From an uncultured Dehalococcoidales bacterium (GTDB taxonomy: Bacteria; Chloroflexota; Dehalococcoidia; GIF9; UBA5629): a DNA stretch of 64,000 nucleotides. Below the pieces are notes generated by a model that searched no databases, was not told where the DNA came from, and saw only the letters and a program-made list of their open reading frames with translations. This document shows, in pieces, positions 1 through 64,000 of the stretch. Numbering within the stretch: position 1 is the first letter of the stretch; every line of letters begins with the position of its first letter. The stretch is taken from assembly GCA_964485235.1 (NCBI GenBank), contig CAZAIO010000001.1:8657-72656 (forward strand), given 5' to 3'. A program made the translations under genes and the position numbers.

Positions 1-1290
1 ACAACTGCTTCACCCTCGATTGCATCTACTGATTATGATAGCTCCGCATGCACCGGATATACCCTCTATAGTCCACCGGGCGGCAATGCCGTCCTGATAG
101 ATATGGAAGGCACTATAGTCAAAACATGGTCTATCGGAGGGATGCCGGTTAAGATGCTACCGGATGGTGAAATAATAGGCAGTAAAAGTACACGGGGAGA
201 ACAACAGCGTCCGGCCGCGCCGGGAGCGAATAGACAACCGCAGGCCCCCTATCAGGATACCATCGAGCTGGTACAGCTGGACTGGGACGGCAATGAGATA
301 TGGTCGTTCTCGGACTGGGACGATGATGGTACAGGTACTATGATGTCGCGGCAGCACCACGATTTTGAGAGAGAAGGCAATCCCGTTGGATATTATGCTC
401 CCGGACAGGAATTCGTAGAATCCGGCAACACCCTGGTCCTCGCGCATAAAAATGAACTGGTCCCGGAAATAAGCAATAAAGAATTAGAAGATGACGTCAT
501 CTATGAGGTCGACTGGAACGGAAACCTCACCGGTTTCGAATGGCATGCTTCCGACCACTTTCAGGAGTTCGGCTTCGATCAGACAGCCATAAATGAGATT
601 TACAGAGCGCCGCAGTTTGATAAAGAGAAAGGGTTTTTCGACTGGTTGCACATAAACAGCATGTCACTGCTCGGCGAAAACCACTGGTATTCCAATACCG
701 GAGATGAACGTTTCAATCCGGCGAACATTATTATCAGTTCCCGCAGCGCCAGCTTCATCGCTATTATCAGCCATGACACAGGAGCGGTAGTATGGCAGGT
801 GGGACCGGACTTCTCATCAGGGACTCCCGGGCAAAATTTGCGACAACTCGTCGGACCGCATCATGCACATATGATTCCCGAGGGGCTGCCCGGTGAAGGC
901 AATATTCTTGTATTCGATAACGGCGGACAATCAGGGTACGGAGGTTCCATGAGTGCTCCACGTTATACAAGATCCTATTCAAGGGTTGTCGAATTCGATC
1001 CGGTAACACTTGAAATAGTATGGCAATACGGAGAACAAAGTGGAGAGGAATATTTCTTCAGCCAGGATATAAGTTCTGCTCAGAGACTTCCCAACGGAAA
1101 CACTCTTATCACGGAAGGCCGTAACGGCCGTATTTTCGAGGTCACCGCGGAGAAAGAGATAGTATGGGAATTTTCGGTTTCGTCCACTGGTAAAAAAGAT
1201 AGTAGTATCTATCGGGCATATCGAATCCCTCCCGAATGGGTACCGAGCAATCCTGCTGACTACAATAATTGGGGAACTTTATATGAATAG
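1..1290 (+). CDS. Arylsulfotransferase (ASST)-family beta-propeller protein, 5' end truncated by the window edge. The reading frame is open from position 1.
   Basis: The frame containing the ATG at 103 has no stop between 1 and 102. ASST-like motifs are visible by eye (TGYTLYSPPGG, ILVFDNGG, NGNTLITEG). The stop is at 1290. Confidence 0.5.
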   Translation, partial: TTASPSIASTDYDSSACTGYTLYSPPGGNAVLIDMEGTIVKTWSIGGMPVKMLPDGEIIGSKSTRGEQQRPAAPGANRQPQAPYQDTIELVQLDWDGNEIWSFSDWDDDGTGTMMSRQHHDFEREGNPVGYYAPGQEFVESGNTLVLAHKNELVPEISNKELEDDVIYEVDWNGNLTGFEWHASDHFQEFGFDQTAINEIYRAPQFDKEKGFFDWLHINSMSLLGENHWYSNTGDERFNPANIIISSRSASFIAIISHDTGAVVWQVGPDFSSGTPGQNLRQLVGPHHAHMIPEGLPGEGNILVFDNGGQSGYGGSMSAPRYTRSYSRVVEFDPVTLEIVWQYGEQSGEEYFFSQDISSAQRLPNGNTLITEGRNGRIFEVTAEKEIVWEFSVSSTGKKDSSIYRAYRIPPEWVPSNPADYNNWGTLYE

Positions 1291-1331
1291 ATTTTAACTT
1301 CACAGAGTACGAAACGGTACAATTTCCTGCC

Positions 1332-1538
1332 TCAGCCGGTCCCCAGCATTTGTTCCATGATGATTATCCCCTCTGTATCGGGCCCGATGTGTGAAATTGC
1401 CCTGTAGGTTTTCGCGTCGATTATTATTCCACCCTCGGGGTCATTGAACTCGTCATCAATTATACGCTGTGCTTCCTCCAACGTTACTGTTTTCGTCTCA
1501 CCACTGCTATGCATATATATTGAAATCATTCTCGTCAT
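1332..1538 (-). CDS. Hypothetical small protein (68 aa), convergent with the ASST gene.
   Basis: ORF only. No recognisable motif. Confidence 0.2.
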   Translation of the reverse strand: MTRMISIYMHSSGETKTVTLEEAQRIIDDEFNDPEGGIIIDAKTYRAISHIGPDTEGIIIMEQMLGTG

Positions 1539-1761
1539 ATGTAGCTCTCTATTATAGACTATATACTTTATTCATTTCCTGCGAATGTTATTATGACAAT
1601 AATCTCTATCCCAGTCCAGAATACAATTAATATAACTCAAAACACACTCTCAACTTTTTGACAAAATCTACACATAAAACTATAATTTACAATGACTTAA
1701 CGGTAAGTCGAATTTTTCCTTTATATGTCTTTTCCGTTTGTCAATGGTATGGCTAAGTGTC

Positions 1762-1778
1762 GTTTACGAATTTCGTAA
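1762..1778. promoter_or_regulatory. Inverted repeat tttacgaa-t-ttcgtaaa inside the 485-bp AT-rich region upstream of the molybdenum-enzyme operon. Candidate operator.
   Basis: Perfect 8-bp arms seen directly in the sequence, about 250 bp upstream of the ATG at 2026. Confidence 0.3.
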
Positions 1779-2025
1779 ATGTAGTTATTTAAATGCAGAA
1801 TAGCAGTTTATTTCTTTTTAAAGAACATAGTATAATAAACACGTTGTCAAATACTCTTAAGTAAAGAAACTATTTTTTTTGTTAAATATTGTCAATCTAT
1901 ATTATCAATATTATTCCTATAAAAACACCTGAACGGTTATTTAGCTGTCCTTGTTCCAGGTAATTTTTATTTTCTCCCTGTAACACTGGGCTGTTGAATT
2001 ATATTTTTTCGGTTAAGGAGGAACT

Positions 2026-2901
2026 ATGATATCAGATTTCGACTACTTCGCTCCGAAGACAGTTGAAGAAGCCCTTGGCCTTCTTTCGAAATACAAGGAA
2101 GAGGCGAAGATCTTTGCGGGGGGGCAATCGTCACTGGTTGTCATGAGGCAAGGATTATTAAAGCCTGACTATGTTATTGATATAAAGGGATTAAAGGAAC
2201 TCGAATATATCAAAAACGATCCTAAAGAAGGTCTCAAGATCGGCGCATTAACCTTACATCGTGACATAGAAAAGTCACCGGTTATAAAAGAGAATTTCCC
2301 GGTTCTCAGTGAGATGGAAAATAATCTCGCTACGACGCAAACGAGGAACTGGGGCACAATCGGTGGCAATATCTGCCATGGTGACCCTGCTGGTGACCCG
2401 GCTCCTGTCTTCACTGCTTTGAACGCAAAAGTAAAGCTGGCAAAGTCAGGAAAAGAAAGAACTATTTCAATGGAAGAATTTTCCAAGGACTATCTGGAGG
2501 TCGACATCGAACCCGGTGAAATGCTTATAGAAATCCAGGTACCTCCAATTGCACCGCACACAGGAGTTGCCTATGAGAAACTCATGGTCATGAAAGGTGA
2601 TATGGGAATAGTCGGTGCGGCGGTATCCATTACCGTGAAGGCCGGAAGCACTGTTTGTGAGAACGCCCGTATCGCGCTGAGCAATGCCGGTTCTACTCCC
2701 ATGAGAGCAAAAGCAGCAGAAAAGATACTGATCGGTAAGGAAATCACCGATACACTTCTCGAGGAAGCCGGAGAGGCAGCTGCTGCCGAAGCAGACCCGC
2801 CGACCGATACGCACGGTTCGGAAGCCTATCGTCGGGAGATGGTAAAAGTATTTGTCAAACGCGTGGGTAAGAAAGCCTTTAAAATGGCCGGGTCGAGATG
2901 A
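2026..2901 (+). CDS. FAD-binding medium subunit of a xanthine-dehydrogenase-family molybdoenzyme (CoxM/CutM-like).
   Basis: A strong RBS (aaggagg) precedes the start. N-terminal FAD-binding-5 motif (AGGQSL) and a CO-dehydrogenase-flavoprotein-like C-terminus. First gene of an FAD / 2Fe-2S / Mo subunit triad. Confidence 0.8.
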   Translation: MISDFDYFAPKTVEEALGLLSKYKEEAKIFAGGQSSLVVMRQGLLKPDYVIDIKGLKELEYIKNDPKEGLKIGALTLHRDIEKSPVIKENFPVLSEMENNLATTQTRNWGTIGGNICHGDPAGDPAPVFTALNAKVKLAKSGKERTISMEEFSKDYLEVDIEPGEMLIEIQVPPIAPHTGVAYEKLMVMKGDMGIVGAAVSITVKAGSTVCENARIALSNAGSTPMRAKAAEKILIGKEITDTLLEEAGEAAAAEADPPTDTHGSEAYRREMVKVFVKRVGKKAFKMAGSR

Positions 2902-2918
2902 TTTCACTGGAGGTATAA

Positions 2919-3404
2919 ATGAAAGATAATTTAAAAGATCTAAAATTCACAGTAAACGGCAAATCATACGAATTTAAAATTAAACCAAGAACATTGCTCG
3001 TCGACCTTCTACGGGACAAGATGAAACTTCTGGGCACGAGAAAAGGCTGTCTGACCAGCTCCTGCGGCGCCTGTACCGTAAATATCGACGGCAGAGCGGT
3101 CCGGTCATGTTCCGTCTTGGCGCTACAATGCAACGGGCGGGAGATTGTTACCATTGAAGGCGTTGCCGACGGCGACAACCTGCATCCGATCCAGGAAGCG
3201 ATGATCAATCATGGCGCAATCGAATGCGGTTTCTGCACTTCAGGCATGATCATGTCCGCCAGAGCATTGCTCCTCGAAAATCCAAAACCTACACGTGAAG
3301 AGGTCAGAACCGCTATTCAGGGCAATCTCTGTGCCGATTCAGGTTACATTAAATACGTCGAGTCGATAGAAATAGCCGCTGAAAAGATGAGAGGAGGGCA
3401 ATAA
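2919..3404 (+). CDS. [2Fe-2S]-binding small subunit (CoxS/CutS-like).
   Basis: Cysteine motifs CxxxxCxxC (GCLTSSCGACTV) and CGFCT, typical of the two 2Fe-2S domains. Length 161 aa. Confidence 0.85.
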   Translation: MKDNLKDLKFTVNGKSYEFKIKPRTLLVDLLRDKMKLLGTRKGCLTSSCGACTVNIDGRAVRSCSVLALQCNGREIVTIEGVADGDNLHPIQEAMINHGAIECGFCTSGMIMSARALLLENPKPTREEVRTAIQGNLCADSGYIKYVESIEIAAEKMRGGQ

Positions 3405-3405
3405 T

Positions 3406-5748
3406 ATGTCTGAACAATTTGGAAATTATAGAATTCTCGGCAAGCCTATGGTGAGAGTCGATGCCCGCCTTAAGGCAACGGGACAGGCAAGGTATGCCAA
3501 TGACCTGGAAAAACCCGATATGTTATGGTGCTGGGTAAAACGTTGCCCTTATCCTCATGCGAGAATATTGAATATCGATACCAGCAAAGCAGAAAATTTA
3601 CCGGGCGTTAGAGCGGTGATTACCGGTAAAGACTTCAACGGTTTCCGCTGGGGCTGGAGCCGTGATACCAGAGACGAAGATCCCCTCGCAGTAACCAAAG
3701 CGCGATATCTTGACGAGGGCGTAGCAGCAGTTGCCGCCATCGATGAAGAGACAGCACAGGAAGCCTGCGATCTGATAGAAGTCGAATATGAAGTACTTCC
3801 CGGCGTCTACGATCCTTTCGAGGCAATGGCAGCAGGAGCACCGCTCGTCCATGACGACCGCCCCGGAAACGTTTGTCTTGAATACCACTGGAATTTCGGC
3901 GATGTCGAAAAAGCATTCAATGAATCATATATCGTCAAAGAAGACAAGTTCCAGACACCCCGTATGGCAAAAGGGTATGTCGAACCGTCGGCAGGACTTT
4001 GCTACTGGCCGGACGACAGACATATCGTTTATGAAGCATCGAAAGGAAGCCCTTACTTCCCTTATCGTATTCTCGCCAACTGCTTCAACTTACCGTTAAG
4101 CAACGTTCGTGTAATTCAGCCTTTCATCGGCTGTGACTTCGGCGGTACAAAGAACGATATGGTCAACGGCGATTTTTCTACTGCTATGCTGTCGAAGATA
4201 ACCGGCAAACCGGTCAAATTCCAGTATACACAGTATGACGAGCTGACCACATGCCTGCGCCGCCATCCCATGTGGATCAACATGAAGCTCGGCGTCGATA
4301 AGAAAGGACTGCTTACTGCATGTAAGATAGACCTGGTCTCAGACGGAGGCGCATATACCCGTATGAGCCCGCTCACCCACTTCCTTGCAGGCATCTGTCA
4401 CGGACTTCCTTATCATCTGCCGAACTATAAATACGATGCAGTCTGTTACTTCACCAACAACTGCAGCTCAGCAGCCATGAGAGGACACGGCATTTACCAT
4501 ACCAGATTTGCCGGTGATATCCTCATGGACATGATCGCTGAAGAAATGGGCATGGACCCCATTGATTTCAGGATGATAAACTCTATTGACAATCCGAAGC
4601 CGGGCACCGTCTACAAGACCATCAATGATGTCACTGTCGGTTCCTGCGGTATGAAAGAATGTCTGGAAGAGCTTAAAGAAGCACGAAGCTGGAAAGCCTC
4701 ACATAAGAAAGATGAAGACAAAGACTACATCGCCTACGGCACTGGCTATGCAGCAGCATGCTACAACGGTGGAACCAAGCTCAGCGCACATAACAGCTGC
4801 GCCGCCATTATTCGCGTATGCGAAGACGGAAGCATCAACTACCTTACCGGCGCAAGTGACGTCGGTCAGGGTTCCGATACAGTCTGCGTCGCTATCGCTG
4901 CGGAAGTGATCGGCGTCGATATCGAGGATATCGATATCAAGAGAGTCGACACGGCACACACTCCGGTCGATCCGGGCAGCTACGGCAGCCGTGTAACCGT
5001 ACTCGCCGGTTCTGCTGCAAAGGTAGCAGCCGAAGATACACGACGACAGCTTATCGAAGTTGCTGCCAGACTCCTCGAAGCAAAAGAGGACGAAGTAGAC
5101 ATTAAAGACAAGAAAGCGTTCCTGATAGCCAATCCCGAGCGGAGCATTCCGTGGATCCGATTGGTCAGAGCTGCCTGTTACGATACTCCGGGCAAGGTCA
5201 TCATAGGCCGTGGCTATTCTACACAGGGTATCTCGGTATACGGTCTTGCTGACTTCAGTAAAGGCGTTGGCGACATCGGTACCAACTACAGCTTCTCGGC
5301 ACAGGCCACTGAAGTTGCAGTAGATATGGAAACCGGTGTAGTCACCTGTACCGATAACAGCATCATGTCACATGACTGCGGTTTCCCGTTGAACCCCATT
5401 GCGGTCGAAACACAGGTACTCGGCGGAGGATACCATCAGGGTATCGCGGCTGCCCTCTATGAAGAGTTCAAGATGGACAACGGGCAAACGATGAACCCCA
5501 ACTTTGTAGACTACAAACGTCCCCGCGCATACGAGGCACCTGCTACCGTAGTAAAACATGTGATCACGCATGACCCGTTCGGCCCGTATGGTGCAAAGGA
5601 AGCCAGTGAAGGTACCACCTGTACTGCACCACCGGCACTCATCAGCGCCATTCACGATGCCACCGGTGTCTGGATCAATGACCTTCCCGCAGAGCCGGAG
5701 AAAGTTTTCTGGGCACTTAAAGCAAAGCGTGACAAAGAAAAGAAATAA
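3406..5748 (+). CDS. Molybdopterin-binding large subunit of an aldehyde oxidase / xanthine dehydrogenase family enzyme (CoxL-like).
   Basis: 780 aa. Its start overlaps the stop of the upstream gene (ATAATATG). Aldehyde-oxidase/XDH a/b hammerhead and molybdopterin-binding regions are recognisable. Confidence 0.85.
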   Translation: MSEQFGNYRILGKPMVRVDARLKATGQARYANDLEKPDMLWCWVKRCPYPHARILNIDTSKAENLPGVRAVITGKDFNGFRWGWSRDTRDEDPLAVTKARYLDEGVAAVAAIDEETAQEACDLIEVEYEVLPGVYDPFEAMAAGAPLVHDDRPGNVCLEYHWNFGDVEKAFNESYIVKEDKFQTPRMAKGYVEPSAGLCYWPDDRHIVYEASKGSPYFPYRILANCFNLPLSNVRVIQPFIGCDFGGTKNDMVNGDFSTAMLSKITGKPVKFQYTQYDELTTCLRRHPMWINMKLGVDKKGLLTACKIDLVSDGGAYTRMSPLTHFLAGICHGLPYHLPNYKYDAVCYFTNNCSSAAMRGHGIYHTRFAGDILMDMIAEEMGMDPIDFRMINSIDNPKPGTVYKTINDVTVGSCGMKECLEELKEARSWKASHKKDEDKDYIAYGTGYAAACYNGGTKLSAHNSCAAIIRVCEDGSINYLTGASDVGQGSDTVCVAIAAEVIGVDIEDIDIKRVDTAHTPVDPGSYGSRVTVLAGSAAKVAAEDTRRQLIEVAARLLEAKEDEVDIKDKKAFLIANPERSIPWIRLVRAACYDTPGKVIIGRGYSTQGISVYGLADFSKGVGDIGTNYSFSAQATEVAVDMETGVVTCTDNSIMSHDCGFPLNPIAVETQVLGGGYHQGIAAALYEEFKMDNGQTMNPNFVDYKRPRAYEAPATVVKHVITHDPFGPYGAKEASEGTTCTAPPALISAIHDATGVWINDLPAEPEKVFWALKAKRDKEKK

Positions 5749-5785
5749 TTCGAGCAGATAACTAACGCTGCACAATGATATGCCG

Positions 5786-5822
5786 ACAGCGCCACTGTTC
5801 CACAGTGGCGCTGTCTTTTTTA
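5786..5822 (+). terminator. Rho-independent terminator of the molybdenum-enzyme operon.
   Basis: 12-bp perfect stem acagcgccactg / cagtggcgctgt with loop ttcca, followed by ctttttttt. Confidence 0.6.
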
Positions 5823-5860
5823 CTTCCTTCACTGTAATCTTTATACTGAAAGGCGTCACC

Positions 5861-6709
5861 ATGCAAAAAATAAGCGAGAATGTTTACGTGGAAACCGGTT
5901 TTACCGGGTGCAATATCGGCTTTATTACTACCGCTTCCGGAGTTGTAATGGTCGACACACCGATGGTCCCCGATGATGCAGCTACCTGGCGCCGGGAAAT
6001 AGCTCCATTCGGGTCTGTCCGTTATCTTGTCAACTCCGAACCTCATCTCGATCATTTTTCCGGCAATCGATACTTTGACGGTACCATAATAGCACATGAA
6101 GGAATAAGAAAAGCAATCATTTCCGCATCACAGGACGAACAAAAGAAACGAAGTAACAGAATAGAGACAGGGAGCATCCCTTCCCGTGAAGTACACTATC
6201 GTCTCCCCGACATTACTTTTTCGCAAAACCTTACTTTTTTTCTGGGCGACCATACTTTTCATTTACTTCATATGCCGGGACATACGGCATTTCAAACGGC
6301 GGTGTATATTCCACAGGAACGTGTCGTTTTCACCTCAGACAATGTATTCTGTCGAGTACAGGCAGTCCTCTCAGAGTCCCTCCCGTTTCAATGGCTGGAA
6401 TCCCTTCAGCGATTACAGGAACTGGAAGCGGATATATATGTGCAGGGACATGGTGAAATCTGCGGCAAAGATTACCTTCCGGAAATGAGCAGATTTATAC
6501 AGGATTGGATCGCTGCCGTATCGGATGCTATCGAGAAGGGAATAAGCCTCGAAGAAGCTTGTGAGACAATAGAATTCTTTGACAGGTATCCCATGCCGCC
6601 CGGCAGCGAATCGGCAAAGAAATGGCTACAGCATAAAAATGTCGAGAGATTATATACAGAATTGAGCAGTAAATTCAACGACTGCCCTGCGCATACGTCT
6701 AATGACTGA
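5861..6709 (+). CDS. MBL-fold metallo-hydrolase.
   Basis: HxHxDH-type motif (EPHLDHFSGN) and a later HMPGHT. The start is moved to the ATG at 5861 because the upstream ORF extension contains the terminator above. Confidence 0.7.
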   Translation: MQKISENVYVETGFTGCNIGFITTASGVVMVDTPMVPDDAATWRREIAPFGSVRYLVNSEPHLDHFSGNRYFDGTIIAHEGIRKAIISASQDEQKKRSNRIETGSIPSREVHYRLPDITFSQNLTFFLGDHTFHLLHMPGHTAFQTAVYIPQERVVFTSDNVFCRVQAVLSESLPFQWLESLQRLQELEADIYVQGHGEICGKDYLPEMSRFIQDWIAAVSDAIEKGISLEEACETIEFFDRYPMPPGSESAKKWLQHKNVERLYTELSSKFNDCPAHTSND

Positions 6710-6829
6710 TAGTAGTCTTTATTCCACCGCTTAAATTTAAATCTTCAATGCATTAATATGCAGTATTTTTAGTCCTGCATTCCATTTACAGGCAGTTATA
6801 CTGATATATAAAACTATCCCTCAACCCCC

Positions 6830-6857
6830 TTGACAATTATTTCAAAATAGCTATAAT
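6830..6857 (+). promoter_or_regulatory. Sigma-70-like promoter: TTGACA, 16-bp spacer, TATAAT. Upstream of padR.
   Basis: TTGACA at 6830-6835 and TATAAT at 6852-6857. Confidence 0.4.
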
Positions 6858-6860
6858 AAA

Positions 6861-6900
6861 GATATATCTTGTTATATCTAGATATTATATGATATATCTT
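6861..6900. promoter_or_regulatory. Candidate PadR operator. Two direct repeats gatatatctt flank a perfect 12-bp palindrome atatctagatat.
   Basis: Seen directly at 6861-6870, 6874-6885 and 6891-6900. The element sits between the -10 box and the padR RBS, as expected for autorepression. Confidence 0.4.
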
Positions 6901-6921
6901 AGGGAATTCATAAAGGAGAAA

Positions 6922-7437
6922 ATGATGTTTAAACATAGACCGGCTCGCGGGGACCGTTTCTTCCATGGATACCGGCATGAAAGCCCTTTCCATAAAGGTG
7001 ATCTGAAATATGTTGTGCTGAACCTGTTGAAGGAGAAACCAAGGTACGGATATGAAATCATCCGTGAGCTTGAGGATTATTCTTACGGTTTTTACAAACC
7101 GAGCCCGGGTGTCGTTTACCCGACACTGCAAATGCTCGAAGAAATGGAATATACCACCTCTGAAGAAAGAGACGGAAAAAAAGTTTATGTAATTACCGAA
7201 GCTGGACTCCGGTTTCTCAGTGAGCGAAGCGATACTGCGAATGAAATCAAACGCAAGATGAGCCATCACTGGAACTCCGATTATTATGATATCTACAGTG
7301 AGATTTCCAGTGAATTCAAAGAACTGGGGAGACTGATGCATCGCCGTGCCCGCTTTTTGGACGCAGACAAAATACAACGAATCAGAAAAATAATTTTGCA
7401 GGCATCCGGTGAAATCGAATCTATTATTAAAGAATGA
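6922..7437 (+). CDS. PadR-family transcriptional regulator.
   Basis: PadR winged-helix signature (LLKEKPRYGYEIIRELE...GVVYPTLQMLEE). The RBS aaaggaga precedes ATGATG, so the start could be 6922 or 6925. Confidence 0.8.
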   Translation: MMFKHRPARGDRFFHGYRHESPFHKGDLKYVVLNLLKEKPRYGYEIIRELEDYSYGFYKPSPGVVYPTLQMLEEMEYTTSEERDGKKVYVITEAGLRFLSERSDTANEIKRKMSHHWNSDYYDIYSEISSEFKELGRLMHRRARFLDADKIQRIRKIILQASGEIESIIKE

Positions 7438-7455
7438 ACGGGCGAAAAAGGACTC

Positions 7456-7659
7456 ATGGCACCGTCAAGAAAAAGCGAAATTTCAGTAGAGTACGATGAT
7501 ACTCTCAAGAGCTACTATGTCATTTATGAGTTAGCCGTCGTAGGGCTGGGCAAAACAAAGCAATCCGCGTTAAAAGATCTGCGAAGTGCGGCACATTTTG
7601 GAATAGACACGACTATAGATTCTCAACTAAAAACATTTGATATAGAAAAGGAGGTCTGA
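7456..7659 (+). CDS. Small UPF0150/HicB-like protein (67 aa).
   Basis: The YYVIYELAVVGLGKTKQSALKDLRSAA segment resembles the HicB/UPF0150 fold. It follows padR after an 18-bp gap. Confidence 0.3.
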   Translation: MAPSRKSEISVEYDDTLKSYYVIYELAVVGLGKTKQSALKDLRSAAHFGIDTTIDSQLKTFDIEKEV

Positions 7660-7661
7660 TT

Positions 7662-7859
7662 ATGGGTTATTTTACGATTCTGGCAGCTATTCCCGGTTTT
7701 TTTCTGAGTTCCCTGTTTTTTATGCTTTTATGGGGCGTTATAGCACCTAAAATAGGTGTGGCGGATATCAACTATGTGACTTCCATGCTTATCACGATAA
7801 CACTCTGGATCGCCGTAGCGCCTCTTGCAGCCGCAGCCGGTAGACGGAGATGGCACTAA
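7662..7859 (+). CDS. Small two-helix membrane protein (65 aa).
   Basis: Strong RBS aaaaggagg 7 nt upstream. Two hydrophobic helices. Lies 2 bp after the previous ORF. Confidence 0.35.
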   Translation: MGYFTILAAIPGFFLSSLFFMLLWGVIAPKIGVADINYVTSMLITITLWIAVAPLAAAAGRRRWH

Positions 7860-8033
7860 ATTCAGCCTGTTAAAAAGTACCGTAAAGCAATTCTTTACTA
7901 TTTGTAGCATCTTCAGGGTACTGTAAATAGTTATCTATTTGTCTTGACACGGTATTTTTAATATGTTATTTTACCGCAATATACCTCGAATCCCTATGTC
8001 ATATATTTTATATGGTTATTAAACCTGCATCCT

Positions 8034-8477
8034 TTGCCGCTCACTATTATGGTAGATTACGAAGGAGATAACGGCTTCAGGCTTGAGGCAGGTCAGGAAT
8101 TGCCTGCCGTACAATATACGCTTGACAGATCGACTGTCGACGCCTATTTGAACGCAGTCGAGGAGTCGTCCCGGATTTATCATGAAACCGATCTCGTACC
8201 GCCTACAGCCATAGCGGCGCTTGCAATGGCGGCACTCGCTGAAGGGACCGAATTTCCCCCGGGCTCCATACACGTTTCACAAAAACTGGATTTCAAACAC
8301 AGCGTACATATCGGCGACACAATTTTCTGTCATTCCAGAATAGGCCGCAGCTACAAACGGGCAGGAATGCACCTTATTACCGTGGAACTTCGTGTGGAGA
8401 ATGCTGAAACACGCGAAGTTCTCACCGGGGAATTATCGTTTATAGCTCCGCAGGAAAGTCGCATTGAAGGAAAATGA
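8034..8477 (+). CDS. MaoC_N / FAS1-like hotdog protein (HadA-like non-catalytic dehydratase subunit).
   Basis: TTG start. Hotdog-fold N-terminal half-dehydratase, immediately upstream of a MaoC dehydratase, matching the split HadAB organisation. Confidence 0.6.
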   Translation: MPLTIMVDYEGDNGFRLEAGQELPAVQYTLDRSTVDAYLNAVEESSRIYHETDLVPPTAIAALAMAALAEGTEFPPGSIHVSQKLDFKHSVHIGDTIFCHSRIGRSYKRAGMHLITVELRVENAETREVLTGELSFIAPQESRIEGK

Positions 8478-8481
8478 ATAC

Positions 8482-8910
8482 ATGGATATTGAACACCCTT
8501 TTTCCGGACTGAAAGAAGGTGACTTCTTACCCGGTCTGAAGAAATATATTACTCAGGAGCGTATTGACCTCTATGCAAAAGCGAGCAGGGACTTCAATCC
8601 CGTACATGTCGATCCGGAGTATGCGAAAAATACACCGCTCGGGGGAACAATTGCACACGGCATGCTCAGCCTTTCCTATATATCCGAAATGATGACGATA
8701 CTGTTCAATAAATACTGGCTCGATACCGGATCTATTGATGTGAGATTTAAAACTCCCGCGCGTCCCGGCGATATTGTTACAGTAAACGGTAGTATCAAGA
8801 AAATAGAAAAGGACAATGATCGAACTTTATTTCGTTGTGATGTGTCATGTATGAATCAAAATGATGAGGTCATCGTAACAGGTGAAACACGGGTGAAAAT
8901 AATAAAATGA
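8482..8910 (+). CDS. MaoC-family (R)-specific dehydratase (HadB-like catalytic subunit).
   Basis: MaoC motif region NPVHVDPEYA...GGTIAHGM. The ATG at 8482 lies 4 nt after the upstream stop, with an RBS gaaggaaaa. Confidence 0.75.
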   Translation: MDIEHPFSGLKEGDFLPGLKKYITQERIDLYAKASRDFNPVHVDPEYAKNTPLGGTIAHGMLSLSYISEMMTILFNKYWLDTGSIDVRFKTPARPGDIVTVNGSIKKIEKDNDRTLFRCDVSCMNQNDEVIVTGETRVKIIK

Positions 8911-9029
8911 GGAACGCTGTTACTCTATCATTGTATGGAAAACGGCCAACTTCGATCAGTCCATAATTCACAGAAATCATTTGTCTACACTGAACGTAAA
9001 ATCGCTTTGAAAGGATAAAGACATTCACC

Positions 9030-9836
9030 ATGATGAACAAGTCTGATTTCACAGGTAAAGTCGCTTTGATTACAGGCGGTTCACGCGGCATAGGTCATGC
9101 GATTACCCTTGCACTGGCAGATATGGGCGCTGATGTTGTTATTAATTACTTTCGCAAGACCTCCGCTGCGGAAAATACCGCAAGAGAAGCTGCACAAAGA
9201 GGAGTACAGGCACACATCATTAAAGCCAACGTAGGAGAAACCGACAAGATCGATAGTATGTTCGATGAAATCAAAGAGAAATATGGAAGATTGGATATTT
9301 TTATCAGTAACGCTGCTTCCGGTGTTCCCCGTACCGCCATGGAGCTTGATGTTCGCGGCTGGGACTGGACAATGGATATCAACACGCGTGCATTTCTGCT
9401 CTGTGCACAACGTGCGGCAACCCTGATGGCAAACGGAGGGAAAATCGTTTCAATTTCAAGCCTCGGTTCACGACTGGTGTTCCCTATTTACACTGCGGTA
9501 GGTGTATCGAAAGCTGCACTGGAAGCATTAACACGATACCTTGCCATTGAATTCGCCCCCCGGGGGATTAGTGTGAACTGCATTTCTGCAGCCGCAGTTG
9601 AGACAGAAGCCATAAAGCAATATACCGGAGACAAAAATCTGCCTGAACTCACCTGGAAAACGACTCCTGCAGGCAGAATGGTAACACCTGAAGATATCGC
9701 ACAGACAGTGGTGTTTCTTTGCAGCGAAGATGCATATATGATTCGCGGACAGGTTATCGTTATCGATGGTGGAGTTTCCCTTATGCCCATATCGCAATCA
9801 ACCGCCAGTAAAGACAAGGAAGAAAAAAATGACTGA
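9030..9836 (+). CDS. fabL: Enoyl-ACP reductase of the FabL type (SDR family).
   Basis: Glycine motif TGGSRGIG and a Y-x6-K catalytic spacing (YTAVGVSK) typical of FabI/FabL enoyl reductases rather than the Y-x3-K of ketoreductases. The protein also matches B. subtilis FabL as I recall it. Confidence 0.65.
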   Translation: MMNKSDFTGKVALITGGSRGIGHAITLALADMGADVVINYFRKTSAAENTAREAAQRGVQAHIIKANVGETDKIDSMFDEIKEKYGRLDIFISNAASGVPRTAMELDVRGWDWTMDINTRAFLLCAQRAATLMANGGKIVSISSLGSRLVFPIYTAVGVSKAALEALTRYLAIEFAPRGISVNCISAAAVETEAIKQYTGDKNLPELTWKTTPAGRMVTPEDIAQTVVFLCSEDAYMIRGQVIVIDGGVSLMPISQSTASKDKEEKND

Positions 9837-11058
9837 CCGTAGAATAGTAATTACCGGGCTCGGCGCGATCACCCCGCTGGGGCTCACTGTGAATGACTTC
9901 TGGGAAGGGCTTATCAGCGGTAAAAGCGGCGTCGGGCCAATAACCCTGTTCGATGCAAGTCAGTTTTCCGTAAAAATAGCAGCAGAAGTAAAGGACTTTC
10001 ATCCCGAAGATTTTATGACCATGAAAAGAGCTGACCGCGGTGCACGTTGCACTCAATTTGCAATCGCAGCAGCAAAAATGGCGCTTCAGTCAGCAGGGCT
10101 TGAGATATCGCCGGATATAGCCGAGACGGTCGGCGTGCTTCTGGCAACAAGCGGTGATCCGTCTTTTCTTTTGCATCAGGGCATAGTATTAAAAGAACGC
10201 GGGCCTAAAAAACTCGACCCTCTTACGATACCGAAGATGGCTGCGAGCATGGTGCCGTCACAGGTCGGACTGGTACTGGGCGCAAAAGGGCCGAACAGCA
10301 GCGTCAACAGCGCATGCGGCAGTGGAAGCGATGCGCTGGGGTCAGCGTTTAATTTTCTCCGTCTCGGTCACGCAGAAGTCATGATAAGCGGAGGCGCAGA
10401 ATCGCAGGTAAATCCCGTGGGTATCGGCGCAACGAGCATGGTCGGAGCATTGTCCAGGAATCCCGATCCTTTGAAAGCGAGCAGGCCTTTCGATAAAAAC
10501 AGGGACGGTTTTGTATTCGGTGAAGGCGCAGGCATTCTTATACTGGAAACCTACGACCATGCGAAGCGAAGGAATGCACCCATTCTCGCGGAAATGATCG
10601 GCGCCGGATGGTCATTCGACGCATATAGCGAAACAGCCCCCGATGCCGAACAGCAGGCTATGTCAATGAAAAGAGCTATCAGGGATGCCGGTATATCACC
10701 TGATGATATAGATTATATTAACGCTCATGGCACGAGTACTCAGCTTAACGATGCGGCAGAGACAAAAGCAATCAAGATGGTTTTCGGTGAAAAAGCGTAT
10801 TCACTTCCCATAAGCTCGAATAAATCGATGATAGGGCATCTTGCCTGTGCCGCGGGAGCCGTAGAAGCGGTAGCGGCAGTAATGACAATAACAAACGGTA
10901 TTATCCCGCCAACAGTCAACTATGAGACTCCCGATCCCGATTGTGATCTTGACTATGTTCCCGGTCAGGCGCGAAAACAGAAGGTGAATATCTGTCTTTC
11001 TAATTCGTTCGGTATGGGCGGGCAAAATAGCAGTATTATAATAAAACACTTCGTGTAA
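9829..11058 (+). CDS. fabF: Beta-ketoacyl-ACP synthase II.
   Basis: Cys-His-His catalytic triad context (NSACGSG, NAHGTST, GHLACAAG). The ATG at 9829 overlaps the fabL stop (ATGACTGA). Confidence 0.85.
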   Translation: MTDRRIVITGLGAITPLGLTVNDFWEGLISGKSGVGPITLFDASQFSVKIAAEVKDFHPEDFMTMKRADRGARCTQFAIAAAKMALQSAGLEISPDIAETVGVLLATSGDPSFLLHQGIVLKERGPKKLDPLTIPKMAASMVPSQVGLVLGAKGPNSSVNSACGSGSDALGSAFNFLRLGHAEVMISGGAESQVNPVGIGATSMVGALSRNPDPLKASRPFDKNRDGFVFGEGAGILILETYDHAKRRNAPILAEMIGAGWSFDAYSETAPDAEQQAMSMKRAIRDAGISPDDIDYINAHGTSTQLNDAAETKAIKMVFGEKAYSLPISSNKSMIGHLACAAGAVEAVAAVMTITNGIIPPTVNYETPDPDCDLDYVPGQARKQKVNICLSNSFGMGGQNSSIIIKHFV

Positions 11059-11067
11059 GGAGGCATT

Positions 11068-11817
11068 ATGGAAATCCGTGAACTGGACGGCAAAGTATCG
11101 CTGGTAACAGGTGCCTCGAGAGGCCTCGGACGGGCAATCGCCTGTAAACTCGCCGCGCAGGGCTCGAAAATAGCAGTGAACTATATGAGTAGTGACGACA
11201 AAGCACAACAGGTCGTTGAAGAGATTCAGAACACAGGCGGTGAAGCATTTGCCGTTAAAGCGAATGTATCCGACTCGAACGCTGTAAAAGAGATGATGAA
11301 AATAATTGTTGGGAAATGGGGAAAGATAGACATACTGGTCAATAATGCCGGTATAGTCAAAGACAACCTCATCTTGAGAATGTCCGACTCGGCATGGGAC
11401 GATGTCATTAATACTAACCTCCGCGGGGCGTATTTATGCAGCAAATTCGCACTTCGCACCATGATGGAACAGCCATGTGGAAGGATAATCAATATTTCGT
11501 CGGTTGCCGGTCTTATCGGAAATACAGGACAGACGAACTATTCCGCTGCAAAGGGCGGGCTTATAGCTTTTACAAAGAGTCTGGCACGCGAAGTCGGCTC
11601 AAGAAACATTACTGTCAACGCTGTAGCGCCGGGATTTATTGTAAGTGATATGACCTCTAAACTACCTGCGGAGCAACAGGACCTTATTCTGGCGCGCATC
11701 TCGCTGGGCAGGTTCGGCATACCTGACGATGTTGCGGATCTTGTCTCATTTCTGGCAGGAGAACGTGCCGGTTATATCACCGCACAGGTTATCTGCGTAG
11801 ACGGCGGTGTGTTATAG
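11068..11817 (+). CDS. fabG: 3-oxoacyl-ACP reductase.
   Basis: Classical SDR: TGASRGLG, NNAG, Y-x3-K (YSAAK). Strong RBS taaggagg. Confidence 0.85.
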   Translation: MEIRELDGKVSLVTGASRGLGRAIACKLAAQGSKIAVNYMSSDDKAQQVVEEIQNTGGEAFAVKANVSDSNAVKEMMKIIVGKWGKIDILVNNAGIVKDNLILRMSDSAWDDVINTNLRGAYLCSKFALRTMMEQPCGRIINISSVAGLIGNTGQTNYSAAKGGLIAFTKSLAREVGSRNITVNAVAPGFIVSDMTSKLPAEQQDLILARISLGRFGIPDDVADLVSFLAGERAGYITAQVICVDGGVL

Positions 11818-12050
11818 ACAAACATCGATAACATTCATTCGAGCCGGTCCCCGCTTAAATAAATTCAATTATTTCTATAATCTGTATATAGCAAACTGTT
11901 GCTTAAAATCATTCCGATTTGTAGTGAAAAATAGATTCACTACAGTACATTTATAAAAATTAACAGCCTCTCAATGTGGACTAACTGGACAATCTTTCCT
12001 ATTTCGGTTAGATTATACAATTAAAAAGAAAGATTCTGTGAACTGTAAAT

Positions 12051-12743
12051 ATGTGGCAAACAGTCCCGTGCCATCAATGTGGTGCTCCCAATTATATAGG
12101 ACAACGTTTTTGTAATAAATGCGGTGCGCAGCTCATTATGACCTGCCCCTATTGCGGAGCAAGTCACAGCCCGGGGCTCCGGTTTTGCAATAATTGCGGG
12201 GCAACTCTGTCAGGGCCGCCGGTGCCGGGTTATATGCCTGCACAACCAGGTATTATAGACCAGGCCCAGATGTGGGTACAAAATGCCATAAGACGTCTTT
12301 TGGCACTCCCTATAAGTACACTGCTGATAATTTTACTATGCGGTATCGTTATAATAATAGGCGGTTTTTTATTCTGGCAGTTTGGCCCCGGCATCAAACA
12401 ACCCGATAAAAAAGCTCCCTATATTTCAAATGTAGCAGTAACCTTCGTAGGAAAATATTCAGCGACAATTGTGTGGTATACGGATGAACCTTCCAGCAGC
12501 CAGGTAGAATATGGCAGAAGTACACAATATGGTCTGGTATATCCCGCACAACCTCAGGATGATCCGACGCAGGGATATGAGGGAGTTACAAAACATATTA
12601 TTAACCTGACCAGGCTCCCCTCAAATGCCACGCATCATTTCAGGGTGAAATCAATAGACGCGGATAATAACGAACAGGTATCCGGAGATTACACATTTAA
12701 AACCAAGGACGTTGAATCGTTTTTCCAGCCAGCCGACGATTAG
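12051..12743 (+). CDS. Double zinc-ribbon membrane protein with a C-terminal fibronectin-III-like ectodomain.
   Basis: Four CxxC pairs in the first 55 aa, one transmembrane helix, and a C-terminal Fn3-like region similar to the N-terminal domain of purple acid phosphatases. Confidence 0.5.
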   Translation: MWQTVPCHQCGAPNYIGQRFCNKCGAQLIMTCPYCGASHSPGLRFCNNCGATLSGPPVPGYMPAQPGIIDQAQMWVQNAIRRLLALPISTLLIILLCGIVIIIGGFLFWQFGPGIKQPDKKAPYISNVAVTFVGKYSATIVWYTDEPSSSQVEYGRSTQYGLVYPAQPQDDPTQGYEGVTKHIINLTRLPSNATHHFRVKSIDADNNEQVSGDYTFKTKDVESFFQPADD

Positions 12744-12798
12744 TCATGCCTTTTCAAGCGACCGCTATGCAACTATTTAACTGCCCAAGCTCCTGAAA

Positions 12799-13431
12799 TT
12801 AGTACCGTTCCTTGTAACTTTTCCGGAAAAAGACTTTCTTCCAGCTTCCTGCAGCGGCATGCATTTCCATCAATCGAGGAATATACATTACACCGGGCAG
12901 AAGCAGGATAATGACGGAGTAGATAATCAATACCGTATCGTGATAGATAAGCCATGCAATAAGCGGAAAACAAATAAATGCGACACTATAGCTGAGCGTC
13001 GCGTAACGTGTAAAAAGTAACATCAGAAGGAACAGCCCCAGATAGAATGGAGCAGCCCACGGTAATAAATAAATAAGTACTCCGATACATGTGGCGCCGC
13101 CTTTTCCGCCTTTAAATTTCAGGAAAAACGGAAAGTTATGACCCAGAACAGAAAATAGCCCGGCGAGAAGGTGTACAACAAATGGAGTACCCAGAACCAC
13201 CGAAACAAAAACAGCAAGAGCGCCCTTGGCGATGTCGATAAATAGTACGAGCAGTCCCCAGAAAAAGCCAATCTGATATATGACATTCATCGTACCCGCA
13301 TTACGGCTTCCGACCGTTCGTATATCGACGCCCTTTTTATAACGTGCTACCAGAAAAGACGCAGGAATAGACCCGATAAGGTAAGCAAGGATGAGTGCAA
13401 CTATAGAAAGGATAATCGTAATTAAAGTCAT
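12799..13431 (-). CDS. plsY: Glycerol-3-phosphate acyltransferase PlsY.
   Basis: Characteristic N-terminus (YLIGSIP...RYKKGVDIR..GSRNAGTMNV) and a polytopic membrane profile. Confidence 0.85.
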   Translation of the reverse strand: MTLITIILSIVALILAYLIGSIPASFLVARYKKGVDIRTVGSRNAGTMNVIYQIGFFWGLLVLFIDIAKGALAVFVSVVLGTPFVVHLLAGLFSVLGHNFPFFLKFKGGKGGATCIGVLIYLLPWAAPFYLGLFLLMLLFTRYATLSYSVAFICFPLIAWLIYHDTVLIIYSVIILLLPGVMYIPRLMEMHAAAGSWKKVFFRKSYKERY

Positions 13432-13649
13432 AGCCTGTGTGTTAGATTCCGTTGATTAAAATACATCATACTGTATACAATAACGCATAAAATTTCAACT
13501 TTATACCCGGCATGGTCGGATTTAGGGAACAGGTGACAGTCCGCTTATTTACCCTGAATGTACTGCCGGATAGTGACAGGCGTTCATTTGTCCGTTAAAA
13601 TGGTAGCGACACTACAGGTGTTTCCCGAATACACGGAAAGGAGGACCAT

Positions 13650-14111
13650 ATGTATAATAAAATTCTTGTTCCACTTGACGGCTCAGAACTGGCAGAGTGC
13701 GTACTTCCACACGTCGAAGCCATAGCAAAAGGTTGTAACACCAGGACCGTCATATTTGTACGAGTGGTAGAACCGGTGGTATTACCCGTTGCCGATGGAG
13801 AATATTTCAGTTCAAACGTATGGACACAGATGGAACAACAGGAAAAAGCCGTCGCGGTCAGCTATCTGAACGAGGTAATACAGAAAATCAAGCTTGATAC
13901 CGTAGAAATAGAAGCAAAGGTTATCCTGGGCAGAGTCGCCGACAGTATCGTGGATTATGCGATTAAAAGCAGTGTAGACCTTATTATAATTGCAACACAT
14001 GGTCGTTCCGGCTTCAGTCGGTGGCTTCGCGGTAGTGTAGCAAATCGTGTACTTCATGCAATCCGTGCACCGATATTGATGATACCGCCGCCCGGACAAT
14101 TCGAAGGTTAA
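13650..14111 (+). CDS. Universal stress protein UspA family.
   Basis: C-terminal ATP-binding motif (ATHGRSGFSRWLRGSVANRVL). RBS aaaggagg. Confidence 0.8.
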   Translation: MYNKILVPLDGSELAECVLPHVEAIAKGCNTRTVIFVRVVEPVVLPVADGEYFSSNVWTQMEQQEKAVAVSYLNEVIQKIKLDTVEIEAKVILGRVADSIVDYAIKSSVDLIIIATHGRSGFSRWLRGSVANRVLHAIRAPILMIPPPGQFEG

Positions 14112-14263
14112 GTGAAAGCCGGGCAATTATGCGTTTCCATCATGAATAGCTTTCTGTGTATAATCTGCAAAAATACTGTTGCCGGGATATAGTAAAAATC
14201 GGCATTATTATATCGTTGCCTGGTAAATAAACCATAGAGACCGTAGAATAAGGAGCCTTGAAT

Positions 14264-14815
14264 ATGAAAAATAAAATCACACTCGTTTTATTAGCATGCC
14301 TGGCATTTCTCATGGTCGGATGTCTTCGACCGGGAGAACGCCAGCTTGTAAAAGGAAACGAGTATTTCGATAAGGGAAGATGGAGTGAAGCTATTACAGA
14401 ATATACGGAAGCAATTGAAAAAAGCACCGGTACCGAGAACAATCCGGTATTATTAACGGCATATACGAATCGCGCGGAATCGTATTTCTTCCTTAACAAG
14501 GTCGACGAGGCAATAGCAGATAGTACAAAAGCAATTGAAGTAGACCCTTTGTCCGTAATACCCTATTTAAACCGTAGTAAATACTATATATACAACGATG
14601 AATTCGATAAAGCGATCGCAGACTGTGACAAGGTATTGGAGCTTGGCCTTGAATCGCCGATAGCATATTATAACCGCGCTGTTGCCAATTCCAAGAAGGG
14701 TAACTATGATGCAGCTATCAATGATTTTAACAAAGCGTTAGAAATTTCCAGCGACGAAATATTAAACCAGCGTATAAAAGACTACCTCGCACAAATTGAG
14801 AAACAAAGGGAATAA
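14264..14815 (+). CDS. TPR-repeat lipoprotein.
   Basis: Signal peptide with a lipobox (LMVGC). Repeated TPR-like units (AYTNRAESYFFLNKVDEAI...). Confidence 0.7.
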   Translation: MKNKITLVLLACLAFLMVGCLRPGERQLVKGNEYFDKGRWSEAITEYTEAIEKSTGTENNPVLLTAYTNRAESYFFLNKVDEAIADSTKAIEVDPLSVIPYLNRSKYYIYNDEFDKAIADCDKVLELGLESPIAYYNRAVANSKKGNYDAAINDFNKALEISSDEILNQRIKDYLAQIEKQRE

Positions 14816-15046
14816 ACGATATAATATTATGCAGGAACCTGCCCGTATCTCACTACTTAAAATACGGTGTCAAAACAGGTTCGTTCATAATATACTTATA
14901 TGATATTGACAACTAATAGGTTTACAGGATACAATTAACAGTGGCAGACGACCGATAGGCGGTAAGCCCCTTAATAGTAAGAATATTCAGGTCCGCTTGG
15001 ATCAGTTTTGACCGAGACGGTATATAGGGTGGAGTGTGTTGTTATT

Positions 15047-15082
15047 GAGCCTTCTCGGCTTTGCTGAGAAGGCTTTTTGTTT
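15047..15082 (+). terminator. Intrinsic terminator or attenuator hairpin directly abutting the dmpA start codon.
   Basis: 9-bp stem agccttctc / gagaaggct with loop ggctttgct, followed by ttttgttt. Confidence 0.45.
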
Positions 15083-15088
15083 AATAAA

Positions 15089-16063
15089 ATGTTTAATACA
15101 CTTACAGACATCAAAGGTATAAAGGTAGGCCACTACACCGACAGGGAAGCAGCCACCGGTTGTACTGTGGTTCTCTGCGAAGAAGGTGCAGTTGCAGGTG
15201 TCGATGTGAGAGGTTCAGCTCCCGGCACACGTGAAACAGACCTTCTGAGACCGTCAAACCTGGTAGAAAAAGTGCACGCTATCCTCCTGAGTGGTGGAAG
15301 CGCTTTCGGTTTGAATGCAGCTGGCGGAGTAATGCGTTACCTGGAGGAAAAAGGTGTCGGCTTTCAAACGAATACACTTCGCATCCCTATTGTTCCCGCA
15401 GCAGTGCTCTATGACCTGGACACAGGCAATTCGCATATCCGGCCGGGAATTGAAGAGGGATACCAGGCATGCCTCTCGGCAAGCGACGGTTTAGTTCCGG
15501 AAGGCTCTGTAGGCTCCGGTACAGGCGCCACGGTCTGTAAGCTAATGGGAATAAAAAGCGCAATAAAAAGCGGGATTGGTACGTGCAGCAGACAATTGCC
15601 GGGTAATATTACAGTAGCTGCACTTTTTGCAGTAAATGCTTTGGGAGATATTATAGACCCGTCCACAGGACAGGCATTGGCCTGTCCCCGTTATCCCGAT
15701 GATTCACGCTGGACCCGCACAATTGAATTAATTGCTAGTAATGTTATTAAACAAGATATTATGTCAACCAATACCACGCTTGGAGTAATAGCCACCAATG
15801 CAGTGTTGAACAAAGAACAGGTAAATAAAATCGCGTCTATGGCTCACGATGGAATGGCCAGGTCTATCAATCCAAGTCATACCATGTATGACGGCGATAC
15901 TATATTCGTACTTTCACTCGGAAACGTAACAGGTGATATATCGATGATTGGAGCAGTTGCCGCCGAATTAACGGCTGAGGCGATCAACAGGGCAATTATT
16001 CACGCTGATACGCTTGCCGGTATACCGTCAATTAAAGACCTTAGAGGTAATCCGTCATGCTGA
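15089..16063 (+). CDS. P1/S58-family peptidase (DmpA / L-aminopeptidase D-Ala-esterase-like).
   Basis: N-terminal IKGIKVGHYTD and a C-terminal region typical of DmpA/OAT-fold peptidases. Start placed at the ATG at 15089, downstream of the hairpin. Confidence 0.7.
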   Translation: MFNTLTDIKGIKVGHYTDREAATGCTVVLCEEGAVAGVDVRGSAPGTRETDLLRPSNLVEKVHAILLSGGSAFGLNAAGGVMRYLEEKGVGFQTNTLRIPIVPAAVLYDLDTGNSHIRPGIEEGYQACLSASDGLVPEGSVGSGTGATVCKLMGIKSAIKSGIGTCSRQLPGNITVAALFAVNALGDIIDPSTGQALACPRYPDDSRWTRTIELIASNVIKQDIMSTNTTLGVIATNAVLNKEQVNKIASMAHDGMARSINPSHTMYDGDTIFVLSLGNVTGDISMIGAVAAELTAEAINRAIIHADTLAGIPSIKDLRGNPSC

Positions 16064-16914
16064 CTATAGGTTTTATCGGGGCAGGGATTACAGGCACAGC
16101 ACTATCAGTGCGGCTCGCTCAACAGGGCTATCAAGTCGTTGCAGTAGCAAGCAAAAGTATGTCATCTGCAAAAAGATTCGAGAGCCGGATACAGGGTTGC
16201 AACAGTTATAAGACCGCTCAGGAAGTTGCAGACCGGGCACAACTTGTTTTCATTACCACCCCGGACGATGTAATTTCAGATGTCGCATCAAATATTCAGT
16301 GGCACGAAGGACAATACGCCGTCCATTGTAGCGGTGCGCATTCTACGGACATCCTGGAAGCAGCACAAAAATGCGGCGCCGGCACCGGATGTTTTCATCC
16401 GTTACAAACGTTCGCAAGTATCGAACAGGCGATCGAAAACATACCCGGTTCTACATTCGCTATTGAAGCCGAAGCACCGCTATCGACCATTCTTAAAGAT
16501 ATGGCGACTGCTATGAACGGAAATTGTGTGATGTTACAGGCAGGCGATAAAGTACTCTACCACGCTGCTGCGGTAATAGCCTGCAACTACCTGGTTACAC
16601 TGGTCAAACTGGCAACTGACCTCTGGTCTGAATTTGGAACATCGCGGGCACAGGCTGTGAAAGCACTAATGCCGTTATTACAGGGTACGTTGAGTAATAT
16701 AGAACAGGTCGGTCTCCCCGACTGCCTTACCGGGCCTATAGCACGGGGCGATATCGGAACAGTGGAAAAACATATACAGGCACTTAAAGAGAAAACACCG
16801 TCTCTACTCAGCAGTTACAGGGAACTTGGACTTCAGACTATCCCGATTGCTGCCGCAAAAGGCAAAATCGATAGCGAGAGCGCCGAAGCTTTAAAAGCTC
16901 TTTTTAATATTTAA
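16057..16914 (+). CDS. Rossmann-fold DUF2520-type oxidoreductase. Putative PanG-type ketopantoate reductase.
   Basis: N-terminal GxGxxG (IGFIGAGITG). Overlaps the upstream stop and sits directly 5' of panD-panB-panC. Confidence 0.5.
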   Translation: MLTIGFIGAGITGTALSVRLAQQGYQVVAVASKSMSSAKRFESRIQGCNSYKTAQEVADRAQLVFITTPDDVISDVASNIQWHEGQYAVHCSGAHSTDILEAAQKCGAGTGCFHPLQTFASIEQAIENIPGSTFAIEAEAPLSTILKDMATAMNGNCVMLQAGDKVLYHAAAVIACNYLVTLVKLATDLWSEFGTSRAQAVKALMPLLQGTLSNIEQVGLPDCLTGPIARGDIGTVEKHIQALKEKTPSLLSSYRELGLQTIPIAAAKGKIDSESAEALKALFNI

Positions 16915-16934
16915 TTTAAACGAGGAGAACTGTA

Positions 16935-17327
16935 ATGAGGACAATGCTAAGAAGCAAAATTCATAGGGCACGGGTCACCGAGACCAATGTCTCCTACGAA
17001 GGGAGTATCACCATCGATTCACAACTTTTAGAGGCTGCCGACATCCTTCCCTATGAAAGAGTCGAGGTGCTGAATGTAAACAACGGAGCACGCTTCAGCA
17101 CATACACAATTGAAGGAAAACGAGGGTCCGGAGAAATTTGCATTAATGGTGCAGCCGCCCGGCTCGCCGCAAAAGACGATATCGTCATCATACTCTCGTA
17201 TGAATCAGTGACAAATGAGGAAGTCGGAAAAGTTAAACCCATTATGGTCTACGTAAACTCCGATAATGAAATCAAGTCCATAAAACATGCCGGAGACCAT
17301 GCAGAAAATGTACTTGTAACGTTATAA
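16935..17327 (+). CDS. panD: Aspartate 1-decarboxylase.
   Basis: MLRSKIHRARVTE...GSITID motif (pyruvoyl-forming Gly-Ser). Confidence 0.9.
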   Translation: MRTMLRSKIHRARVTETNVSYEGSITIDSQLLEAADILPYERVEVLNVNNGARFSTYTIEGKRGSGEICINGAAARLAAKDDIVIILSYESVTNEEVGKVKPIMVYVNSDNEIKSIKHAGDHAENVLVTL

Positions 17328-17342
17328 AAGTGAGGCGCTTTC

Positions 17343-18176
17343 ATGCGTGTGAGTATTAACGACATCAAGCAGAAGAAGCTGAACAAAGAAAAATTTGCGA
17401 TGCTTACTGCATATGATTATTCAACGGCAAAGCTGATTGAAGAAGCAGGCATCCCCATCATTTTAGTTGGTGATAGCCTCGGCACGGTTATACTTGGATA
17501 TGAGTCCACTATTCCGGTGACGATAGACGTGATGATCCACCACACTAAAGCTGTTGTACGCGGAACAAAGCATGCTCTTGTAGTAGGTGATATGCCGTTT
17601 ATGACATACCACACAGATATACCTGAAGCCATGAAAAATGCAGCCCGTTTTATACAGGAAGCCGGAGCACAGGCAGTGAAGCTCGAAGGAGGAGTTGTCG
17701 TTGCTGATACGGTAAAACGTATCGTTGATTGCGGCATACCGGTAATGGGACACATAGGGCTTACACCACAATTTATTCATCAACTGGGCGGGTTTAAAGT
17801 ACAGGGAAAAACTTCGGAAGCAGCGGAACGTTTACTTAAGGACGCGATAGCCCTGGAACAGGCAGGAGTTTTCAGCATAGTACTGGAACTGGTCCCCTCA
17901 CAACTTTCAAAGTTTATTACTGAAACAATAAACGTTCCTACTATTGGAATAGGAGCCGGCCCCGACTGCGACGGGCAGGTGCAGGTAATCAGCGATATGC
18001 TCGGACTGTTTACCGACTTCGTCCCCAAACACGCCAAACAATATGCCAGATTGTCCGAAAATATAACTGCTGCAGTTAAAAGCTACATAGAAGAGGTCAC
18101 ATCCGGCGTTTTCCCCACTGCACAACATTCATCGTCGATAGACGAGCAAGTACTTAAAAATATTAAACGCTCATAA
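17343..18176 (+). CDS. panB: 3-methyl-2-oxobutanoate hydroxymethyltransferase.
   Basis: KETHMT signature regions (MLTAYDY, VGDSLG). Confidence 0.9.
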   Translation: MRVSINDIKQKKLNKEKFAMLTAYDYSTAKLIEEAGIPIILVGDSLGTVILGYESTIPVTIDVMIHHTKAVVRGTKHALVVGDMPFMTYHTDIPEAMKNAARFIQEAGAQAVKLEGGVVVADTVKRIVDCGIPVMGHIGLTPQFIHQLGGFKVQGKTSEAAERLLKDAIALEQAGVFSIVLELVPSQLSKFITETINVPTIGIGAGPDCDGQVQVISDMLGLFTDFVPKHAKQYARLSENITAAVKSYIEEVTSGVFPTAQHSSSIDEQVLKNIKRS

Positions 18177-18180
18177 TATT

Positions 18181-19014
18181 ATGGAAATTGCAGAAACAAT
18201 CGATAAAATAAAGTCCCTGACACGCGCAATGTCCGGCTCGGTTGGCTTCGTCCCTACGATGGGATTCCTTCATGAAGGGCATTTGTCACTTGTCCGTAAA
18301 GCCCGTGAAGAAAACGACGTCGTTGTAGTAAGTATTTTCGTCAATCCGACACAGTTCGGGAAGAACGAGGATTTCGGCAGCTATCCACGGAACTTTAAAC
18401 AGGATATCGAAATGCTGCAAAAAGAGCAGACCGACATCGTATTTTTCCCTTCAGCAGTCGAGATGTATCCCGACGGATTTGACAGCTGGGTGGAGGTCAA
18501 ACAGGTTACCGACCATCTTGAAGGTATTTGCCGTCCGGGCCATTTTCAGGGAGTCACTACAGTCGTTGCCAAGTTATTTAACATTGTTGAACCGGACAGG
18601 GCGTATTTCGGACAGAAGGATGCCCAACAGGCAATTGTTATACAAAAAATGGTCCGGGACTTGAATATGAACCTTGATGTGATCGTCCTTCCTACCTGCA
18701 GGGAAAGTGACGGGCTGGCAATGAGCAGCCGTAATACCTATCTCACTCCGGAAGAGCGCAATATAGCTGCAGTTCTCTTTCGCGCATTAACTCTTTCCAG
18801 AGCTCTGTATGAAAAAGGAGAAAAAGACGCTGCATTTATCAGACAGGAAATGCAGAAAATGATCGAAAAAGAAAAGTTCACCTTTGTTGAATATATAAGC
18901 ATCGCAGATGAACGTACACTCGAAGAACTGACGGAAATCACTCCGCCCGCGCTTGTATCCCTCGCTGTAAAAGTCGGTAAGACAAGGCTGATCGATAATA
19001 TTGTGCTGAAATAG
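18181..19014 (+). CDS. panC: Pantoate--beta-alanine ligase.
   Basis: PTMGFLHEGH (HIGH-like) motif. Length 277 aa. Confidence 0.9.
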   Translation: MEIAETIDKIKSLTRAMSGSVGFVPTMGFLHEGHLSLVRKAREENDVVVVSIFVNPTQFGKNEDFGSYPRNFKQDIEMLQKEQTDIVFFPSAVEMYPDGFDSWVEVKQVTDHLEGICRPGHFQGVTTVVAKLFNIVEPDRAYFGQKDAQQAIVIQKMVRDLNMNLDVIVLPTCRESDGLAMSSRNTYLTPEERNIAAVLFRALTLSRALYEKGEKDAAFIRQEMQKMIEKEKFTFVEYISIADERTLEELTEITPPALVSLAVKVGKTRLIDNIVLK

Positions 19015-19939
19015 GATACGTCTGAGTTCCGGTATACCTACGCATACCCCATTAAAAACCCGAACGATTGACCGCACGCCCAATTTCTGATACACTTCCC
19101 AACTGGTCATTTTGTTGGTTATTTCTTACTGCCTGCTATATTATGCTGTCTTTGTATCGTCAAGGCAGTAATACCCGTTAAAGTGAAACATGGACGGTGT
19201 TGCTCAAGTGACAAAAGGAAAGCCGGTCTCCGGTTACCAGTATTATTACCCGTTTTATCCTGACAAACGCGGGAAAAAAGGTGACAGGTATCCGCCTTGA
19301 CTGAGACTACCTCTGCTGCTTATAATAGACTGGTTTTGCTCCGGTATTTCACAGGTAGCAGTCCTGCCTTGAGCAAACCTGTTGCAAGCAGGTGAGAAAA
19401 ATTAAAGGGGAATCAAGGCTTTTTATTAACAAACCAGTTTTCCCCTGATAATGCCAGGTTCGCTCCTGCCGTTGTCCCGGTAGGAAATTAATTAAATAGA
19501 ATCGGCTCTTTTCATACACAGGACGCCATATCAGAAACCCGTTATTCAATTGATACGGTATCCCGATTGGTAACCTGTATGCAAAGCTGCCGGAAGAATA
19601 CAAATAAAAATTTTGTTTTCTATTACCGATTATAAATAATGAGCAGGGTTAAAAATTTGCCATCAAGTCATAGTAGTCCAGTGCCCGATCTTCCTGATAA
19701 CCGGGGAATTAAACTGCCGCTCAATACAAGAAATATTTCTGTACCACGCGGCCTCTCAGGGCAAATAACGTACAAGAATGTATCCGGGAACATTAATTTC
19801 TTTTTTACAGTATTACGCAGTTCCCATCATTTCTTCACAGGATTTCTGAATACAGTCACTAAACGCGTAATAATCGGCAATGTATCGTATTTCCTTAATA
19901 CAATGTCATACATCGTAATGACTGAGGAGGTCTTTTAAC

Positions 19940-22135
19940 ATGGCTGAGATATCGATAACAATAGACGGACAACAGGTAAAAGCTGAGAGCGAAATGACCA
20001 TATATCAAGCTGCTGAAAAAGCAGGCATTTATATCCCCGGACTATGTGCTCATCCTGACCTGCCACCCTCCGGAGAATGTGGCCTCTGCCTTGTCTCAAT
20101 CGAAGGACAAGCAGACCTCGTACTGTCCTGTACTACAAAAGTCTCAGAAAATACCGTAATCACGACCAACTCTCCTGAAATACGGGCGAAGCAAAGCGAA
20201 GTACTGAATAAGATCCTCGCGGAACATCCCACCGCCTGTCTAACCTGCTGGCGAAAAGAACGCTGTAACCCGTTCGATATATGCCTCAGAAATATCGCCG
20301 TCACCGAACGATGTGTGACCTGTCCGGAAAATGGAAGGTGCGAATTACAAAAAGTAGTCGATTTTTTCGATATTACCTGTGAAACAGTACCATATACATA
20401 CAGAGATCTGCCGATTAATACAGATAATCCGTTTTTCGATCTCGATTATAATCTTTGCATTGCATGCGGACGTTGCGTTCGCGCTTGCGGCGACCTGCGT
20501 GGCATAAAAGCATTGGATTTTATTGAAATGGACGGTTATCGTGTAGCTGGTCCGGTTAATGGAACCCATAAAGATTCCGGATGCAAATACTGCTTTACCT
20601 GTGTGGAAGTTTGCCCTACCGGAGCGCTAGTCGATAAAGTGGCTCGCTATCATTCTATAGCTGAATGGGAAGCATACGTCGTTCCGTGCAAAGAAGCATG
20701 CCCGGCACATATAGATATTCCGCGTTATATTAATTACATCGCACAGGGGAAATACAGTGAAGCGCTTGCAGTGATACGGGAGAAAGTTCCGTTTCCGGGA
20801 TCGCTCGGACGTGTGTGTATTCATCCCTGTGAACAGGCATGTAGACGGGGCAATTTAAATATAGATGAACCGCTCTGTATTAAATTCCTTAAGCGGTTCG
20901 CCGCAGACCACGATACGGAATTGTGGAAAAAGAACTCCAGGATGGAGCCGTCGACAGGAAAGAAGGTTGCTGTAATCGGTTCCGGCCCTGCCGGACTGAC
21001 TGCAGCGTATTATCTGGCAAAGAAAGGACATTCGGTAACAATATTTGAAGCATTACCCGAGACCGGCGGTATGATGAGAGTGGGAATCCCGTCTTATCGC
21101 TTGCCTCGTGAAATATTGGATGCAGAAATAAAAGAAATAGAAAACGTGGGAGTGGAAATCAGGACCGGTGTAAGAATCGAATCACTGGATAATGTATTCG
21201 AACAGGGTTACGATTCCATTTTTATCGGCATAGGAGCACACAAAGGAACCAAATCGGGGATCGATGGTGAAAGCGGTCCCGGCGTACTGGACGGAGTAGA
21301 CTTTCTCCGCAAAGTCAGCTTGGGTGAAAAGGTCACAATAGGAAAAAGGATAGCGGTATTCGGTGGAGGAAATGCAGCAATTGACTGCGCACGGGTTGCA
21401 AAGCGGATTGGAGCCGAAGAGGTAACAATTCTTTATCGCCGTACCCGCGCAGAAATGCCTGCGGCTGCGGAAGAAGTCGAGGAAGCAATACATGAAGGCA
21501 TAAAAATTATTTTCCTCGTCAATCCCACCGGAATAAAACCGAAAGAAAACAGCTGCCTTGATACAGAATGTCTGCGAATGGAACTGGGAGAACCGGACGC
21601 AAGCGGGAGACGCCGTCCTGTCCCGATAAAAGGGAGTGAGTTCATCACGGAATTCGATAATTTCATTTCAAGTATCGGTCAAACGGCAGATATTCCGGAG
21701 CAGTTCAAAGTGGAGATCGGGAGAGGAAATGTTATCAAAGTGAGCAACAGGAATCTGGAAACAAGCCGAAAGGGTGTATTTGCCGGTGGCGATATAGTCA
21801 CAGGCCCGGCATCCGTCATTGGAGCCATTGCACAGGGCAGACAGGCAGCCGGCTCTATAGATAGATACCTGGGCGGAAATGGAATTATCGATGAGGAACT
21901 CATACCCTTTGAGACACCCGATAAATGGTTTGGACAGGACCTCTCATTTACGGATAAACACCAGCCGGTAATGCCGGGCATAGATGTAAAAGAGAGAATG
22001 AAAGGTTTTGTCGAAGTTGAACTCGGGTATGATGAAACTGTCGCGATCGAAGAAGCTAAACGCTGTTTCCGGTGCGATATGAGACTCCGTCTGTCCAGCC
22101 CCATGTTACCGCCTGCAAAAGTTAAATCAGCATAG
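19940..22135 (+). CDS. GltD/NfnB-like FAD/NAD(P)H oxidoreductase with an N-terminal 2Fe-2S ferredoxin and 4Fe-4S domains (731 aa).
   Basis: N-terminal NuoG-like 2Fe-2S fold (CAHPDL...CGLC), 4Fe-4S motifs (CIACGRCVRAC, CKYCFTCVEVCP), a GltD-type cluster region, and a dinucleotide fold (VAVIGSGPAGL). RBS tgaggagg. Confidence 0.75.
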   Translation: MAEISITIDGQQVKAESEMTIYQAAEKAGIYIPGLCAHPDLPPSGECGLCLVSIEGQADLVLSCTTKVSENTVITTNSPEIRAKQSEVLNKILAEHPTACLTCWRKERCNPFDICLRNIAVTERCVTCPENGRCELQKVVDFFDITCETVPYTYRDLPINTDNPFFDLDYNLCIACGRCVRACGDLRGIKALDFIEMDGYRVAGPVNGTHKDSGCKYCFTCVEVCPTGALVDKVARYHSIAEWEAYVVPCKEACPAHIDIPRYINYIAQGKYSEALAVIREKVPFPGSLGRVCIHPCEQACRRGNLNIDEPLCIKFLKRFAADHDTELWKKNSRMEPSTGKKVAVIGSGPAGLTAAYYLAKKGHSVTIFEALPETGGMMRVGIPSYRLPREILDAEIKEIENVGVEIRTGVRIESLDNVFEQGYDSIFIGIGAHKGTKSGIDGESGPGVLDGVDFLRKVSLGEKVTIGKRIAVFGGGNAAIDCARVAKRIGAEEVTILYRRTRAEMPAAAEEVEEAIHEGIKIIFLVNPTGIKPKENSCLDTECLRMELGEPDASGRRRPVPIKGSEFITEFDNFISSIGQTADIPEQFKVEIGRGNVIKVSNRNLETSRKGVFAGGDIVTGPASVIGAIAQGRQAAGSIDRYLGGNGIIDEELIPFETPDKWFGQDLSFTDKHQPVMPGIDVKERMKGFVEVELGYDETVAIEEAKRCFRCDMRLRLSSPMLPPAKVKSA

Positions 22136-22149
22136 CAACGGAGGAATAG

Positions 22150-22983
22150 ATGTACAAAATTGTAGCCAAGGAGAAACTTAATCCGGTAATCGACTACATA
22201 AGAGTGGAAGCACCTGCAGTAGCAAAGAAAGCACAGGCCGGACAATTCGTAGTAATCCGCGTCGACGAAGTGGGTGAGCGGATTCCGTTAACACTGGCAG
22301 ACTGGGATGCAAAAGAAGGCACAGTTACCCTGGTAGCCATGAAAGTCGGGACCTCGACCTATAAATTATCCAGCCTGAATACCGGAGATAGTATACTCAA
22401 CCTTGTTGGTCCGCTTGGGCTGGCATCAGATATCGAAGATTTTGGAACCGTAATATGTGTAGGGGGCGGTGTAGGAATAGCGCCCGTCTATCCGATAGCC
22501 CGTTCGCTTAAAAAAGCGGGAAACAAGGTCATTTCGATAATAGGAGCACGAAATAAAGACCTTTTATTCTGGGAAGACAGAATGAAAAGCGTAAGCGATG
22601 AACTTGTTGTAACCACCGATGACGGCTCATACGCAAGAAAAGGGCTTGTGACTGAACCGTTGAAAGAGTTTTTACAAAAAGAAAAAGTAGCCCGTGTAAT
22701 TGCCATCGGGCCGGCAATAATGATGAAATTTTGCTCGCTTACTACCAAAGAATTTAACGTACCGACATTTGTAAGTCTCAATTCAATTATGGTCGATGGT
22801 ACGGGGATGTGCGGTTGCTGCCGTGTCTCCGTAGGAGATAAAACAAAATTTGCATGTGTGGATGGACCTGACTTCGACGGACATGAGGTTGACTGGGACG
22901 TACTCGCTAAAAGACAGCAGAGTTATCTAAACCAGGAAAAGAAGTCCATGGAATTATGGGAATGCCACTGTAAAAAAGCCTGA
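22150..22983 (+). CDS. nfnA: NfnA-like / PyrK-like ferredoxin-NADP reductase subunit. Small subunit of an NADH-dependent reduced-ferredoxin:NADP oxidoreductase.
   Basis: FNR-like fold with a C-terminal 2Fe-2S motif (GTGMCGCCRV...FACVDGP). Confidence 0.75.
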   Translation: MYKIVAKEKLNPVIDYIRVEAPAVAKKAQAGQFVVIRVDEVGERIPLTLADWDAKEGTVTLVAMKVGTSTYKLSSLNTGDSILNLVGPLGLASDIEDFGTVICVGGGVGIAPVYPIARSLKKAGNKVISIIGARNKDLLFWEDRMKSVSDELVVTTDDGSYARKGLVTEPLKEFLQKEKVARVIAIGPAIMMKFCSLTTKEFNVPTFVSLNSIMVDGTGMCGCCRVSVGDKTKFACVDGPDFDGHEVDWDVLAKRQQSYLNQEKKSMELWECHCKKA

Positions 22984-22998
22984 TTTTGGAGGATAGCG

Positions 22999-24417
22999 TT
23001 GGAAGAACAAGCAAAACCGAAAATTGATTTAAATCGAGTACCCATGCCTCATCAGGACCCCAAGGTCCGGGCAAAAAATTACGATGAAGTTGCCGTCGGA
23101 TACACACATGAAATGGCATTACAGGAAGCCAATCGCTGTATTCAGTGTAAAAAACGCCCGTGCGTTTCCGGCTGCCCCGTAAATGTAGATATACCGGAAT
23201 TTATTGCGGCAATCAGGAACAATGATATGCCCGGTGCGGTCAAAGCATTAAAGGGAAAGAACAGCCTTCCCGGCATCTGCGGACGCGTTTGTCCTCAAGA
23301 AACACAATGTGAAAGTCTCTGTACACTGGGAAAGAAAGGTGCACCGGTTGCTATCGGCCGTCTGGAGCGGTTTGTTGCCGATTGGGAACGAAATTCAAAA
23401 GGAGCAACAGGAACACAATCATCTGATATTGCCCCGTCATCGGGGAAGAAAGTAGCCGTCATCGGCTCGGGACCTGCCGGACTTACATGCGCGGCAGACC
23501 TTGCTAAAATGGGACATAAAGTCACCATGTTCGAGGCGCTTCATGTAGCGGGAGGCGTCCTTATGTACGGCATTCCGGAGTTCCGTTTACCGAAGGCTAT
23601 CGTGCAGAACGAAGTAAAATATATACAATCGCTGGGTGTTGAGCTAAATCTTGACTCAGTTATGGGTAAGCTGGAAACGGTAGATGAACTGCTTCAGAAC
23701 GGGTATGATGCTGTATTTCTGGGAACAGGCGCGGGATTGCCGATGTTCCAGAATATACCCGGTGAAAACTTCAACGGAGTGTACTCGGCGAATGAGTTTC
23801 TCACCAGGATCAACCTTATGAAAGCATACCTTTTCCCGGAATACGATACGCCCATCATGGTCGGTAAAAGGGTTGCTGTAGTCGGAGGCGGTAATGTTGC
23901 CATGGACTCTGCCCGCTGTGCACTCAGGCTGGGCGCGGACGAAGTATATATCATCTACCGCAGGTCAAAGGCAGAAATGCCTGCCCGTCGCGAAGAGGTT
24001 GAAAACGCAGAAGAGGAAGGAATAATATTTAAATTCCTCACCAACCCCAAAAGCTATCTCGGCGATGAACGAGGCTGGGTAAAAGCAATCGAATGTTATG
24101 AGATGGAGCTCGGTGAACCCGATGAAAGCGGACGCCGCCGCCCTGTAGTGAAACCGAACAGCGAATTCGCCATCGATATCGATGTCGCGGTAGTTGCACT
24201 GGGAACGACACCGAACCCGCTTATCCCGTCGACCACAGATGGACTCGAAACGACAAAACGCGGCACAGTAGTTGCCGATGAAGAAACGGGAAAGACCATG
24301 AAAGATCGTGTCTGGGCCGGTGGCGACGTGGTAACCGGCGCTGCAACAGTTATCAGCGCGATGGGAGCCGGAAAAAGAGCGGCAGCTTCAATAGATGCCT
24401 TTTTAAAAGGAAAATAA
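22999..24417 (+). CDS. nfnB: NfnB / glutamate synthase small-chain (GltD)-like iron-sulfur flavoprotein.
   Basis: 4Fe-4S region (CIQCKKRPCVSGCP), VAVIGSGPAGL, and a C-terminal FAD/NAD domain. Probable TTG start preceded by the RBS ttggagga. Confidence 0.8.
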   Translation: MEEQAKPKIDLNRVPMPHQDPKVRAKNYDEVAVGYTHEMALQEANRCIQCKKRPCVSGCPVNVDIPEFIAAIRNNDMPGAVKALKGKNSLPGICGRVCPQETQCESLCTLGKKGAPVAIGRLERFVADWERNSKGATGTQSSDIAPSSGKKVAVIGSGPAGLTCAADLAKMGHKVTMFEALHVAGGVLMYGIPEFRLPKAIVQNEVKYIQSLGVELNLDSVMGKLETVDELLQNGYDAVFLGTGAGLPMFQNIPGENFNGVYSANEFLTRINLMKAYLFPEYDTPIMVGKRVAVVGGGNVAMDSARCALRLGADEVYIIYRRSKAEMPARREEVENAEEEGIIFKFLTNPKSYLGDERGWVKAIECYEMELGEPDESGRRRPVVKPNSEFAIDIDVAVVALGTTPNPLIPSTTDGLETTKRGTVVADEETGKTMKDRVWAGGDVVTGAATVISAMGAGKRAAASIDAFLKGK

Positions 24418-24437
24418 GCGAAATAGAATATAAGCAC

Positions 24438-24466
24438 TTGACAAAGTGCTTATATATATTTACAAT
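24438..24466 (+). promoter_or_regulatory. Near-consensus sigma-70 promoter: TTGACA, 17 bp, TACAAT. Drives the T-box leader.
   Basis: TTGACA at 24438-24443 and TACAAT at 24461-24466. Confidence 0.45.
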
Positions 24467-24469
24467 TCA

Positions 24470-24770
24470 CGCAATTAAATAATGTAAAGGCTTTGAGCAA
24501 GACTAGTAAATCTTATGCGAAGCTACAGAGAACCGGGTTAGCTGGAAACCGGTGCCAGCGGTAAGGTTGAATGGACTTGGGAGCCGCAAACCGAAAGAGC
24601 AGATACTTGAGTAGGCTTTGACGCAAAGGGTAGCGTTATCACAATCCAGGGTATCACTTCACATGTTGTGAAGCCGTACCTGAAAGAGACAGTCGAAAGA
24701 CTAACAAGGGTGGTACCGCGAAAGCAAGCCTCTCGCCCCTTGAGCGAGAGGCTTATTTTTTTACACGGGA
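24470..24770 (+). promoter_or_regulatory. T-box riboswitch leader, probably with a Trp (UGG) specifier, ending in a terminator.
   Basis: Canonical T-box sequence aacaaGGGTGGTACCGCG at 24703-24720. Terminator aagcctctcgc-ccctt-gagcgagaggctt followed by eight T at 24726-24766. Stem I region with an AGAGA motif and GAAUGGA / UGGA candidate specifier contexts. Confidence 0.7.
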
Positions 24771-24886
24771 GGAAAAGATGGCAGATGTAATAATAAAGAT
24801 GTGGCCCCTGAGGGGCCTTAAGTTCGATTAAACTATTATATGTCCCGTTCTCTATTAATAAAAACTTATTATTGAAAGGAGTGAAA

Positions 24887-26248
24887 ATGGAACGATACAA
24901 GTATGTTTTAGATGAAAAAGAGATGCCGACTCAATGGTATAATATCCAGGCAGATTTTCCGGAACCTTTACCCCCGGTACTGCATCCCGCCACGGGAAAT
25001 CCGGTTACACCGGATGATCTTGCGCCTCTCTTTCCAATGGAATGCATCATGCAAGAGGTAAGTACAGAGCGGTGGATTGAAATCCCCGAGGAAGTACAGG
25101 ATGTTTATAAGACATGGAGGCCAACAGTTTTACACCGTGCCCACCGGCTCGAAAAGGCCCTGGACACACCCGCAAAGATTTTCTATAAATATGAGGGGAC
25201 CAGTCAGGCAGGAAGCCATAAACCCAATACTGCCATCGCACAAGCGTACTACAACAAAAAAGAAGGCATCAAGAGAATAACGACAGAGACCGGTGCCGGT
25301 CAGTGGGGCAGCGCACTATCACTCGCCGGTGCATTCTTCGGAATTGAAATAAAAGTATATATGGTCTCTGTAAGCTATCACCAGAAGCCTTATCGCCGGA
25401 TCATGATGGAAGTATGGGGAGCCAAGTGTGTTCCCAGCCCAAGCCGTGATACAAAAGCAGGACGGGATGCACTGGCAAAGGACCCGAACAGTCCGGGTAG
25501 CCTTGGCCTGGCAATCAGTGAAGCTGTGGAAGAATGCGTCTCCCGCGATGATACCCATTATTCTCTCGGGAGCGTACTGAACCACGTCCTGTTACACCAG
25601 ACCATCAACGGGCTTGAGACAAAGATATTAATGGAACGGGCGGGCGTCTACCCTGATATCATTATCGGATGTGTCGGTGGAGGATCTAACTTTGCCGGAA
25701 TGTTCCTGCCGTTTCTTAAAGACAAAATCGAGGGCAAAAAGCCCGATCTGCGAATAATTAACGTAGAACCGGCAAGTTGTCCGACGTTGACTAAAGGCCC
25801 TGACGCCTATGATTTCGGAGATGTGTCCGGTCTTACTCCATTGATGAAGATGTATACACTGGGCCATGATTTTATGCCGCCTCCGGTTCATGCCGGCGGA
25901 CTGCGCTATCATGGTATGGCACCCATTATCAGCCATTGTCTGCGTCTCGGACTCGTCGAAGCAAGAGCCGAGCATCAACTGGATACCTTTGAAGCAGGTA
26001 TAACTTTCGCTCGCACTGAAGGTATAATCAGCGCTCCGGAAACCAACCATGCCATCAGGACAACGATAACTGAAGCTCTGAAATGTCGCGAATCAGGCGA
26101 AGCAAAGGTCATTTTAATGAACCACAGCGGACATGGCCATGTTGATATGGCTGCTTATGAAGCCTATCTGTCGGGTAAACTTCAGAACTACGAATATCCC
26201 GAAGAACTGGTAAAGGAAGCACTGACTCATTTACCTAAAGTAGGCTAA
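24887..26248 (+). CDS. trpB2: TrpB2-type tryptophan synthase beta-like PLP enzyme.
   Basis: N-terminus [30 protein letters not shown], typical of the TrpB2 clade. A PLP lysine lies in the [11 protein letters not shown] context. RBS aaaggag. Confidence 0.85.
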
Positions 26249-26273
26249 TATTAGTACCTGACAATCGTAATAA

Positions 26274-26325
26274 ACAGGCCTGGGACTAAAAATATATAAA
26301 TATTTGCGTCCCCGGCCTGTTTTAT
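26274..26325 (+). terminator. Terminator hairpin after trpB2.
   Basis: 13-bp stem acaggcctgggac / gtccccggcctgt with one mismatch, a 21-nt AT-rich loop, then tttat. Confidence 0.5.
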
Positions 26326-26503
26326 ATTATGTAAATTATATGATAGTTATATTGTCAAACATAATACCTGCATCATTAATTCTTCTTAATAATTTATTTA
26401 CTTTGTATACTTAAAATAGTAAATCTATGGATAATCCTTTACAGTTATTTCATCGTTGTCAATATAAAAACGCTATGCTACAATCAATTTAAGGTTACAG
26501 ATA

Positions 26504-27643
26504 ATGAAGAATATAAAATTAAAAAGCATTATTTTTATCGCCCTTGTGCTTATTTTTATGCTGGGCACAACCGGATGTATCATCACGATAACAGAGCCTG
26601 AAACACCAGGTGAGCCAACTCAATCGACAACCATTCAAACGCCGGTAGTTCCTATAGATCCCGGTTGGACGGGAAGCACATTTGTCGACAGCTCGCAGAC
26701 ACTACCAAGCATTGCGGATGTCGTCGAACAGGTCTTTCCTTCTGTAGTGACGATAACCACTGAAGTAGTCACTCAGGATATTTTCCAGATGCCAAGGACC
26801 CAGTCGGGTGCAGGTTCGGGCTGGATTTTCCGGGAAGACGGTATTATCGTAACCAACAACCACGTAGTTGAAGGAGCAGAAAAGTTAACCATAGAACTGT
26901 CCGACGGACGCACATTTCAGACCAGTCCTGATAATGTTTTCAGGGACCCTGTTACGGATCTTGCTATCGTAAAAATAAATACTAAAGGTCTTCCCGCTCT
27001 GGAAATAGCAGATTCAAACCGGTTGAGAGTCGGTGAATGGGTGATTGCGCTTGGCAATCCACTGGGACAGGGCATTCGTGCAAAAGAAGGCACTGTCAGC
27101 GGATTAAAAGTGTCTTTATCTATGGATGAAGGTCAAAGCCTTGATGATCTTATAGAAACATCTGCGGCAATTAACCCGGGCAACAGCGGCGGTCCGCTTG
27201 TTAATATGTCCGGTAATGTAGTCGGTATCACAAGTGCCAAAATATCGGCAGTAGGTGTAGAAGGAATGGGATATGCGATAAGCTCGCAAACCGCCATGCC
27301 GATAATAGACGAACTGATCAATGAAGGATATATTACCCGGCCGTATCTTGGCGTAGGACTCTACACGGTCGACCAATTCGTCGCCACTGTTAATCGTCTG
27401 CCTGTCGATCAAGGAGTTATTATCACCTATGTTGAACCGGGAGGACCTGCCGATAAAGCCGGACTGAAACAGTATGATATTATTACCCGTTTCGACAATG
27501 AAGATATTACTAATGCCGAAGAACTGCGAAAAGCAATACATTCAGCTCAGATAGGGACTGACGTTGATGTTACGGTCGTCAGGGATTCAGGTACGCTCAA
27601 CAAGACTGTTGTACTCAGTAAAAATCCAGCGCCGGGAAGCTAG
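26504..27643 (+). CDS. htrA: HtrA/DegP-family serine protease with a PDZ domain.
   Basis: Signal peptide or anchor. Trypsin-like catalytic motifs (TNNHVV, D, GNSGGPL) and a C-terminal PDZ. Confidence 0.85.
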   Translation: MKNIKLKSIIFIALVLIFMLGTTGCIITITEPETPGEPTQSTTIQTPVVPIDPGWTGSTFVDSSQTLPSIADVVEQVFPSVVTITTEVVTQDIFQMPRTQSGAGSGWIFREDGIIVTNNHVVEGAEKLTIELSDGRTFQTSPDNVFRDPVTDLAIVKINTKGLPALEIADSNRLRVGEWVIALGNPLGQGIRAKEGTVSGLKVSLSMDEGQSLDDLIETSAAINPGNSGGPLVNMSGNVVGITSAKISAVGVEGMGYAISSQTAMPIIDELINEGYITRPYLGVGLYTVDQFVATVNRLPVDQGVIITYVEPGGPADKAGLKQYDIITRFDNEDITNAEELRKAIHSAQIGTDVDVTVVRDSGTLNKTVVLSKNPAPGS

Positions 27644-27664
27644 AGGCTTACCTTTCGGGATATA

Positions 27665-30600
27665 TTATTCTGCCGCTTTATTGATACCGAAAATAACTTC
27701 TTTGCCGGACAATTTATGTTTTTCAGTATAACTTTCTACAGGGGGTGTTTCCGCAATAAGATCGCGTGACAGGGTCTCCTGGCGAATATAATCCCCGAAC
27801 TTTTCCATAACTGTTGCAAGAGAATTGTCGTCGGAATAATACACTATTATAGAATCAGTTATATCCAGCCCGGCGGAACGTCTCATGGTCTGCAAACGCC
27901 TCACTACCTCACGAGCTATACCTTCAGCTTTCAATTCCGGAGATAACTCTGTATCTACCGCAACCCAGAGATCGCCTTCCGTGACCGCAATAATACCGGG
28001 AGCACCATCCTCTACAGCATTCTCTATATACTCGATACTTTTTACATTTAATTCATCGAGTATCTGATTATCCAGTCTCACCAGGTAGTTTTGTTCCGTC
28101 TCCGATTTAATTCTTACAAGTACTTTCGGTAAAGGTTGCCTGACCTTTACTCCCGCTTTTGCCCTGGCGGCACGGCCGAGACTACACACCTTCATTACAA
28201 GGTCGGTAGCATCATCGAGCTTTCGGTCTATTAAGGATCTATCTGCAACGGGAAATTCAGTAAGATGAACACTTTGCGCGGCATCCGTATCGACAGACAA
28301 TACCATGTTCCGGTAAAGCGCTTCAGCTACAAACGGGATAAAAGGAGCAAGCAGCTTTGAGAGGACAACGAGGCACCGGTAGAGCGTATAGTATGCCGAC
28401 ATTTTATCGTCATCACTCTGGCTTTTCCAAAAACGGCGACGGCTGCGTCTTACATACCAGTTTGAAAGGTCGTTGACAAAAATCTCTATTTTCCGCCCGC
28501 CTGTAGTTGGATCATAATGCTCGAGCGCATCCTCAACATCGATAATAAGCTGGTTCAATCTTGAAAGAGCCCATTTGTCCAGGTCAGATGATGTGGTAAC
28601 TTCCCTGTTGTCAGGACTAAACTGGTCGATATTGGCATACATGACAAAAAAGGAGTACGTATTCCAGAGTGTAAGCATAAAATTGCGCACGACCTCTGAA
28701 ACCATATCGGTGGAAAAACGCCGTACATTTCCTGCCGGAGAAGAGGTGAAAAGATACCATCTGACTGCATCGGCACCGTATTCATCGAGCACTTTCCACG
28801 GGTCGACAACATTTCCTTTCGCCTTGCTCATTTTTTCGCCTTCGGCGTCGAGAATATGGCCGAGACAGATTACGTTTTCAAAGCAATTTTTCCCGAAAAG
28901 CAACGTTGAAAGTGCATGCAGACTATAGAACCAACCGCGCGTCTGGTCGACAGCTTCACAAATATAATCGGCGGGGAAACTGTGCTCAAATACATCGTTA
29001 TTTTCAAAAGGATAGTGGAATTGCGCAAGCGGCATATTTCCGGAATCAAACCAGCAGTCGATTACTTCCGGCTGCCTTTTCATTGTTCCGCCACACCCGG
29101 GACAGGAGAAAGTGATATTATCTACGTACGGACGATGAAGGTCCAATGATTCAGTAAGTCCGCTGATTCCGGGTTTATCACGCAGTTCGGAAACACTTCC
29201 TATACATTCATAATGCCCGCATTCCGGACAATTCCAGATACAAAGCGGTGTTCCCCAGTAACGTTCTCGCGAAAACGCCCAGTCGATGTTATTATTCAGC
29301 CAATCTCCAAAACGGCCGTATTTAATATGGTCCGGGTACCAGTTGATACGCGCATTACCGGCGATAAGCTCTTCTTTTTTCGCAGTTGTCCTGATGTACC
29401 ATGTCCGTTTCGCATAATAAAGCAACGGTGACTCACAACGCCAGCAAAAAGGATAAGTATGCTTTATAGTCTCGCTCCTGAATAAAAGACCGCGCGCTTT
29501 CAGGTCTTCAAGCACCATCGGGTCTGCATCTTTGACGAATTTACCCGAAAACGGATAAGTGCCGGTCATTTTGCCTTCCAGGCTGACCGGTTGTACAAAA
29601 TCGAGACCATTAATCTTGCCTGCATCAAAATCCACTTCCCCGAAAGCAGGTGCAACATGTACAATACCCGTTCCGTCATCCAGCGACACAAAATCCGCGC
29701 CTATCACATGATAGGTAAGATCGGGAACAGTTTCCTGTACCTCGAATTCTTCTCGTATAGAACCAGCATTAACATGATTATCGGTCCGCGGACGTCTCCG
29801 CTCTACTCCGAACTTATGAGGATTAAAGAGCGGTTCATAGGTTGCATTCACCAGTGTATCGCCCTTTACTATTTCTTCAATCCGGGCATCACCGAGCCCT
29901 ACCGATGCGAGCAGGTCTACCGCCATGATTAGATATTCATCATTGACTTCAATAACAGCGTATTCAGCTTCAGGTGCAATAGCCAGTGCAGTATTACCCG
30001 GTAATGTCCACGGTGTCGTAGTCCATGCCAGGAAATATGCATTCTTTTCAGAAAAACATTTCTCCAGCTTCCGGATAACCGTGTCCGAAAGCTTCGTATG
30101 CCTGAGTGAGTCCTGCACAAGTTTAAACTTTATGTAAACTGATGGGTCTTCTGTATCTTCACGATACCCCAGGGCTACTTCATGGGAACTAAGCGATGTT
30201 CCACATCTCGGACAATGCGGGGTCGTCTTGTACCCCTGATACACCAGTCCCTTATCCCACAATTGTTTGATAGTCCACCAGCCGGACTCGATATAGTTAT
30301 TATCTAGTGTGATATAGGGGTGGTCCAGATCAAGCCAGAAGCCGATGCGTTTGGTTATCGCATTCCAACCGTCCAGATATTTAAAAACGCTTTCCCTGCA
30401 AAGTGCATTGAACTCGGCTACTCCATATTGTTCGATCTCTGCCTTACCTGAAAAACCAAGCTTCTTCTCTATTTCCAGTTCAACAGGGAGTCCGTGTGTA
30501 TCCCATCCGGCTTTTCTGGGTGCATAAAAGCCTTTCATACATTTATAACGCGGCATGATATCTTTGAACACCCTTGACAGGACGTGATGAATTCCGGGGT

Positions 30601-30757
30601 TACCGTTCGCAGTAGGAGGGCCGTCATAGAGGGTATATTGTGTTGCCCCGCGGCGAGCTTCAACACTCTTCTCAAATATTTTTTGGTCTTCCCAAAAATC
30701 AAGGATTTCCTTTTCCAGCTGCGGAAAATTAATCCTGCTGTTTACCGGTTTAAACAT
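27665..30757 (-). CDS. ileS: Isoleucine--tRNA ligase (type 2, 1030 aa).
   Basis: HIGH-type motif (PPTANGNPGIHH), KMSKS (KMSKAKGN), zinc-binding cysteines, and overall class-I LIVM synthetase architecture. Confidence 0.95.
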   Translation of the reverse strand: MFKPVNSRINFPQLEKEILDFWEDQKIFEKSVEARRGATQYTLYDGPPTANGNPGIHHVLSRVFKDIMPRYKCMKGFYAPRKAGWDTHGLPVELEIEKKLGFSGKAEIEQYGVAEFNALCRESVFKYLDGWNAITKRIGFWLDLDHPYITLDNNYIESGWWTIKQLWDKGLVYQGYKTTPHCPRCGTSLSSHEVALGYREDTEDPSVYIKFKLVQDSLRHTKLSDTVIRKLEKCFSEKNAYFLAWTTTPWTLPGNTALAIAPEAEYAVIEVNDEYLIMAVDLLASVGLGDARIEEIVKGDTLVNATYEPLFNPHKFGVERRRPRTDNHVNAGSIREEFEVQETVPDLTYHVIGADFVSLDDGTGIVHVAPAFGEVDFDAGKINGLDFVQPVSLEGKMTGTYPFSGKFVKDADPMVLEDLKARGLLFRSETIKHTYPFCWRCESPLLYYAKRTWYIRTTAKKEELIAGNARINWYPDHIKYGRFGDWLNNNIDWAFSRERYWGTPLCIWNCPECGHYECIGSVSELRDKPGISGLTESLDLHRPYVDNITFSCPGCGGTMKRQPEVIDCWFDSGNMPLAQFHYPFENNDVFEHSFPADYICEAVDQTRGWFYSLHALSTLLFGKNCFENVICLGHILDAEGEKMSKAKGNVVDPWKVLDEYGADAVRWYLFTSSPAGNVRRFSTDMVSEVVRNFMLTLWNTYSFFVMYANIDQFSPDNREVTTSSDLDKWALSRLNQLIIDVEDALEHYDPTTGGRKIEIFVNDLSNWYVRRSRRRFWKSQSDDDKMSAYYTLYRCLVVLSKLLAPFIPFVAEALYRNMVLSVDTDAAQSVHLTEFPVADRSLIDRKLDDATDLVMKVCSLGRAARAKAGVKVRQPLPKVLVRIKSETEQNYLVRLDNQILDELNVKSIEYIENAVEDGAPGIIAVTEGDLWVAVDTELSPELKAEGIAREVVRRLQTMRRSAGLDITDSIIVYYSDDNSLATVMEKFGDYIRQETLSRDLIAETPPVESYTEKHKLSGKEVIFGINKAAE

Positions 30758-30759
30758 TG

Positions 30760-31416
30760 CTAATGATGTTTCCTTAGCTGGATGACCACTTTTCTTCTCT
30801 CTCCGAAATCTATGCTGTGTGTTGAGACATCCGGATTCTCAGCCAGTGCCAGATGGATAATACGTCGCTCATCCGCCGGCATAGGCTCAAGATTCATAGA
30901 CCGTTTGCTCGTTTTTACCTGTTCGGCAACACGCAGCGCCAGATTTTTCAGTGCATTATACCGTCGCTTTTTATAACCTTCGATATCTACTGTAATTGGT
31001 GCCCATAGCTTGAACTTCTCAGCGACAATAAGCTTGACCATATATTGCAGCGACGATAAAGCCTGACCACGCCTGCCTATCAATACTCCAAGGTCATCAC
31101 CTTCAATATTCAAAGTAATCTGCTGGCTATCTTCCTCTGATTCAATGATTTTAATTTCAGCCGCAAGCCCCAGATGTTTAAGAAGCGTTTCCAATACTGA
31201 TTTTGCTTCTTCAGCAATGTTGTTTTGTTCTACATTATTATCAAGAAACCTTACCTTAACTCTGGCTTCTTCCGCCCCTACCCCCAGCACTCCCGATCTG
31301 CCTTTCTTCACCACGTCTATCTCCACCTGGTTTTTGGTAGCACCAAGCTGCACTAAAGCTGACTCTACAGCTTCATCAACTGTTCTGGCATTTACTTCAA
31401 TTTCTTTTTTATTCAC
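30760..31416 (-). CDS. jag: Jag/SpoIIIJ-associated KH-R3H RNA-binding protein.
   Basis: KH and R3H domain order. Conserved position downstream of yidC. Confidence 0.8.
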   Translation of the reverse strand: MNKKEIEVNARTVDEAVESALVQLGATKNQVEIDVVKKGRSGVLGVGAEEARVKVRFLDNNVEQNNIAEEAKSVLETLLKHLGLAAEIKIIESEEDSQQITLNIEGDDLGVLIGRRGQALSSLQYMVKLIVAEKFKLWAPITVDIEGYKKRRYNALKNLALRVAEQVKTSKRSMNLEPMPADERRIIHLALAENPDVSTHSIDFGERRKVVIQLRKHH

Positions 31417-32240
31417 TTCTTAAATAATCCCTTTTTCTTCTCGTATGCTTTGCTTACTACTTTTGATTGTTGCTCCGCAGCAGGTAATTTTGGAGTTGGC
31501 GCTGCTTTCTTTATAGTCGGAGTAAATTTAAGATAGCCCCATCCACCTGTGGCAAAATATTGAATCGCAATACCTATAAGATTCGATACCACCCAGTACA
31601 AAGCAAGTCCACTCGGGAATGATAGTGTAAACAGACCGAACATTAACGGCATCATTAATGTCGTCATTTGTGTCATCGATTGCTGTTTAGGATCAGTAGG
31701 AGGCGCAGTAACCATTTTTTGCTGTATCCACATCGAGCCGCCTACCAGAATTGCCAGGACAAATGTTGAGTCCGGCTTCGACAGGTGGAGCCATAGAAAT
31801 TGTTCGTTCAATGGTATAGCGTGTGTAACTACTGTCCATTCATAAAGATGCCGGGACAGGTCGAGCAAATTTTCCGGTGTTGCTGCAAGAGCCCGGATAA
31901 TAGCCTGATAAAGTGCAATCCATATAGGGAACTGTAATAACATCGGCCACATGCATCCCAGCGGGTTAATTCCGGCCTCTTTATACAGCGCCATAATCTC
32001 CTGCTGCAGTTTTTGCTGGTTCCTGCCGTACTTCTTTTGAAGCTCCTGAATTCTAGGCTGTAGGGACTGCATGGCTTTGGTCGATCGTGTCTGGCGTACG
32101 GTAAGCGGATACATTATCAGACGGACAACGATCGTAAGCAAGATAATTGCAACTCCGAAATTGTCCATCAACATCGTACTTAATGCGATAAGACAATTAA
32201 TTACCGGATTGAGTATTATTAAATTCCAAATTTCAATCAT
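31413..32240 (-). CDS. yidC: Membrane protein insertase YidC (short monoderm-type form).
   Basis: 275 aa. Conserved hydrophilic-groove region. Overlaps the jag start by 4 bp. Confidence 0.85.
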   Translation of the reverse strand: MIEIWNLIILNPVINCLIALSTMLMDNFGVAIILLTIVVRLIMYPLTVRQTRSTKAMQSLQPRIQELQKKYGRNQQKLQQEIMALYKEAGINPLGCMWPMLLQFPIWIALYQAIIRALAATPENLLDLSRHLYEWTVVTHAIPLNEQFLWLHLSKPDSTFVLAILVGGSMWIQQKMVTAPPTDPKQQSMTQMTTLMMPLMFGLFTLSFPSGLALYWVVSNLIGIAIQYFATGGWGYLKFTPTIKKAAPTPKLPAAEQQSKVVSKAYEKKKGLFKK

Positions 32241-32248
32241 AAATTACA

Positions 32249-33445
32249 TTACTCAATTTTTGTATCAAATTCCCAGAGTTGATTGCCGCTTTGTATATCA
32301 ATAGCATATATTTTATGGTTCCTTGCATGAACAAAAATAGTATCACCCTCTGCGAAAAGCGGAGCCATAACGGTTGCATCGATTGAAACTTGAAGTAATG
32401 AAGAACCGGTGGTTTTATCGATAGAATGTAATTCTCCGGACTCTGAAACAACAACCACACGATTGCCCGTCAATACAGGCGGCGATACGATCGGGTCGTC
32501 AACAGTGAACTTCCATAGTTCCTTACCGGTTTGCAGATCTATAGCATAAAGAGTTTTATCGAGACATGCGGCGTAAACTGTTGTTCCCTCTACCACAGGA
32601 GCAGCCCAGAACCAGTTCTCTCCTTTGAATTGCCATAAAAGACTGCCGTCCTGCTTGTTGAGCGCATAAAGATAACGGTCGAAGGCGCCGTACAATATTG
32701 TATTGCCGGAACAAACGGGTGAAGATGCCATAGATGCGGGCAATTTCTTTTGCCATAATTCATTACCATCTTCTGCATTAAGCGCATAGAGATTTCCATC
32801 GTAGCTACCGATATAGACCACTCCGTCACTCACTGCCGGTGATGTCCATATCCGTTGTTCAGTGAGTTTGACCTCCCATTTTTTCGCCACATATTCGGCA
32901 TCAATTGCATACACGCTTCCGTTGGAACTAGTAATATAAATAATACCCTTATCGATCACCATATTTCCCACCACTTTACCAATCCCCTCCCCCTGCACGG
33001 GATATTTCTTACCTATTTCTCCCGCTACTTTTTCGTCGCGATATAACGCATATAATTGACCGTCATTTGCACTATACGTAGCTACAAATACGTATTCATC
33101 TGATAATACCGGGGTACTGTAAATTACAGCGCCTGCGGATTGTTGTTGCCCGCATGAAAACATAGGCCCGCATAATCCACCGGCAGGAGCCGCAGATTTT
33201 ACATCAGTTGCAATCCATTCGCCTTCACTACTGGGGAAAGCAAGGCCTTTACTGCGAGCAGAAGGATTTATAGCCAGTAAATTACCGTCCATAGATCCGA
33301 CATAAAGAATACCATCCATAGTCGCAAAACCGGACCAGCCTTGGGCAGCCGGACCGCCACAACCCGTTGTAGTGCCGGTAGCCGACATACACCCCGTACA
33401 GACAGCGAGCAGGACTATGGTTATCAGCAAACTGATTTTTCTCAT
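32249..33445 (-). CDS. PQQ-like beta-propeller repeat lipoprotein (BamB-like fold).
   Basis: Lipobox LAVCTGC. Repeated G-x-LYA-xD-xx-GxxLW blades occur about 8 times. Confidence 0.65.
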   Translation of the reverse strand: MRKISLLITIVLLAVCTGCMSATGTTTGCGGPAAQGWSGFATMDGILYVGSMDGNLLAINPSARSKGLAFPSSEGEWIATDVKSAAPAGGLCGPMFSCGQQQSAGAVIYSTPVLSDEYVFVATYSANDGQLYALYRDEKVAGEIGKKYPVQGEGIGKVVGNMVIDKGIIYITSSNGSVYAIDAEYVAKKWEVKLTEQRIWTSPAVSDGVVYIGSYDGNLYALNAEDGNELWQKKLPASMASSPVCSGNTILYGAFDRYLYALNKQDGSLLWQFKGENWFWAAPVVEGTTVYAACLDKTLYAIDLQTGKELWKFTVDDPIVSPPVLTGNRVVVVSESGELHSIDKTTGSSLLQVSIDATVMAPLFAEGDTIFVHARNHKIYAIDIQSGNQLWEFDTKIE

Positions 33446-33494
33446 TCTTTTACCTGTTCAATCAATATCATAAAACACAACATATCAAATATAT

Positions 33495-33704
33495 TCAAGG
33501 TACCGGGTCATAGCCGCCCTGAGACCACGGATGACAACGGCAAATCCTCCCGGTTGCCATTATACATCCTTTTAACAGCCCGTATTTACCAATAGCTTCA
33601 CATGCATACTGCGAACAGGTCGGCATATATCTACACGAAGGCGGCGTCACTTGAGATATGGTAGTTTGATATAGCTTAATAAGCTTAAGTACTAACTGTT
33701 TCAT
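33495..33704 (-). CDS. yidD: Membrane protein insertion efficiency factor YidD.
   Basis: 69 aa. Conserved CRYxPTCSxYA motif. Confidence 0.85.
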
Positions 33705-34047
33705 CCTTATAAAGTAACAGATCGGCTCGATCCAGTAGTTTCATTATCGAACGATGCAGTACATTAAAATCAGCATTGTTAATATCCTGACGGGCAATGA
33801 AGACTATATCCCAACCCGGTTTAATCTGTATCACCCGAACAATCTCTTTTAATACACGCCTGGTACGATTTCGAACTACGGCATTACCGATGCTTTTCGT
33901 TACTGAAAAACCATATCTGGTAAATCCTAAATCATTTATTACCGACTTCACTACCAGATATCTATCGGCTTTTGCACTACCCTGTTCGTATACTCTGAGA
34001 AAACAGGCCCTCTTTTTCAAAGACCATTTTCTTCTCATATCCACCAT
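33685..34047 (-). CDS. rnpA: Ribonuclease P protein component.
   Basis: 120 aa basic protein located between rpmH and yidD. Confidence 0.8.
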
Positions 34048-34187
34048 TAATTAGGAGTTAGTCGCCAGCGTCCCTTTAATCGTCTTTGTTTAAGTACCTG
34101 CTTGCCACCACGAGTCGCTATTCTACTTCGAAACCCGTTCTTGCGCTTTCGATAAGTCTTCTTAGGCTGATAGGTTCTCTTCGGCAT
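34047..34187 (-). CDS. rpmH: 50S ribosomal protein L34. Not present in the supplied ORF track.
   Basis: Manual translation gives [46 protein letters not shown]. An RBS ggagg lies 9 nt upstream. The stop overlaps the rnpA start by 1 nt. Confidence 0.8.
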
Positions 34188-34575
34188 CCTGGGTTTCCTC
34201 CGTAGCGGCGACTTCGCCTTTTGCTGTTTCTTCTACTCTTTCTTCAACTTTCGCTACAACTTTTTCTTCAATTCTCGCCTCGCTCCTCATCGCTCTTCCC
34301 TCAAATACCGGCCCAAAATGTGTAGGAGCATATGGTAATAATGCTAAAAAGCGTGCTCTTTTAATCGCGGTAGCCAGATGTCTCTGGTGTTTGGCACAAA
34401 CACCGGTCCGGCGACGGGGTTCAATCTTCCCCCTATCAGATATATATTTACTCAGTCGAGTAATATCTTTATAGTCAATTTCGGCATTATCCACACAGAA
34501 AGCACATACTTTCGGCTTCATTACGAAACGCCGGACTCTGTGTGTTTTCGTCTTTATTCCACGGCCTTTTACCAT
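34162..34575 (-). CDS. rpsR: 30S ribosomal protein S18 with an acidic, Glu/Lys-rich C-terminal extension of about 40 aa.
   Basis: CxFC...IDYKD...[28 protein letters not shown] core. The extension overlaps the rpmH start by 26 nt. Confidence 0.8.
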
Positions 34576-34606
34576 TCCTCGATACTATCCTCTCTATAAT
34601 AAAATT

Positions 34607-35014
34607 TCAAAACGGCAGGTCTTCAGGGTCTACTTCGTCAGCAATCTCAACCGCATTATCATCACCGGGGAACGTAGCAACAGTCTGTTTATCAAGAAAC
34701 AGCACCCTGTTTGCCACCACTTCTACTCTCGACCTTCTTTGCCCGTCCTGACCTTCCCACATTCGTGTTCGCAAGCTCCCCTCAACATATACTCTCTGCC
34801 CTTTCGTTAAAAACTGATTACAGCTTTCAGCCAGCTTACGCCAGGTTACTATTGTGAACCATTCCGTTTCCTGTTTGCGTTCACCATCCGACGTTGTATA
34901 CACTCTATTGGTAGCAATACGGAAGGAAGTCACTGCATTGCCGTTCGGTGTGAAACGCATTTCAGGATCGGTCCCGACATTTCCAATGAGCATTACTTTA
35001 TTTAAAGTCGCCAT
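34607..35014 (-). CDS. ssb: Single-stranded DNA-binding protein.
   Basis: OB-fold N-terminus (LNKVMLIGNVG...RFTPNG) and the acidic C-terminal tail DEVDPEDLPF. Confidence 0.9.
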   Translation of the reverse strand: MATLNKVMLIGNVGTDPEMRFTPNGNAVTSFRIATNRVYTTSDGERKQETEWFTIVTWRKLAESCNQFLTKGQRVYVEGSLRTRMWEGQDGQRRSRVEVVANRVLFLDKQTVATFPGDDNAVEIADEVDPEDLPF

Positions 35015-35039
35015 TGCACACCTCTCTTCACAACTAAGC

Positions 35040-35321
35040 TCATACTCGAATCATTAAATGCCTTATCACTTCGTCTGAAAGACGGATATTCGCTTCAAGC
35101 GCTTTCATTGATTCCGGGTCTAATTCCAGCCGGGTAAACACATAATTCCCCTCTGCATACCTCCTGATCGGATAAGCCATTCTCTTCCTTCCCCATGTAT
35201 TGACCTCGACTACATTTCCACCGGCTTTGGAAACAGACTGACTTACCTTGTCAATTAACTTGGGTAAATCCTCGTCCGTTACTTCCGGGCTTACTATATA
35301 TACTAACTCATATCCTGCCAC
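35040..35321 (-). CDS. rpsF: 30S ribosomal protein S6.
   Basis: MAGYELVYIVSP... start, and position 5' of ssb-rpsR. Confidence 0.9.
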   Translation of the reverse strand: MAGYELVYIVSPEVTDEDLPKLIDKVSQSVSKAGGNVVEVNTWGRKRMAYPIRRYAEGNYVFTRLELDPESMKALEANIRLSDEVIRHLMIRV

Positions 35322-35567
35322 TTTATCACCTTTACATATTAAAAAGCTGGAGTATTATAACACATCGTGAGAAATAAAGCAGCCTCATTGTAATATACGT
35401 TCGAAGTTTACGCCAAACGTGTACAAAACACGCCTGAATACAGGAATTTTTATCCTTATCTTATCTCACTAAAAACTTCACGAGCCATGTTAAATGATAA
35501 TATGTCGCTTGATTACGTCTTGCATTTTGTATGTCTCTACGCTATAGTTTCCATACGGGAGCTACTT

Positions 35568-36668
35568 TTGGAAGTCAGTATTATCGGCCTGCCAAAATGC
35601 GGAAAGACTACCATATTCAACGCACTCACCGGCGGAATAGCAGACACCAGAGCTTATTCTTCATCTAGCCTGAATCCAAATATTGGTATTGCAAAAGTAC
35701 CTGACCGGAGACTCGAAACACTAACAAATATCTTTAAACCTGAAAAGATTACACCGGCGGAAATAAAATATGTAGATATCGGTGGTCTTTCCCGGGGTTA
35801 TCAAAAAGACGAAATCATACACGGACAGTATCTGAACCTCCTGAGCAATGCCGATTCGCTACTTCATATTGTTCGAGCGTTTGATAGCGACGGTACATCA
35901 CCCGGTGAACATGACGCCGATCCGGTACGTGATTTATCTACGCTTGACCTGGAGCTGATCGTATCAGATGTAAATATAATCAATAGACGGCTCGAACGAA
36001 TAGAAATAAATCTTAAAGGCGCCAGAACAGGGGAACGGGACCGTCATCTCCATGAACAATCATTGCTCTTCGGGATAAAATCGGGACTGGAACAGGAGGT
36101 CCCTATATGGAAACAGGACCTGACACATAATGAAATACAGAGCCTGTCAAGCTACCCGTTTCTTACCGCAAAACCTGTGTTGATTATTATTAATATCGGA
36201 GAAGAACAAATAGGACAAACGGCAGCAATTGAAGCAGAAATACGATCATTATATGCTTATCCGCAATTTGATATAGTGACATTATGCGGCAAGCTTGAGA
36301 TGGAGCTGGCTCAATTACATGACGAGGAAGCAGAAATATTTCGCAGCACCTATGGACTCTCCAAACCCGCGCTCGATACAGTAATCGGCACTTCATTCCG
36401 GTTACTGGGCCTTATTTCATTCTTTACCACGTTATCGGATGAGTTAAAAGCTTGGACTATTCCCTCAGGAACAAATGCGTTAAAGGCGGCCGGTAAAATA
36501 CATTCAGATATAGAAAAGGGATTTATTCGTGCTGAAGTGATCCACTACGAAGACCTGGAAATGTGCGATAGTCCTGCTGAATGTCGAAAAAAGGGGCTAT
36601 TGAAGCTCGAAGGGAAAATTTATTCCATTCAGGACGGTGATATCATCACGTTTCTATTCAATATATGA
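35568..36668 (+). CDS. ychF: Ribosome-binding ATPase YchF.
   Basis: Walker A GLPKCGKTT, a YchF-specific coiled-coil insertion, and a TGS domain. Start set at the TTG at 35568, which has an RBS gggag. The M-start ORF at 35487 would add an atypical 27-aa leader. Confidence 0.8.
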   Translation: MEVSIIGLPKCGKTTIFNALTGGIADTRAYSSSSLNPNIGIAKVPDRRLETLTNIFKPEKITPAEIKYVDIGGLSRGYQKDEIIHGQYLNLLSNADSLLHIVRAFDSDGTSPGEHDADPVRDLSTLDLELIVSDVNIINRRLERIEINLKGARTGERDRHLHEQSLLFGIKSGLEQEVPIWKQDLTHNEIQSLSSYPFLTAKPVLIIINIGEEQIGQTAAIEAEIRSLYAYPQFDIVTLCGKLEMELAQLHDEEAEIFRSTYGLSKPALDTVIGTSFRLLGLISFFTTLSDELKAWTIPSGTNALKAAGKIHSDIEKGFIRAEVIHYEDLEMCDSPAECRKKGLLKLEGKIYSIQDGDIITFLFNI

Positions 36669-36862
36669 TAAAAACATTATAATAATATAATTGTACAGAA
36701 GTACAATCGGTTATTATTGCGTTTTTATATTGACACTATAAAGCACAGATGATAACCTTCATTAGTTAACAATCGACCGGAACTTTCAACCGGTCACCCG
36801 GAAGTACAAGATAATAAATCTCTATCCCTCTGATACAATAATACTATTGAAAAGGAAAGAAA

Positions 36863-38758
36863 ATGGACATTGATAAAGCAAATAATATATTGAAAACAAG
36901 ATTATCCGAAGATAATTTTAAAAAGCTGAGCAAGATTACGAGTCCGAAAGTACACGAGTTTATAGCCAGTTATATTGAACTATGTAATCCGTCTAAGATA
37001 TTTGTTTGCAATGATTCTGAAGAAGATATTCGCTATGTAAGAGAAGCCGCTATTAAAAATAAAGAGGAAGCGGCACTCGCTATTAAAGGTCACAGTGTTC
37101 ATTTTGATGGATATCACGATCAGGCACGCGATAAAGAAAACACAAAATTCCTTCTTCCGACAGGGGTCAATCTTGGTCCTGAAATCAACGCCATGGATAT
37201 GGATGAAGGCATGCAGGAAATTCGCAGACTGCTGACAAATATTATGCAAGGACACGAGCTATTCGTCCGCTTCTTCTGCCTTGGACCGTTGCGATCGACC
37301 TTCTCCTTACCATGCGTCCAGCTTACCGATTCCGCATATGTGTCACATAGCGAAGACCTTCTCTACAGGCAGGGCTACAATGAGTTTCTCCGTTTGGGCA
37401 ACGTAGAGCGCTTCTTTAAATTCGTTCATTCTCAGGGCAAACTGGTTGAGGCGGGGCTTGGCCTCCTGGTGAGCGAAAATATAAAAGAAAGACGCCTGTA
37501 TATCAATCTCGAGGATGAGATCGTTTTCAGTACGAACACACAATATGGCGGTAATACAATAGGCTTGAAGAAAATCGCAATGCGACTTGCTATTAACAAA
37601 GCTTCAAAAGAAGACTGGCTTACAGAACATATGCTGGTCATGGGAGTTCGGGGACCCGAAAACAGGATAAGCTACTTTACAGGAGCGTTCCCATCTATGT
37701 GCGGAAAAACTTCGACTGCCATGATAGATGGTGAGCTCATAATAGGTGATGATATTGCATACCTCAGAGTCATCGACGGCGTTATACGTGCAGTTAATGT
37801 AGAGAAAGGTATGTTCGGAATTATCGAAGGGATTAACTCTATCGACGACCCGCTCCAGTGGGATGCAATTAATAAGCCCGGAGAAATAATATTCTCGAAT
37901 ATACTTGTAACCAATGATAAAAAAGCATACTGGATCGGTCATGATGGCGAATCTCCGACAAGCGGTGTCAATCATTCGGGAAATTGGACGCAGGGCAAGA
38001 AAGATAAAGATGGAAACGAGATCCCACCTTCACATAAAAATGCCCGGTTTACTTTTGACCTGTCAATTCTTGAGAACGCTGATCCGAAACGAAACGATCC
38101 TGCAGGTGTAGAGGTTTGCGGTATGATATACGGCGGGAGAGACTCCGATACATCAGTACCGGTAAATGAAGCGTTTAACTGGACCGAGGGCATTATCATT
38201 AAAGGTGCAGGACTGGAATCTGAAACTACCGCTGCAACCCTTGGAAAACAGGGTGTAAGAGTATTCAATCCTATGTCGAATCTGGACTTTTTATCTATAC
38301 CGATCGGCCAATATGTTCAGGACAACCTGGATTTCGGCGCGAAAGTAAAGAATCCCCCCCGTATCTTTGCCGTTAATTATTTCCTGAGAAACTCCGAGGG
38401 AAAATTCCTCAACCACAAGAATGATAAAAAGGTATGGTTAAAATGGATGGAACTCAGGGTGCATAACGATGTAAAAGCTATAAAAACGCCAATCGGATTT
38501 ATTCCCGAATATGCAGACCTGAAACGCCTGTTTAAAGAAACGTTCAACAAGGACTATACTGAAAAAGACTACGTAGAGCAATTTACTATAAGAATTCCTG
38601 AATACCTGGCAAAAATGGACCGGTTGATAGAAATATATAAAACACGCGTTACCGATACACCGGCTATTGTATTCACCACATTTAACGAACAGAAGGCAAG
38701 ACTTGAAGAAGCGAGAAAAAAATACGGCGACTATATTGCGCCGGAAAAATTTCTTTGA
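36863..38758 (+). CDS. pckG: Phosphoenolpyruvate carboxykinase (GTP).
   Basis: 631 aa. Kinase-1a-like FPSMCGKTS motif and overall GTP-PEPCK architecture. Confidence 0.8.
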   Translation: MDIDKANNILKTRLSEDNFKKLSKITSPKVHEFIASYIELCNPSKIFVCNDSEEDIRYVREAAIKNKEEAALAIKGHSVHFDGYHDQARDKENTKFLLPTGVNLGPEINAMDMDEGMQEIRRLLTNIMQGHELFVRFFCLGPLRSTFSLPCVQLTDSAYVSHSEDLLYRQGYNEFLRLGNVERFFKFVHSQGKLVEAGLGLLVSENIKERRLYINLEDEIVFSTNTQYGGNTIGLKKIAMRLAINKASKEDWLTEHMLVMGVRGPENRISYFTGAFPSMCGKTSTAMIDGELIIGDDIAYLRVIDGVIRAVNVEKGMFGIIEGINSIDDPLQWDAINKPGEIIFSNILVTNDKKAYWIGHDGESPTSGVNHSGNWTQGKKDKDGNEIPPSHKNARFTFDLSILENADPKRNDPAGVEVCGMIYGGRDSDTSVPVNEAFNWTEGIIIKGAGLESETTAATLGKQGVRVFNPMSNLDFLSIPIGQYVQDNLDFGAKVKNPPRIFAVNYFLRNSEGKFLNHKNDKKVWLKWMELRVHNDVKAIKTPIGFIPEYADLKRLFKETFNKDYTEKDYVEQFTIRIPEYLAKMDRLIEIYKTRVTDTPAIVFTTFNEQKARLEEARKKYGDYIAPEKFL

Positions 38759-38823
38759 TCCAAAATTTGCTGAATAGACCTGTTCCGGATTATTTTAACT
38801 CAATGTAGTTTATAATTCGTATA

Positions 38824-38860
38824 TACTGGATGATATCCGTCCAGTGAACATTTTTCTTTG
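38824..38860 (+). terminator. Weak intrinsic terminator after pckG.
   Basis: Stem actgga / tccagt with a 9-nt loop, then a T-run (tttttcttt). Confidence 0.3.
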
Positions 38861-39051
38861 GATGGAAATATAATAAACTTGTTTCGTCGTATACTCACTG
38901 CACCCTTCATTTTCCATCAGAATTTGCGTTATATGAATAAGCAGGCATCTGAATAAAACCGGAGTGAAATAAAATAAACATTATAAATAATGCTTTAATA
39001 GAGAATCACTCTATTCGCCTGCGCACTGAAGAGCGCGAGGAATGTCTTTCC

Positions 39052-40044
39052 GTGTTTGCTGCAAAAAACAGGACAAGCCGGGGTAGAGAAATTACTGAAG
39101 CTCCCTGTCCATTGCGTACTGATTTTCAGCGGGACAGGGACAGGATTATCCATTCCAATGCATTTCGCCGTCTTAAACATAAGACGCAGGTATTTGTCGC
39201 TCCGCTTGACGATCACTTCGTAACCAGGTTAACCCATACACTGGAGGTATCTCAGATTGCACGAACAATATCAAGATCGCTCAACCTCAATGAAGACCTG
39301 ACTGAAGCAATAGCACTCGGGCACGACCTCGGACATACACCATTCGGCCATATCGGGGAGAAAGTGCTTGATGAACTTTTACCGGATGGTTTCAGGCATA
39401 ACGAGCAAAGTCTTAGAGTAGTCGACCTGCTTGAAAAATATGGAAAGGGCCTAAATCTTACATGGGAAGTACGAGACGGTATTCTACACCATTCCAAGGG
39501 GATGATCGGTATTCTTGGAGAAGGTTGGTCGGATGTCGGCACCGTAGAAGGACAGGTTGTGAAGATAGCTGACATTGTCGCATACATCAACCATGATACC
39601 GGTGATGCAATAAGGGCTGGAATAATCACAGAGAAACAACTTCCCTCTTCCGTTGCGGAAGTACTCGGACATTCTTCATCCCGGCGAATCAATACTCTTG
39701 TGGTTGATATCGTAAGCAATTCAATCGACAGCATAAATGATGAGCATACAAAAAAACCTTCGATTAGTATGAGTCCTGCAATTTTAAAAGTATCGAATGC
39801 TCTACGTGATTTTCTTTTCGACAAGGTATATAATTCAGACTTGGCCGCAGAACAAAACAAAGCAAAAGAAGTAATATATACGTTATATGAGTATTATCTG
39901 GTCAACGAAGATAAACTTCCCGACGAGTACCGGCTACGCAATGACAGTATCGAACGTAAAGTTACCGATTATATAGCCGGTATGACCGACCTGTATGCAA
40001 TGCGTAAGGCGGAAGAGATTGATCAATATAAGCACAAGCGATAA
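39052..40044 (+). CDS. dgt: dGTPase-like HD-domain deoxynucleoside triphosphate triphosphohydrolase.
   Basis: FQRDRDRIIHSNAFRRL and the HD motif (HTRLTHTLEVSQI..GHDLGHTPFGH). Confidence 0.75.
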   Translation: MFAAKNRTSRGREITEAPCPLRTDFQRDRDRIIHSNAFRRLKHKTQVFVAPLDDHFVTRLTHTLEVSQIARTISRSLNLNEDLTEAIALGHDLGHTPFGHIGEKVLDELLPDGFRHNEQSLRVVDLLEKYGKGLNLTWEVRDGILHHSKGMIGILGEGWSDVGTVEGQVVKIADIVAYINHDTGDAIRAGIITEKQLPSSVAEVLGHSSSRRINTLVVDIVSNSIDSINDEHTKKPSISMSPAILKVSNALRDFLFDKVYNSDLAAEQNKAKEVIYTLYEYYLVNEDKLPDEYRLRNDSIERKVTDYIAGMTDLYAMRKAEEIDQYKHKR

Positions 40045-40082
40045 ACAAACTATTTAATTTTTTCGTTTCTTTCCAGAGTGAT

Positions 40083-41924
40083 ATGAGTATAGCAGGCGAT
40101 ATAAAACAAAAACTCGACATTGTCGAGGTCATCTCCGAATATGTCACGTTGCAAAAATCCGGGCATAATTTTAAAGCAATATGCCCTTTCCACTCGGAAA
40201 AGACACCTTCATTTTTTGTCTTTCCTGACAATCAAAGCTGGCATTGTTTCGGCTCCTGCGGTACCGGTGGCGACATCTTTGCCTTCGTAATGAAGAAGGA
40301 GAATATAGATTTCGCACAATCATTAAAACTTCTGGCTGAAAAAGCAGGAATAAGCCTCTCGGAATATAAATTACCTGATAAAGCGCACGAAGAACGCAAG
40401 GAAAAGCTCCTCAGGTTGAATGAAGCCGCCGCTGCATATTATCATCATTTACTCGTATCTACACCTGCGGGCAAGAAAGCACGGGACTATCTTTCACAGC
40501 GCGGACTGTCATCTCAGTCGTTAGAGCAGTTTCAACTAGGGTTCAGTAAAGACAGCTACGAAGATATTCAAAACCATTTGCTTGCTGAGAATTACAGCGA
40601 AAAGGACTTGCTGGACACGGGTATGGTAATAGAACGTGAGAGCGGTGGTTATTATGATCGGTTTAGAAATCGTATTATGTTTCCGATCCGTGATATCCAT
40701 GGCAAAGTCACCGGCTTCGGTGCCAGAGCCATGGATGACTCTTCGGCAAAATATATTAATTCCCCGCAATCGGCTATCTTCGATAAAAGCAGTAGCGTTT
40801 ATGCAGTTGACAGGGCGAGCAAATTCATCCGCCAGTCCGATATGGTGGTGATTACCGAAGGGTATATGGATGTGATCACCGCTCATCAGCACGGCGTGCA
40901 AAATACAGTTGCTGCGATGGGAACAGCATTAACTGAAAAACAACTGGATATATTGAAAAAATTAACAAAAAATATTATATTGGCGCTTGATGCCGACTCG
41001 GCAGGTATTGAGGCGGTCTACAGAAGCAGCGAAATACTGGACAAAACAAAGCCGGTCACACCGTCGGATAGCATAGACGGATCAATTGCAGGCATGCTTT
41101 CACATGAAGTCAAGGTAATTGTCCTTCCTGAAGGTAAGGACCTGGACCAGGTAATCAGGGAAGATGAAACACAGTGGCATTATTTATTACAGAATGCCAG
41201 ACCGATAATGGACTTCCTGTTTTCAAATGCGGTTGCCCGGATCGATTTAAATAGTGCGCAGGATAAGTCTGCACTTGTCGATAAATTTCTACCGCTCTTA
41301 TCAGGTATCAAAGATACAATTCGACAGGCACATTACATTCATAAACTTGCCACATTACTCGGAATTAATGATAACGTCATCGAAGATGTAATAAAAAAAT
41401 CACGTGGAGTACATAAAGGTAAAAGACCTGTAAACAGATTAAATTACCGTACAAATGCTATTGATCCTTCGCTTCTATCAAACCCACTCGAAGAGTATAG
41501 TCTTGCGCTTCTGCTGCAATTTCCAAATCTCAGAGATCAGGGCGAAAATATTTCTTCTGAATATTTCGAGCTTACCGAGAACCGAGAACTTTTCCTAAAA
41601 TGGCTAAATAATGATAAACTTGAGCATAATAATAATAACCTTGATAATATTCTCCAGCAACGGTTTCATGACCTGATGCAAAAAGAGTTGCCGCCTGTAT
41701 TAAAATATAGCGAAGAAGCACAACAAAAAGATTTTGCAATGTGCACTACCCGCTTAAAAGAAAGATGGTTGAGAAATACAGAGCTTAAAAAAGCACTCTT
41801 TTTCGCAGAAGTAAACGGAACAAACGAGCAACTTTCCAGATTAAATGAGAAAGGTATTGAGGAACATAAACAATTAAAAGAGATTTTTGATGCCAGAGAT
41901 ACGAAAAGAAAAACAACAGCATAA
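40083..41924 (+). CDS. dnaG: DNA primase.
   Basis: Zinc-ribbon [11 protein letters not shown]...CFGCG and TOPRIM motifs (EGYMDV, DAD). Confidence 0.9.
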
Positions 41925-41943
41925 AACCGAAGAGGAACAGGAA

Positions 41944-43497
41944 ATGAGCCTTTCGAAAGATGATGATCTAATCTCATACTTTCCTGAAAAGAAAAATGCC
42001 GGCGCAAATCGTAACGAAATACTCGATATGAACGAGGATGATGAATCGATGTATGTCATCAGCGATAGCGACGCTGAAGAGGAGCCTGACCTGGCCACTC
42101 TCTGGGAAGAAGAAGAATCCACCGATATCGAAGAAGACGATATATTAAAACCTGGATTTGAAAGCAAAACGGCATTCTCTGCTGAGGAAACGGAAGATGT
42201 AGACCATGATGTAATCGATGACCCGGTACATGTTTACCTACGTGAAATCGGTAAAGTGCAGCTTCTTACCGCTAAAGACGAGAAAATCCTGGCCAGCAAA
42301 CTGGAAGAGGCAAAATATCTAAGAAAAATAGAAGACCTTTATTTCCAGCAATATAATATCTACCCTCCGGTTGAAGAAATAATGGTCTACATGGTCCGCC
42401 ATCTTCTATCTTTGAAACCCCTCTATGACCTGATTATAAAAATGCTGGAACTTCCCGGCGAGGATAATTTTGTAAAAGCAGTCCTCGACGAAAAATTGCA
42501 TGATGCAATAGACGGTGTTATCGATCCGAACTTAATTATAAGATTAAGCGAACAGGGTGAAGACTTCGCTCAGGATACGGAGCTGAACATGATAACCCTG
42601 TCACTCGATATCCGGTTATTACCTCCCGAACTCCTTACAATTATCGGCGAAGAAACAACATGGAAGGAAGTAGAATCACTTGTTAGTGATCCTATTAGTC
42701 CGGAATTCATGCAACAAGTGCATTCAAAGAACGCACAAATCAAGGCTTTTCTGGATAGAGTAAAAAAAACAGCGGATAAGGCAGAAAAACACCTTACGGA
42801 AGCCAATTTACGACTGGTAGTGAGTGTAGCCAAGAAATATGTAGGACACGGGATGCCGCTTCTGGACCTCATTCAAGAAGGAAATATAGGTCTCGTCAGG
42901 GCAGTTGAAAAATTCGAATACAGGAAGGGTTATAAATTCAGTACATATGCCACATGGTGGATCCGGCAGGCAATTACACGGGCAATAGCCGACCAGGCGC
43001 GTACTATACGTATACCGGTACACATGGTCGAGACTATTAATAGATTGCTCAGAACAAATAGACGGCTCGCCCAGGAATATGGCAGGGAACCGAGTTATGA
43101 AGAAATAGGCAAGGGCATGGAAATTTCCTCGGAACGTGTAAGGGAAATAATGAAGCTGTCACAAATGCCTATTTCCCTGGAAATGCCTATAGGAGAAGAA
43201 GAGGACAGCCATCTCGGTGATTTTATCGAAGACAGAGCAACCATGGCCCCCGCAGATGCAGCCTCGCGAGAGCTGCTTAAAGCCCAGTTGAACTCTGTTC
43301 TAAACGAGCTTAGCGAAAGAGAAAGGCGTGTATTGTTGCTCAGATTCGGGCTTGAAGACGGACGTGCAAGAACGCTTGAAGAAGTAGGTAAAGAGTTCAA
43401 TGTTACACGTGAGAGAATCCGGCAAATTGAAGCTAAAGCATTGCGCAAACTGCGACATCCAAGCAGAAGTCGCAAATTGAAAGACTATCTGGAATAA
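41944..43497 (+). CDS. rpoD: RNA polymerase sigma-70 factor RpoD.
   Basis: Acidic N-terminus, regions 1.2 through 4 ([10 protein letters not shown], the RpoD box, the C-terminal helix-turn-helix). The ATG at 41944 has an RBS and lies just after the dnaG stop. Confidence 0.9.
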
Positions 43498-43518
43498 ACA
43501 AGGTACACAGGAGCAACA

Positions 43519-44127
43519 ATGAGAATATTTTCAACAGTCCTTATGGTTATCGGTGCTATTGCTCTCGCAGTACTCCTTTTTTTCATGACAGGTGTTTTCC
43601 TGTACTCACTCGCGCCGGCTATCAAATCGCAAATGACCATTTCACCGGTATCCTATGATGCGGTTAAAAGTTTCGATAATAAATTCGATACGTTTAAAGA
43701 CGATGTAAAAAAAGCTGCTGCCGCCGGCCAGAAAGTTGATGTCTCCCTGAAACTTACTGAGGAGGAACTCAATTCCAAGATAGTAGAATTGCTTGCCGAC
43801 GGGGAACTTCCCTGCCGCGATCTACTCGTGAACTTCGAAGATGATTATATCTGGCTTTATGCAGTCATGAACAACCGTGGGATAGACGCAAAAATCGGTC
43901 TGGTCGGAAAATTCGATATAGTCGATAGCGATGTATCTGTTATCGTTGAAGATTTCTTTCTTGGGAAATTGCCAATCACCAAGTCCACCGATGAAAAAGT
44001 AGGGAAACTGCTGGATATAGTTTGGATAATGCAAAATCCATTTAAAGATATGCCGGTCAAATTAACTTATATTAGTATAGATAAAGGGTCAATTACATTT
44101 GAAGGCGTCACTACGGCAGCGGAATAA
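43519..44127 (+). CDS. Hypothetical membrane-anchored protein (202 aa).
   Basis: RBS aggag. One N-terminal transmembrane helix. No recognisable domain. Confidence 0.4.
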   Translation: MRIFSTVLMVIGAIALAVLLFFMTGVFLYSLAPAIKSQMTISPVSYDAVKSFDNKFDTFKDDVKKAAAAGQKVDVSLKLTEEELNSKIVELLADGELPCRDLLVNFEDDYIWLYAVMNNRGIDAKIGLVGKFDIVDSDVSVIVEDFFLGKLPITKSTDEKVGKLLDIVWIMQNPFKDMPVKLTYISIDKGSITFEGVTTAAE

Positions 44128-44137
44128 CCATAGCCCT

Positions 44138-45466
44138 TCATCTCATCATCCCCATAAGGTTGCGGGGCAATTTTCCTTTTGCCATTACTTTCGTGAGCTT
44201 TTGTAACTGATAAAACTGATTGAGCACCTGATTGACATCGCTTGGTGCTGTACCGCTTCCTTTCGCTATACGACGCCTGCGGCTTCCACCTATAATCGAA
44301 GGATTGCGACGTTCCTCGGGAGTCATAGAGAGGATAACAGCCTCAATCTTTTTCATTTGTTGCTCTTCTTTCCCATCCGCCATCTTCGATGAAATCTTTG
44401 AAAATCCGGGAATCATATCCATCAACTGGTCCAACGGCCCCATCTTTTTAATCTGATTTAACTGTTCCAGGAAGTCTTCCAGCGTAAATGTAGAGCTTCG
44501 GATATTTTTTTCCAGCTTCTCTATCTGCTGCTTATCAAATGTTTTTTCCGCTTTTTCGATGAGCGTGAGCATATCACCCATACCCAGAATACGGGATGCC
44601 ATACGGTCAGGATAAAAAGGCTCCAGATTGGCTGGCTTTTCACCGCTGCCTATGTATTTGACGGGCACCCCTGTAACCGAGCGAATTGAAAGCGCTGCAC
44701 CGCCGCGGGCATCTCCGTCCATTTTTGTAAGAATCAGCCCGGTCAGGCCGACATGAAGATTGAACTCCTCGGCTATTTTCACTGAATCCTGCCCCACCAT
44801 GGCATCTACAACAAGCAACACTTCTGAAGGATGCAATGCCTTTTTCATATCGGTCAATTCTTTCATTAATTCTTCATCGACATGCAAACGGCCCTGCGTA
44901 TCTACTATCATCCACGTTGCTGCCATTTCTTTTGCACGTTTGAGCGCATTGCGACAAATAGTCAACGGAGTACTCTTCACATCCTCATGGTATACGGGCA
45001 GGTCCAATTGTTTCCCCAGTACAACAAGTTGTTCAATTGCCGCAGGCCGTCTGGTGTCTGCTGCTACGAGAAGAGGACGTTGTCCGGACTGTTTGAGCTG
45101 AAGAGCCAGCTTCGATGATGTGGTGGTTTTGCCTGAACCCTGAAGCCCGACCAGCATAATAATCGAAGGCGGTTGTGGTGAAACGGCAAGCTTTGCCTGG
45201 GTGATCCCCAGAAGATTGACCAATTCTTCATTTACAATTTTTACGATTTGTTGTCCTGGCGTAAGACTTTCAAGTACTGCGGCGTTCAGTGCTTTCTCAC
45301 GTACACCGGCAAGAAAGGTTTTTACCACTTTAAAGTTCACATCGGCTTCCAGAAGCGCAATCCGAATCAGCCGAAGAGCCTCGTCAATGTCTTTTTCGCT
45401 CAGCCTTCCCCTATTATTTAAATTGCGTAATACATTGCCGATCTTTTCAGTAAGTATTTCAAACAT
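44138..45466 (-). CDS. ffh: Signal recognition particle protein Ffh.
   Basis: N domain, G domain (GLQGSGKTT, DTAGR) and a methionine-rich M domain. Confidence 0.95.
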   Translation of the reverse strand: MFEILTEKIGNVLRNLNNRGRLSEKDIDEALRLIRIALLEADVNFKVVKTFLAGVREKALNAAVLESLTPGQQIVKIVNEELVNLLGITQAKLAVSPQPPSIIMLVGLQGSGKTTTSSKLALQLKQSGQRPLLVAADTRRPAAIEQLVVLGKQLDLPVYHEDVKSTPLTICRNALKRAKEMAATWMIVDTQGRLHVDEELMKELTDMKKALHPSEVLLVVDAMVGQDSVKIAEEFNLHVGLTGLILTKMDGDARGGAALSIRSVTGVPVKYIGSGEKPANLEPFYPDRMASRILGMGDMLTLIEKAEKTFDKQQIEKLEKNIRSSTFTLEDFLEQLNQIKKMGPLDQLMDMIPGFSKISSKMADGKEEQQMKKIEAVILSMTPEERRNPSIIGGSRRRRIAKGSGTAPSDVNQVLNQFYQLQKLTKVMAKGKLPRNLMGMMR

Positions 45467-45797
45467 GCGTAATTACCTCAATTCCAGTAAATTGTCGATA
45501 ACCATTCGAACAACTTATTATAAACAATAACACTGCAATAATGACAGAACACCGCATAATCATACAAGCATTAAATAACTTTATGTCAACTAAATCTGCT
45601 GTGTATTTTTACGTTATGCCTGCCCTATTTTAATACCGCGCCTGTGTTATAATAGCTATCTCATATTTATCTTACCATATCTGATATATCTGATTATCGA
45701 CAGCTATACTATATATATAGTAGCTATCATAATATAAACGTTATAAAATTAAATTAATCCGGCGATTACACAAACGCGTTGTTTTAAGTAATTTCAT

Positions 45798-48371
45798 ATG
45801 ATTCCGAAAAAGCTCACTATAAAGAATTTCATGTGCTATCGCGATAATGTGCCGCCGCTTTCTTTCGACGGTATTCACGTTGCCTGTTTGTGCGGCGACA
45901 ATGGAAACGGTAAATCGGCAATTTTCGACGCGATGACATGGGCAATCTGGGGTGAATCACGTGCAAAAAGCGATGATGACCTTATTTATTTGGGGCAGCC
46001 TGAAATGGAAATCGAGCTTGAGTTCATGTCACGCGGTAAAGTATACCGCGTCCTTCGCAAACGTTCCAGAAGGCTCAGCGCAACAAGACCGGGGCATACT
46101 ATTTTAGAGCTTCAAATATCAGACAACGGTAGCTATAAATCGATGAGCGGCAACAGCTTTCAGGAGACACAGAAAATAATTATCGACCTGCTTAATATGG
46201 ACTACCAGACTTTTGTTAACAGCGCTTTTCTTCGTCAGGGACATTCAGATGAATTCAGCATTAAACGTCCCGGTGAACGCAAAGAGATTATCGCAACCAT
46301 TCTCAACCTGTCCCAATATGACGAGCTGGAAAGAAAGGCAAAAGAAAAGGCGTTACAAAAAAAAGGTGAAATAGCCGAACTCGATAATTCGATTGAGGAC
46401 ATCGACACACAGCTTTCCCGCCTGAACGAGCATGAAACAAAACTAGGTGAGATACAACAGGTGCTGGACAATATCGAAAAGGAAAAAAAACAAAAGGAAC
46501 AGTTACTATCGGCATTACGCGTACAGAAAGACATGATAGAGCGCAAAAAAGACCAGCTAAAGGCTATTCAAGACCGGATACAAGGAATGGCAGAGGACCT
46601 GAACTACTGGAAACAAAAATTGGAAACCAGCAGAAAAAAGATAGCCGAGTACGAATCGGTCATGGCAAATAAGGATGATATTGTCAGGGGATATACTGAA
46701 TATATTTCGACCGGCAAGACCAATGAGGAATATAACCGTAAGTTGGGCCAGTTGCTTACCATCAACGAGCATATCAACAAACTGGAACATGAAATACAAA
46801 AAGCCGGAGAGCTTCTCACTATTGAATATGAAAAGATAAGGGCTAAAATAACCGACAGAGAACAAAGCTTCAATAAAATATCGTCACTGGAACAAAGTCT
46901 GACGGAAGCCCGGCACGATGTTGTCGCTATCGGAGAAATGGAACAGGAACTGTCAACACGGAGAAAGGAAGCACAATCGATATCCTCCCGTATCAGTTAT
47001 TTAGAATCGACCTTCGCGCAAGCAGAACAGGAAACGGAAAGTCTTCATGAAAGACACAAACTGCTTTCTCAGGGGGAAACACGTTGTCCCCTCTGTGAGA
47101 CAGAGCTCGGACAGGATGGAATAGAACGTATCGAGATGAAACTAGCAAAGGAAATAGAAGATAAAGAGGTTATACGGCAGAAGGTAGTACAGGAACTGTC
47201 ACAAAAACGCGAAATATTAAAATCGATTGAGCAGGACGTAGCTGAAAAGGAACGGCGGCTCAACCAGGAGCGGTCCCGACGGCAAAGCCGGCTGGATATT
47301 ATAGGTAAAGAATTGGAAGCAGCAAGAAAGGCAGGCAATGAGATTGCCTCTGAGAAATCACGCCTTGAAGAGATCGAAGAACAGCTTGCCAATAAAGAGT
47401 ATGCAGTACATGAGCAGCAGTCTCTGACAAAACTGGAGCAGGTGAGGAATATACTCGACTACAATAAAACACAGCATGAAACCGTTAAAAAACAACTTGA
47501 AGCGCTTATTAAATATGACAGCCTTAAACGTGAATACGATGACGTAATGAAATATAACGACCAGGAAAAACGTTCTCTTGCCGAGGCGGAATTGAGGATT
47601 TCTCATCTTGATGCCGGAACACAGGAAGCAACACAAACCCGGGAGTCTCTGAACAGCGAAATAGCCGTATTGTCGACTGAGGTAATAAAACTCGACCAGG
47701 CGGAACGTGAATACGCGTTATTACAGGAACAGGAACGACAGCAGCGCGATCTGCTCATGACGTACCAGGAAAGAAAAAGACACCTTGTCGAACTCGATAG
47801 CGTAAAGCATGATAAAGAAGCACTACGTAAAGAAGCTGAAAAAGAAGACCTGATCTACAGGGAACTTACCGAAGCATTCAGTAAGAAAGGGGTACAGGCG
47901 CTGCTTATAAGCCAGGCCTATCCTGAGATTGAAATGGAAGCCAACCGGCTGCTTGGAAAAATGACCGACAACAGGCTCTCGCTGAAATTGGAAAGTCAGC
48001 GCGAGATGAGGTCCAAAAAAAACGAAACAATAGAAACACTCGATATTAAAATTGCGGATGAACTCGGAACACGTAATTATGAAATGTATAGTGGCGGCGA
48101 AGCGTTCCGTATCGATCTGGCGCTGCGCATTGCGCTTTCAAAATTACTTGTACGGCGTGCGGGCGCTTCATTGCCCTTACTAATTATAGACGAAGGATTC
48201 GGAACTCAGGACAGTTCAGGAAGAGAACGTCTGGTTGAAGCTATTAACTCTATTCAGGACGACTTTGAAAAGATATTTGTTATCACACATCTTGAAGAGC
48301 TTAAAGAGAGTTTTCCCATAACAATAAATGTCGTAAAAACTGCTGACGGCTCAACGATATCCATCAGTTAA
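45798..48371 (+). CDS. sbcC: SbcC/Rad50-like SMC-family ATPase with a CxxC zinc hook (857 aa). No adjacent SbcD.
   Basis: N-terminal Walker A (CGDNGNGKSAIFDAMTWAIWGE). A long coiled coil with CPLC near its midpoint. C-terminal signature SGGE and Walker B LLIIDEGFG. Confidence 0.7.
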   Translation: MIPKKLTIKNFMCYRDNVPPLSFDGIHVACLCGDNGNGKSAIFDAMTWAIWGESRAKSDDDLIYLGQPEMEIELEFMSRGKVYRVLRKRSRRLSATRPGHTILELQISDNGSYKSMSGNSFQETQKIIIDLLNMDYQTFVNSAFLRQGHSDEFSIKRPGERKEIIATILNLSQYDELERKAKEKALQKKGEIAELDNSIEDIDTQLSRLNEHETKLGEIQQVLDNIEKEKKQKEQLLSALRVQKDMIERKKDQLKAIQDRIQGMAEDLNYWKQKLETSRKKIAEYESVMANKDDIVRGYTEYISTGKTNEEYNRKLGQLLTINEHINKLEHEIQKAGELLTIEYEKIRAKITDREQSFNKISSLEQSLTEARHDVVAIGEMEQELSTRRKEAQSISSRISYLESTFAQAEQETESLHERHKLLSQGETRCPLCETELGQDGIERIEMKLAKEIEDKEVIRQKVVQELSQKREILKSIEQDVAEKERRLNQERSRRQSRLDIIGKELEAARKAGNEIASEKSRLEEIEEQLANKEYAVHEQQSLTKLEQVRNILDYNKTQHETVKKQLEALIKYDSLKREYDDVMKYNDQEKRSLAEAELRISHLDAGTQEATQTRESLNSEIAVLSTEVIKLDQAEREYALLQEQERQQRDLLMTYQERKRHLVELDSVKHDKEALRKEAEKEDLIYRELTEAFSKKGVQALLISQAYPEIEMEANRLLGKMTDNRLSLKLESQREMRSKKNETIETLDIKIADELGTRNYEMYSGGEAFRIDLALRIALSKLLVRRAGASLPLLIIDEGFGTQDSSGRERLVEAINSIQDDFEKIFVITHLEELKESFPITINVVKTADGSTISIS

Positions 48372-48428
48372 CAGATAATAATTATATTGCCTGTGCTTGA
48401 TAAAACAGTGATATCAAAAACTAATTCT

Positions 48429-51293
48429 TCATGCAGTGACGGGGTATTCGCACTTTGAAACTGCAAGGTTATCCCGAAGGTATCGTCCGGTAGCCGAGTT
48501 TTCGTTCATTGCCACCTTTTCCGGAGTACCCGTAGCAACGATATGTCCGCCGTCATCACCTGCGCCGGGACCCAGATCGATTATATAATCGGCATTCTTC
48601 ACTACATCCAGATTATGCTCGATAATCACCACCGTATTCCCTGAATCGACCAGTCGCTGTAAAACTTTGAGCAAACAATCGATATCGGCAAATGATAGCC
48701 CTGTCGTCGGCTCATCCAGAATATAAAGCGTTTTCCCTGTAGACCGGCGTGATAATTCGGTAGCCAGTTTGACCCGTTGAGCTTCACCACCGGACAGTGT
48801 CGGAGCAGGCTGGCCAAGACGCATATAACCCAACCCTACATCTTTCAGCGTCTCCAGCTTATTTTTCAATCTGGGCTGATTTGAGAAGAATTCCAGAGCT
48901 TCATCAACGGTCATATTCAGTACATCGGCAATATTCTTACCCTTGAAGTGAACTTCCAATGCTTCCCTGTTATATCTTTTTCCTTTGCAGATTTCACATG
49001 GTACAGTAACATCAGGAAGAAACTGCATTTCAATTTGAATATAGCCTTCACCCTGGCATGCTTCGCACCGTCCGCCTTTCACATTGAATGAAAACCGTCC
49101 CGGCATATAACCACGCATTCTGGCTTCGGGAACAGATGCAAAAAGCTCTCTCACAGGCGTAAACGTTCCTGTATAGGTAGCAGGATTGCTCCTCGGAGTA
49201 CGGCCTATCGGCGACTGGTCTATATTCACCACTTTATCGATATGCTCGATGCCGGTAATTCCCTCGCACAGCCCTCCCCTGTCTTTTGCCCTGTACATTG
49301 TCGCTGCAAGGTTCTTATATAATATATCGTTGATGAGCGTGCTCTTTCCACTCCCAGATACTCCGCTTATGCAAACAAACTTCCCGAGCGGTATTTTCAC
49401 GTCTAGATGTTTCAAATTATTCTCGGCAGCACCTTTTATTTCCAGGTATTTCCCTGAGCCTTTACGGCGATGATCGGGCAACGGTATCTGTTTCGCTTTA
49501 CTGAGGTACTGTCCGGTAAGCGACCGGTTACATTTCGTAATATCGGACATAGTACCGCTTGCAACAACGTATCCTCCGTGTTCTCCCGCACCGGGTCCAA
49601 TATCGACGATATAGTCTGCTGCGCGCATCATCGCCTCATCATGTTCGACAATAATGACCGAATTTCCCAGGTCCCTCAACCGTTTGAGGGTATCTATTAA
49701 ACGGTGCACATCGGCAGGATGCAAGCCTATTGTCGGCTCATCGCAAATATACAGCACTCCCATAAGCCCGCTGCCGATTTGTGTCGCCAGACGTATACGT
49801 TGCGCCTCACCACCGCTTAAAGTCGCCGAGGGCCTGTCAAGCGTTAGATAACCCAGACCGATGTCATTAAGAAATCCAAGACGTGTATTTATCTCTTTCA
49901 AAATCTGATGAGCTATTAAAAGCTCGTTAGCAGACAAACAGGACTTTGTATCCGATTCGTTACCTACATAGTGTATCCACCGGGACATTGCAAAAGCGGA
50001 CAATCCGGTCACTTCAATGATATTTTTCTTATCTACCGTAACAGCAAGCGATTCCGGTTTAAGTCGTTTGCCTTCACATACAGGACACATTCTGGTTGCC
50101 ATATATCGTTCGATATGCGCCCTTGAATTACCGGATTCCGTCTCTCGATATAAACGTTCCAGCCGTGTAACAGCCCCTTCGTAACCGGTGAAATACTCTC
50201 TTACCTTTCCATATTTGTTTCTATATTTCACGGACTCGTTGTTTTCTCCATATAAAACAAGATTCAGGTGCTCCGGCTTCAGGTCTTTAATGGGAGTATG
50301 AAGCGAAAAACCATGACGTCGTGCAAGCGCCTGCAATTCAGTTGCATACCAGGTACCCCACCCCCACGCCCCTATAGCGCCCTCGACCAGGCTCAGGTTT
50401 TTATCAGGTATCAGAATATCTGTATCTATTTCCATTTTAATGCCGAGCCCTCCGCAAGCGGGACATGCGCCGTGCGGGCTATTGAAGCTAAAAGTTCGTG
50501 GAGCAATCTCACCCAGGCTGATACCGCAATAAACACAGGCAAAATGTTCTGAAAAAAGTAATTCTTCACCGTCTACAATAGACACCAGCACCACCCCACC
50601 TCCGAGTTTCAACGCTGTTTCCAGTGAATCAGTAATCCTGCTGCTTTCATCATCATTCCCTGTCTGAAGCCGGTCAACAACCACCTCAATCGTATGCTTT
50701 TTATTTTTGTCCAGATCAAATTCTTCAGAAAGGTCATGGATAATACCGTCAATCCGCACACGAACGAAACCAGCCTTGCGTAAATCATCAAAAACAGACC
50801 TGTGTTCTCCCTTTCTGTCCTTCACAAGCGGTGCCAGGATCATTATTCTTTTTCCGGCAGGTATTGACTGTACCGCATCGACAATTTGTTGTACCGTTTG
50901 TTTTGAAATCTCACGACCGCAGTTAGGACAATGCGGATGACCTACACGGGCAAACAGAAGTCTCAAATAATCGTAGATTTCTGTTACCGTTCCTACGGTA
51001 GATCTCGGATTGTGAGAGGGCCCCTTCTGGTCGATCGAAATGGCAGGGCTTAGCCCTTCAATATAATCGACATCCGGTTTCTCCATTTTACCTAAAAATT
51101 GGCGTGCATAAGCAGCAAGCGATTCCATATACCGTCGCTGCCCTTCAGCATAGATGGTATCAAAAGCAAGAGAGCTTTTCCCCGACCCCGAAACGCCGGT
51201 AATAGCGACAAGCTTATCCCGGGGTATTGAAATATCGATATTCTTTAAATTATGTTCGCGCGCACCTTTTACAATTATCGAGTCAAGAGACAC
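48429..51293 (-). CDS. uvrA: Excinuclease ABC subunit A.
   Basis: Two ABC modules (GVSGSGKSS..., [10 protein letters not shown]...) with zinc-finger cysteine clusters. Length 954 aa. Confidence 0.95.
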
Positions 51294-51339
51294 ATTTATT
51301 CCTCATAACAACATATACTAAAATTTAATTTTAACATGA

Positions 51340-51378
51340 CCGGAAAATAAAGACACAAACCGGTCGTTATGACCGGTT
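51340..51378 (-). terminator. Terminator hairpin after the AI-2E transporter gene.
   Basis: Stem aaccggtc / gaccggtt with loop gttat. A U-run follows on the minus strand. Confidence 0.4.
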
Positions 51379-51443
51379 TAAAACGCAGTATGGTAAAAAA
51401 AGGCCCCTATTGAAATTCTTCTGAACAATACCGACCGGATAAA

Positions 51444-52568
51444 TCACTCCTCCGGTACATTTTCCGTAACATTTTGAGAAGATACTTCAGTTTCTTCTTT
51501 AGCAGCATTTGTGCGGACATATTTATAGATTTCGACGATCGTCGCGGTCAAAGGAGCAATCAATATAATACCCCAGATACCGGCAAGGTAAGAGCCAAGC
51601 ACTATCAATACCATTAGCACAGCCGGATTGATATGCAGCAGCCCTCCCTGTATTCTGGGAACGAGAAAAATATTCTCTACCTGTTGTACTGCAAGATACA
51701 CGACTGCCACCCATATAACTTTGTCCGGTGCAGTAGCAAGCGCTACCATCACACCAACCGCTGCCCCAAGCCATGGTCCAAGGATCGGAATAAGTTCAGT
51801 GAATCCTGCGACCACAGCAAGAGGGACTGCTAGCTTGATTCTTAATATACTCAGCCCGATGAAATCCAGTGAGGCAACCACCAGACCGAGAAGTAATTGG
51901 GCCCGTACATATCTACCTAATATATTTTCGACAATATTGATCACATTATGTGTATGTATCGCAACGCCGGGTGAGAGATATGAATAAAAACCTTCTTTCA
52001 GTTTTTCCGTGTCTTTTAAGATAAAGAACAGGAAAATCGGCAGAGATATGAGGGCAAGCACGAAATTAACTGTCGTAGGTATGAACTCAAGCGTGTTCAT
52101 AACTCCCTGTTGTATAGTGCCGCTCGCTTTTCCTCCGATCTCTTTAATATAGTTATTCACCTCCTGTTGCCATTCCTCGGGAATACTATATCGAAAAGAA
52201 TCGAGCCAGCCTTCTATGGTTTTCCATGCCCCTGTAATATAACTCGGTGCATTCTGAATTAATACAATAAATGAATCGGCAACTTCGGAGATAATATAGA
52301 ATATAAAAAGACCGACTATCGCGATTACCAGTAAAAAGATCACGAATATTAATACGATCCGTTTCGTGTGATGGTATTTCCCTTTATAAGGTAATTTCTT
52401 CTCAATCCAGTTAATTACCGGATGTACAAGATATGCAATGACAATACCTATGATAAAAGGAAATATTGCACTGCGTAATGCATAAAGAATTGCAAACGTG
52501 ATAATGAGACCGATTAAAAAGAAGATCAGATTACGGTGTCTTTGAAATATACCCTGGTTATCAGACAA
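51444..52568 (-). CDS. AI-2E family transporter (PerM-like permease).
   Basis: 8-helix membrane protein with a hydrophilic C-terminus and an AI-2E-like central loop. Confidence 0.75.
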   Translation of the reverse strand: MSDNQGIFQRHRNLIFFLIGLIITFAILYALRSAIFPFIIGIVIAYLVHPVINWIEKKLPYKGKYHHTKRIVLIFVIFLLVIAIVGLFIFYIISEVADSFIVLIQNAPSYITGAWKTIEGWLDSFRYSIPEEWQQEVNNYIKEIGGKASGTIQQGVMNTLEFIPTTVNFVLALISLPIFLFFILKDTEKLKEGFYSYLSPGVAIHTHNVINIVENILGRYVRAQLLLGLVVASLDFIGLSILRIKLAVPLAVVAGFTELIPILGPWLGAAVGVMVALATAPDKVIWVAVVYLAVQQVENIFLVPRIQGGLLHINPAVLMVLIVLGSYLAGIWGIILIAPLTATIVEIYKYVRTNAAKEETEVSSQNVTENVPEE

Positions 52569-52784
52569 AAATACACCCCATATATTGAATCCGGCAGAGT
52601 CCGGTAAATTCGTTTTTGATCTTCACCGAACTTATACAGTCCTTATTGTACGGTAAGATAACCTGTATTTGATATAACATACTCCACTCAAGGAAAGTTT
52701 ATATCAAGTTCAGGTTATCGTATCGGATACATATATCTTCCGCTTATATATACCCCCGTACTCCAACCACGTCCACTACTCTGT

Positions 52785-53015
52785 TTAAGCATCCCCCGTC
52801 AGTTCATCTGCTTTTTTCTTCATCTCAGCAGCAGTCTCTTTAATTTTTTCCGCTGTCTCAAATGCCCTTTCTCTTACCTCTTCAGCTTTTTCCCTGATAA
52901 AATATCGAGTTTCCACTCCTGAACGGGGAGCATAGAGCACTCCGGCTGCCAATCCAACCACCGCACCTACAATAAAGCCAACAAGAAATCCGGTATTTTC
53001 ATCCTTGCTAGACAT
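52785..53015 (-). CDS. YtxH-like small membrane-associated stress protein.
   Basis: GFxxGxxxGxxxGxLxAPxSG N-terminus followed by a charged helix. Confidence 0.5.
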   Translation of the reverse strand: MSSKDENTGFLVGFIVGAVVGLAAGVLYAPRSGVETRYFIREKAEEVRERAFETAEKIKETAAEMKKKADELTGDA

Positions 53016-53334
53016 CTTTGCCTCCTTTTTTTTCGGTAAACGAATTAATTAGTTCATATCCCTTGCGTATACCCTGGATGATAGACATTATCTGTACTAA
53101 CGGACTCAGTATTTCAGATTTCACATCCACGATATCCTGATGTACTTCTGAAACAATATCCTTGAACTGTTCCGTCGTCAACTCGACCGCATTCATTATC
53201 ATCCTGGTTTTTTTAACCAATGACTTTATGATTGTAGATAAATATATAGTCACCCCGATAATAACAAGAATCAGAATGCAGGTAACCGCCCCGGCTATGC
53301 ATATTATTAAGTCCCTGTACCATTCAATACCCAT
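53008..53334 (-). CDS. DUF948-like N-terminally anchored protein.
   Basis: One transmembrane helix then a coiled-coil region. Overlaps the ytxH-like gene by 8 nt, as in Firmicute ytxG-ytxH pairs. Confidence 0.45.
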   Translation of the reverse strand: MGIEWYRDLIICIAGAVTCILILVIIGVTIYLSTIIKSLVKKTRMIMNAVELTTEQFKDIVSEVHQDIVDVKSEILSPLVQIMSIIQGIRKGYELINSFTEKKGGKDV

Positions 53335-53430
53335 TCTTTTCCTCCTATATTAAAATTTGTTATTTCTGCCTTTACATTAAATACAGCATTATAGGATTAA
53401 CCTGCCGACGCCGTTCGACATCACCATATA

Positions 53431-54159
53431 TTAAGGTATCAAAATGCAGTCCTTCATTTTCACAGACATAAAATAACCATCGCATTTTCCCTCTATAGTC
53501 ACTATATCACCGGGCTCGAGGCCGGATACTTCTGAGCCATGTTGCCCGTCGAACGTGCACTGGATTTCCCAGTCCTCAATACTGCCTCCGGATAATTTGA
53601 TAAAATATATCCCCATGATATTCTTATTAACACTGCTCACCTTACCTGTCACTTCTAAAACTTTACCTTTATAAAGGTTATCTGCCGCTACCTCGTCTTT
53701 CGCATAATCATCGCTTAACTTTTCAGCAGTAAGTTCAAACGCAACATTGCCCAGAGTTGCCGGTGCAGTTTGTGGTGTACTCTGTCCGGACTTTCCCTGC
53801 AAAAATGAATCTATAGCAAAGACCGCGGTAATACATAACATGATCACAATAAACCCTACAAGCCAGGGGGTAGCGGGATTCCGTGTCATTCCTGACGGTT
53901 TCTGCTTCTTCTCAGGCTTCTTTTCATTCAGCTCGGAGGATTTATCGCCGTTAGGAACCGGCTCCGGTTCTACCTCCTGGTCAGCTTTGATTCCCCAATC
54001 AAGCGCAACGCCGCAATTCGGACACGCATTATAATCGGCGCTGATATTTGCCCTGCACTGCGGGCATTTATAATGAAACGGTTCCCCGCAACGAATACAA
54101 AAACGGTTCCCTAGATTATTCTGTTCTCCACATTTATAACATTGCACTAATTGCTGCAT
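53431..54159 (-). CDS. Double zinc-ribbon membrane protein with a C-terminal OB-fold (tRNA_anti-like) ectodomain.
   Basis: Same cysteine-pair pattern in the first 55 aa as the ORF at 12051, a Pro/Glu-rich linker, and a transmembrane helix. Confidence 0.5.
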   Translation of the reverse strand: MQQLVQCYKCGEQNNLGNRFCIRCGEPFHYKCPQCRANISADYNACPNCGVALDWGIKADQEVEPEPVPNGDKSSELNEKKPEKKQKPSGMTRNPATPWLVGFIVIMLCITAVFAIDSFLQGKSGQSTPQTAPATLGNVAFELTAEKLSDDYAKDEVAADNLYKGKVLEVTGKVSSVNKNIMGIYFIKLSGGSIEDWEIQCTFDGQHGSEVSGLEPGDIVTIEGKCDGYFMSVKMKDCILIP

Positions 54160-54370
54160 GACATCCGATCAAACTATATATACTATGCACATTTTATCTA
54201 TATTTGTAGTTTTTTACACCTGATCTGTATTATATCAAAGCGAATGTAATTTGGTTCATGTAACAACGGGAAATTATTACTGAAATAATCTAAACTCCAG
54301 TCGTCATTACGATAACACTCTATGGATGTAACTATATATTAATTTATTTTTATACACAATAGTCAATCTG

Positions 54371-54408
54371 ATAAAAAAGGCATAAAGAGGAATTCCTCTT
54401 TATGCCTT
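54371..54408 (-). terminator. Terminator of the SDR gene.
   Basis: Perfect 14-bp stem aaggcataaagagg / cctctttatgcctt with loop aatt. The minus strand reads hairpin then TTTTTTAT. Confidence 0.55.
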
Positions 54409-54448
54409 TGAAGACAAGAAGAAACGTATGGATTTTTATATTATCCGG

Positions 54449-55396
54449 TTAATCAAGAGCGATATTGGATAGACCGGCAGTCATTGTAGGCATGATCTTA
54501 AACATCTCTTCTACATCGAATGCGCCATCCTTGAAAGCAATCTTCTCCTCATCCATATAGTTAAAAATACTTACACGGCCTTCCATTACAAGGAAAATAT
54601 GACCGTTCACTTTGGACGATTCCTTGCTCGATAGCCAGCATACGGCTGGACCGATAGCTTCCGGTGAACCGCCGATAAACTTCTTTTTCAATTCGTCAAT
54701 AGGCAACGTATCGGCCCCCTCTATACCACGGCTTGCAGCGAGTGTCCGCATTCTATCATCAGGAATTGAATCGGATATCTGGGTAAGCGCACGTGGTACT
54801 ATTGCGTTACATGTAATTCCCGACTTCCACAGGGCCAGCGCACAGGAGTAGGTGAAACCGATCACACCTGCTTTAGCAGCACTGTAATTCGGCTGTCCGA
54901 CGTTTCCTTTTATCGCTGCATATGAGCTGCCATTAATAATTCGTCCGTATTCCTGTTTACCCTCTTTGATAGCATCTCTCATATGCCGTACTGCTTCCCT
55001 GGTACAATAGAAATGCCCGTACAGGTGTGTCTTTATGACCTGGTCCCATTCCTCATCGGTCATATTCCACAACATTCGGTCCTTGATAATACCTGCATTA
55101 TTTACCAGAATATCTATCCTGCCAAAATTATCTATAGCTGTTTTTATGATATTATTTGCACTTTCCGGATTGTCCACCGAATCGTAGTTCGCAACCGCAA
55201 TACCTCCGCTACTCTTTATTTCCTCAACCACTTCATCGGCTACCATTGGTGTTTTCGGATTTCCGCTGGTTGATTTGCTCCGGGCATTGATTACCACTTT
55301 TGCACCTTCTGCAGCCATCCCCATAGCAATGCCTTTGCCAATCCCTCTTCCACTCCCCGTTACGACAGCTACTTTGTCTTTTAACCTGTCAGCCAT
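54449..55396 (-). CDS. SDR-family dehydrogenase (17β-HSD4 / MFE-2 N-terminal-like 3-hydroxyacyl-CoA dehydrogenase type).
   Basis: TGSGRGIG, NNAG, Y-x3-K (YSAAK). 315 aa with a C-terminal extension. Confidence 0.7.
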   Translation of the reverse strand: MADRLKDKVAVVTGSGRGIGKGIAMGMAAEGAKVVINARSKSTSGNPKTPMVADEVVEEIKSSGGIAVANYDSVDNPESANNIIKTAIDNFGRIDILVNNAGIIKDRMLWNMTDEEWDQVIKTHLYGHFYCTREAVRHMRDAIKEGKQEYGRIINGSSYAAIKGNVGQPNYSAAKAGVIGFTYSCALALWKSGITCNAIVPRALTQISDSIPDDRMRTLAASRGIEGADTLPIDELKKKFIGGSPEAIGPAVCWLSSKESSKVNGHIFLVMEGRVSIFNYMDEEKIAFKDGAFDVEEMFKIMPTMTAGLSNIALD

Positions 55397-55746
55397 ATTA
55401 TTTTCCTCCTGAATTATCTTTGTGAATATATTATTTACCTGTCATTACCGACAGGTTGAGTATAACGTGCAGACAGATGTTATGATAGCAGAATAATATC
55501 CCCGACTACAATGGTAAGCGTATTATTTATTATTATCACATCGTATAGTTGCAAAGGCTCGTAAAGTTATGTAATTGTCTTGACACGATAACATATAATA
55601 TAGGCTAGAAACAGACTTAAGTAATTCATGCTGGAGTCTCCGCTTTCACCGTCGTGTTGCGCTGTCGGCTTTTCATATATTATAGATAGCCTGCGACATA
55701 CGTATACACGCCATAAAAAAATATATATTAAACATCTTTACATGAA

Positions 55747-56730
55747 ATGAAAATTGTAGTTACCGGTGCTTCAGGGCACCTCGGCGCCAACTTAATACGG
55801 ACACTTCTGGATAAAGGCGAGGATCTTACAGCCCTCACTCATATCGACCATCGCGCTCTTGATGGACTTGATATAAAAACGGCATCATGTGATATTTGTG
55901 ATCCTGCGTCAATGCACGGGGTATTCGAAGGGGCGGATATTGTGTTCCACGCAGCAGGACATATCTCAATATTGATGCACGAACAACACAAATTTGAAAT
56001 GATAAACGTAACGGGCACACAAAATGTTGTCGAGGAATGTCTTCATAGTGGGGTCCGGCGTCTGGTGTATTTCAGCTCGATCCATGCATTTGAACAGGAA
56101 CCGTTCGATATGCTGCTTGATGAATCACGTCCTCTGGTAAAAAAAAGCCGGAAAAGCTTACCTTATGATATGTCAAAAGCCGCTGCAGAAAGGGAAATCC
56201 GGAAAGGAATAGAAAAAGGGCTGGATGCCGTAATAATCAATCCTACGGCAATTATTGGCCCATATGATTTCCGCCCTTCTCACTGTGGCGAAGCGATCCT
56301 TTTAATGGCCCGGGGTAAACTACCGTCGCTGGTTTCCGGTGGATTTAACTGGGTTGATGCACGGGATGTTGCTGCCGGTGCGATTAATGCAGCGCAAAAA
56401 GCCGCGTGCGGCGAAAAATACCTGCTATCAGGTCACTGGGTATCGGTACGGGATATGGCGACACTTGTCCAGGAAATAACCGGAAAACGCGCACCGCGTG
56501 TTACATGTCCGCTGTGGCTTGCATCTGCCGGAACACCGTTTATCGCATTGTCTTCCCGGTTGACCGGTAAACGTCCGTTATATACTCCTGTATCGCTAAA
56601 AGCCTTATATAGCAATCGTCATATCAGCCATCAAAAAGCGACAAATGATCTCGATTATCATCCCCGGCCGTTTAGAGATACGATTATCGATACACTCCGC
56701 TGGTTTAAAGAGTACGGATATCTGGATTAA
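55747..56730 (+). CDS. NAD(P)-dependent epimerase/dehydratase, extended-SDR family (3β-HSD / NSDHL-like).
   Basis: N-terminal VTGASGHLG Rossmann motif. 327 aa extended-SDR length. A YxxxK is present. Confidence 0.65.
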   Translation: MKIVVTGASGHLGANLIRTLLDKGEDLTALTHIDHRALDGLDIKTASCDICDPASMHGVFEGADIVFHAAGHISILMHEQHKFEMINVTGTQNVVEECLHSGVRRLVYFSSIHAFEQEPFDMLLDESRPLVKKSRKSLPYDMSKAAAEREIRKGIEKGLDAVIINPTAIIGPYDFRPSHCGEAILLMARGKLPSLVSGGFNWVDARDVAAGAINAAQKAACGEKYLLSGHWVSVRDMATLVQEITGKRAPRVTCPLWLASAGTPFIALSSRLTGKRPLYTPVSLKALYSNRHISHQKATNDLDYHPRPFRDTIIDTLRWFKEYGYLD

Positions 56731-56754
56731 AATTCAACATCCAGCGTAATTTAA

Positions 56755-57516
56755 ATGAACGAAAGAATTTTTTTTAATAGACTTATTATCGCATGGATGA
56801 TTATTGCGCTTGTCATCTTTATAGTACTCATTTTTATCAACGCTCCATACGGACGGCATACCCGGAAAGGATGGGGACTTACCATCGACAGCAGAATTGC
56901 ATGGATGGTTATGGAATCAGTATCGCCACTGGGATTCGCGGTCTGCTTCTGGCTGGGAAACAATGTCAAGACAGTCACACTGGTGGTCTTTTTATGTATG
57001 TGGGAAGCACATTATATACACAGGGCTTTTATCTATCCTTTTAGTTTGAACTCGGTAGTCAAACGGATGCCCGTACTGATTATCGTATTTGCGATTATAT
57101 TCAACACAGGAAACGCCTATCTAAACGGTCGTTACCTGTTTACATTCGCGCCTCCCTATTCTAATGAATGGCTCACCGATCCCAGATTTATCTTCGGTTT
57201 CTTGCTTTTCGTCGGCGGTTTCGTTATAAACCGGAGTGCCGATAATATACTTCGTTCACTTCGTGGGCCGGGTGAACAGGATTATAAAATACCTTATGGC
57301 ATGTTATATCATTGGATCTCCAGTCCGAACTACCTGGGTGAAATATTAATATGGGTTGGTTGGGCGATCGCAACGTGGTCTTTACCGGGTGTTGCTTTTG
57401 CGCTGTGGACCATTGCAAATCTTGTACCGCGCGCCCGGGCTCACCATATGTGGTATAAAGAACATTTCAACAATTATCCTCCTGAACGCAAGGCTTTGAT
57501 ACCGCTGATATGGTAA
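56755..57516 (+). CDS. 3-oxo-5-alpha-steroid 4-dehydrogenase (SRD5A / polyprenol reductase) family membrane reductase.
   Basis: Polytopic membrane protein. The C-terminal block (LRGPGEQDYKIPYGMLYHWISSPNYLGEILIWVGWA...RARAHHMWYKEHFNNYPPERKALIPLIW) matches the conserved C-terminal domain of steroid 5α-reductases. Confidence 0.65.
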   Translation: MNERIFFNRLIIAWMIIALVIFIVLIFINAPYGRHTRKGWGLTIDSRIAWMVMESVSPLGFAVCFWLGNNVKTVTLVVFLCMWEAHYIHRAFIYPFSLNSVVKRMPVLIIVFAIIFNTGNAYLNGRYLFTFAPPYSNEWLTDPRFIFGFLLFVGGFVINRSADNILRSLRGPGEQDYKIPYGMLYHWISSPNYLGEILIWVGWAIATWSLPGVAFALWTIANLVPRARAHHMWYKEHFNNYPPERKALIPLIW

Positions 57517-57748
57517 ATATGCCCATAAATGTTGATATCACATTATTTAGAATAAATTGGTGCAAATAACACTTATTTGCTATAATCCGTTTATAACTAA
57601 GTTCAATTTTATATCCATCATAAACGAATAAAATCGGGACATATCAGTCCGTCTGATAACATGGTTTGAATTCTCGCACAATATATATGATATATATGCT
57701 ATTGTTAATCTGATCCTTGCATTATTTAATAAAACAAAGAAATAAGAC

Positions 57749-58345
57749 ATGAGTTCTTCAATTTCGGCGATTATCCTTGCTGCTGGAAAATCAACACGGA
57801 TGGGCACGCAAAAATTGTGCATGTCGCTCGGTGAACATACCATACTGGAACAAACTGTTGACAATTATCTCGATTCAAAAGTCGATGAGATCATAGTCGT
57901 CATAGGGCATGAAGCACAAAGGGTCCGGCAACTTATCGATAGAAAACCGATCACTATAGTTTATAATCATAGCTATGACAAAGGTATGAGCACGTCAATT
58001 ATATCCGGGCTGCAATATGTTAAAAAGACTACGCAAAGCGTCATGATTGCGCTGGGAGACCAACCTTATATTCACAGCGGCATAATCAATCTCATTATCG
58101 ACACACATAAAAAAAGTCCTAAAGGTATTACTGTACCGGCATATAAAGGAAATAGAGGCCATCCTGCTATTTTCAATATGTCCTATAAGGAAGAACTGCT
58201 TCACCTCGAAGGCGATACAGGAGGAAAACAGATAACAGATAGACATCCTGACGATGTCCTTGAAATAGATGTCGAGTTCGAAGAGATTATTGCGGATATC
58301 GACACTATAGATACCTATAATCAAACAATGAATAAGTTTAAATAA
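57749..58345 (+). CDS. MobA/MocA-like nucleotidyltransferase. Putative molybdenum cofactor cytidylyltransferase.
   Basis: N-terminal ILAAGKSTRMG and a conserved LGDQP motif. Confidence 0.55.
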   Translation: MSSSISAIILAAGKSTRMGTQKLCMSLGEHTILEQTVDNYLDSKVDEIIVVIGHEAQRVRQLIDRKPITIVYNHSYDKGMSTSIISGLQYVKKTTQSVMIALGDQPYIHSGIINLIIDTHKKSPKGITVPAYKGNRGHPAIFNMSYKEELLHLEGDTGGKQITDRHPDDVLEIDVEFEEIIADIDTIDTYNQTMNKFK

Positions 58346-58471
58346 TACTGCAATATATTCTCCGCTTATTAAGTAAAACAAGCGGGGACGGCAGACGATG
58401 CCGTTCGAATGCATTGCCGAACAGTACGATAAAAGACCAGTATACCGGTCTTGTTATAAATAATAGCTGTA

Positions 58472-60082
58472 TTGAGTTGCCAAGGAAAAGTAATGTACGA
58501 ACTGAACGATAGACCATGGTTCAAGCACTGGCCGGAAAGTGTACCAAGGCATATAGACTATCCTGAGATACCGTTATATGCCCTGCTTACGGAAACCGCA
58601 GAAAGATATCCCGATGCGATAGCGTTTAACAATAAAATTGACAGCATAACTTACGCCGAGCTTGACAAAGCAACCGATAAGCTTGCCGCTGCGCTTATCG
58701 ATAATGGTATAAAAAGAGGAGATACCGTCGTTCTTTTTCTGCCCAACAGTTTTGAATTCGTCATAGGTTACTACGGAATTTTGAAAGCCGGCGCGAGCGT
58801 TGTGCCTGTTAATCCCTTATATAAAGGAGAGGAACTAAAATTCCAGATCAACGATTCGGAAGCCTCTGCAATTATCGCTGATGCCGATTCTCTTTCTACT
58901 GTACAGGCAATCAGGAATAGCACAGGGTTAAAATTTGTGGTCATCTCCGGTATATCGAAGTCAGAAAAAGTTATCTCATTGCAGACAATTTTGGATGAAT
59001 ATGATTCTGCGCTTTTCAGCCCTGTGAAAATCGATCCGATGGAAGACATCGCCGCAATAGAATATACCGGTGGAACGACCGGTCCTCCCAAGGGCGCAAT
59101 GTTGACACACTTTAACCTGGTAGCCAACGCGATACAAAATGCCGTATGGCTCGGTTGGAGCCACCGAGACATCATTGTAGGGCTTCTGCCTTTCTATCAC
59201 AGCTGGGGCGCATGCACATGTGTCAACTCCGCCATTTATTCCGGTTCCCGTGTCATTATAATCACCAGGTTCGATGCGGAAGACCTGCTTGATACAATTC
59301 AAAGAGAGAAAGCTACCATACTTTACGGTGCCGCATCGATGTTCACCATGCTGGTAGCAAATCCCGTGCTTACACAGTATGATTTATCCAGCTTGAAATG
59401 TGTAAAAGCCGGCGCAATGCTTATTCCCGCTGAAACAAAATCTAAATGGGAGCAGATCACCGGAGTGACAATGGTTCTCGGGTATGGCCTCAGTGAGGCC
59501 AGTCCGGAGACTCATGATTCCCCGCTGGACAGGATAGTACCTGAAACAATTGGTATACCGATCATGGACACCGATGCACGCATTGTCGATGAAAAAACAG
59601 GACTGACAGATATGCCGCTCGGCAAGACCGGAGAACTTATCATTCGTGGCCCTCAGGTAATGAAAGGATATCTTAAACGTCCCGATGAAAATATAGCGGC
59701 ACTCCGTGATGGATGGTTATATACCGGCGACCTTGCTACCATGAGCGAAGATGGTTACTTCCGAATAATCGATAGAAAAAAAGAGATAATCAAATATAAA
59801 GGCTACACTATCGCACCGGGCGAAGTGGAGTCAGTACTCTACCAGCACAATGCAATAAAGGAATGTGCAGTTGTAGGCAGACCCGACCCTGCTTTCGGAG
59901 AAATACCAAAAGCATTTGTTGTATTGCTTGAAGGATACGATGCCTCTGCCGAGGAAATAATCGAATTCTGCAAACAGAGAATTTCCCCCTATAAAAGGAT
60001 TCGTGAAGTAGAATTCGTCGATGAAATCCCTAAAAGCAAGGTCGGAAAAGTATTGAGAAGGCTTCTCAGAGATCGGCATTAG
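58472..60082 (+). CDS. AMP-dependent synthetase/ligase (acyl-CoA synthetase).
   Basis: AMP-binding signature YTGGTTGPPKGA, and TGD ... K at the C-terminus. Confidence 0.85.
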   Translation: MSCQGKVMYELNDRPWFKHWPESVPRHIDYPEIPLYALLTETAERYPDAIAFNNKIDSITYAELDKATDKLAAALIDNGIKRGDTVVLFLPNSFEFVIGYYGILKAGASVVPVNPLYKGEELKFQINDSEASAIIADADSLSTVQAIRNSTGLKFVVISGISKSEKVISLQTILDEYDSALFSPVKIDPMEDIAAIEYTGGTTGPPKGAMLTHFNLVANAIQNAVWLGWSHRDIIVGLLPFYHSWGACTCVNSAIYSGSRVIIITRFDAEDLLDTIQREKATILYGAASMFTMLVANPVLTQYDLSSLKCVKAGAMLIPAETKSKWEQITGVTMVLGYGLSEASPETHDSPLDRIVPETIGIPIMDTDARIVDEKTGLTDMPLGKTGELIIRGPQVMKGYLKRPDENIAALRDGWLYTGDLATMSEDGYFRIIDRKKEIIKYKGYTIAPGEVESVLYQHNAIKECAVVGRPDPAFGEIPKAFVVLLEGYDASAEEIIEFCKQRISPYKRIREVEFVDEIPKSKVGKVLRRLLRDRH

Positions 60083-60468
60083 ATACTTTTAAGCCTGATC
60101 TTTTCAATTACACTTACAGTAGCGTTTCGATTTGTCCCTGCTTTTCTTTACATTCACTGTGTCCTTTCCGACAACATTGACCTGAAATCTCACCGTCGAT
60201 GCAGATATTTCCTGTCTCAGTCTCACAGCCTGGCCCAGCATTCCTCTATCGTTATCACAAACAATATCGACAACTATGCCTGATAAACAATATATTCCTG
60301 CTTTTCGTTTTAAAAGATGACAGGATAAACGAGACTGTAATTATTAATACTGAAATTTATAGCTATTCTGGTTCGCTCTCCGCATATGGAGAGCGACATC
60401 TATATAAGCGATGACCGGTATATATATTTTGTATCGATATACAAATCAATCGGTTCGGAGGTAAAGAG

Positions 60469-61854
60469 ATGAAAAAGTACATAATGCTGATTGTGATAGC
60501 CCTGTTATCTATTATGTTAACTACCACAGGCTGTCAGTATCTACCGGGAGACTTTACTAGACTGGTGAGGACAAATGATCCGCCGGTAGCATATATCGAT
60601 TCCATTTCACCTACACAGGCCACTTCCGGTAAGACAATAACTTTCATTGGTCACGGAACAGATACAAATGGAAACGTCGTCGCTTACAGATGGCAATCAG
60701 ATATTGACGGCGAGTTAAGCGTCAAAGATACCTTCCAAACATCGACGCTTTCCAGCGGACACCATACTATACAGTTCAAGGTACAGGACAATAATGGTGA
60801 ATGGTCTGAAGAAATTAGTGGTACCCTCATAATACAGGATGATTCATCATCACTGCCGGTTATCAGTTTTTTCACGGCAAATCCGACTAATATATTCAAA
60901 GGCAATTCCTCGAAGATCAGTTGGGAAGTATTAAATGCTTCCACAGTCACAATTCAACCGGAAATCAGTGAAGTATCGCTCACAGGCGATAAAACAATAT
61001 CGCCGGTCAATACTACAACATATACACTTGTTGCAAGTAATGAAAAGGGAAGCGTTAATACCTCAATAAAAATCACCGTCGCCTCCACATACACAGGGTT
61101 TCCGACCATCAACTCTTTTGTCGCCAGCCCTGCAATTATCGCTTCGGGTGGTATTTCAACTTTAAGCTGGAATGTATCCGATGCGACAAAAGTATCAATA
61201 AGCCCGGGAATAGGTACTGTCTCTTCATCAGGAAGCAAAGCTATAGCTCCTGTAAATACAACGAATTACACCATTACAGCATACAACTCGACCGGACAGG
61301 TCAGCTATAACATAAGCGTAGTTGTGATGTCGTTACCATTGTCCGAATACACTGTAATCATCGAGCCGGTAACTAATGAAAGTGGTTATATACAGAGCAA
61401 TGGAGATGCATGGCCGACACTGATATATGTAGGAGATACGAATGACAACCTCGCGATACAGTCTTTCCTGAGTTTCAACATATCCAGTATTCCCTCTGGA
61501 GCGATAGTCCGGAATGTGATAGTGGACTTCTCGGATTACAGCTCTGTCGAGGGTACTCCATTCAGCGACCTGGGATGTGTAAGAGCATTCGTTCATAATT
61601 ACGGTACGCTGGACAGTGGGGATTACTTTGTCGGCACCCAGCAGGAGCAGCTTTTTCAATACTGCTCTACAGGTGAAATGAGTTCATATACCAGTAGCAA
61701 GGTGAAAAGCGCCCTTCAAAGCAAAATAGGGACATCACGATTTCAGATACGCTTGCAATTTTCCGAACGTGAGACCGACGGTGAAAATGATGACGACCTG
61801 ATACACTGGTCGCCTCAAAACATGAAGCTTATCGTCACCTATACGACAGCATAA
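60469..61854 (+). CDS. Surface lipoprotein with tandem Ig-like/PKD-like domains.
   Basis: Lipobox TTGC. A repeated module of about 95 aa (LSWNVS...TTYTL.A.N..G.V...I.V). Paralogue of the next gene. Confidence 0.5.
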   Translation: MKKYIMLIVIALLSIMLTTTGCQYLPGDFTRLVRTNDPPVAYIDSISPTQATSGKTITFIGHGTDTNGNVVAYRWQSDIDGELSVKDTFQTSTLSSGHHTIQFKVQDNNGEWSEEISGTLIIQDDSSSLPVISFFTANPTNIFKGNSSKISWEVLNASTVTIQPEISEVSLTGDKTISPVNTTTYTLVASNEKGSVNTSIKITVASTYTGFPTINSFVASPAIIASGGISTLSWNVSDATKVSISPGIGTVSSSGSKAIAPVNTTNYTITAYNSTGQVSYNISVVVMSLPLSEYTVIIEPVTNESGYIQSNGDAWPTLIYVGDTNDNLAIQSFLSFNISSIPSGAIVRNVIVDFSDYSSVEGTPFSDLGCVRAFVHNYGTLDSGDYFVGTQQEQLFQYCSTGEMSSYTSSKVKSALQSKIGTSRFQIRLQFSERETDGENDDDLIHWSPQNMKLIVTYTTA

Positions 61855-62023
61855 TAAAAAACAGTTGCCAGGTTCCGATGAGAAATACGGATCACTCCTG
61901 ATAACCATATAATTAGCGTAAAAATAGTGTAAATAAACGGGCTTATAAACTGTATCAAACTGTTTTCCGTTCATTTTAATAGCAACATAAATAAAAACAT
62001 TATGTGAACGGTCCGGAAAAATA

Positions 62024-63724
62024 ATGATGAAAAAATACATGATGCAGATGACAATAATGATGTTGTCTATCATGCTGACAACCAGCGGCTGCCAGTATCT
62101 ACCGGATGAGTTCAATAATATGGTTAAAGCGAATCAGCCGCCCGTAGCTTATATCGATTCAATTTCGCCCACGGAAGCCATGTCCGGAGAAACAATAACA
62201 TTTACCGGTCACGGAACAGGTACATATGGCAATATTATTGCGTATAGTTGGCGGTCAAATATTGATGGTGAGCTAAGCGACAAAGATAGTTTTCAAGCCT
62301 CAACTCTATCAGACGGAAAACATACAATCGATTTCAGAGTACAGGACGATAACGGGGAATGGTCTGAGGAGATGAGCTGTACCCTGATAATCAAGGACAA
62401 CTCATCTTTCCTGCCGGTTATAAATTATTTCACGGCAAACCCAACAAATATAGCACGGGGTAACTCGTCGGAAATCAGCTGGGAAGTATCAAATGCCTCT
62501 TCCGTTGAAATCCAACCCGATATCGGTGAGGTCGCCCTCAACGGTATAAAAACAGTGTCACCAGCCGGTACGACCACGTATACCCTTATTGCTGTTAATG
62601 AGAAAGGAAGCGTTAATACTTCAATTAAAATCACCGAATCGTCGAAAAACGCAGAGCTTCCGACCATTAATTCGTTTTACGCAAGTCCCGCAATAATAAG
62701 ACCGGGAAGCTCTTCGGTCCTTAGCTGGAATATATCAAACGCAACGGGGGTGTCTATCAATCCTGATATAGGGACTGTCGATCTCACCGGTAGTATAACG
62801 GTCACACCAACGGACACGACAGACTATACACTCGTCGCATGTAATAAGACAGGGCAAGTTAACTACAATATCAATGTTATACTGCAATCTTTGGAAAACG
62901 GCTCTTTATTAAGCGAATTGAATCCGGAAGATACACTTACTTTCAATGAGACCACTATCGATGACGATGATAATCAGGAACAATCACAGACAAATCCAAC
63001 TACCGATGTGACACCGCCGGTTATTAAAAAATTAAACGTAACCGCCTTGAATACAAGCGCTATCATAGAATGGACAACCGACGAACCAACTGACGGACAG
63101 GTCTCATACGGCAATACAATGGTACCCGTTAACAGTCAAAAATCAACTAAAAACGACGCACTCCAGCACAGGGTTACTTTGAACGGACTAAAATCCAGGA
63201 CAACATACTACTTCCAGGTTAAAGCCGTGGATGCATCGGGAAATGAAACACTCTCAGACTGGAACAGTTTCACCACTCTTGCTTCTGTAACTACCGGTGT
63301 AGAGGTCGGCAATTTTGCGCCTGACTTTACACTCGATACAATCGCCGGCGATATTATCACGTTAAGTGCGCTGCGGGGTAAACTGGTAATGGTCACTTTC
63401 TGGACAACCTCGTGTGGTGCCTGTGTCGCAGAAATGCCCGATATTCAGGAAGTATATGATACATGGTCGGGCGAAAAAGACCTTGAAATACTCGCCGTGA
63501 ACTCTAAACAGCCTGTTGTTTATGTCCAGCGCTTTCTGGATGAAAGAGAATGGTGCACTATGCCTGTACTATTGGATACTGCAGGCACGGTAGCTCAAGA
63601 ATACCACATTACCACAATACCCAGGACATTCTTTATCGATAGCACCGGTATAATAAGGAAAGTACAGCACGGTCGTTTCCAGGATAAAGATGAAATAATT
63701 GCTATTCTCGATAAACTCAATTAA
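62024..63724 (+). CDS. Surface lipoprotein with Ig-like/PKD-like domains, an Fn3-like domain and a C-terminal TlpA/ResA-type thioredoxin domain.
   Basis: N-terminal 330 aa paralogous to the previous ORF. CxxC active site WTTSCGACVAEMP in a thiol-disulfide oxidoreductase fold. Confidence 0.55.
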   Translation: MMKKYMMQMTIMMLSIMLTTSGCQYLPDEFNNMVKANQPPVAYIDSISPTEAMSGETITFTGHGTGTYGNIIAYSWRSNIDGELSDKDSFQASTLSDGKHTIDFRVQDDNGEWSEEMSCTLIIKDNSSFLPVINYFTANPTNIARGNSSEISWEVSNASSVEIQPDIGEVALNGIKTVSPAGTTTYTLIAVNEKGSVNTSIKITESSKNAELPTINSFYASPAIIRPGSSSVLSWNISNATGVSINPDIGTVDLTGSITVTPTDTTDYTLVACNKTGQVNYNINVILQSLENGSLLSELNPEDTLTFNETTIDDDDNQEQSQTNPTTDVTPPVIKKLNVTALNTSAIIEWTTDEPTDGQVSYGNTMVPVNSQKSTKNDALQHRVTLNGLKSRTTYYFQVKAVDASGNETLSDWNSFTTLASVTTGVEVGNFAPDFTLDTIAGDIITLSALRGKLVMVTFWTTSCGACVAEMPDIQEVYDTWSGEKDLEILAVNSKQPVVYVQRFLDEREWCTMPVLLDTAGTVAQEYHITTIPRTFFIDSTGIIRKVQHGRFQDKDEIIAILDKLN

Positions 63725-63755
63725 TTTAAAGTGCAATAAACATAAAATACGATGT

Positions 63756-64000
63756 CTATCTGAGGAATTTCGTTAAGAAATTGGTTATGATCTTAAACCC
63801 GCCAACCCGCTTCACGACTGTAGAATAGTCCAGGTCGCCGCGGACCAATGAGCAGCACGCATTCCATATTCTCTCGTCCACGCGTAATATCGGGATAATC
63901 TTCGACTGCAAACGTATATACAGCTTGCGAAACATCCATGCCATATGGATCTCGGGGAGTATCTCTTTTTCAACGGTACGTTGATATTCATCGAGAGAAT
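63756..64000 (-). CDS. C-terminal part of an unidentified protein. The frame is open to the window edge.
   Basis: The minus-strand frame has no stop from 64000 down to 63756. No recognisable motif. Confidence 0.2.
   Translation of the reverse strand, partial: SLDEYQRTVEKEILPEIHMAWMFRKLYIRLQSKIIPILRVDERIWNACCSLVRGDLDYSTVVKRVGGFKIITNFLTKFLR

Follow-up and report, generated by a model that had tools for sequence, protein, structure and literature searches.

A five-gene fatty-acid elongation cluster from an uncultured member of the Dehalococcoidales is, in our judgement, probably the ordinary housekeeping type II fatty-acid synthase (FAS-II) operon of the Dehalococcoidia, in which two small hotdog proteins, here called hotA and hotB, take FabZ's place and from which an ancestral plsX-acpP segment has been lost by deletion. 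The stretch of DNA analysed (64 kb, hereafter the window) comes from assembly GCA_964485235.1, contig CAZAIO010000001.1 (Dehalococcoidia, Chloroflexota; GIF9; UBA5629), and is core chromosome carrying ileS, yidC, rnpA, dnaG, rpoD, ffh and uvrA. FabZ is regarded as near-universal and essential in bacterial type II FAS and is a drug target; to our knowledge the recognised bacterial exception is the HadAB/BC/BD system of mycolic-acid producers. Should no other dehydratase exist beside hotA/hotB, an entire class of bacteria abundant in the environment, including the subsurface and marine Dehalococcoidia that are kin of the organohalide respirers, would rely for its ordinary membrane lipids on a heterodimeric MaoC enzyme recruited independently. 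We found no publication on the pair as the FAS-II dehydratase of the Dehalococcoidia.

The five genes lie on the forward strand in the order hotA-hotB-fabL-fabF-fabG:

8049..8477, forward strand: hotA, 142-aa non-catalytic single hotdog of the MaoC_N type (PF13452, 34.9 bits)
8482..8910, forward strand: hotB, 142-aa catalytic MaoC-type hotdog (PF01575, 72.9 bits)
9030..9836, forward strand: fabL, SDR-type enoyl-ACP reductase (NF005975)
9829..11058, forward strand: fabF, beta-ketoacyl-ACP synthase II, KAS II (TIGR03150)
11068..11817, forward strand: fabG, 3-oxoacyl-ACP reductase (TIGR01830)

The mechanical ORFs of three of these genes begin earlier, hotA at a TTG at 8034, hotB at 8464 and fabF at 9766; the hotB start at 8482 agrees with P0001 and is preceded by a ribosome-binding site, GAAGGAAA, about 9 nt upstream. 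FabL passed the NCBIfam equivalog cut-off (348.2 bits against 328) and shows the Y-x6-K catalytic spacing (Y-TAVGVS-K), which an unanchored pattern search anywhere in the sequence, a weak check, recovered in 45 of 48 FabL family ORFs. FabF likewise passed its cut-off (512.3 bits against 493.75) and, when aligned to E. coli FabF (43% identity overall), keeps the Cys163/His300/His337 triad and Lys332, with the E. coli gate Phe changed to Met. FabG scored 324.7 bits against a cut-off of 297.75 and possesses the Y-x3-K motif (Y-SAA-K). A prior sequence-only reading of this DNA had proposed five co-directional genes for all elongation steps, namely KAS II with its Cys-His-His triad, a Y-x3-K FabG, an SDR resembling FabL and two hotdog proteins, and these family assignments are borne out, as are the PF13452 and PF01575 matches it had called for across 8034-8910. 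Its order (KAS II, FabG, dehydratase, SDR) is not that of the genes, and the translational coupling it described is confined to hotA/hotB (4-nt gap), fabL/fabF (8-nt overlap) and fabF/fabG (9-nt gap), with 119 nt separating hotB from fabL.

Neither hotdog protein matched PF07977 (FabZ/FabA), and the best hit of E. coli FabZ in the window was hotB at an E value of 0.25, which is no sequence similarity. Both proteins belong instead to the MaoC/hydratase-2 hotdog superfamily, with PF01575 or PF13452 above the gathering score and a MaoC-type fold, and they form two adjacent single-hotdog genes of the ~140-160 aa class, as in the HadAB type. HotB carries the motif D37-F-N-P-V-H42-VDPEY-A, which is of hydratase-2 type (D-x-N-P-[LIV]-H-x5-[AS]), apart from two departures (A for [LVIG], R for G) in the upstream part of the long PROSITE-style motif, and its residues D37, N39, P40, H42 and G60 are invariant across 20 relatives. 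The core D-x-N-P-x-H is present in 82 of 84 hotB family ORFs versus none of 79 hotA family members; the hotdog fold of hotA matches the non-catalytic partners HadA, HadD and ChsH2. From the obligate adjacency of the genes and the lack of catalytic residues in hotA we infer that the two proteins form a heterodimer, with hotB proposed as the active subunit of a 3-hydroxyacyl-ACP dehydratase and hotA as its structural and substrate-binding partner.

Among PDB sequences hotB matched AF1124 (1.4e-13), PhaJ (1.6e-9), HTD2 (3.4e-9) and HadB (4e-8), with Rv0130 also among the best, and is thus closest to CoA-dependent (R)-hydratases and archaeal MaoC proteins. The mycobacterial HadAB/HadBC/HadBD enzymes (Rv0635-0637, Rv0504c) are FAS-II (3R)-hydroxyacyl-ACP dehydratases that share with hotA/hotB the combination of one catalytic and one non-catalytic hotdog. 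The pair nevertheless fell far below the NCBIfam equivalog cut-offs (24.6 against 180 for HadA, NF040624; 37.2 against 203 for HadB, NF010246), making these proteins analogues of HadA and HadB rather than orthologues, so that the earlier description ‘HadAB-like’ holds for the paired MaoC architecture and fails for descent. In contrast to the Had genes, which sit in a hadABC locus, serve meromycolate elongation and offer three alternative partner subunits, the Chloroflexota pair belongs to another branch of the MaoC superfamily (hotB being nearer AF1124 and PhaJ than HadB), heads a plsX-acpP-fab operon, presumably serves membrane fatty acids of ordinary length and has a single partner subunit. 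FabZ and FabA differ further still, being homomeric with a His/Glu active site where hotA/hotB would be a heteromer using the Asp/His motif of the MaoC branch.

Human HTD2 and yeast Htd2, the 3-hydroxyacyl-thioester dehydratases of ACP-dependent mitochondrial FAS-II, are MaoC-type hotdogs replacing FabZ, although each is a eukaryotic single gene product and not a catalytic plus non-catalytic gene pair. In the type I FAS of fungi and of the CMN group, the dehydratase domain also runs PF13452 then PF01575, non-catalytic half first, and hotB matches residues 1549-1657 of yeast FAS1 (E 2.9e-6); there the halves are fused in a pseudo-dimeric multi-hotdog megasynthase, whereas hotA and hotB are free proteins of a type II system. 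If our reading is correct, a double hotdog split between two proteins would have evolved on more than one occasion. Finally, the PhaJ/MaoC (R)-specific enoyl-CoA hydratases and the steroid hydratase ChsH1-ChsH2 take CoA substrates and serve PHA synthesis, beta-oxidation or sterol catabolism, in gene neighbourhoods entirely unlike the one described here.

That neighbourhood is best seen in relatives. In 80 genome loci found through hotB, hotA lies directly 5' of hotB in 76, and in 42 of the 57 loci with at least 5 kb downstream the pls/fab genes continue after the pair, the modal order being plsX-acpP-fabL-fabF-fabG(-degV). Reciprocally, in 32 close metagenome loci found through PlsX (PlsX identity of 60% or more and no less than 1 kb of upstream sequence), hotB stands directly upstream of plsX in 30 and the pair slightly further upstream in a 31st. 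The setting is that of Dehalococcoidia/Chloroflexota, and not ‘Firmicute-like’ as had been suggested. No cultured Dehalococcoides or Dehalogenimonas genome appeared among the best 80 of 588 matches, a point that weighs against the main reading. Judged by this gene context, the best reading of hotA/hotB is as the FAS-II 3-hydroxyacyl-ACP dehydratase of the Dehalococcoidia; the company of acpP, plsX, fabF, fabG and fabL in relatives points to ACP-linked substrates and suggests that the pair is the main dehydratase.

JGI names hotB a 3-hydroxybutyryl-CoA dehydratase. It might accordingly be asked whether hotA/hotB is a PhaJ/CroR-like, (R)-specific enoyl-CoA hydratase that serves beta-oxidation, PHA or acyl-CoA metabolism and has fab neighbours by chance, a view with which that name, the PhaJ and Rv0130 matches and the 14 of 57 loci where the pair lacks a fab neighbour (in L010 it lies beside PFK/aldolase and trehalose-phosphate synthase) would agree. 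We consider this very unlikely, because the plsX-acpP-fabL-fabF-fabG linkage is kept across dozens of species and confirmed reciprocally, because PhaJ homodimers keep the catalytic motif in every subunit while hotA has none, and because thiolase, acyl-CoA dehydrogenase, crotonase and PHA synthase were all missing from the window and from the syntenic relative L085. The preference of the sequence-only reading for fatty-acid synthesis over beta-oxidation is upheld on the same grounds. Should the dehydratase assignment be right, it would correct a systematic misannotation, both proteins being called ‘acyl dehydratase’ and hotA often ‘hypothetical protein’; the current names point to a role in beta-oxidation or fermentation in metabolic reconstructions of uncultured Dehalococcoidia, and an apparent gap in their fatty-acid pathway would be closed.

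A more serious competitor, albeit still an unlikely one, is that hotA/hotB is an accessory dehydratase for a chain-length subset or a specialised lipid, while the bulk of the work falls to a canonical FabZ encoded at another site together with fabD, fabH and the acc genes, much as HadAB operates beside FAS-I in mycobacteria. Essential fab genes do live elsewhere, since fabD and fabH are missing from the operon and its flanks, also in the modal operon of relatives, and for this reason the absence of fabZ from operon and flanks is no proof of its absence genome-wide. In L060-type loci, moreover, paralogous hotA-hotB pairs keep company with a KS, an LpxL-like acyltransferase and two thioesterases, in clusters suggestive of specialised lipid pathways. 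On the other side, the pair nearly always forms the first two genes of an operon with plsX and acpP, the housekeeping link between FAS and phospholipid synthesis; counting the pair, that operon supplies each of the four steps of elongation with a single enzyme; and FabZ is absent from all Dehalococcoidia flanks examined, with no FabZ-like ORF in the window, the 80 genome loci or 80 PlsX loci (0.41 Mb for the PlsX set). Between the two options offered earlier, a FabZ replacement fits these data better than a dedicated very-long-chain pathway.

With the pair as housekeeping dehydratase, the elongation cycle can be pictured as follows. FabF would join acyl-ACP to malonyl-ACP, FabG would reduce the resulting 3-keto group, and the hotA/hotB heterodimer would convert (3R)-hydroxyacyl-ACP to trans-2-enoyl-ACP through Asp37 and His42 of hotB, with hotA, devoid of catalytic residues, completing the double-hotdog fold and the acyl-binding tunnel, before FabL reduces the enoyl group. 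By carrying out the dehydration step the pair would fill the position that FabZ has in most bacteria. The ancestral order of the operon is hotA-hotB-plsX-acpP-fabL-fabF-fabG.

The window operon itself is without any ACP, an observation that counts against the main reading. L085 is syntenic gene for gene and carries plsX-acpP exactly where the window has its 119-nt hotB-fabL gap, and relatives with 75-76% hotB identity likewise keep plsX-acpP. Two relics are recognisable in the gap:

8907..8921, forward strand: remnant of the plsX start, coding for MRNAV; its ATG and the hotB stop overlap as ATGA
8935..9018, forward strand: acpP 3' remnant, roughly codons 57-83 plus stop

In relatives plsX shows the same ATGA overlap and starts MRIAV or MKIAV; the remnant ORF now stops after 19 codons. 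The acpP remnant, which lacks the phosphopantetheine-attachment Ser (DSL motif), translates over 8947-9015 as QLRSVHNSQKSFVYTERKIALKG followed by the stop and is 48% identical to residues 61-83 of the L091 ACP (E 1.8e-5 in a small search), and at the DNA level the gap can be aligned to the 3' end of acpP and the acpP-fabL spacer of L085, L088 and L091. Between the stop of the acpP remnant and the fabL ATG there are 11 nt, as compared to 12 nt in L085, and the same junction is present in three independent contigs from different samples that are 98% identical. These alignments indicate that a deletion of ~1.2 kb took out plsX from about codon 6 through acpP at about codon 56. The compact core without ACP that had been noted earlier is not a designed unit; it is the standard Dehalococcoidia operon after a plsX-acpP deletion, a clean natural experiment on operon modularity.

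ACP and PlsX must consequently come from elsewhere in the genome, where a second acpP and plsX presumably exist. Second ACP genes are known in the class (L011). The absence of ACP, FabD, FabH and FabZ from the locus, as first noted, extends to the whole 64 kb: these four, as well as PlsX and DegV, were not found among window ORFs of at least 45 aa (hmmsearch/phmmer with filters off; best E at least 0.16).

With the ACP attachment site and nearly the whole of plsX gone, and no replacement ACP, PlsX or DegV found in the 64 kb, the operon could also be a decaying, non-functional remnant in a lineage that relies on external lipids and whose fab genes are turning into pseudogenes. This is highly improbable given the state of the genes: all five are full length and 66-85% identical to L085 (fabL 80%, fabF 85%, fabG 82%), the same range as neighbouring housekeeping genes, and dN/dS values are 0.04-0.13 across the remaining operon genes (hotB 0.11, fabF 0.04, fabG 0.04), so that these genes are under purifying selection. 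The acpP remnant drifted to 48% while the flanking genes were conserved, from which it follows that selection was still acting after the deletion; plsY is intact, and the second ACP genes of the class likewise speak against decay. We give equally little credence to the idea that hotA/hotB, FabL, FabF and FabG now work without a canonical ACP, on CoA thioesters or an unrelated carrier, kept under selection after the loss of what was possibly the only operon acpP/plsX. ACP-independent fatty-acid synthesis has been proposed for archaea, and since CoA enzymes are the norm among MaoC-type dehydratases, a carrier switch would be easier than with FabZ.

The operon, read as a housekeeping FAS-II unit, is flanked by the following features:

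6889..7437: forward strand, PadR-family regulator 5' of the operon (PF03551, E 2.4e-18)
7456-7659 and 7662-7859: small ORFs between the PadR gene and the operon
7944..7972: forward strand, promoter-like site (TTGACA, 17 nt, TG-extended TATTTT; consensus match only)
7971..7988: forward strand, invariant 18-nt box TTACCGCAATATACCTCG, at the -10 element or just 3' of it
12799..13431: reverse strand, plsY, acyl-phosphate:glycerol-3-phosphate acyltransferase (PF02660, E 1.4e-41)

PlsY consumes the PlsX product. The gene had been described as adjacent, and it is indeed nearby, but it is convergent with the operon and follows fabG at a distance of 981 nt, with a zinc-ribbon gene in the interval; it is 74% identical to its L085 counterpart, which has the same position and orientation. 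Upstream, the arrangement of a PadR gene and a 65-aa ORF is also seen 5' of hotA in L085, L086, L088, L089 and L090. The putative promoter is the best consensus match of the region (10/12 plus TG), and its -35 and -10 blocks are kept across 7 related loci. The 18-nt box was not found 5' of hotA in more distant loci; it is identical in the window, L085, L086, L087, L088 and L095, has one or two mismatches in L090, L091 and L092 and four in L089, a pattern of conservation by which it may be an operator or leader element.

Five genes on the + strand occupy positions 8034-11817 of the window:

ATG at 8049, + strand: hotA, the non-catalytic single-hotdog gene, 142 aa, PF13452; start conserved in relatives and the same as in database entries
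ATG at 8482, + strand: hotB, the catalytic single-hotdog gene, 142 aa, PF01575; begins 4 nt past the hotA stop
9030-9836, + strand: fabL, NCBIfam equivalog score 348 (cut-off 328), Y-x6-K spacing
ATG at 9829, + strand: fabF, 8-nt overlap with the end of fabL; equivalog score 512 (cut-off 494)
Start at 11068, + strand: fabG, 9 nt past fabF; equivalog score 325 (cut-off 298), Y-x3-K spacing

The TTG at 8034 is the start of the mechanical hotA ORF only. The hotB start is preceded by the ribosome-binding site GAAGGAAA, and the hotB database entry likewise has 142 aa, the 148-aa mechanical ORF being without an exact match; an exact look-up of the FabL mechanical ORF returned no identical database entry. 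A gap of 119 nt separates hotB from fabL. Pfam and NCBIfam matches bear out the domain calls of the sequence-only reading (MaoC_N, MaoC, FabL, KAS II and FabG), and its catalytic signatures also hold, namely the two reductase spacings and the Cys-His-His triad of FabF, which aligns with the E. coli FabF positions. Its observation that the locus lacks ACP, FabD, FabH and FabZ is correct as well, because a filter-free profile search of all window ORFs of at least 45 aa found none of these, nor PlsX or DegV. At the position of the E. coli FabF gating Phe (NSFGFGG) the window protein carries Met (NSFGMGG, residue 396, 11031-11033). Dehalococcoidia FabF proteins have Met or Leu there: among 44 FabF-family ORFs (orthologues in loci L002-L082) NSFGMGG occurred in 10, NSFGLGG in 17 and NSFGFGG in 1.

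Scanning genomes with a hotB alignment gave 588 confirmed stretches, the best 80 of which were analysed as loci; hotB identity among these reached at most 60%, and the source genome of the window is not a GTDB representative. In 76 of these best 80 loci hotA lies directly upstream of hotB. The commonest arrangement is hotA-hotB-plsX-acpP-fabL-fabF-fabG, in many cases with degV after it; the Logan locus L002 has the same order. Closed Dehalococcoidia chromosomes with the pair are OZ220748.1, OY762959.1, OZ242284.1, OZ241999.1, OY764155.1 and OZ251484.1. Where at least 5 kb of downstream sequence was available, pls/fab genes continue in 42 of 57 loci. A metagenome scan with the PlsX of a close relative had been aimed at a relocated plsX-acpP of the window lineage; the relevant samples lie outside its coverage (best identity 75%), and it counts only as a reciprocal test of synteny. 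Of the 32 loci whose PlsX is 60% or more identical and which extend 1 kb or more upstream, hotB is directly upstream in 30 and the pair slightly further off in a 31st, while more distant PlsX loci mostly lack it. Since synteny holds from both the hotB and the PlsX side, the hotA-hotB pair belongs integrally to the ACP-dependent operon for FAS and phospholipids in this clade. Neither the window nor the 160 loci (80 via hotB, 80 via PlsX) contain a FabZ-like ORF. As fabD and fabH are likewise absent from the modal operons, with no FabH seen in any operon examined, absence from the operon does not equal absence from the genome.

We hold with high confidence that the pair is a FAS-associated dehydratase, and think it fairly probable that it is the sole replacement for FabZ. 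Thiolase, acyl-CoA dehydrogenase and crotonase genes were not found in the window. On our reading, an independently recruited split MaoC dehydratase stands first in the housekeeping fab operon of a bacterial class. Full-text literature searches found no mention of a Dehalococcoidia FAS dehydratase, nor of the presence or absence of FabZ in the class, and source annotations label hotB '3-hydroxybutyryl-CoA dehydratase', 'acyl dehydratase' or 'MaoC family dehydratase', and hotA 'hypothetical protein', 'acyl dehydratase' or 'MaoC family dehydratase N-terminal domain-containing protein'. The pair would correct the pathway reconstruction for an abundant uncultured group.

The operon is not uniformly preserved, the pair being without a fab neighbour in 14 of the 57 loci. 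L003, L004, L008 and L010, whose hotB (54-60% identical) is among the closest in the genome representatives, all show this arrangement; in L010 the pair is flanked by PFK/aldolase and trehalose-phosphate synthase genes, and in L004 its neighbours are the genes of a corrinoid protein and a URO-D-like methyltransferase. Within this part of the class the fab operon has come apart repeatedly. Paralogous pairs occur too. In L060 (9025-13415) a FlK-like thioesterase gene is followed by hotA, hotB, an ORF of 144 aa without a Pfam match, a KS that shares 46% identity with FabF, a 4HBT thioesterase and an acyltransferase of the LpxL family, whereas in L051, L053, L056, L059 and L062 only the order hotA-hotB-KS was seen. 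Clusters of the L060 type may represent a specialised lipid pathway in other Dehalococcoidia.

HotB carries an invariant D37-x-N-P-x-H42 hydratase-2 motif, which is present in none of 79 hotA relatives, and matches AF1124, PhaJ, Rv0130, HTD2 and HadB in sequence and fold. Fold searches identified a MaoC-type hotdog, leaving HadAB-like and PhaJ-like forms undistinguished, and the alignment behind the hotA model is shallow, because the word-indexed search supplied only 17 close relatives. We infer, as the most parsimonious mechanism, that the two proteins form a heterodimer acting on an ACP substrate: in a HadAB-like arrangement hotB would supply the single active site and hotA would complete the acyl tunnel. 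After the FabG step and before that of FabL, the pair would remove water from (3R)-hydroxyacyl-ACP, an expected chemistry. Its architecture and proposed role resemble those of the mycobacterial FAS-II dehydratases HadAB, HadBC and HadBD, but it is not a member of that family: its scores reach roughly a seventh of the HadA equivalog cut-off and a fifth of that for HadB, and archaeal and PhaJ-type MaoC proteins are closer to hotB than HadB is. Nor does it belong to FabZ or FabA. Further precedents for a MaoC-type dehydratase in fatty-acid synthesis are mitochondrial HTD2 and the dehydratase domain of type I FAS, in which PF13452 and PF01575 are fused. The pair would be a second case, of independent origin, of the HadAB solution. 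The option of a dedicated long-chain pathway, raised from the sequence alone, gained no support, as no feature of a very-long-chain system was found.

The compactness of the window operon has a different origin. L085, a 31-kb ENA scaffold, matches the window gene for gene: upstream lie FAD-binding, 2Fe-2S and molybdopterin subunits, a metallo-beta-lactamase, PadR, a 65-aa ORF, hotA and hotB, and downstream fabL, fabF, fabG, a zinc-ribbon protein, plsY (- strand) and Usp. The sole difference is that L085 has plsX and acpP between hotB and fabL, as do L088 and also L089 and L091 (hotB 75-76% identical). Gene calling splits the plsX of L085 (10857-11856) into ORFs of 230 and 104 aa, which may reflect a frameshift or a sequencing error; plsX is intact in L088, L089 and L091. 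Two remnants lie at the gap of the window:

8907-8921, + strand: plsX start remnant; ATG and hotB stop overlap as ATGA; encodes MRNAV (MRIAV in relatives)
~8935-9018, + strand: acpP 3' remnant, the last ~23 codons and stop, by protein and DNA alignment

Alignment to these relatives identifies the hotB-fabL gap (8911-9029) as the scar of a ~1.2-kb deletion that removed plsX and the first ~56 codons of acpP. The acpP remnant, 48% identical at the protein level (E 1.8e-5 in a small search) and also supported by DNA alignment, lacks the attachment serine, and its stop is separated from fabL by 11 nt (12 nt in L085). An assembly artefact as the cause of the missing genes is rejected: L001 and L095, contigs of other JGI samples, carry the same junction at 98% identity, and both remnants have diverged; because three contigs share it, the junction is a real population feature. 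The 'compact core' is therefore a deletion product and not a designed unit. The five surviving genes are intact, with 66-85% identity to L085 (the same range as their neighbours) and dN/dS of 0.04-0.13, of which only some values are usable because dS is saturated for several window-L085 pairs. With these genes intact and the acpP remnant decayed, the enzymes have stayed in use in this lineage since the deletion, so its ACP and PlsX are presumably encoded elsewhere; second ACP genes do occur in this class (L011).

The promoter region of the operon (7944-7988) is more conserved than the coding sequence. Its promoter-like layout comprises TTGACA, 17 nt, a TG-extended TATTTT and then the invariant 18-mer TTACCGCAATATACCTCG, which may be an operator. 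This arrangement is limited to the near clade that also has the upstream PadR gene and two ORFs of 65-67 aa (7456-7859 in the window; no Pfam match). Inspection by eye found no classic PadR operator (ATGT-N8-ACAT) at the promoter.

A 'Firmicute-like' setting, as first proposed, proved wrong. Homologues of hotB come almost entirely from Dehalococcoidia/Chloroflexota MAGs, with a few from Acidaminococcaceae and one from a Thermodesulfobacteriota MAG, so a Firmicute origin is rejected, and the remainder of the window carries core chromosomal genes (ileS, yidC, jag, rnpA, rpsR, ssb, ychF, PEPCK, dnaG, rpoD, ffh, sbcC, uvrA and panDBC). T-box leaders are not confined to Firmicutes, and one at 24484-24743 (107 bits, above the gathering score) precedes a 458-aa PLP-dependent (PALP) enzyme (24872-26248) rather than an aminoacyl-tRNA synthetase. 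A pantothenate cluster (16057-19014), some 4 kb further downstream than the fab genes, comprises panD, panB, panC and the gene of a DUF2520/Rossmann protein that is a candidate for ketopantoate reductase; these genes make the compound from which the prosthetic group of ACP and CoA derives. Finally, the stretch 54449-60082 encodes an SDR of 315 aa (- strand), a 3-beta-HSD/epimerase-type protein (55747-56730) and a PF02544 membrane protein (steroid 5-alpha-reductase/TECR family; 56755-57516), which is unusual for an anaerobic Chloroflexota genome. Next come a MobA-like nucleotidyltransferase and, at 58472-60082, an AMP-binding ligase.

Follow-up and report, generated by a model that had tools for sequence, protein, structure and literature searches.

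A conserved leader ORF with a hairpin-embedded Trp codon between the Trp T-box and trpB2 of Dehalococcoidia and Atribacterota, a proposed and apparently undescribed Trp-sensing module

To our knowledge, only one textbook case is so far available in which a T-box is combined with a Trp-codon leader peptide, the anti-TRAP operon of B. subtilis. In the leader peptide of this operon, rtpLP, three Trp codons stand in a row; the stop codon is located at the rtpA Shine-Dalgarno (SD) sequence, where the terminating ribosome blocks initiation. The Trp T-box and rtpLP are reported to be two components of the same leader in the rtpA operon (Chen and Yanofsky, Science 2003; Mol Cell 2004). In Dehalococcoides, trpE and a trpB-like gene were reported to have T-boxes (Wels et al. 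2008), and T-box control of a trpB-like gene in these bacteria is already published. No mention of an added leader ORF was found in the papers on Trp T-boxes that were consulted. A description of the upstream ORF (uORF) analysed here was not found in the literature searched either, and an earlier one may still exist.

The stretch of DNA that was analysed (64,000 nt from an uncultured Dehalococcoidales bacterium, hereafter named the window) contains a locus with the same order of elements as B. subtilis rtpA, i.e. a Trp T-box terminator and then a short ORF with a Trp codon, both upstream of the regulated gene (Table 1). Unlike in B. subtilis, the regulated gene is trpB2 and the organisms are Chloroflexota and Atribacterota; similarity between the sequences of rtpLP and the leader ORF is not apparent. 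This leader element is conserved and appears to be a so far undescribed Trp-sensing module. It provides a second, independently built version of the T-box plus leader-peptide combination, which is widespread in uncultivated Dehalococcoidia and Atribacterota and is tied almost exclusively to trpB2. The physiological role of TrpB2 (indole salvage) is still debated, and the element also bears on when cells want this protein. Two of its conserved features, a G:C hairpin starting at the Trp codon and a stop codon of free position, go beyond current attenuation models. Small and sharply defined, the element offers a tractable entry to a possibly new output mechanism, and its simple signature can be used by annotators to find the small ORF where it was missed.

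Table 1. Features of the T-box, leader ORF and trpB2 region, with positions in the window.
Feature	Position	Strand	Basis or remark
Perfect 12-bp inverted repeat ATATAAGCACTT / AAGTGCTTATAT	24428..24455	+	Read from sequence; directly 3' of the stop of a gltA-like gene
Sigma-70-type promoter, TTGACA-17-TACAAT	24438..24466	+	Predicted; consensus match only, 11/12
T-box leader RNA (Stem I, Stem II/III region, antiterminator)	24484..24743	+	Rfam RF00230
Specifier codon UGG (Trp), context GAA-UGG-A	24572..24574 (context 24569-24575)	+	RF00230 alignment
T-box sequence GGGTGGTACCGCG / GGGUGGUACCGCG	24707..24719	+	Sequence and RF00230 alignment
T-box intrinsic terminator, 11-bp stem (24726-24754) with 7 G:C pairs, then AUUUUUUU	24726..24762	+	Folding
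SD of leader ORF, GGGAGG	24767..24772	+	5 nt 5' of its ATG
Leader ORF, 17 codons, ATG at 24778, stop at 24829-24831, Trp as codon 9	24778..24831	+	Sequence and family conservation
Trp codon UGG, then Pro CCC	24802..24804	+	Sequence and family conservation
G:C hairpin GGCCCC-uga-GGGGCC, 5' arm beginning within the Trp codon	24803..24817	+	Folding, -12.4 kcal/mol
A/U-rich spacer without conserved structure	24832..24875	+	Family composition
SD of trpB2, AAGGAG	24876..24881	+	
trpB2, TrpB-like PLP enzyme (tryptophan synthase beta type 2), 453 aa	24887..26248	+	Profile scores

A preliminary description of this locus had proposed a T-box leader with a probable Trp specifier, and both proposals were sustained by the Rfam model RF00230, which matched over its full length (model positions 1-219) with 107.4 bits (gathering score 93; E 9.5e-23). 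One T-box was reported by Rfam at the locus. The alignment to the model places UGG in the specifier position, with a purine after the codon, and the motif GAA-UGG-R was found in 25 of 32 orthologous leaders. The antiterminator folds at -11 kcal/mol with a 7-nt bulge (UGGUACC), the UGGU of which spans positions 24710-24713. The terminator (MFE -23.2 kcal/mol, z = -3.1) and the antiterminator share the strand CGCCCCUU and are mutually exclusive. With this full architecture, a UGG specifier and a UGGN bulge, like those of the Trp T-boxes on trp genes in RF00230, the T-box part of the leader is an ordinary member of the Trp T-box class.

The variable base of the bulge is the U at 24713. In the preliminary description UGGU was regarded as an oddity implying an A73 discriminator, a view that finds no support, since U occupies this position in 46% of Trp T-boxes, opposite the G73 of the cognate tRNA-Trp in a G:U wobble (TBDB preprint). 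Of the 32 orthologous trpB2 T-boxes, 25 have C and 7 have U as the variable base. The window lacks tRNA genes, and no tRNA-Trp gene was present in 60 related loci.

The small ORF had been put forward as a possible second, leader-peptide layer of Trp sensing, and the absence of ORF and hairpin from orthologous leaders had been set beforehand as the observation that would count against it. This absence was not found. The 17 codons, the GGGAGG ribosome-binding site and the single Trp codon inside a GC hairpin were all confirmed at 24767-24831, and 63 distinct leaders conserve the succession of SD, ATG, 5-9 codons and UGG-CCC, in which the UGG lies at the foot of a G:C hairpin. These distinct sequences were obtained by reduction from 23 genome loci collected by TrpB2 homology only, 41 metagenome loci and the window copy. 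They belong to Dehalococcoidia, Atribacterota and one spirochaete MAG, and their flanking sequence has diverged. The 41 metagenome copies were retrieved with a pattern made of the T-box motif and the hairpin core only, blind to the downstream gene; 36 of them precede trpB2, one lies before trpD-trpC-trpF, and two are located before an ABC binding protein gene that is followed by trpB2. The nature of these downstream genes (trpB2, trpD-trpC-trpF, transporter plus trpB2) puts the element in a Trp-pathway context.

The distance between ATG and UGG varies (15, 18, 21, 24 or 27 nt), yet in 61 of the 63 leaders the SD-linked start and the UGG share one reading frame; a strong SD is found before the start codon of practically every family member. 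A second Trp codon is present at -1 or -2 (WWP or WxWP) in 26/63 leaders, and Trp accounts for 7.1% of the other leader-peptide residues, as compared with 1.1% in the window genes (6-fold; binomial P = 2e-12). Taken together, these data indicate that the leader ORF is real and related to tryptophan. It has the position of rtpLP, as a short ORF between the Trp T-box terminator and the regulated gene, and from the strong SD and the conservation of the frame we infer that it is translated. The ORF is dispensable, since 12 of the 32 T-box trpB2 leaders lack it. Decayed leaders keep the SD and the start codon without the Trp codon (ATG-TAG in L027 and L038, ATG-TTT-TGA in L040), and at another locus (L034) a classical attenuator, composed of a WWCWWW leader and terminators, precedes trpB2 in place of the T-box. 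No match was found in NCBIfam and Pfam for eight of the longer leader peptides at E values up to 10, and a permissive Rfam search of 24740-24900 gave chance-level matches only and no known RNA family. At positions -3 to -1 from the anchor Trp, the residues Ser, Trp/Arg/Lys and Arg/Met/Trp/Gln, respectively, are conserved through synonymous codon changes. The window copy, with its single Trp codon, would be a weaker hungry-codon sensor.

Trp is followed by Pro in 60/63 members, and this Pro is encoded by CCC in 58 of the 60, against 25% of the Pro codons in the window genes. The hairpin, whose base pairs were counted by script, is present in all 24 leaders found by TrpB2 homology alone, compared with 4% of other TGG sites; the metagenome set was selected by the TGGCC..GGCC core and is unusable for counting those pairs. 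The three members in which Pro is replaced by Arg or Leu keep the pairing (in two of them, G-C has taken the place of a C-G pair). Pairing of the 3' arm also persists in four members ending in WP-stop, where the stop codon lies in the loop and the arm is untranslated. The arm sequences are nearly invariant, with little true covariation, and the loop is 3-8 nt long and free in sequence. Judged by this pattern of conservation, the hairpin is an element that acts at the RNA level. RNAalifold returned no consensus structure for 29 leaders, because MAFFT left the 3' arms out of register. Beyond the hairpin, no further conserved block or structure was detected in the family leaders. Their spacer is composed of A (48%), T (26%), C (13%) and G (12%), with a median C/G of 1.0, and a median of 57 nt (range 45-82) separates the end of the hairpin from the downstream start codon.

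The reading that we favour, with a probability of about 0.6, is that two Trp sensors operate in series at this locus, the T-box on transcription and then ribosome stalling at the UGG codon of the leader ORF. At the first sensor, uncharged tRNA-Trp would pair through its anticodon with the UGG specifier and through its 3' end, NCCA, with the UGGU bulge, the last base of the bulge and the discriminator forming a G:U wobble as in about half of the Trp T-boxes. Binding of the tRNA would stabilise the antiterminator, and RNA polymerase would pass the terminator at 24726-24762. As the second sensor, the 17-codon ORF would be translated from the read-through transcript. In a shortage of charged Trp-tRNA, the ribosome would stall with the UGG at 24802-24804 in its A site, keeping the 5' arm of the hairpin in the mRNA channel and preventing formation of the GGCCCC/GGGGCC hairpin; it would also cover its own start site, some 7-8 codons back, and no second ribosome would load and collide with it. 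When Trp-tRNA is ample, the ribosome would reach the stop codon and leave, and the hairpin would form again. A parked ribosome with an open hairpin is thus expected to raise trpB2 expression after transcription initiation, whereas a closed hairpin without a parked ribosome may damp leaky read-through transcripts. Stalling at the UGG is itself deduced from the sequence conservation. Serial sensing of tRNA-Trp charging, by transcription and then by ribosome stalling, would be shared with rtpA.

For the output step, our preferred guess is that the parked ribosome protects or stabilises the downstream mRNA, a tentative proposal made by analogy with the erm leader peptides. Leader-peptide stalling in ermC and ermA stabilises the downstream mRNA, and, as in these leaders, a ribosome parked early, without loading of a second one, could shield the transcript. 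This is preferred over unmasking of the trpB2 ribosome-binding site, which was rejected as a general mechanism: 20 leaders were folded both freely and with all bases up to UGG+8 kept unpaired, and mean accessibility of the trpB2 SD was 0.57 in the free leader and 0.59 with the ribosome at the UGG, with no consistent direction. Other schemes were also discarded. No second terminator is predicted 3' of the hairpin, where the following bases are purine-rich and not U-rich, and a Rho-loading (rut) site in the spacer is unsupported, the spacer being A-rich with a C/G of about 1. The idea of a promoter inside the spacer, for which the palindrome would be the operator, was likewise abandoned; no promoter is predicted there, and a protein operator is disfavoured because the length of the loop varies. 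The element resembles attenuators of the E. coli trpL type in having a leader peptide with Trp codons placed in the 5' half of a hairpin stem (compare segment 1 of 1:2), but it has neither a 3:4 terminator nor an alternative 2:3 pairing, and it is located downstream of a complete T-box terminator.

The conservation at -3 to -1, which a pure hungry-codon sensor does not need, hints at a role of the nascent peptide. A rival explanation is that Ser-[Trp/Arg/Lys]-[Arg/Met/Trp/Gln]-Trp-Pro stalls the ribosome from the exit tunnel, so that the sensor is the peptide and not an empty A site, with an arrest that could be intrinsic or could depend on binding of a small ligand, for example indole (the substrate of TrpB2) or free tryptophan. 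We regard this as unlikely, although several observations speak for it. The residues are kept across codons (Ser by four codons; Arg by five at -2 and five at -1), and Arg, Lys and Trp at -2 may stack on an indole ring. The nearly constant Pro after Trp frequently appears as Pro-Pro, Pro-Gly or Pro-stop (the last in five members), and these are known slow translation contexts. The drug-sensing Erm and Cat leader peptides have a stall point of similar length, which the position at codon 6-10 would match. In general, the leader ORF is comparable to TnaC, ErmCL, ErmBL and PepNL as a short uORF with Trp and Pro (in some cases Pro-stop) at or near the stall site; it would share the early stall with the Erm leaders and the link to Trp with TnaC and PepNL. 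TnaC, with its conserved Trp and Asp, however, depends on a Trp12 and a Pro24-stop that are separated by 12 residues; it responds to free Trp, and its action is a block of Rho. In the leader ORF, by contrast, Trp and Pro are adjacent, only 5/63 members end right after Pro (in four, the stop falls in the loop), the spacer does not resemble a rut site and no profile match was found. Against peptide-driven arrest in general, the extra Trp codons beside the anchor Trp are the classic hungry-codon signature, and the Pro looks like a by-product of the hairpin, given its codon bias and the pairing retained in all three Pro-less members. Moreover, there is no match to any known arrest family or profile, and shared ancestry may explain part of the similarity among the peptides. 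In its fullest form, a new class of very short arrest peptide, Ser-[Trp/Arg/Lys]-x-Trp-Pro, would sense free tryptophan or indole in the exit tunnel and act together with the hairpin that starts at the stall codon, a scenario we consider rather improbable. If it were true, trpB2 expression would need both uncharged tRNA-Trp, through the T-box, and a second signal, and the output would lie outside the known schemes (no RBS masking, terminator or Rho-loading site).

Very little weight is given to an element acting as RNA only, in which the hairpin would serve for processing, stability or protein binding, and the surrounding ORF would be incidental or just load ribosomes. The near invariance of the hairpin arms agrees with it, and the three decayed leaders that keep SD and start suggest that ribosome loading is useful in itself. 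Nevertheless, starts in frame with the UGG over five spacings, all of them multiples of three, and the enrichment in Trp codons speak against it, and the free length and sequence of the loop argue against a specific protein site. About as improbable is occlusion of the rtpLP type, in which the ribosome finishing the leader ORF blocks the trpB2 ribosome-binding site from the stop codon and a stall at the UGG frees it. It has the B. subtilis precedent, and in about six members the stop codon is suitably placed: it overlaps the start as ATGA in L022 and L126, lies 2-4 nt before the SD in L008 and L100, and 14 or 20 nt before the start codon in L125 and L103, respectively. In the window, by contrast, 55 nt separate the uORF stop from the trpB2 ATG; the distances in the family run from -4 to 74 nt, with a median of 45 nt, and four members have the stop within the hairpin loop. 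Occlusion cannot, therefore, be the general mechanism, nor the one at the window locus, and the translational coupling suggested in the preliminary description finds no support as a general mechanism, given the same distance and the free stop position. The leader ORF also departs from rtpLP in having no run of Trp codons (one in the window, one or two in the family, as WxW or WW) and in the embedding of these codons in a conserved G:C hairpin with CCC next. Finally, although a short ORF is not rare in about 120 nt of A/T-rich spacer, an accidental origin of the 17-codon frame and the hairpin between T-box and gene is to all intents ruled out, because 63 distinct leaders keep the element while their surroundings have diverged. 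The two Trp sensors in series are retained as the preferred reading.

The remaining parts of the locus were also inspected. The inverted repeat that follows the gltA-like gene probably terminates transcription of the upstream operon; its loop contains the -35 box of the T-box promoter. This promoter had been called near-consensus, which its two hexamers and 17-nt spacing support. All features of the preliminary description were found in their places or a few bases away, with two corrections: the ATG of trpB2 is one position upstream of the 24888 first given, and the distance between terminator and trpB2, given as 110 nt, is about 124 nt when measured from the end of the U run. No trp genes are present in the immediate neighbourhood of trpB2, and ileS (27665-30757, minus strand) has no T-box upstream, other genes directly preceding it. 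The assignment of the regulated gene to the TrpB2 type was corroborated by its scores with NF009057 (725 bits; cut-off 366) and TIGR01415 (639 bits; cut-off 519), whereas the canonical trpB model TIGR00263 gave only 143 bits with the same protein, below its cut-off of 392. The sequence of this TrpB2 protein was found, identical, on two JGI metagenome contigs.

The promoter, T-box and terminator upstream of trpB2 read as in the preliminary description, and the T-box was the sole match in the 64-kb window at or above its Rfam gathering score. The covariance-model alignment placed GAA-UGG-A in the specifier loop; therefore, the specifier is a Trp codon, as had been proposed. A T-box motif was located 80-270 nt upstream of the gene in 32 trpB2 leaders (31 from 80 related genome loci plus the window copy), and Stem I GAA-UGG-R was present in 25 of them. 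The variable bulge base (UGGN) was C in 25 of the orthologous trpB2 leaders and U in the other 7. The U of the window had been regarded as an oddity implying an A73 discriminator. This reading was not sustained, since U is found at this position in 46% of Trp T-boxes, with tRNA-Trp carrying G73 and a G:U wobble (TBDB preprint). The earlier observations were confirmed, including the specifier, and their interpretation was supported only partly, the A73 argument being lost. No tRNA genes were found in the window, and none for tRNA-Trp in the related loci. Three T-boxes have been described in Dehalococcoides, on ileS, trpE and a trpB-like gene (Wels et al. 2008), and the T-box of the window is an ordinary, already-known element. 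Unlike its T-box-controlled counterpart in Dehalococcoides, the ileS gene of the window, which directly follows other minus-strand genes in the region 27665-33445, was found to have no T-box.

Features of the trpB2 leader and gene (window positions)
Feature	Position	Details
Promoter TTGACA-17-TACAAT	24438-24466	near-consensus
T-box leader, full length	24484-24743	Rfam, 107.4 bits (threshold 93)
Specifier UGG (Trp), context GAA-UGG-A	24572-24574	covariance-model alignment
T-box sequence GGGUGGUACCGCG	24707-24719	antiterminator fold with canonical 7-nt bulge
Terminator, 11 bp + U run	24726-24762	competes with antiterminator
SD of leader ORF, GGGAGG	24767-24772	
Leader ORF	24778 (ATG) to 24831 (stop)	
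Sole Trp codon of leader ORF	24802-24804	start of hairpin
Hairpin GGCCCC-uga-GGGGCC	24803-24817	-12.4 kcal/mol
trpB2	ATG 24887, stop 26248	TrpB2-type by profile scores

The trpB2 product scored 725 bits with NF009057 and 639 bits with TIGR01415, against just 143 bits with the canonical TrpB model, and its closest genomic relatives were proteins of Dehalococcoidales and Dehalococcoidia MAGs (82-85% identity). Since the flanking genes are NfnAB/glutamate-synthase-like (upstream) and encode an HtrA protease and IleS (downstream), trpB2 is indeed stand-alone as far as its immediate context shows. Three consecutive iron-sulfur/flavin oxidoreductase genes of the NfnAB/glutamate-synthase-small-subunit type occupy positions 19940-24417 upstream of the T-box, and the product of the first (731 aa) is a fusion of an N-terminal 2Fe-2S/NuoG-like domain with a GltD-like domain. 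The gltA-like gene (22999-24417) is directly followed by a perfect 12-bp inverted repeat (24428-24455), probably the terminator of the operon of this gene. The loop of the repeat contains the -35 hexamer of the T-box promoter, so that termination of the upstream operon would overlap initiation of the T-box transcript.

The 17-codon ORF with its hairpin, noted earlier between the T-box terminator and trpB2, was tested for conservation in related leaders. Another 19 T-box trpB2 leaders, belonging to Dehalococcoidia and Atribacterota, had the same SD-ORF-hairpin arrangement, which also occurred without an adjacent T-box in L008 (between trpA and trpB2), L022 (a spirochaete MAG) and L032. A metagenome collection was then scanned with a pattern built from the T-box motif and the hairpin core alone; 41 of the 120 matches were further true copies, and the others had arisen by chance in GC-rich coding DNA. 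trpB2 was directly 3' of 36 of the 41 copies, and in four the contig ended before the downstream gene. One copy (L100) was placed upstream of trpD-trpC-trpF, and two (L126 and L181) preceded an ABC-type substrate-binding lipoprotein gene followed by trpB2. After removal of duplicates, the ORF and hairpin were present in 63 distinct sequences. The L100 module is on the minus strand as fetched, with T-box and leader ORF near the high-coordinate end of the contig and the trp genes after them. The modules of L126 (~7400-8700) and L181 are also on the minus strand as fetched, and in L126 the stop of the ORF and the start codon that follows share an ATGA. In L045 (2560-3010) the terminator, leader ORF and trpB2 start occur twice with NN between, which probably reflects either faulty assembly or recent duplication; in the first of the two copies Trp-Pro is replaced by Trp-Leu (UGG CUC), and the hairpin has a G:U pair.

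The hairpin was found in 24 of 24 leaders obtained from TrpB2 homology alone, compared with 4% of the remaining TGG sites of these loci. Its 3' arm was kept in the four leaders in which a stop right after Trp-Pro falls in the loop, though the arm is untranslated there. Pairing was also kept in the three leaders with CGC (L008 and L015) or CUC (L045) in place of the Pro codon, two of which showed a C-G to G-C swap. The Pro codon was CCC in 58 of 60 leaders, compared with 25% of Pro codons in window genes. The arms are otherwise almost invariant and, consequently, classical covariation support is thin. Presence, untranslated arm, swaps and CCC usage suggest that the hairpin matters at the RNA level.

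The UGG at the hairpin base (anchor Trp) was in frame with an SD-linked start in 61 of 63 leaders, and the ATG-to-UGG spacing was always a multiple of three (15, 18, 21, 24 or 27 nt). This Trp was codon 8 in 40 leaders, codon 9 in 12, and codon 6, 7 or 10 in the others. A second Trp codon occurred in 26 of 63, nearly always at -2 or -1 relative to the anchor (SWQWP, SWRWP, RWWP, KWTWP). Trp made up 7.1% of the other leader-ORF residues versus 1.1% in window genes (binomial P 2e-12, a value in which kinship overstates independence). The stop position was free, and stops were seen in the hairpin loop (four leaders), 1-28 codons further on, or in overlap with the following start. Frame, spacing and Trp enrichment suggest that the leader ORF is translated and Trp-sensing. 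Apparently decayed leader ORFs that lost the Trp codon were observed as ATG-TAG between trpA and trpB2 (L027, 150-253; L038, 2900-3000) and as ATG-TTT-TGA after the T-box of a Dehalogenimonas MAG (L040, 2600-2720). These copies keep a strong SD and start and not the Trp codon, a hint that ribosome loading upstream of trpB2 may itself be useful. In L003 and L004 the leader ORF ATG is now ATA.

In the sensing step adopted here, the ribosome would stall at the leader-ORF UGG under scarcity of Trp-tRNA. With this codon in the A site, the 5' arm would be kept in the channel, the hairpin could not form, and a ribosome stalled 5-9 codons from the start would block reloading. In a less likely rival reading, the nascent chain contributes to the stall. 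Position -3 was Ser in 23 of 63 leaders, position -2 was Trp, Arg or Lys in 49, and position -1 was Arg, Met, Trp or Gln in 45. The Ser and Arg residues before the anchor Trp use four to six different synonymous codons, and such residue conservation leaves room for the rival reading, since a pure hungry-codon sensor needs none.

For the output step, our guess, made by analogy with erm leaders and given about a 30% chance, is that the parked ribosome protects the downstream message. The distance from hairpin end to next start codon fell in a fairly narrow range (45-82 nt, median 57), leaving room for parked and initiating ribosomes together. A terminating ribosome acting on the next SD, as in rtpLP, is allowed by the geometry of ~6 family members and not of the window. 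Unmasking of the trpB2 SD was rejected as the general mechanism because constraint folding showed no consistent effect, and a Rho-loading site gained no support from the spacer, whose A-rich composition is unlike that of a rut site. Apart from an A run 5' of the SD, nothing conserved was found in the spacer beyond the hairpin, and no second terminator is predicted after the T-box terminator in the leader. Classical attenuators, in contrast, need such a terminator.

Of the known systems, the B. subtilis rtpA operon, with a Trp T-box and then the rtpLP leader peptide, comes closest. The logic is the same; however, the family lacks two of the three defining rtpLP features. Its Trp codons number one or two, the hairpin at the Trp codon is obligatory, the stop position is free, and the taxa and target gene are different ones. 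The module has no counterpart among the models of Rfam, Pfam and NCBIfam, and no prior description was found in the searchable literature, whose coverage is incomplete. The module was therefore filed as a new version of the Trp T-box plus leader-peptide logic, the T-box part being already known. Its interest lies in a conserved, unexplained hairpin and an output mechanism that the tested schemes do not explain.

Other architectures were seen before trpB2. The Atribacteria leader L010 (2365-2830) has one Stem I/specifier domain and then two successive modules of antiterminator plus terminator (AGAGUGGCACCACGG...U7, followed by GGGUGGCACCGCGG...U6), each preceded by UGCCCGUAC. Rfam scores only the first module, and the Trp leader ORF lies 3' of both. 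In a deltaproteobacterial MAG (L034, 1-504), a classical attenuator, with the leader peptide MGKVVGSNAWWCWWWKTESVH and then intrinsic terminators, takes the place of the T-box, and a degenerate SD-ORF-hairpin remnant is located downstream of it.

Follow-up and report, generated by a model that had tools for sequence, protein, structure and literature searches.

A conserved gene pair encoding an extended SDR and an SRD5A-type reductase in a Dehalococcoidales genome: a candidate module for the saturation of sterol-like lipids

Genes for a classical SDR, an extended SDR, and a membrane reductase of the SRD5A family lie side by side in a stretch of 64 kb from an uncultured Dehalococcoidales bacterium (the window, meaning the whole stretch that was analyzed), which raises the question of which of these genes belong together and on what kind of lipid their products act. 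The first-pass annotation had read them as one trio modifying steroids or polycyclic lipids and had proposed profile searches for PF02544 and PF01073 and a phylogeny against SRD5A3, TECR, and the steroid 5α-reductases. The three ORFs lie exactly where it had placed them and belong to the families it had named (PF00106, PF01370/PF01073, and PF02544), with E-values far beyond chance; genes for an acyl-CoA ligase and MocA follow downstream, as it had also stated, with the MocA gene coming first. The features of the region are:

54449-55396, minus strand: classical SDR, 315 aa (PF00106, E=4e-44)
55397-55746, no strand assigned: AT-rich intergenic region of 350 bp located 5' of the pair and shared with the divergent classical SDR gene; presumed promoter region, read from the sequence
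55747-56730, plus strand: extended SDR, NAD(P)-dependent dehydrogenase/reductase, 327 aa, soluble; gene 1 of the pair (PF01370, PF01073)
56731-56754, plus strand: spacer of 24 nt from the extended SDR gene to the SRD5A gene, read from the sequence
56755-57516, plus strand: putative SRD5A1/2/DET2-type polytopic membrane NADPH-dependent enone (3-oxo-Δ4) 5α-reductase, 253 aa; gene 2 of the pair (PF02544)
57749-58345: MocA gene (TIGR03310 above its cut-off)
58472-60082: acyl-CoA ligase gene, after the MocA gene

The functional unit is a two-gene operon consisting of the extended SDR gene and the SRD5A gene, and not the trio. Related loci comprised 84 cases, namely 80 GTDB species-level loci and 4 metagenomic ones. 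An orthologue of the partner SDR is encoded directly upstream of the SRD5A gene and on the same strand in 31 of the 80 species loci (about 39%, more than ten phyla), suggesting that the SRD5A ORF is functionally coupled to a 3β-HSD-like extended SDR. The tandem is also present in all 4 metagenomic relatives, and 7 more loci harbor an SDR of the same clade nearby in rearranged order or other orientations. Hosts of the tandem include Chloroflexota, Bacteroidota, Marinimicrobia, Gemmatimonadota, Latescibacterota, Acidobacteriota, Myxococcota, Alpha- and Gammaproteobacteria, and one archaeal member of the Thalassarchaeaceae. In the related loci, the distance between the two genes ranges from an overlap of 4 nt to a gap of about 60 nt, and the pairwise identities of the two proteins correlate with r=0.76, a value that is confounded by shared species phylogeny. 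No third conserved neighbor of the pair was found across these loci. In the window, the spacer of 24 nt is consistent with co-transcription, and no terminator-like site was found between the two genes. For the upstream region 55397-55746, no specific promoter element was established; its σ70-like matches are weak and, with 19 against a shuffled expectation of 13.7 ± 3.6, not above expectation in number.

The reductase matches PF02544 (Steroid_dh) over profile positions 2-150 of 150 (E=3.5e-52; 176.8 bits against a cut-off of 22.6), which bears out the early impression of a clear SRD5A-type C-terminal domain. It aligns end to end with the bacterial enzyme PbSRD5A (PDB 7c83; residues 12-252, E=1.7e-70) and over residues 17-252 with human SRD5A2 (7bw1; E=1.9e-44). 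In BLASTP comparisons with reference sequences that were verified by exact look-up and also used for the tree, identities are 46% to PbSRD5A (231 residues), 40% to SRD5A1, 39% to SRD5A2, and 35% to DET2; these full-length matches reach 154-218 bits as against 52-61 bits for SRD5A3 and TECR. Human SRD5A3 matches only the C-terminal 145 residues (108-252; 28% identity, 52 bits) and human TECR only the C-terminal 102 residues (61 bits), while the C. elegans TECR art-1 reaches E=1e-11 and 48 bits. In the proposed phylogeny, computed as an NJ tree, 85 of 100 bootstraps unite the window reductase and the other prokaryotic sequences with SRD5A1/2/DET2 and keep SRD5A3 and TECR separate. With 253 aa, the window reductase is close in length to SRD5A1/2 (254-259 aa; 254-262 aa with DET2 included), whereas SRD5A3 has 318 aa; SRD5A3 and DFG10 are extended in their N-terminal half. 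The hydropathy of the window reductase is that of a polytopic protein with multiple TM segments. Assignments to other subfamilies fail: for SRD5A3/polyprenal reductases, similarity is confined to the C-terminus and the protein lies outside the SRD5A3 branch, and for TECR/very-long-chain enoyl-CoA reductases, only the C-terminus matches and the N-terminal ubiquitin-like extension is missing. An identity as ICMT, PEMT, or DUF1295 protein was likewise rejected, as PF04191 (24.7 bits, cut-off 25) and PF06966 (22.3 bits over a stretch of 68 residues, cut-off 20.4) are far outscored by PF02544. As far as the protein is concerned, the counter-case put forward at the outset, in which ORF 56755 would be an ICMT- or DUF1295-like protein devoid of the catalytic residues, did not hold, as PF02544 dominates and the residues are intact. 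Judged by its sequence, the window reductase is a seven-helix membrane protein of the SRD5A1/2/DET2 type.

Bacterial 5α-reductases had been described as rare and poorly characterized, which is not borne out, and the claim of rarity is wrong. More than 7,570 homologues were found, and at least 266 matches were confirmed among contigs representing one genome per species. For bacterial members, a crystal structure and enzymology are available with PbSRD5A (7c83), which reduces progesterone (Han et al. 2021, PMC7815742), and a Bacteroides 5α-reductase reduces 3-oxo-Δ4-LCA (bioRxiv 10.1101/2021.01.08.425963). Furthermore, a homologue from Leifsonia complements the det2 mutation of Arabidopsis, and 5α-reductase activity is present in Treponema denticola. 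Active relatives include ones that share about 46-48% identity with the window reductase. As the family is common and already characterized in bacteria, the pair is only moderately new.

In human numbering, the catalytic Glu and Tyr are E57 and Y91, and the Gln of the QEY motif is Q56. Mutagenesis has defined these catalytic Glu and Tyr residues together with the NADPH residues N160, D164, R171, N193, E197, R227, H231, and Y235 (PMC7815742). The window reductase keeps the catalytic pair as E54 and Y87 and all eight NADPH residues as N159, D163, R170, N192, E196, R226, H230, and Y234. The residues are largely conserved among 69 aligned prokaryotic homologues, with E, Y, N192, E196, R226, and Y234 being essentially invariant and the H231-equivalent often being N, T, Y, or S. 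The Gln of the QEY motif, which belongs to the features of the subfamily, is replaced by M53. Met occupies this position in 84 of 84 related loci, with the complete motif M-E...Y in 83 of them, and the Leifsonia locus has the same motif. In human SRD5A2, exchange of this Gln for Ala or Leu abolished activity (PMC7815742). As the verified sequence of Arabidopsis DET2 reads V-M-E-S and thus also has Met, the exchange in the window reductase points to a DET2-like variant and not to a loss of function. The enzyme would probably use NADPH to reduce a 3-oxo-Δ4 steroid and thereby form the 5α product.

The partner SDR scores above the cut-off of the 3β-HSD profile PF01073 (E=1e-24, 87.5 bits; cut-off 22) and higher still with PF01370 (Epimerase; E=6e-30, 104.8 bits). 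It has the extended-SDR motifs G7-x2-G-x2-G13, S110, and Y140-x3-K144 and no TM segment. Among solved structures, it matches PDB 3wj7 with E=9e-46 and, modestly, human NSDHL (6jkg) with E=3e-12. Within NCBIfam, it reaches 232.5 bits with the hopanoid-associated sugar epimerase HpnA (TIGR03466; cut-off 367.65) and 216.9 bits with the sterol demethylase protein SdmB (NF052578; cut-off 600), to which it aligns over its full 327 residues. It belongs to neither family because it stays below both curated cut-offs, and by sequence it is closest to these two, placing it in an HpnA/SdmB-like clade. Both of these named families have triterpenoids as their substrates. The same pattern is found elsewhere, as HpnA is the top NCBIfam match for every partner SDR tested from other loci (158-241 bits, all below 367.65), and annotation of these proteins is generic. 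An identity as SdmB was also rejected with regard to gene context, as no Rieske gene (SdmA) is located nearby in the window; no Rieske-like genes were found among the 25 most frequent of 97 Pfam families in 82 flanking ORFs from 33 paired loci. Regarding HpnA, the window encodes no hpn or shc genes. SdmB-type enzymes oxidize lanosterol to lanosterone and reduce 3-ketones (PMC10202945). For the partner SDR, oxidation of a 3β-hydroxysteroid with Δ5 to Δ4 isomerization is assumed.

An intact SRD5A1/2/DET2-type reductase that is coupled to a 3β-HSD-like SDR makes the reduction of a Δ4-3-keto polycyclic lipid the best reading of the locus. Of the substrates suggested by the first-pass annotation, this one is thus retained on the grounds of sequence and gene pairing, whereas polyprenol reduction of the SRD5A3 type is disfavored in view of the 52 bits with SRD5A3 and the position in the tree. 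With a probability of roughly 0.5, the pair oxidizes the 3-hydroxy group, reduces the Δ4-double bond, and re-reduces the 3-ketone of a sterol-like lipid, thereby converting a stenol into a 5α-stanol. The families of both proteins, the preserved catalytic residues, and the recurring gene pair are shown, whereas activity, order of steps, and, most of all, the natural substrate are inferred. Briefly, the SDR would oxidize a sterol-type lipid dissolved in the membrane at its 3β-hydroxyl, so that a 3-ketone forms, and the double bond would become conjugated to give a Δ4-3-one. Enzymes of the SRD5A1/2/DET2 type reduce the C=C bond of an α,β-unsaturated carbonyl with NADPH, a Glu, and a Tyr; in this case, C5 would receive a hydride from NADPH and C4 a proton from Glu54, leading to the 5α-3-ketone. 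Subsequently, the same SDR or a host enzyme would reduce the 3-ketone back to the alcohol. The conversion of campesterol to campestanol in plants follows the same stenol-to-5α-stanol logic. Because most host lineages are not known as sterol producers, the substrate would be an exogenous sterol or steroid derived from eukaryotes. Genes for squalene/oxidosqualene cyclase, steroid degradation, or prenyl pathways were not found within the 64-kb window, and neither there nor, among the 25 most frequent of 97 Pfam families, in the flanks of the 33 paired loci were genes for sterol uptake, sterol synthesis, or steroid catabolism detected. Carriers of the module include many free-living lineages from plankton and sediments for which no sterol biology is known, so that a substrate other than a sterol is conceivable.

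Two alternatives involve the neighboring genes. The classical SDR could form a three-enzyme pathway for steroid rings A and B with the pair, to which the acyl-CoA ligase may add side-chain activation. The three genes are adjacent, and a 5α-reductase cluster of gut Bacteroidetes sometimes has an inserted putative 17β-HSDH (bioRxiv 10.1101/2021.01.08.425963). The solved relatives of the classical SDR do include human 17β-HSD4 (1zbq, 7e-52), but the best is the MFE-2 (3R)-hydroxyacyl-CoA dehydrogenase 2et6 (1e-77). With its motifs TGSGRGIG, NNAG, and S157...Y171-x3-K175, the protein is of the MFE-2/17β-HSD4 type (261 bits with the NCBIfam entry PRK07791, below the cut-off of 373) and closest to (3R)-hydroxyacyl-CoA dehydrogenases/FabG-type proteins, not to steroid-ring enzymes. 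Its gene is located on the opposite strand and recurs near an SRD5A gene in only 1 of the 84 related loci, there two unrelated genes away from the pair. The syntenic close relative L002 keeps the classical SDR in the same region with 78% identity, separated from the SRD5A gene by a DegV gene and another ORF, but this region is a conserved housekeeping synteny block with UvrA, an AI-2E transporter, and a zinc-ribbon protein. Neither MocA nor the acyl-CoA ligase is conserved with the pair, as the ligase recurs once, about 5 kb off (L081), and MocA in the nearest relative only. A pathway of all three enzymes is thus improbable, and the classical SDR, MocA, and the acyl-CoA ligase are bystanders. 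The SRD5A-family protein might also be a TECR-like enoyl-thioester reductase in a fatty-acyl pathway with the classical SDR and the acyl-CoA ligase, in keeping with the shared Pfam family, the match to art-1, and the acyl-CoA-type annotations of the neighbors. This is highly improbable, as the similarity to human TECR and art-1 is confined to the NADPH-binding C-terminus, the substrate-side Glu and Tyr and the N-terminal half align with steroid reductases, and the acyl-CoA genes show no conserved association with the SRD5A gene.

Other alternatives retain the pair and change its substrate. In a detour like that of DHRSX and SRD5A3, the SDR would oxidize polyprenol to polyprenal, the SRD5A protein would saturate the α-isoprene unit, and the SDR would then yield a dolichol-like carrier lipid. 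The scheme of two enzymes and three steps is exactly the same (PMC11250103), the autonomous module is located in housekeeping contexts, and homologues are present in archaea with dolichol-type carriers (Heimdallarchaeota, Hermodarchaeota, and Thalassarchaeaceae). However, similarity to SRD5A3 is weak and C-terminal, both protein length and position in the tree agree with SRD5A1/2, the partner SDR is of the extended type and falls into the SdmB/HpnA clade, and a tandem restricted to about 39% of the SRD5A-bearing species loci would be unexpectedly patchy for an essential carrier-lipid step, making this detour unlikely. An endogenous non-sterol triterpenoid or isoprenoid, either hopanoid-related or an α,β-unsaturated carbonyl of the carotenoid/retinoid type, could be the substrate if the SDR were HpnA-like, as the uniform top rank of HpnA among the partner SDRs might indicate. 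The host groups also include SAR86, Flavobacteriales, Marinimicrobia, and MGII archaea, which are rhodopsin-bearing lineages that handle retinal, an enal. Against this stand the HpnA scores, which are all below the cut-off, and the window and the 82 flanking ORFs, in which no squalene-hopene cyclase or hpn genes were found (25 most frequent of 97 Pfam families). To our knowledge, hopanoids do not carry a 3-oxygen function, and the retinoid idea is without direct support, so that we give little credence to such a substrate.

It is conceivable, and suggested here tentatively, that the widespread extended-SDR/SRD5A pair is the microbial system by which Δ5-stenols are hydrogenated to 5α-stanols at oxic-anoxic interfaces and in anoxic sediments; its carriers would then include Dehalococcoidia, Anaerolineales, Marinimicrobia, Latescibacterota, Bacteroidota, and MGII archaea. 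The stanol/stenol ratio serves as a geochemical proxy for anaerobic microbial transformation (PMC7292411). Should the suggestion be true, the pair would be a genetic marker for this ratio as well as for the initial step in sterane diagenesis.

Among known systems, PbSRD5A (7c83) has the same fold and belongs to the same family as the window reductase, with 46% identity over 231 residues and identical catalytic Glu and Tyr and eight NADPH-contacting residues; it has Q-E-Y, whereas Met stands at the position of the Gln in the window reductase and in all 84 related prokaryotic loci. SRD5A1, SRD5A2, and DET2 resemble the window reductase in length and catalytic residues with 35-40% full-length identity, and the M-E variant is found in DET2 as well. 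The substrate of DET2, in the branch leading from campesterol to campestanol, is a full-length, sterol-derived 3-oxo-Δ4 compound. In contrast to these three enzymes, the window reductase is prokaryotic and its gene shares an operon with that of an extended SDR, with no hormone pathway.

For the partner SDR, the closest functionally characterized family is that of SdmB (217 bits) and SdmC, the SDRs of sterol C-4 demethylation, whose chemistry of sterol 3β-hydroxyl oxidation and 3-ketone reduction is the one proposed here (PMC10202945). Unlike SdmB, the window pair has no adjacent SdmA Rieske oxygenase and instead an SRD5A reductase. In DHRSX and SRD5A3, one SDR and one SRD5A-family reductase also bring about the net saturation of an allylic alcohol, which is oxidized, reduced at its C=C bond, and then re-reduced (PMC11250103), but the reductase is from another SRD5A subfamily, the substrate is linear and not polycyclic, and the eukaryotic genes are unlinked. 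The isoalloLCA cluster of Bacteroidetes likewise combines an SRD5A1 homologue with a 3β-HSDH in a bacterial gene cluster; its 5α-reductase produces a 5α-3-ketone, which the 3β-HSDH reduces to the 3β-alcohol (bioRxiv 10.1101/2021.01.08.425963). This cluster has a BaiCD-like 5β-reductase as a third gene, whereas no flavin/old-yellow-enzyme-type reductase is encoded beside the window pair and none was found among the 25 most frequent of 97 Pfam families in the 82 flanking ORFs. Its 3β-HSDH was found by homology to Rumgna_00694 of R. gnavus, while the window partner is an HpnA/SdmB-like extended SDR. Finally, the isoalloLCA system serves gut bile acids, whereas carriers of the SDR/SRD5A module are environmental Chloroflexota and members of many other phyla.

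The SRD5A-family reductase gene and its neighbors are arranged in the window as follows:

54449-55396, minus strand: classical SDR, 315 aa (PF00106, E=4e-44)
55747-56730, plus strand: extended SDR, here called the partner SDR, 327 aa (PF01370, 6e-30; PF01073, 3β-HSD family, 1e-24)
56755-57516, plus strand: SRD5A-like reductase, here called the window reductase, 253 aa (PF02544, 176.8 bits, cut-off 22.6)
57749-58345, downstream of the reductase gene: MocA, molybdenum cofactor cytidylyltransferase (TIGR03310 above its cut-off)
58472-60082, after the MocA gene: acyl-CoA ligase

The first three ORFs, which the first-pass annotation had grouped as a trio, lie exactly where it had placed them, and the MocA and acyl-CoA ligase genes follow in the order it gave. 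The matches to PF02544 and PF01073 that it had proposed as checks were both obtained, and PEMT and DUF1295 matches to the window reductase are marginal only. The classical SDR contains the motifs TGxxxGxG, NNAG, and S...YxxxK. Among solved structures, it is closest to MFE-2 in its (3R)-hydroxyacyl-CoA dehydrogenase domains (2et6, 1e-77) and to human 17β-HSD4 (1zbq, 7e-52), and numerous FabG enzymes rank next.

The subfamily of the window reductase was assessed against human SRD5A1, SRD5A2, SRD5A3 and TECR as well as Arabidopsis DET2, each confirmed by exact look-up in a protein collection. Among solved structures, PbSRD5A (7c83) aligns with residues 12-252 (E=1.7e-70) and human SRD5A2 (7bw1) with residues 17-252 (E=1.9e-44), and the TECR homolog art-1 matches the C-terminal half only (E=1e-11). 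BLASTP gives the same picture: PbSRD5A scores highest (46%, 218 bits, 231 residues, q22-252), followed over the full length by human SRD5A1 (40%, 170 bits), DET2 (35%, 158 bits), and human SRD5A2 (39%, 154 bits), and in the C-terminal part only by human TECR (35%, 61 bits) and human SRD5A3 (28%, 52 bits). The phylogeny proposed in the first-pass annotation, calculated by NJ only from 69 prokaryotic homologs and the references, places the window reductase and the other prokaryotic proteins with SRD5A1/2/DET2 and apart from SRD5A3 and TECR in 85/100 bootstraps, with no internal resolution in the SRD5A1/2/DET2-plus-prokaryote group. The window reductase is a new addition to a well-known family of solved structure.

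Through structural work and mutagenesis, Han et al. assigned to this family a catalytic Q-E-Y motif (human Q56, E57, Y91) along with eight residues that bind NADPH (PMC7815742). The window reductase retains E54 and Y87 together with 8/8 NADPH residues (N159, D163, R170, N192, E196, R226, H230, Y234), which excludes an ICMT or DUF1295 protein devoid of catalytic residues, the case that the first-pass annotation had set against its own assignment. The Gln of the motif is replaced by M53 (M53-E54 codons at window 56911-56916). Gln is found at this position in PbSRD5A and human SRD5A1/2; Met-Glu...Tyr is found in 83/84 related prokaryotic loci, the exception having Phe for Tyr. As the confirmed sequence of Arabidopsis DET2 likewise reads VMES, M53 is regarded as a DET2-like variant and not as a sign of inactivation. 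Since exchange of the Gln for Ala or Leu abolishes the activity of human SRD5A2 (PMC7815742), Met at this position may modulate how the substrate is handled.

The view that 5α-reductases are rare and poorly characterized in bacteria could not be upheld. A homolog search with the window reductase returned at least 7,570 significant matches, with Chloroflexi and Dehalococcoidia as the closest named homologs among the matches listed, and scanning GTDB with each species represented by a single genome gave at least 266 confirmed matches. Bacterial hosts among the best 80 of these at least 266 are Chloroflexota, Spirochaetota, Bacteroidota, Myxococcota, Actinomycetota, Marinimicrobia, SAR86, Gemmatimonadota, Acidobacteriota, Latescibacterota, and others; archaeal hosts are Heimdall- and Hermodarchaeota and one Thalassarchaeaceae archaeon. 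Several members have been assayed: PbSRD5A reduces progesterone (PMC7815742), the Bacteroides dorei 5α-reductase reduces 3-oxo-Δ4-LCA (bioRxiv 10.1101/2021.01.08.425963), a Leifsonia homolog rescues Arabidopsis det2, and Treponema denticola provides a further experimentally supported member. The Leifsonia study describes the natural role of SRD5A homologs beyond gut and host-associated bacteria as still unknown. The archaeal homologs, encoded in MAGs of Heimdall-/Hermodarchaeota (loci L014, L016, L048, L081) and Thalassarchaeaceae (L029), are of the SRD5A1/2/DET2 type and 44-52% identical to the window reductase; among them, the SDR partner stands in tandem only in the MGII locus L029. They may be informative about where the eukaryotic steroid reductases came from, or about lateral transfer between organisms living in sediments.

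Comparison of the window proteins with 84 related loci by tblastn revealed a conserved gene pair. In 4/4 metagenomic relatives, the SRD5A gene is immediately preceded by a same-strand ortholog of the extended SDR gene, and this tandem also occurs in 31/80 GTDB species loci (the best 80 of at least 266) from over ten phyla plus one archaeal family. The spacing in related loci ranges from a 4-nt overlap to a gap of ~60 nt and is 24 nt in the window, where a scan detected no terminator-like site between the two genes; promoter and terminator counts around the pair were not above shuffled expectation. In seven more loci (four SAR86, one Actinomycetota, one Brevinema, one Crocinitomicaceae), an SDR of the same clade adjoins the SRD5A gene in other orientations. 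Sequence identities of the two proteins, compared pair by pair, are correlated (r=0.76); this favors joint inheritance, though the value is confounded by phylogeny. When the 870 ORFs of 85 loci were clustered all against all, no shared family emerged beyond the two, and among 82 flanking ORFs scanned no Pfam family occurred in more than 3/33 paired loci. Cytochrome P450 and GT4 glycosyltransferase each occur in 3/33 of these flanks. A putative natural SDR-SRD5A fusion of 596 aa (L049:4954-6744, from a high-GC genome) was rejected, its N-terminal part being an out-of-frame Arg-rich artifact.

The classical SDR does not share this conservation. It recurs only in L002, a locus of a close relative in which the whole syntenic block with UvrA, an AI-2E transporter, and a zinc-ribbon protein is shared, and in that locus it is set apart from the pair by a DegV gene plus a further ORF. 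Within the 84 loci, MocA is found near the pair again only in the nearest relative, and the acyl-CoA ligase recurs once, ~5 kb off. From the interpretation in the first-pass annotation, the reductase family and its linkage to the extended SDR are therefore retained, and the trio as a unit is given up along with the rarity. Based on gene order, the functional unit is a duo, a putative operon of the reductase and a single SdmB/HpnA-like dehydrogenase occurring in many free-living phyla. Such a conserved operon of SRD5A and SdmB/HpnA-like SDR across many phyla appears to be undescribed so far.

The pair is embedded in a housekeeping chromosomal region of ~44% GC encoding IleRS, YidC, DnaG, RpoD, Ffh, UvrA, PEPCK, FabF/FabG, PlsY, and PanBC. 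Among the matches listed, the nearest relatives of both pair proteins are from Dehalococcoidia and Chloroflexota MAGs, and the exact window protein is also present in two JGI metagenomes. A Mo-hydroxylase operon of the xanthine-dehydrogenase/CO-dehydrogenase type (window 2026-5748; FAD, 2Fe-2S, and MoCo-binding subunits) lies 52 kb from MocA, which most plausibly serves this enzyme and not the steroid-type genes. A T-box leader (24484-24743; 107 bits, exceeding the gathering score) precedes a PLP-dependent enzyme gene (24872-26248), which would fit a regulatory repertoire of the Chloroflexota or Firmicutes type. A gene of the arylsulfotransferase (ASST) family is located at the window start (103-1290; PF05935 and PF14269, ~1e-22). 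Two paralogous double-zinc-ribbon membrane proteins are encoded at 12051-12743 and 53431-54159; the latter also has a C-terminal tRNA_anti-like OB domain and occupies the same syntenic position in L002. The adjacent paralogs at 60469-61854 and 62024-63724 share near-identical lipoprotein-like N-termini and common repeat modules of ~290 aa. The second has an additional C-terminal region with purple-acid-phosphatase N-terminal (FN3-like) and AhpC/TSA-redoxin domains; for the first, no Pfam family was matched at E<=1e-8.

The partner SDR is a soluble protein in which both the GxxGxxG and the YxxxK motif are intact. Since it scores 232.5 bits against HpnA (cut-off 367.65) and 216.9 bits against SdmB (cut-off 600), it belongs to neither family, and the same pattern was found for eight partner SDRs from other phyla. 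Annotation of the partner SDR family elsewhere goes no further than 'dihydroflavonol-4-reductase' or 'NAD-dependent epimerase'. Enzymes of the SdmB type work on C-3 of full-length sterols: lanosterol is turned into lanosterone by Calothrix SdmB alone, and M. capsulatus SdmB catalyzes a decarboxylation followed by reduction of the 3-ketone (PMC10202945).

Genes for squalene/oxidosqualene cyclase, steroid catabolism, or prenyl pathways were not found within the 64-kb window. Because most host lineages of the pair are not known sterol producers and cyclase genes are absent from the window and from the scanned flanks of 33 paired loci, the substrate is presumed to be an exogenous sterol or steroid. 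We infer that the partner SDR and the window reductase would convert it by oxidizing the 3β-hydroxy group with a shift of the double bond from Δ5 to the conjugated Δ4 position, then carrying out the 5α-reduction, and finally reducing the 3-keto group, with the net outcome that a stenol would become a 5α-stanol.

A role of the pair as a polyprenal reductase system, corresponding to the polyprenol reduction suggested in the first-pass annotation, is disfavored by the placement of the window reductase with SRD5A1/2/DET2 and not with SRD5A3 in both BLASTP and the NJ tree. Subfamily placement also argues against a TECR-like acyl role, which is further disfavored because the acyl-CoA genes show no conserved association with the pair. 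For the pair to act in an HpnA-like manner or on other isoprenoids is considered improbable, and a pathway comprising the whole trio is disfavored by the conservation analysis.

The preferred reading, a two-enzyme converter of stenols into 5α-stanols, is a compact hypothesis that is directly clonable and testable. Anoxic microbial stenol-to-stanol reduction is referred to, in a passage of PMC7292411 citing Wakeham 1989, as a long-used geochemical indicator. A literature search of limited coverage, and hence weak as evidence, found this reduction nowhere linked to the genes of the pair; nothing relevant was found that ties SRD5A-type genes to Chloroflexi or Dehalococcoidia, and a paper on coprostane and IsmA leaves 5α-reductases aside. 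If confirmed, the conversion would reveal which organisms and genes bring about a classic lipid transformation in sediments, help to interpret stanol and sterane biomarkers, and make new 5α-reductases available to steroid biocatalysis. Should the substrate not be a sterol, the pair would represent a new prokaryotic lipid-saturation pathway.

Teams of an SDR and an SRD5A-family reductase are known from two systems that the window pair resembles. In the bile-acid cluster of Bacteroidetes, a 5α-reductase forms the 5α-3-ketone, which is then reduced by a 3β-HSDH (bioRxiv 10.1101/2021.01.08.425963). In the revised dolichol pathway, a single SDR, DHRSX, carries out the first and the last step, oxidizing an allylic alcohol and, once SRD5A3 has saturated the conjugated double bond, reducing the carbonyl (PMC11250103). 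By analogy, the pair fits a DHRSX/SRD5A3-type logic that would operate on the A/B ring of sterols, and the SDR/SRD5A operon would be a variant of the known bacterial steroid-modifying clusters.
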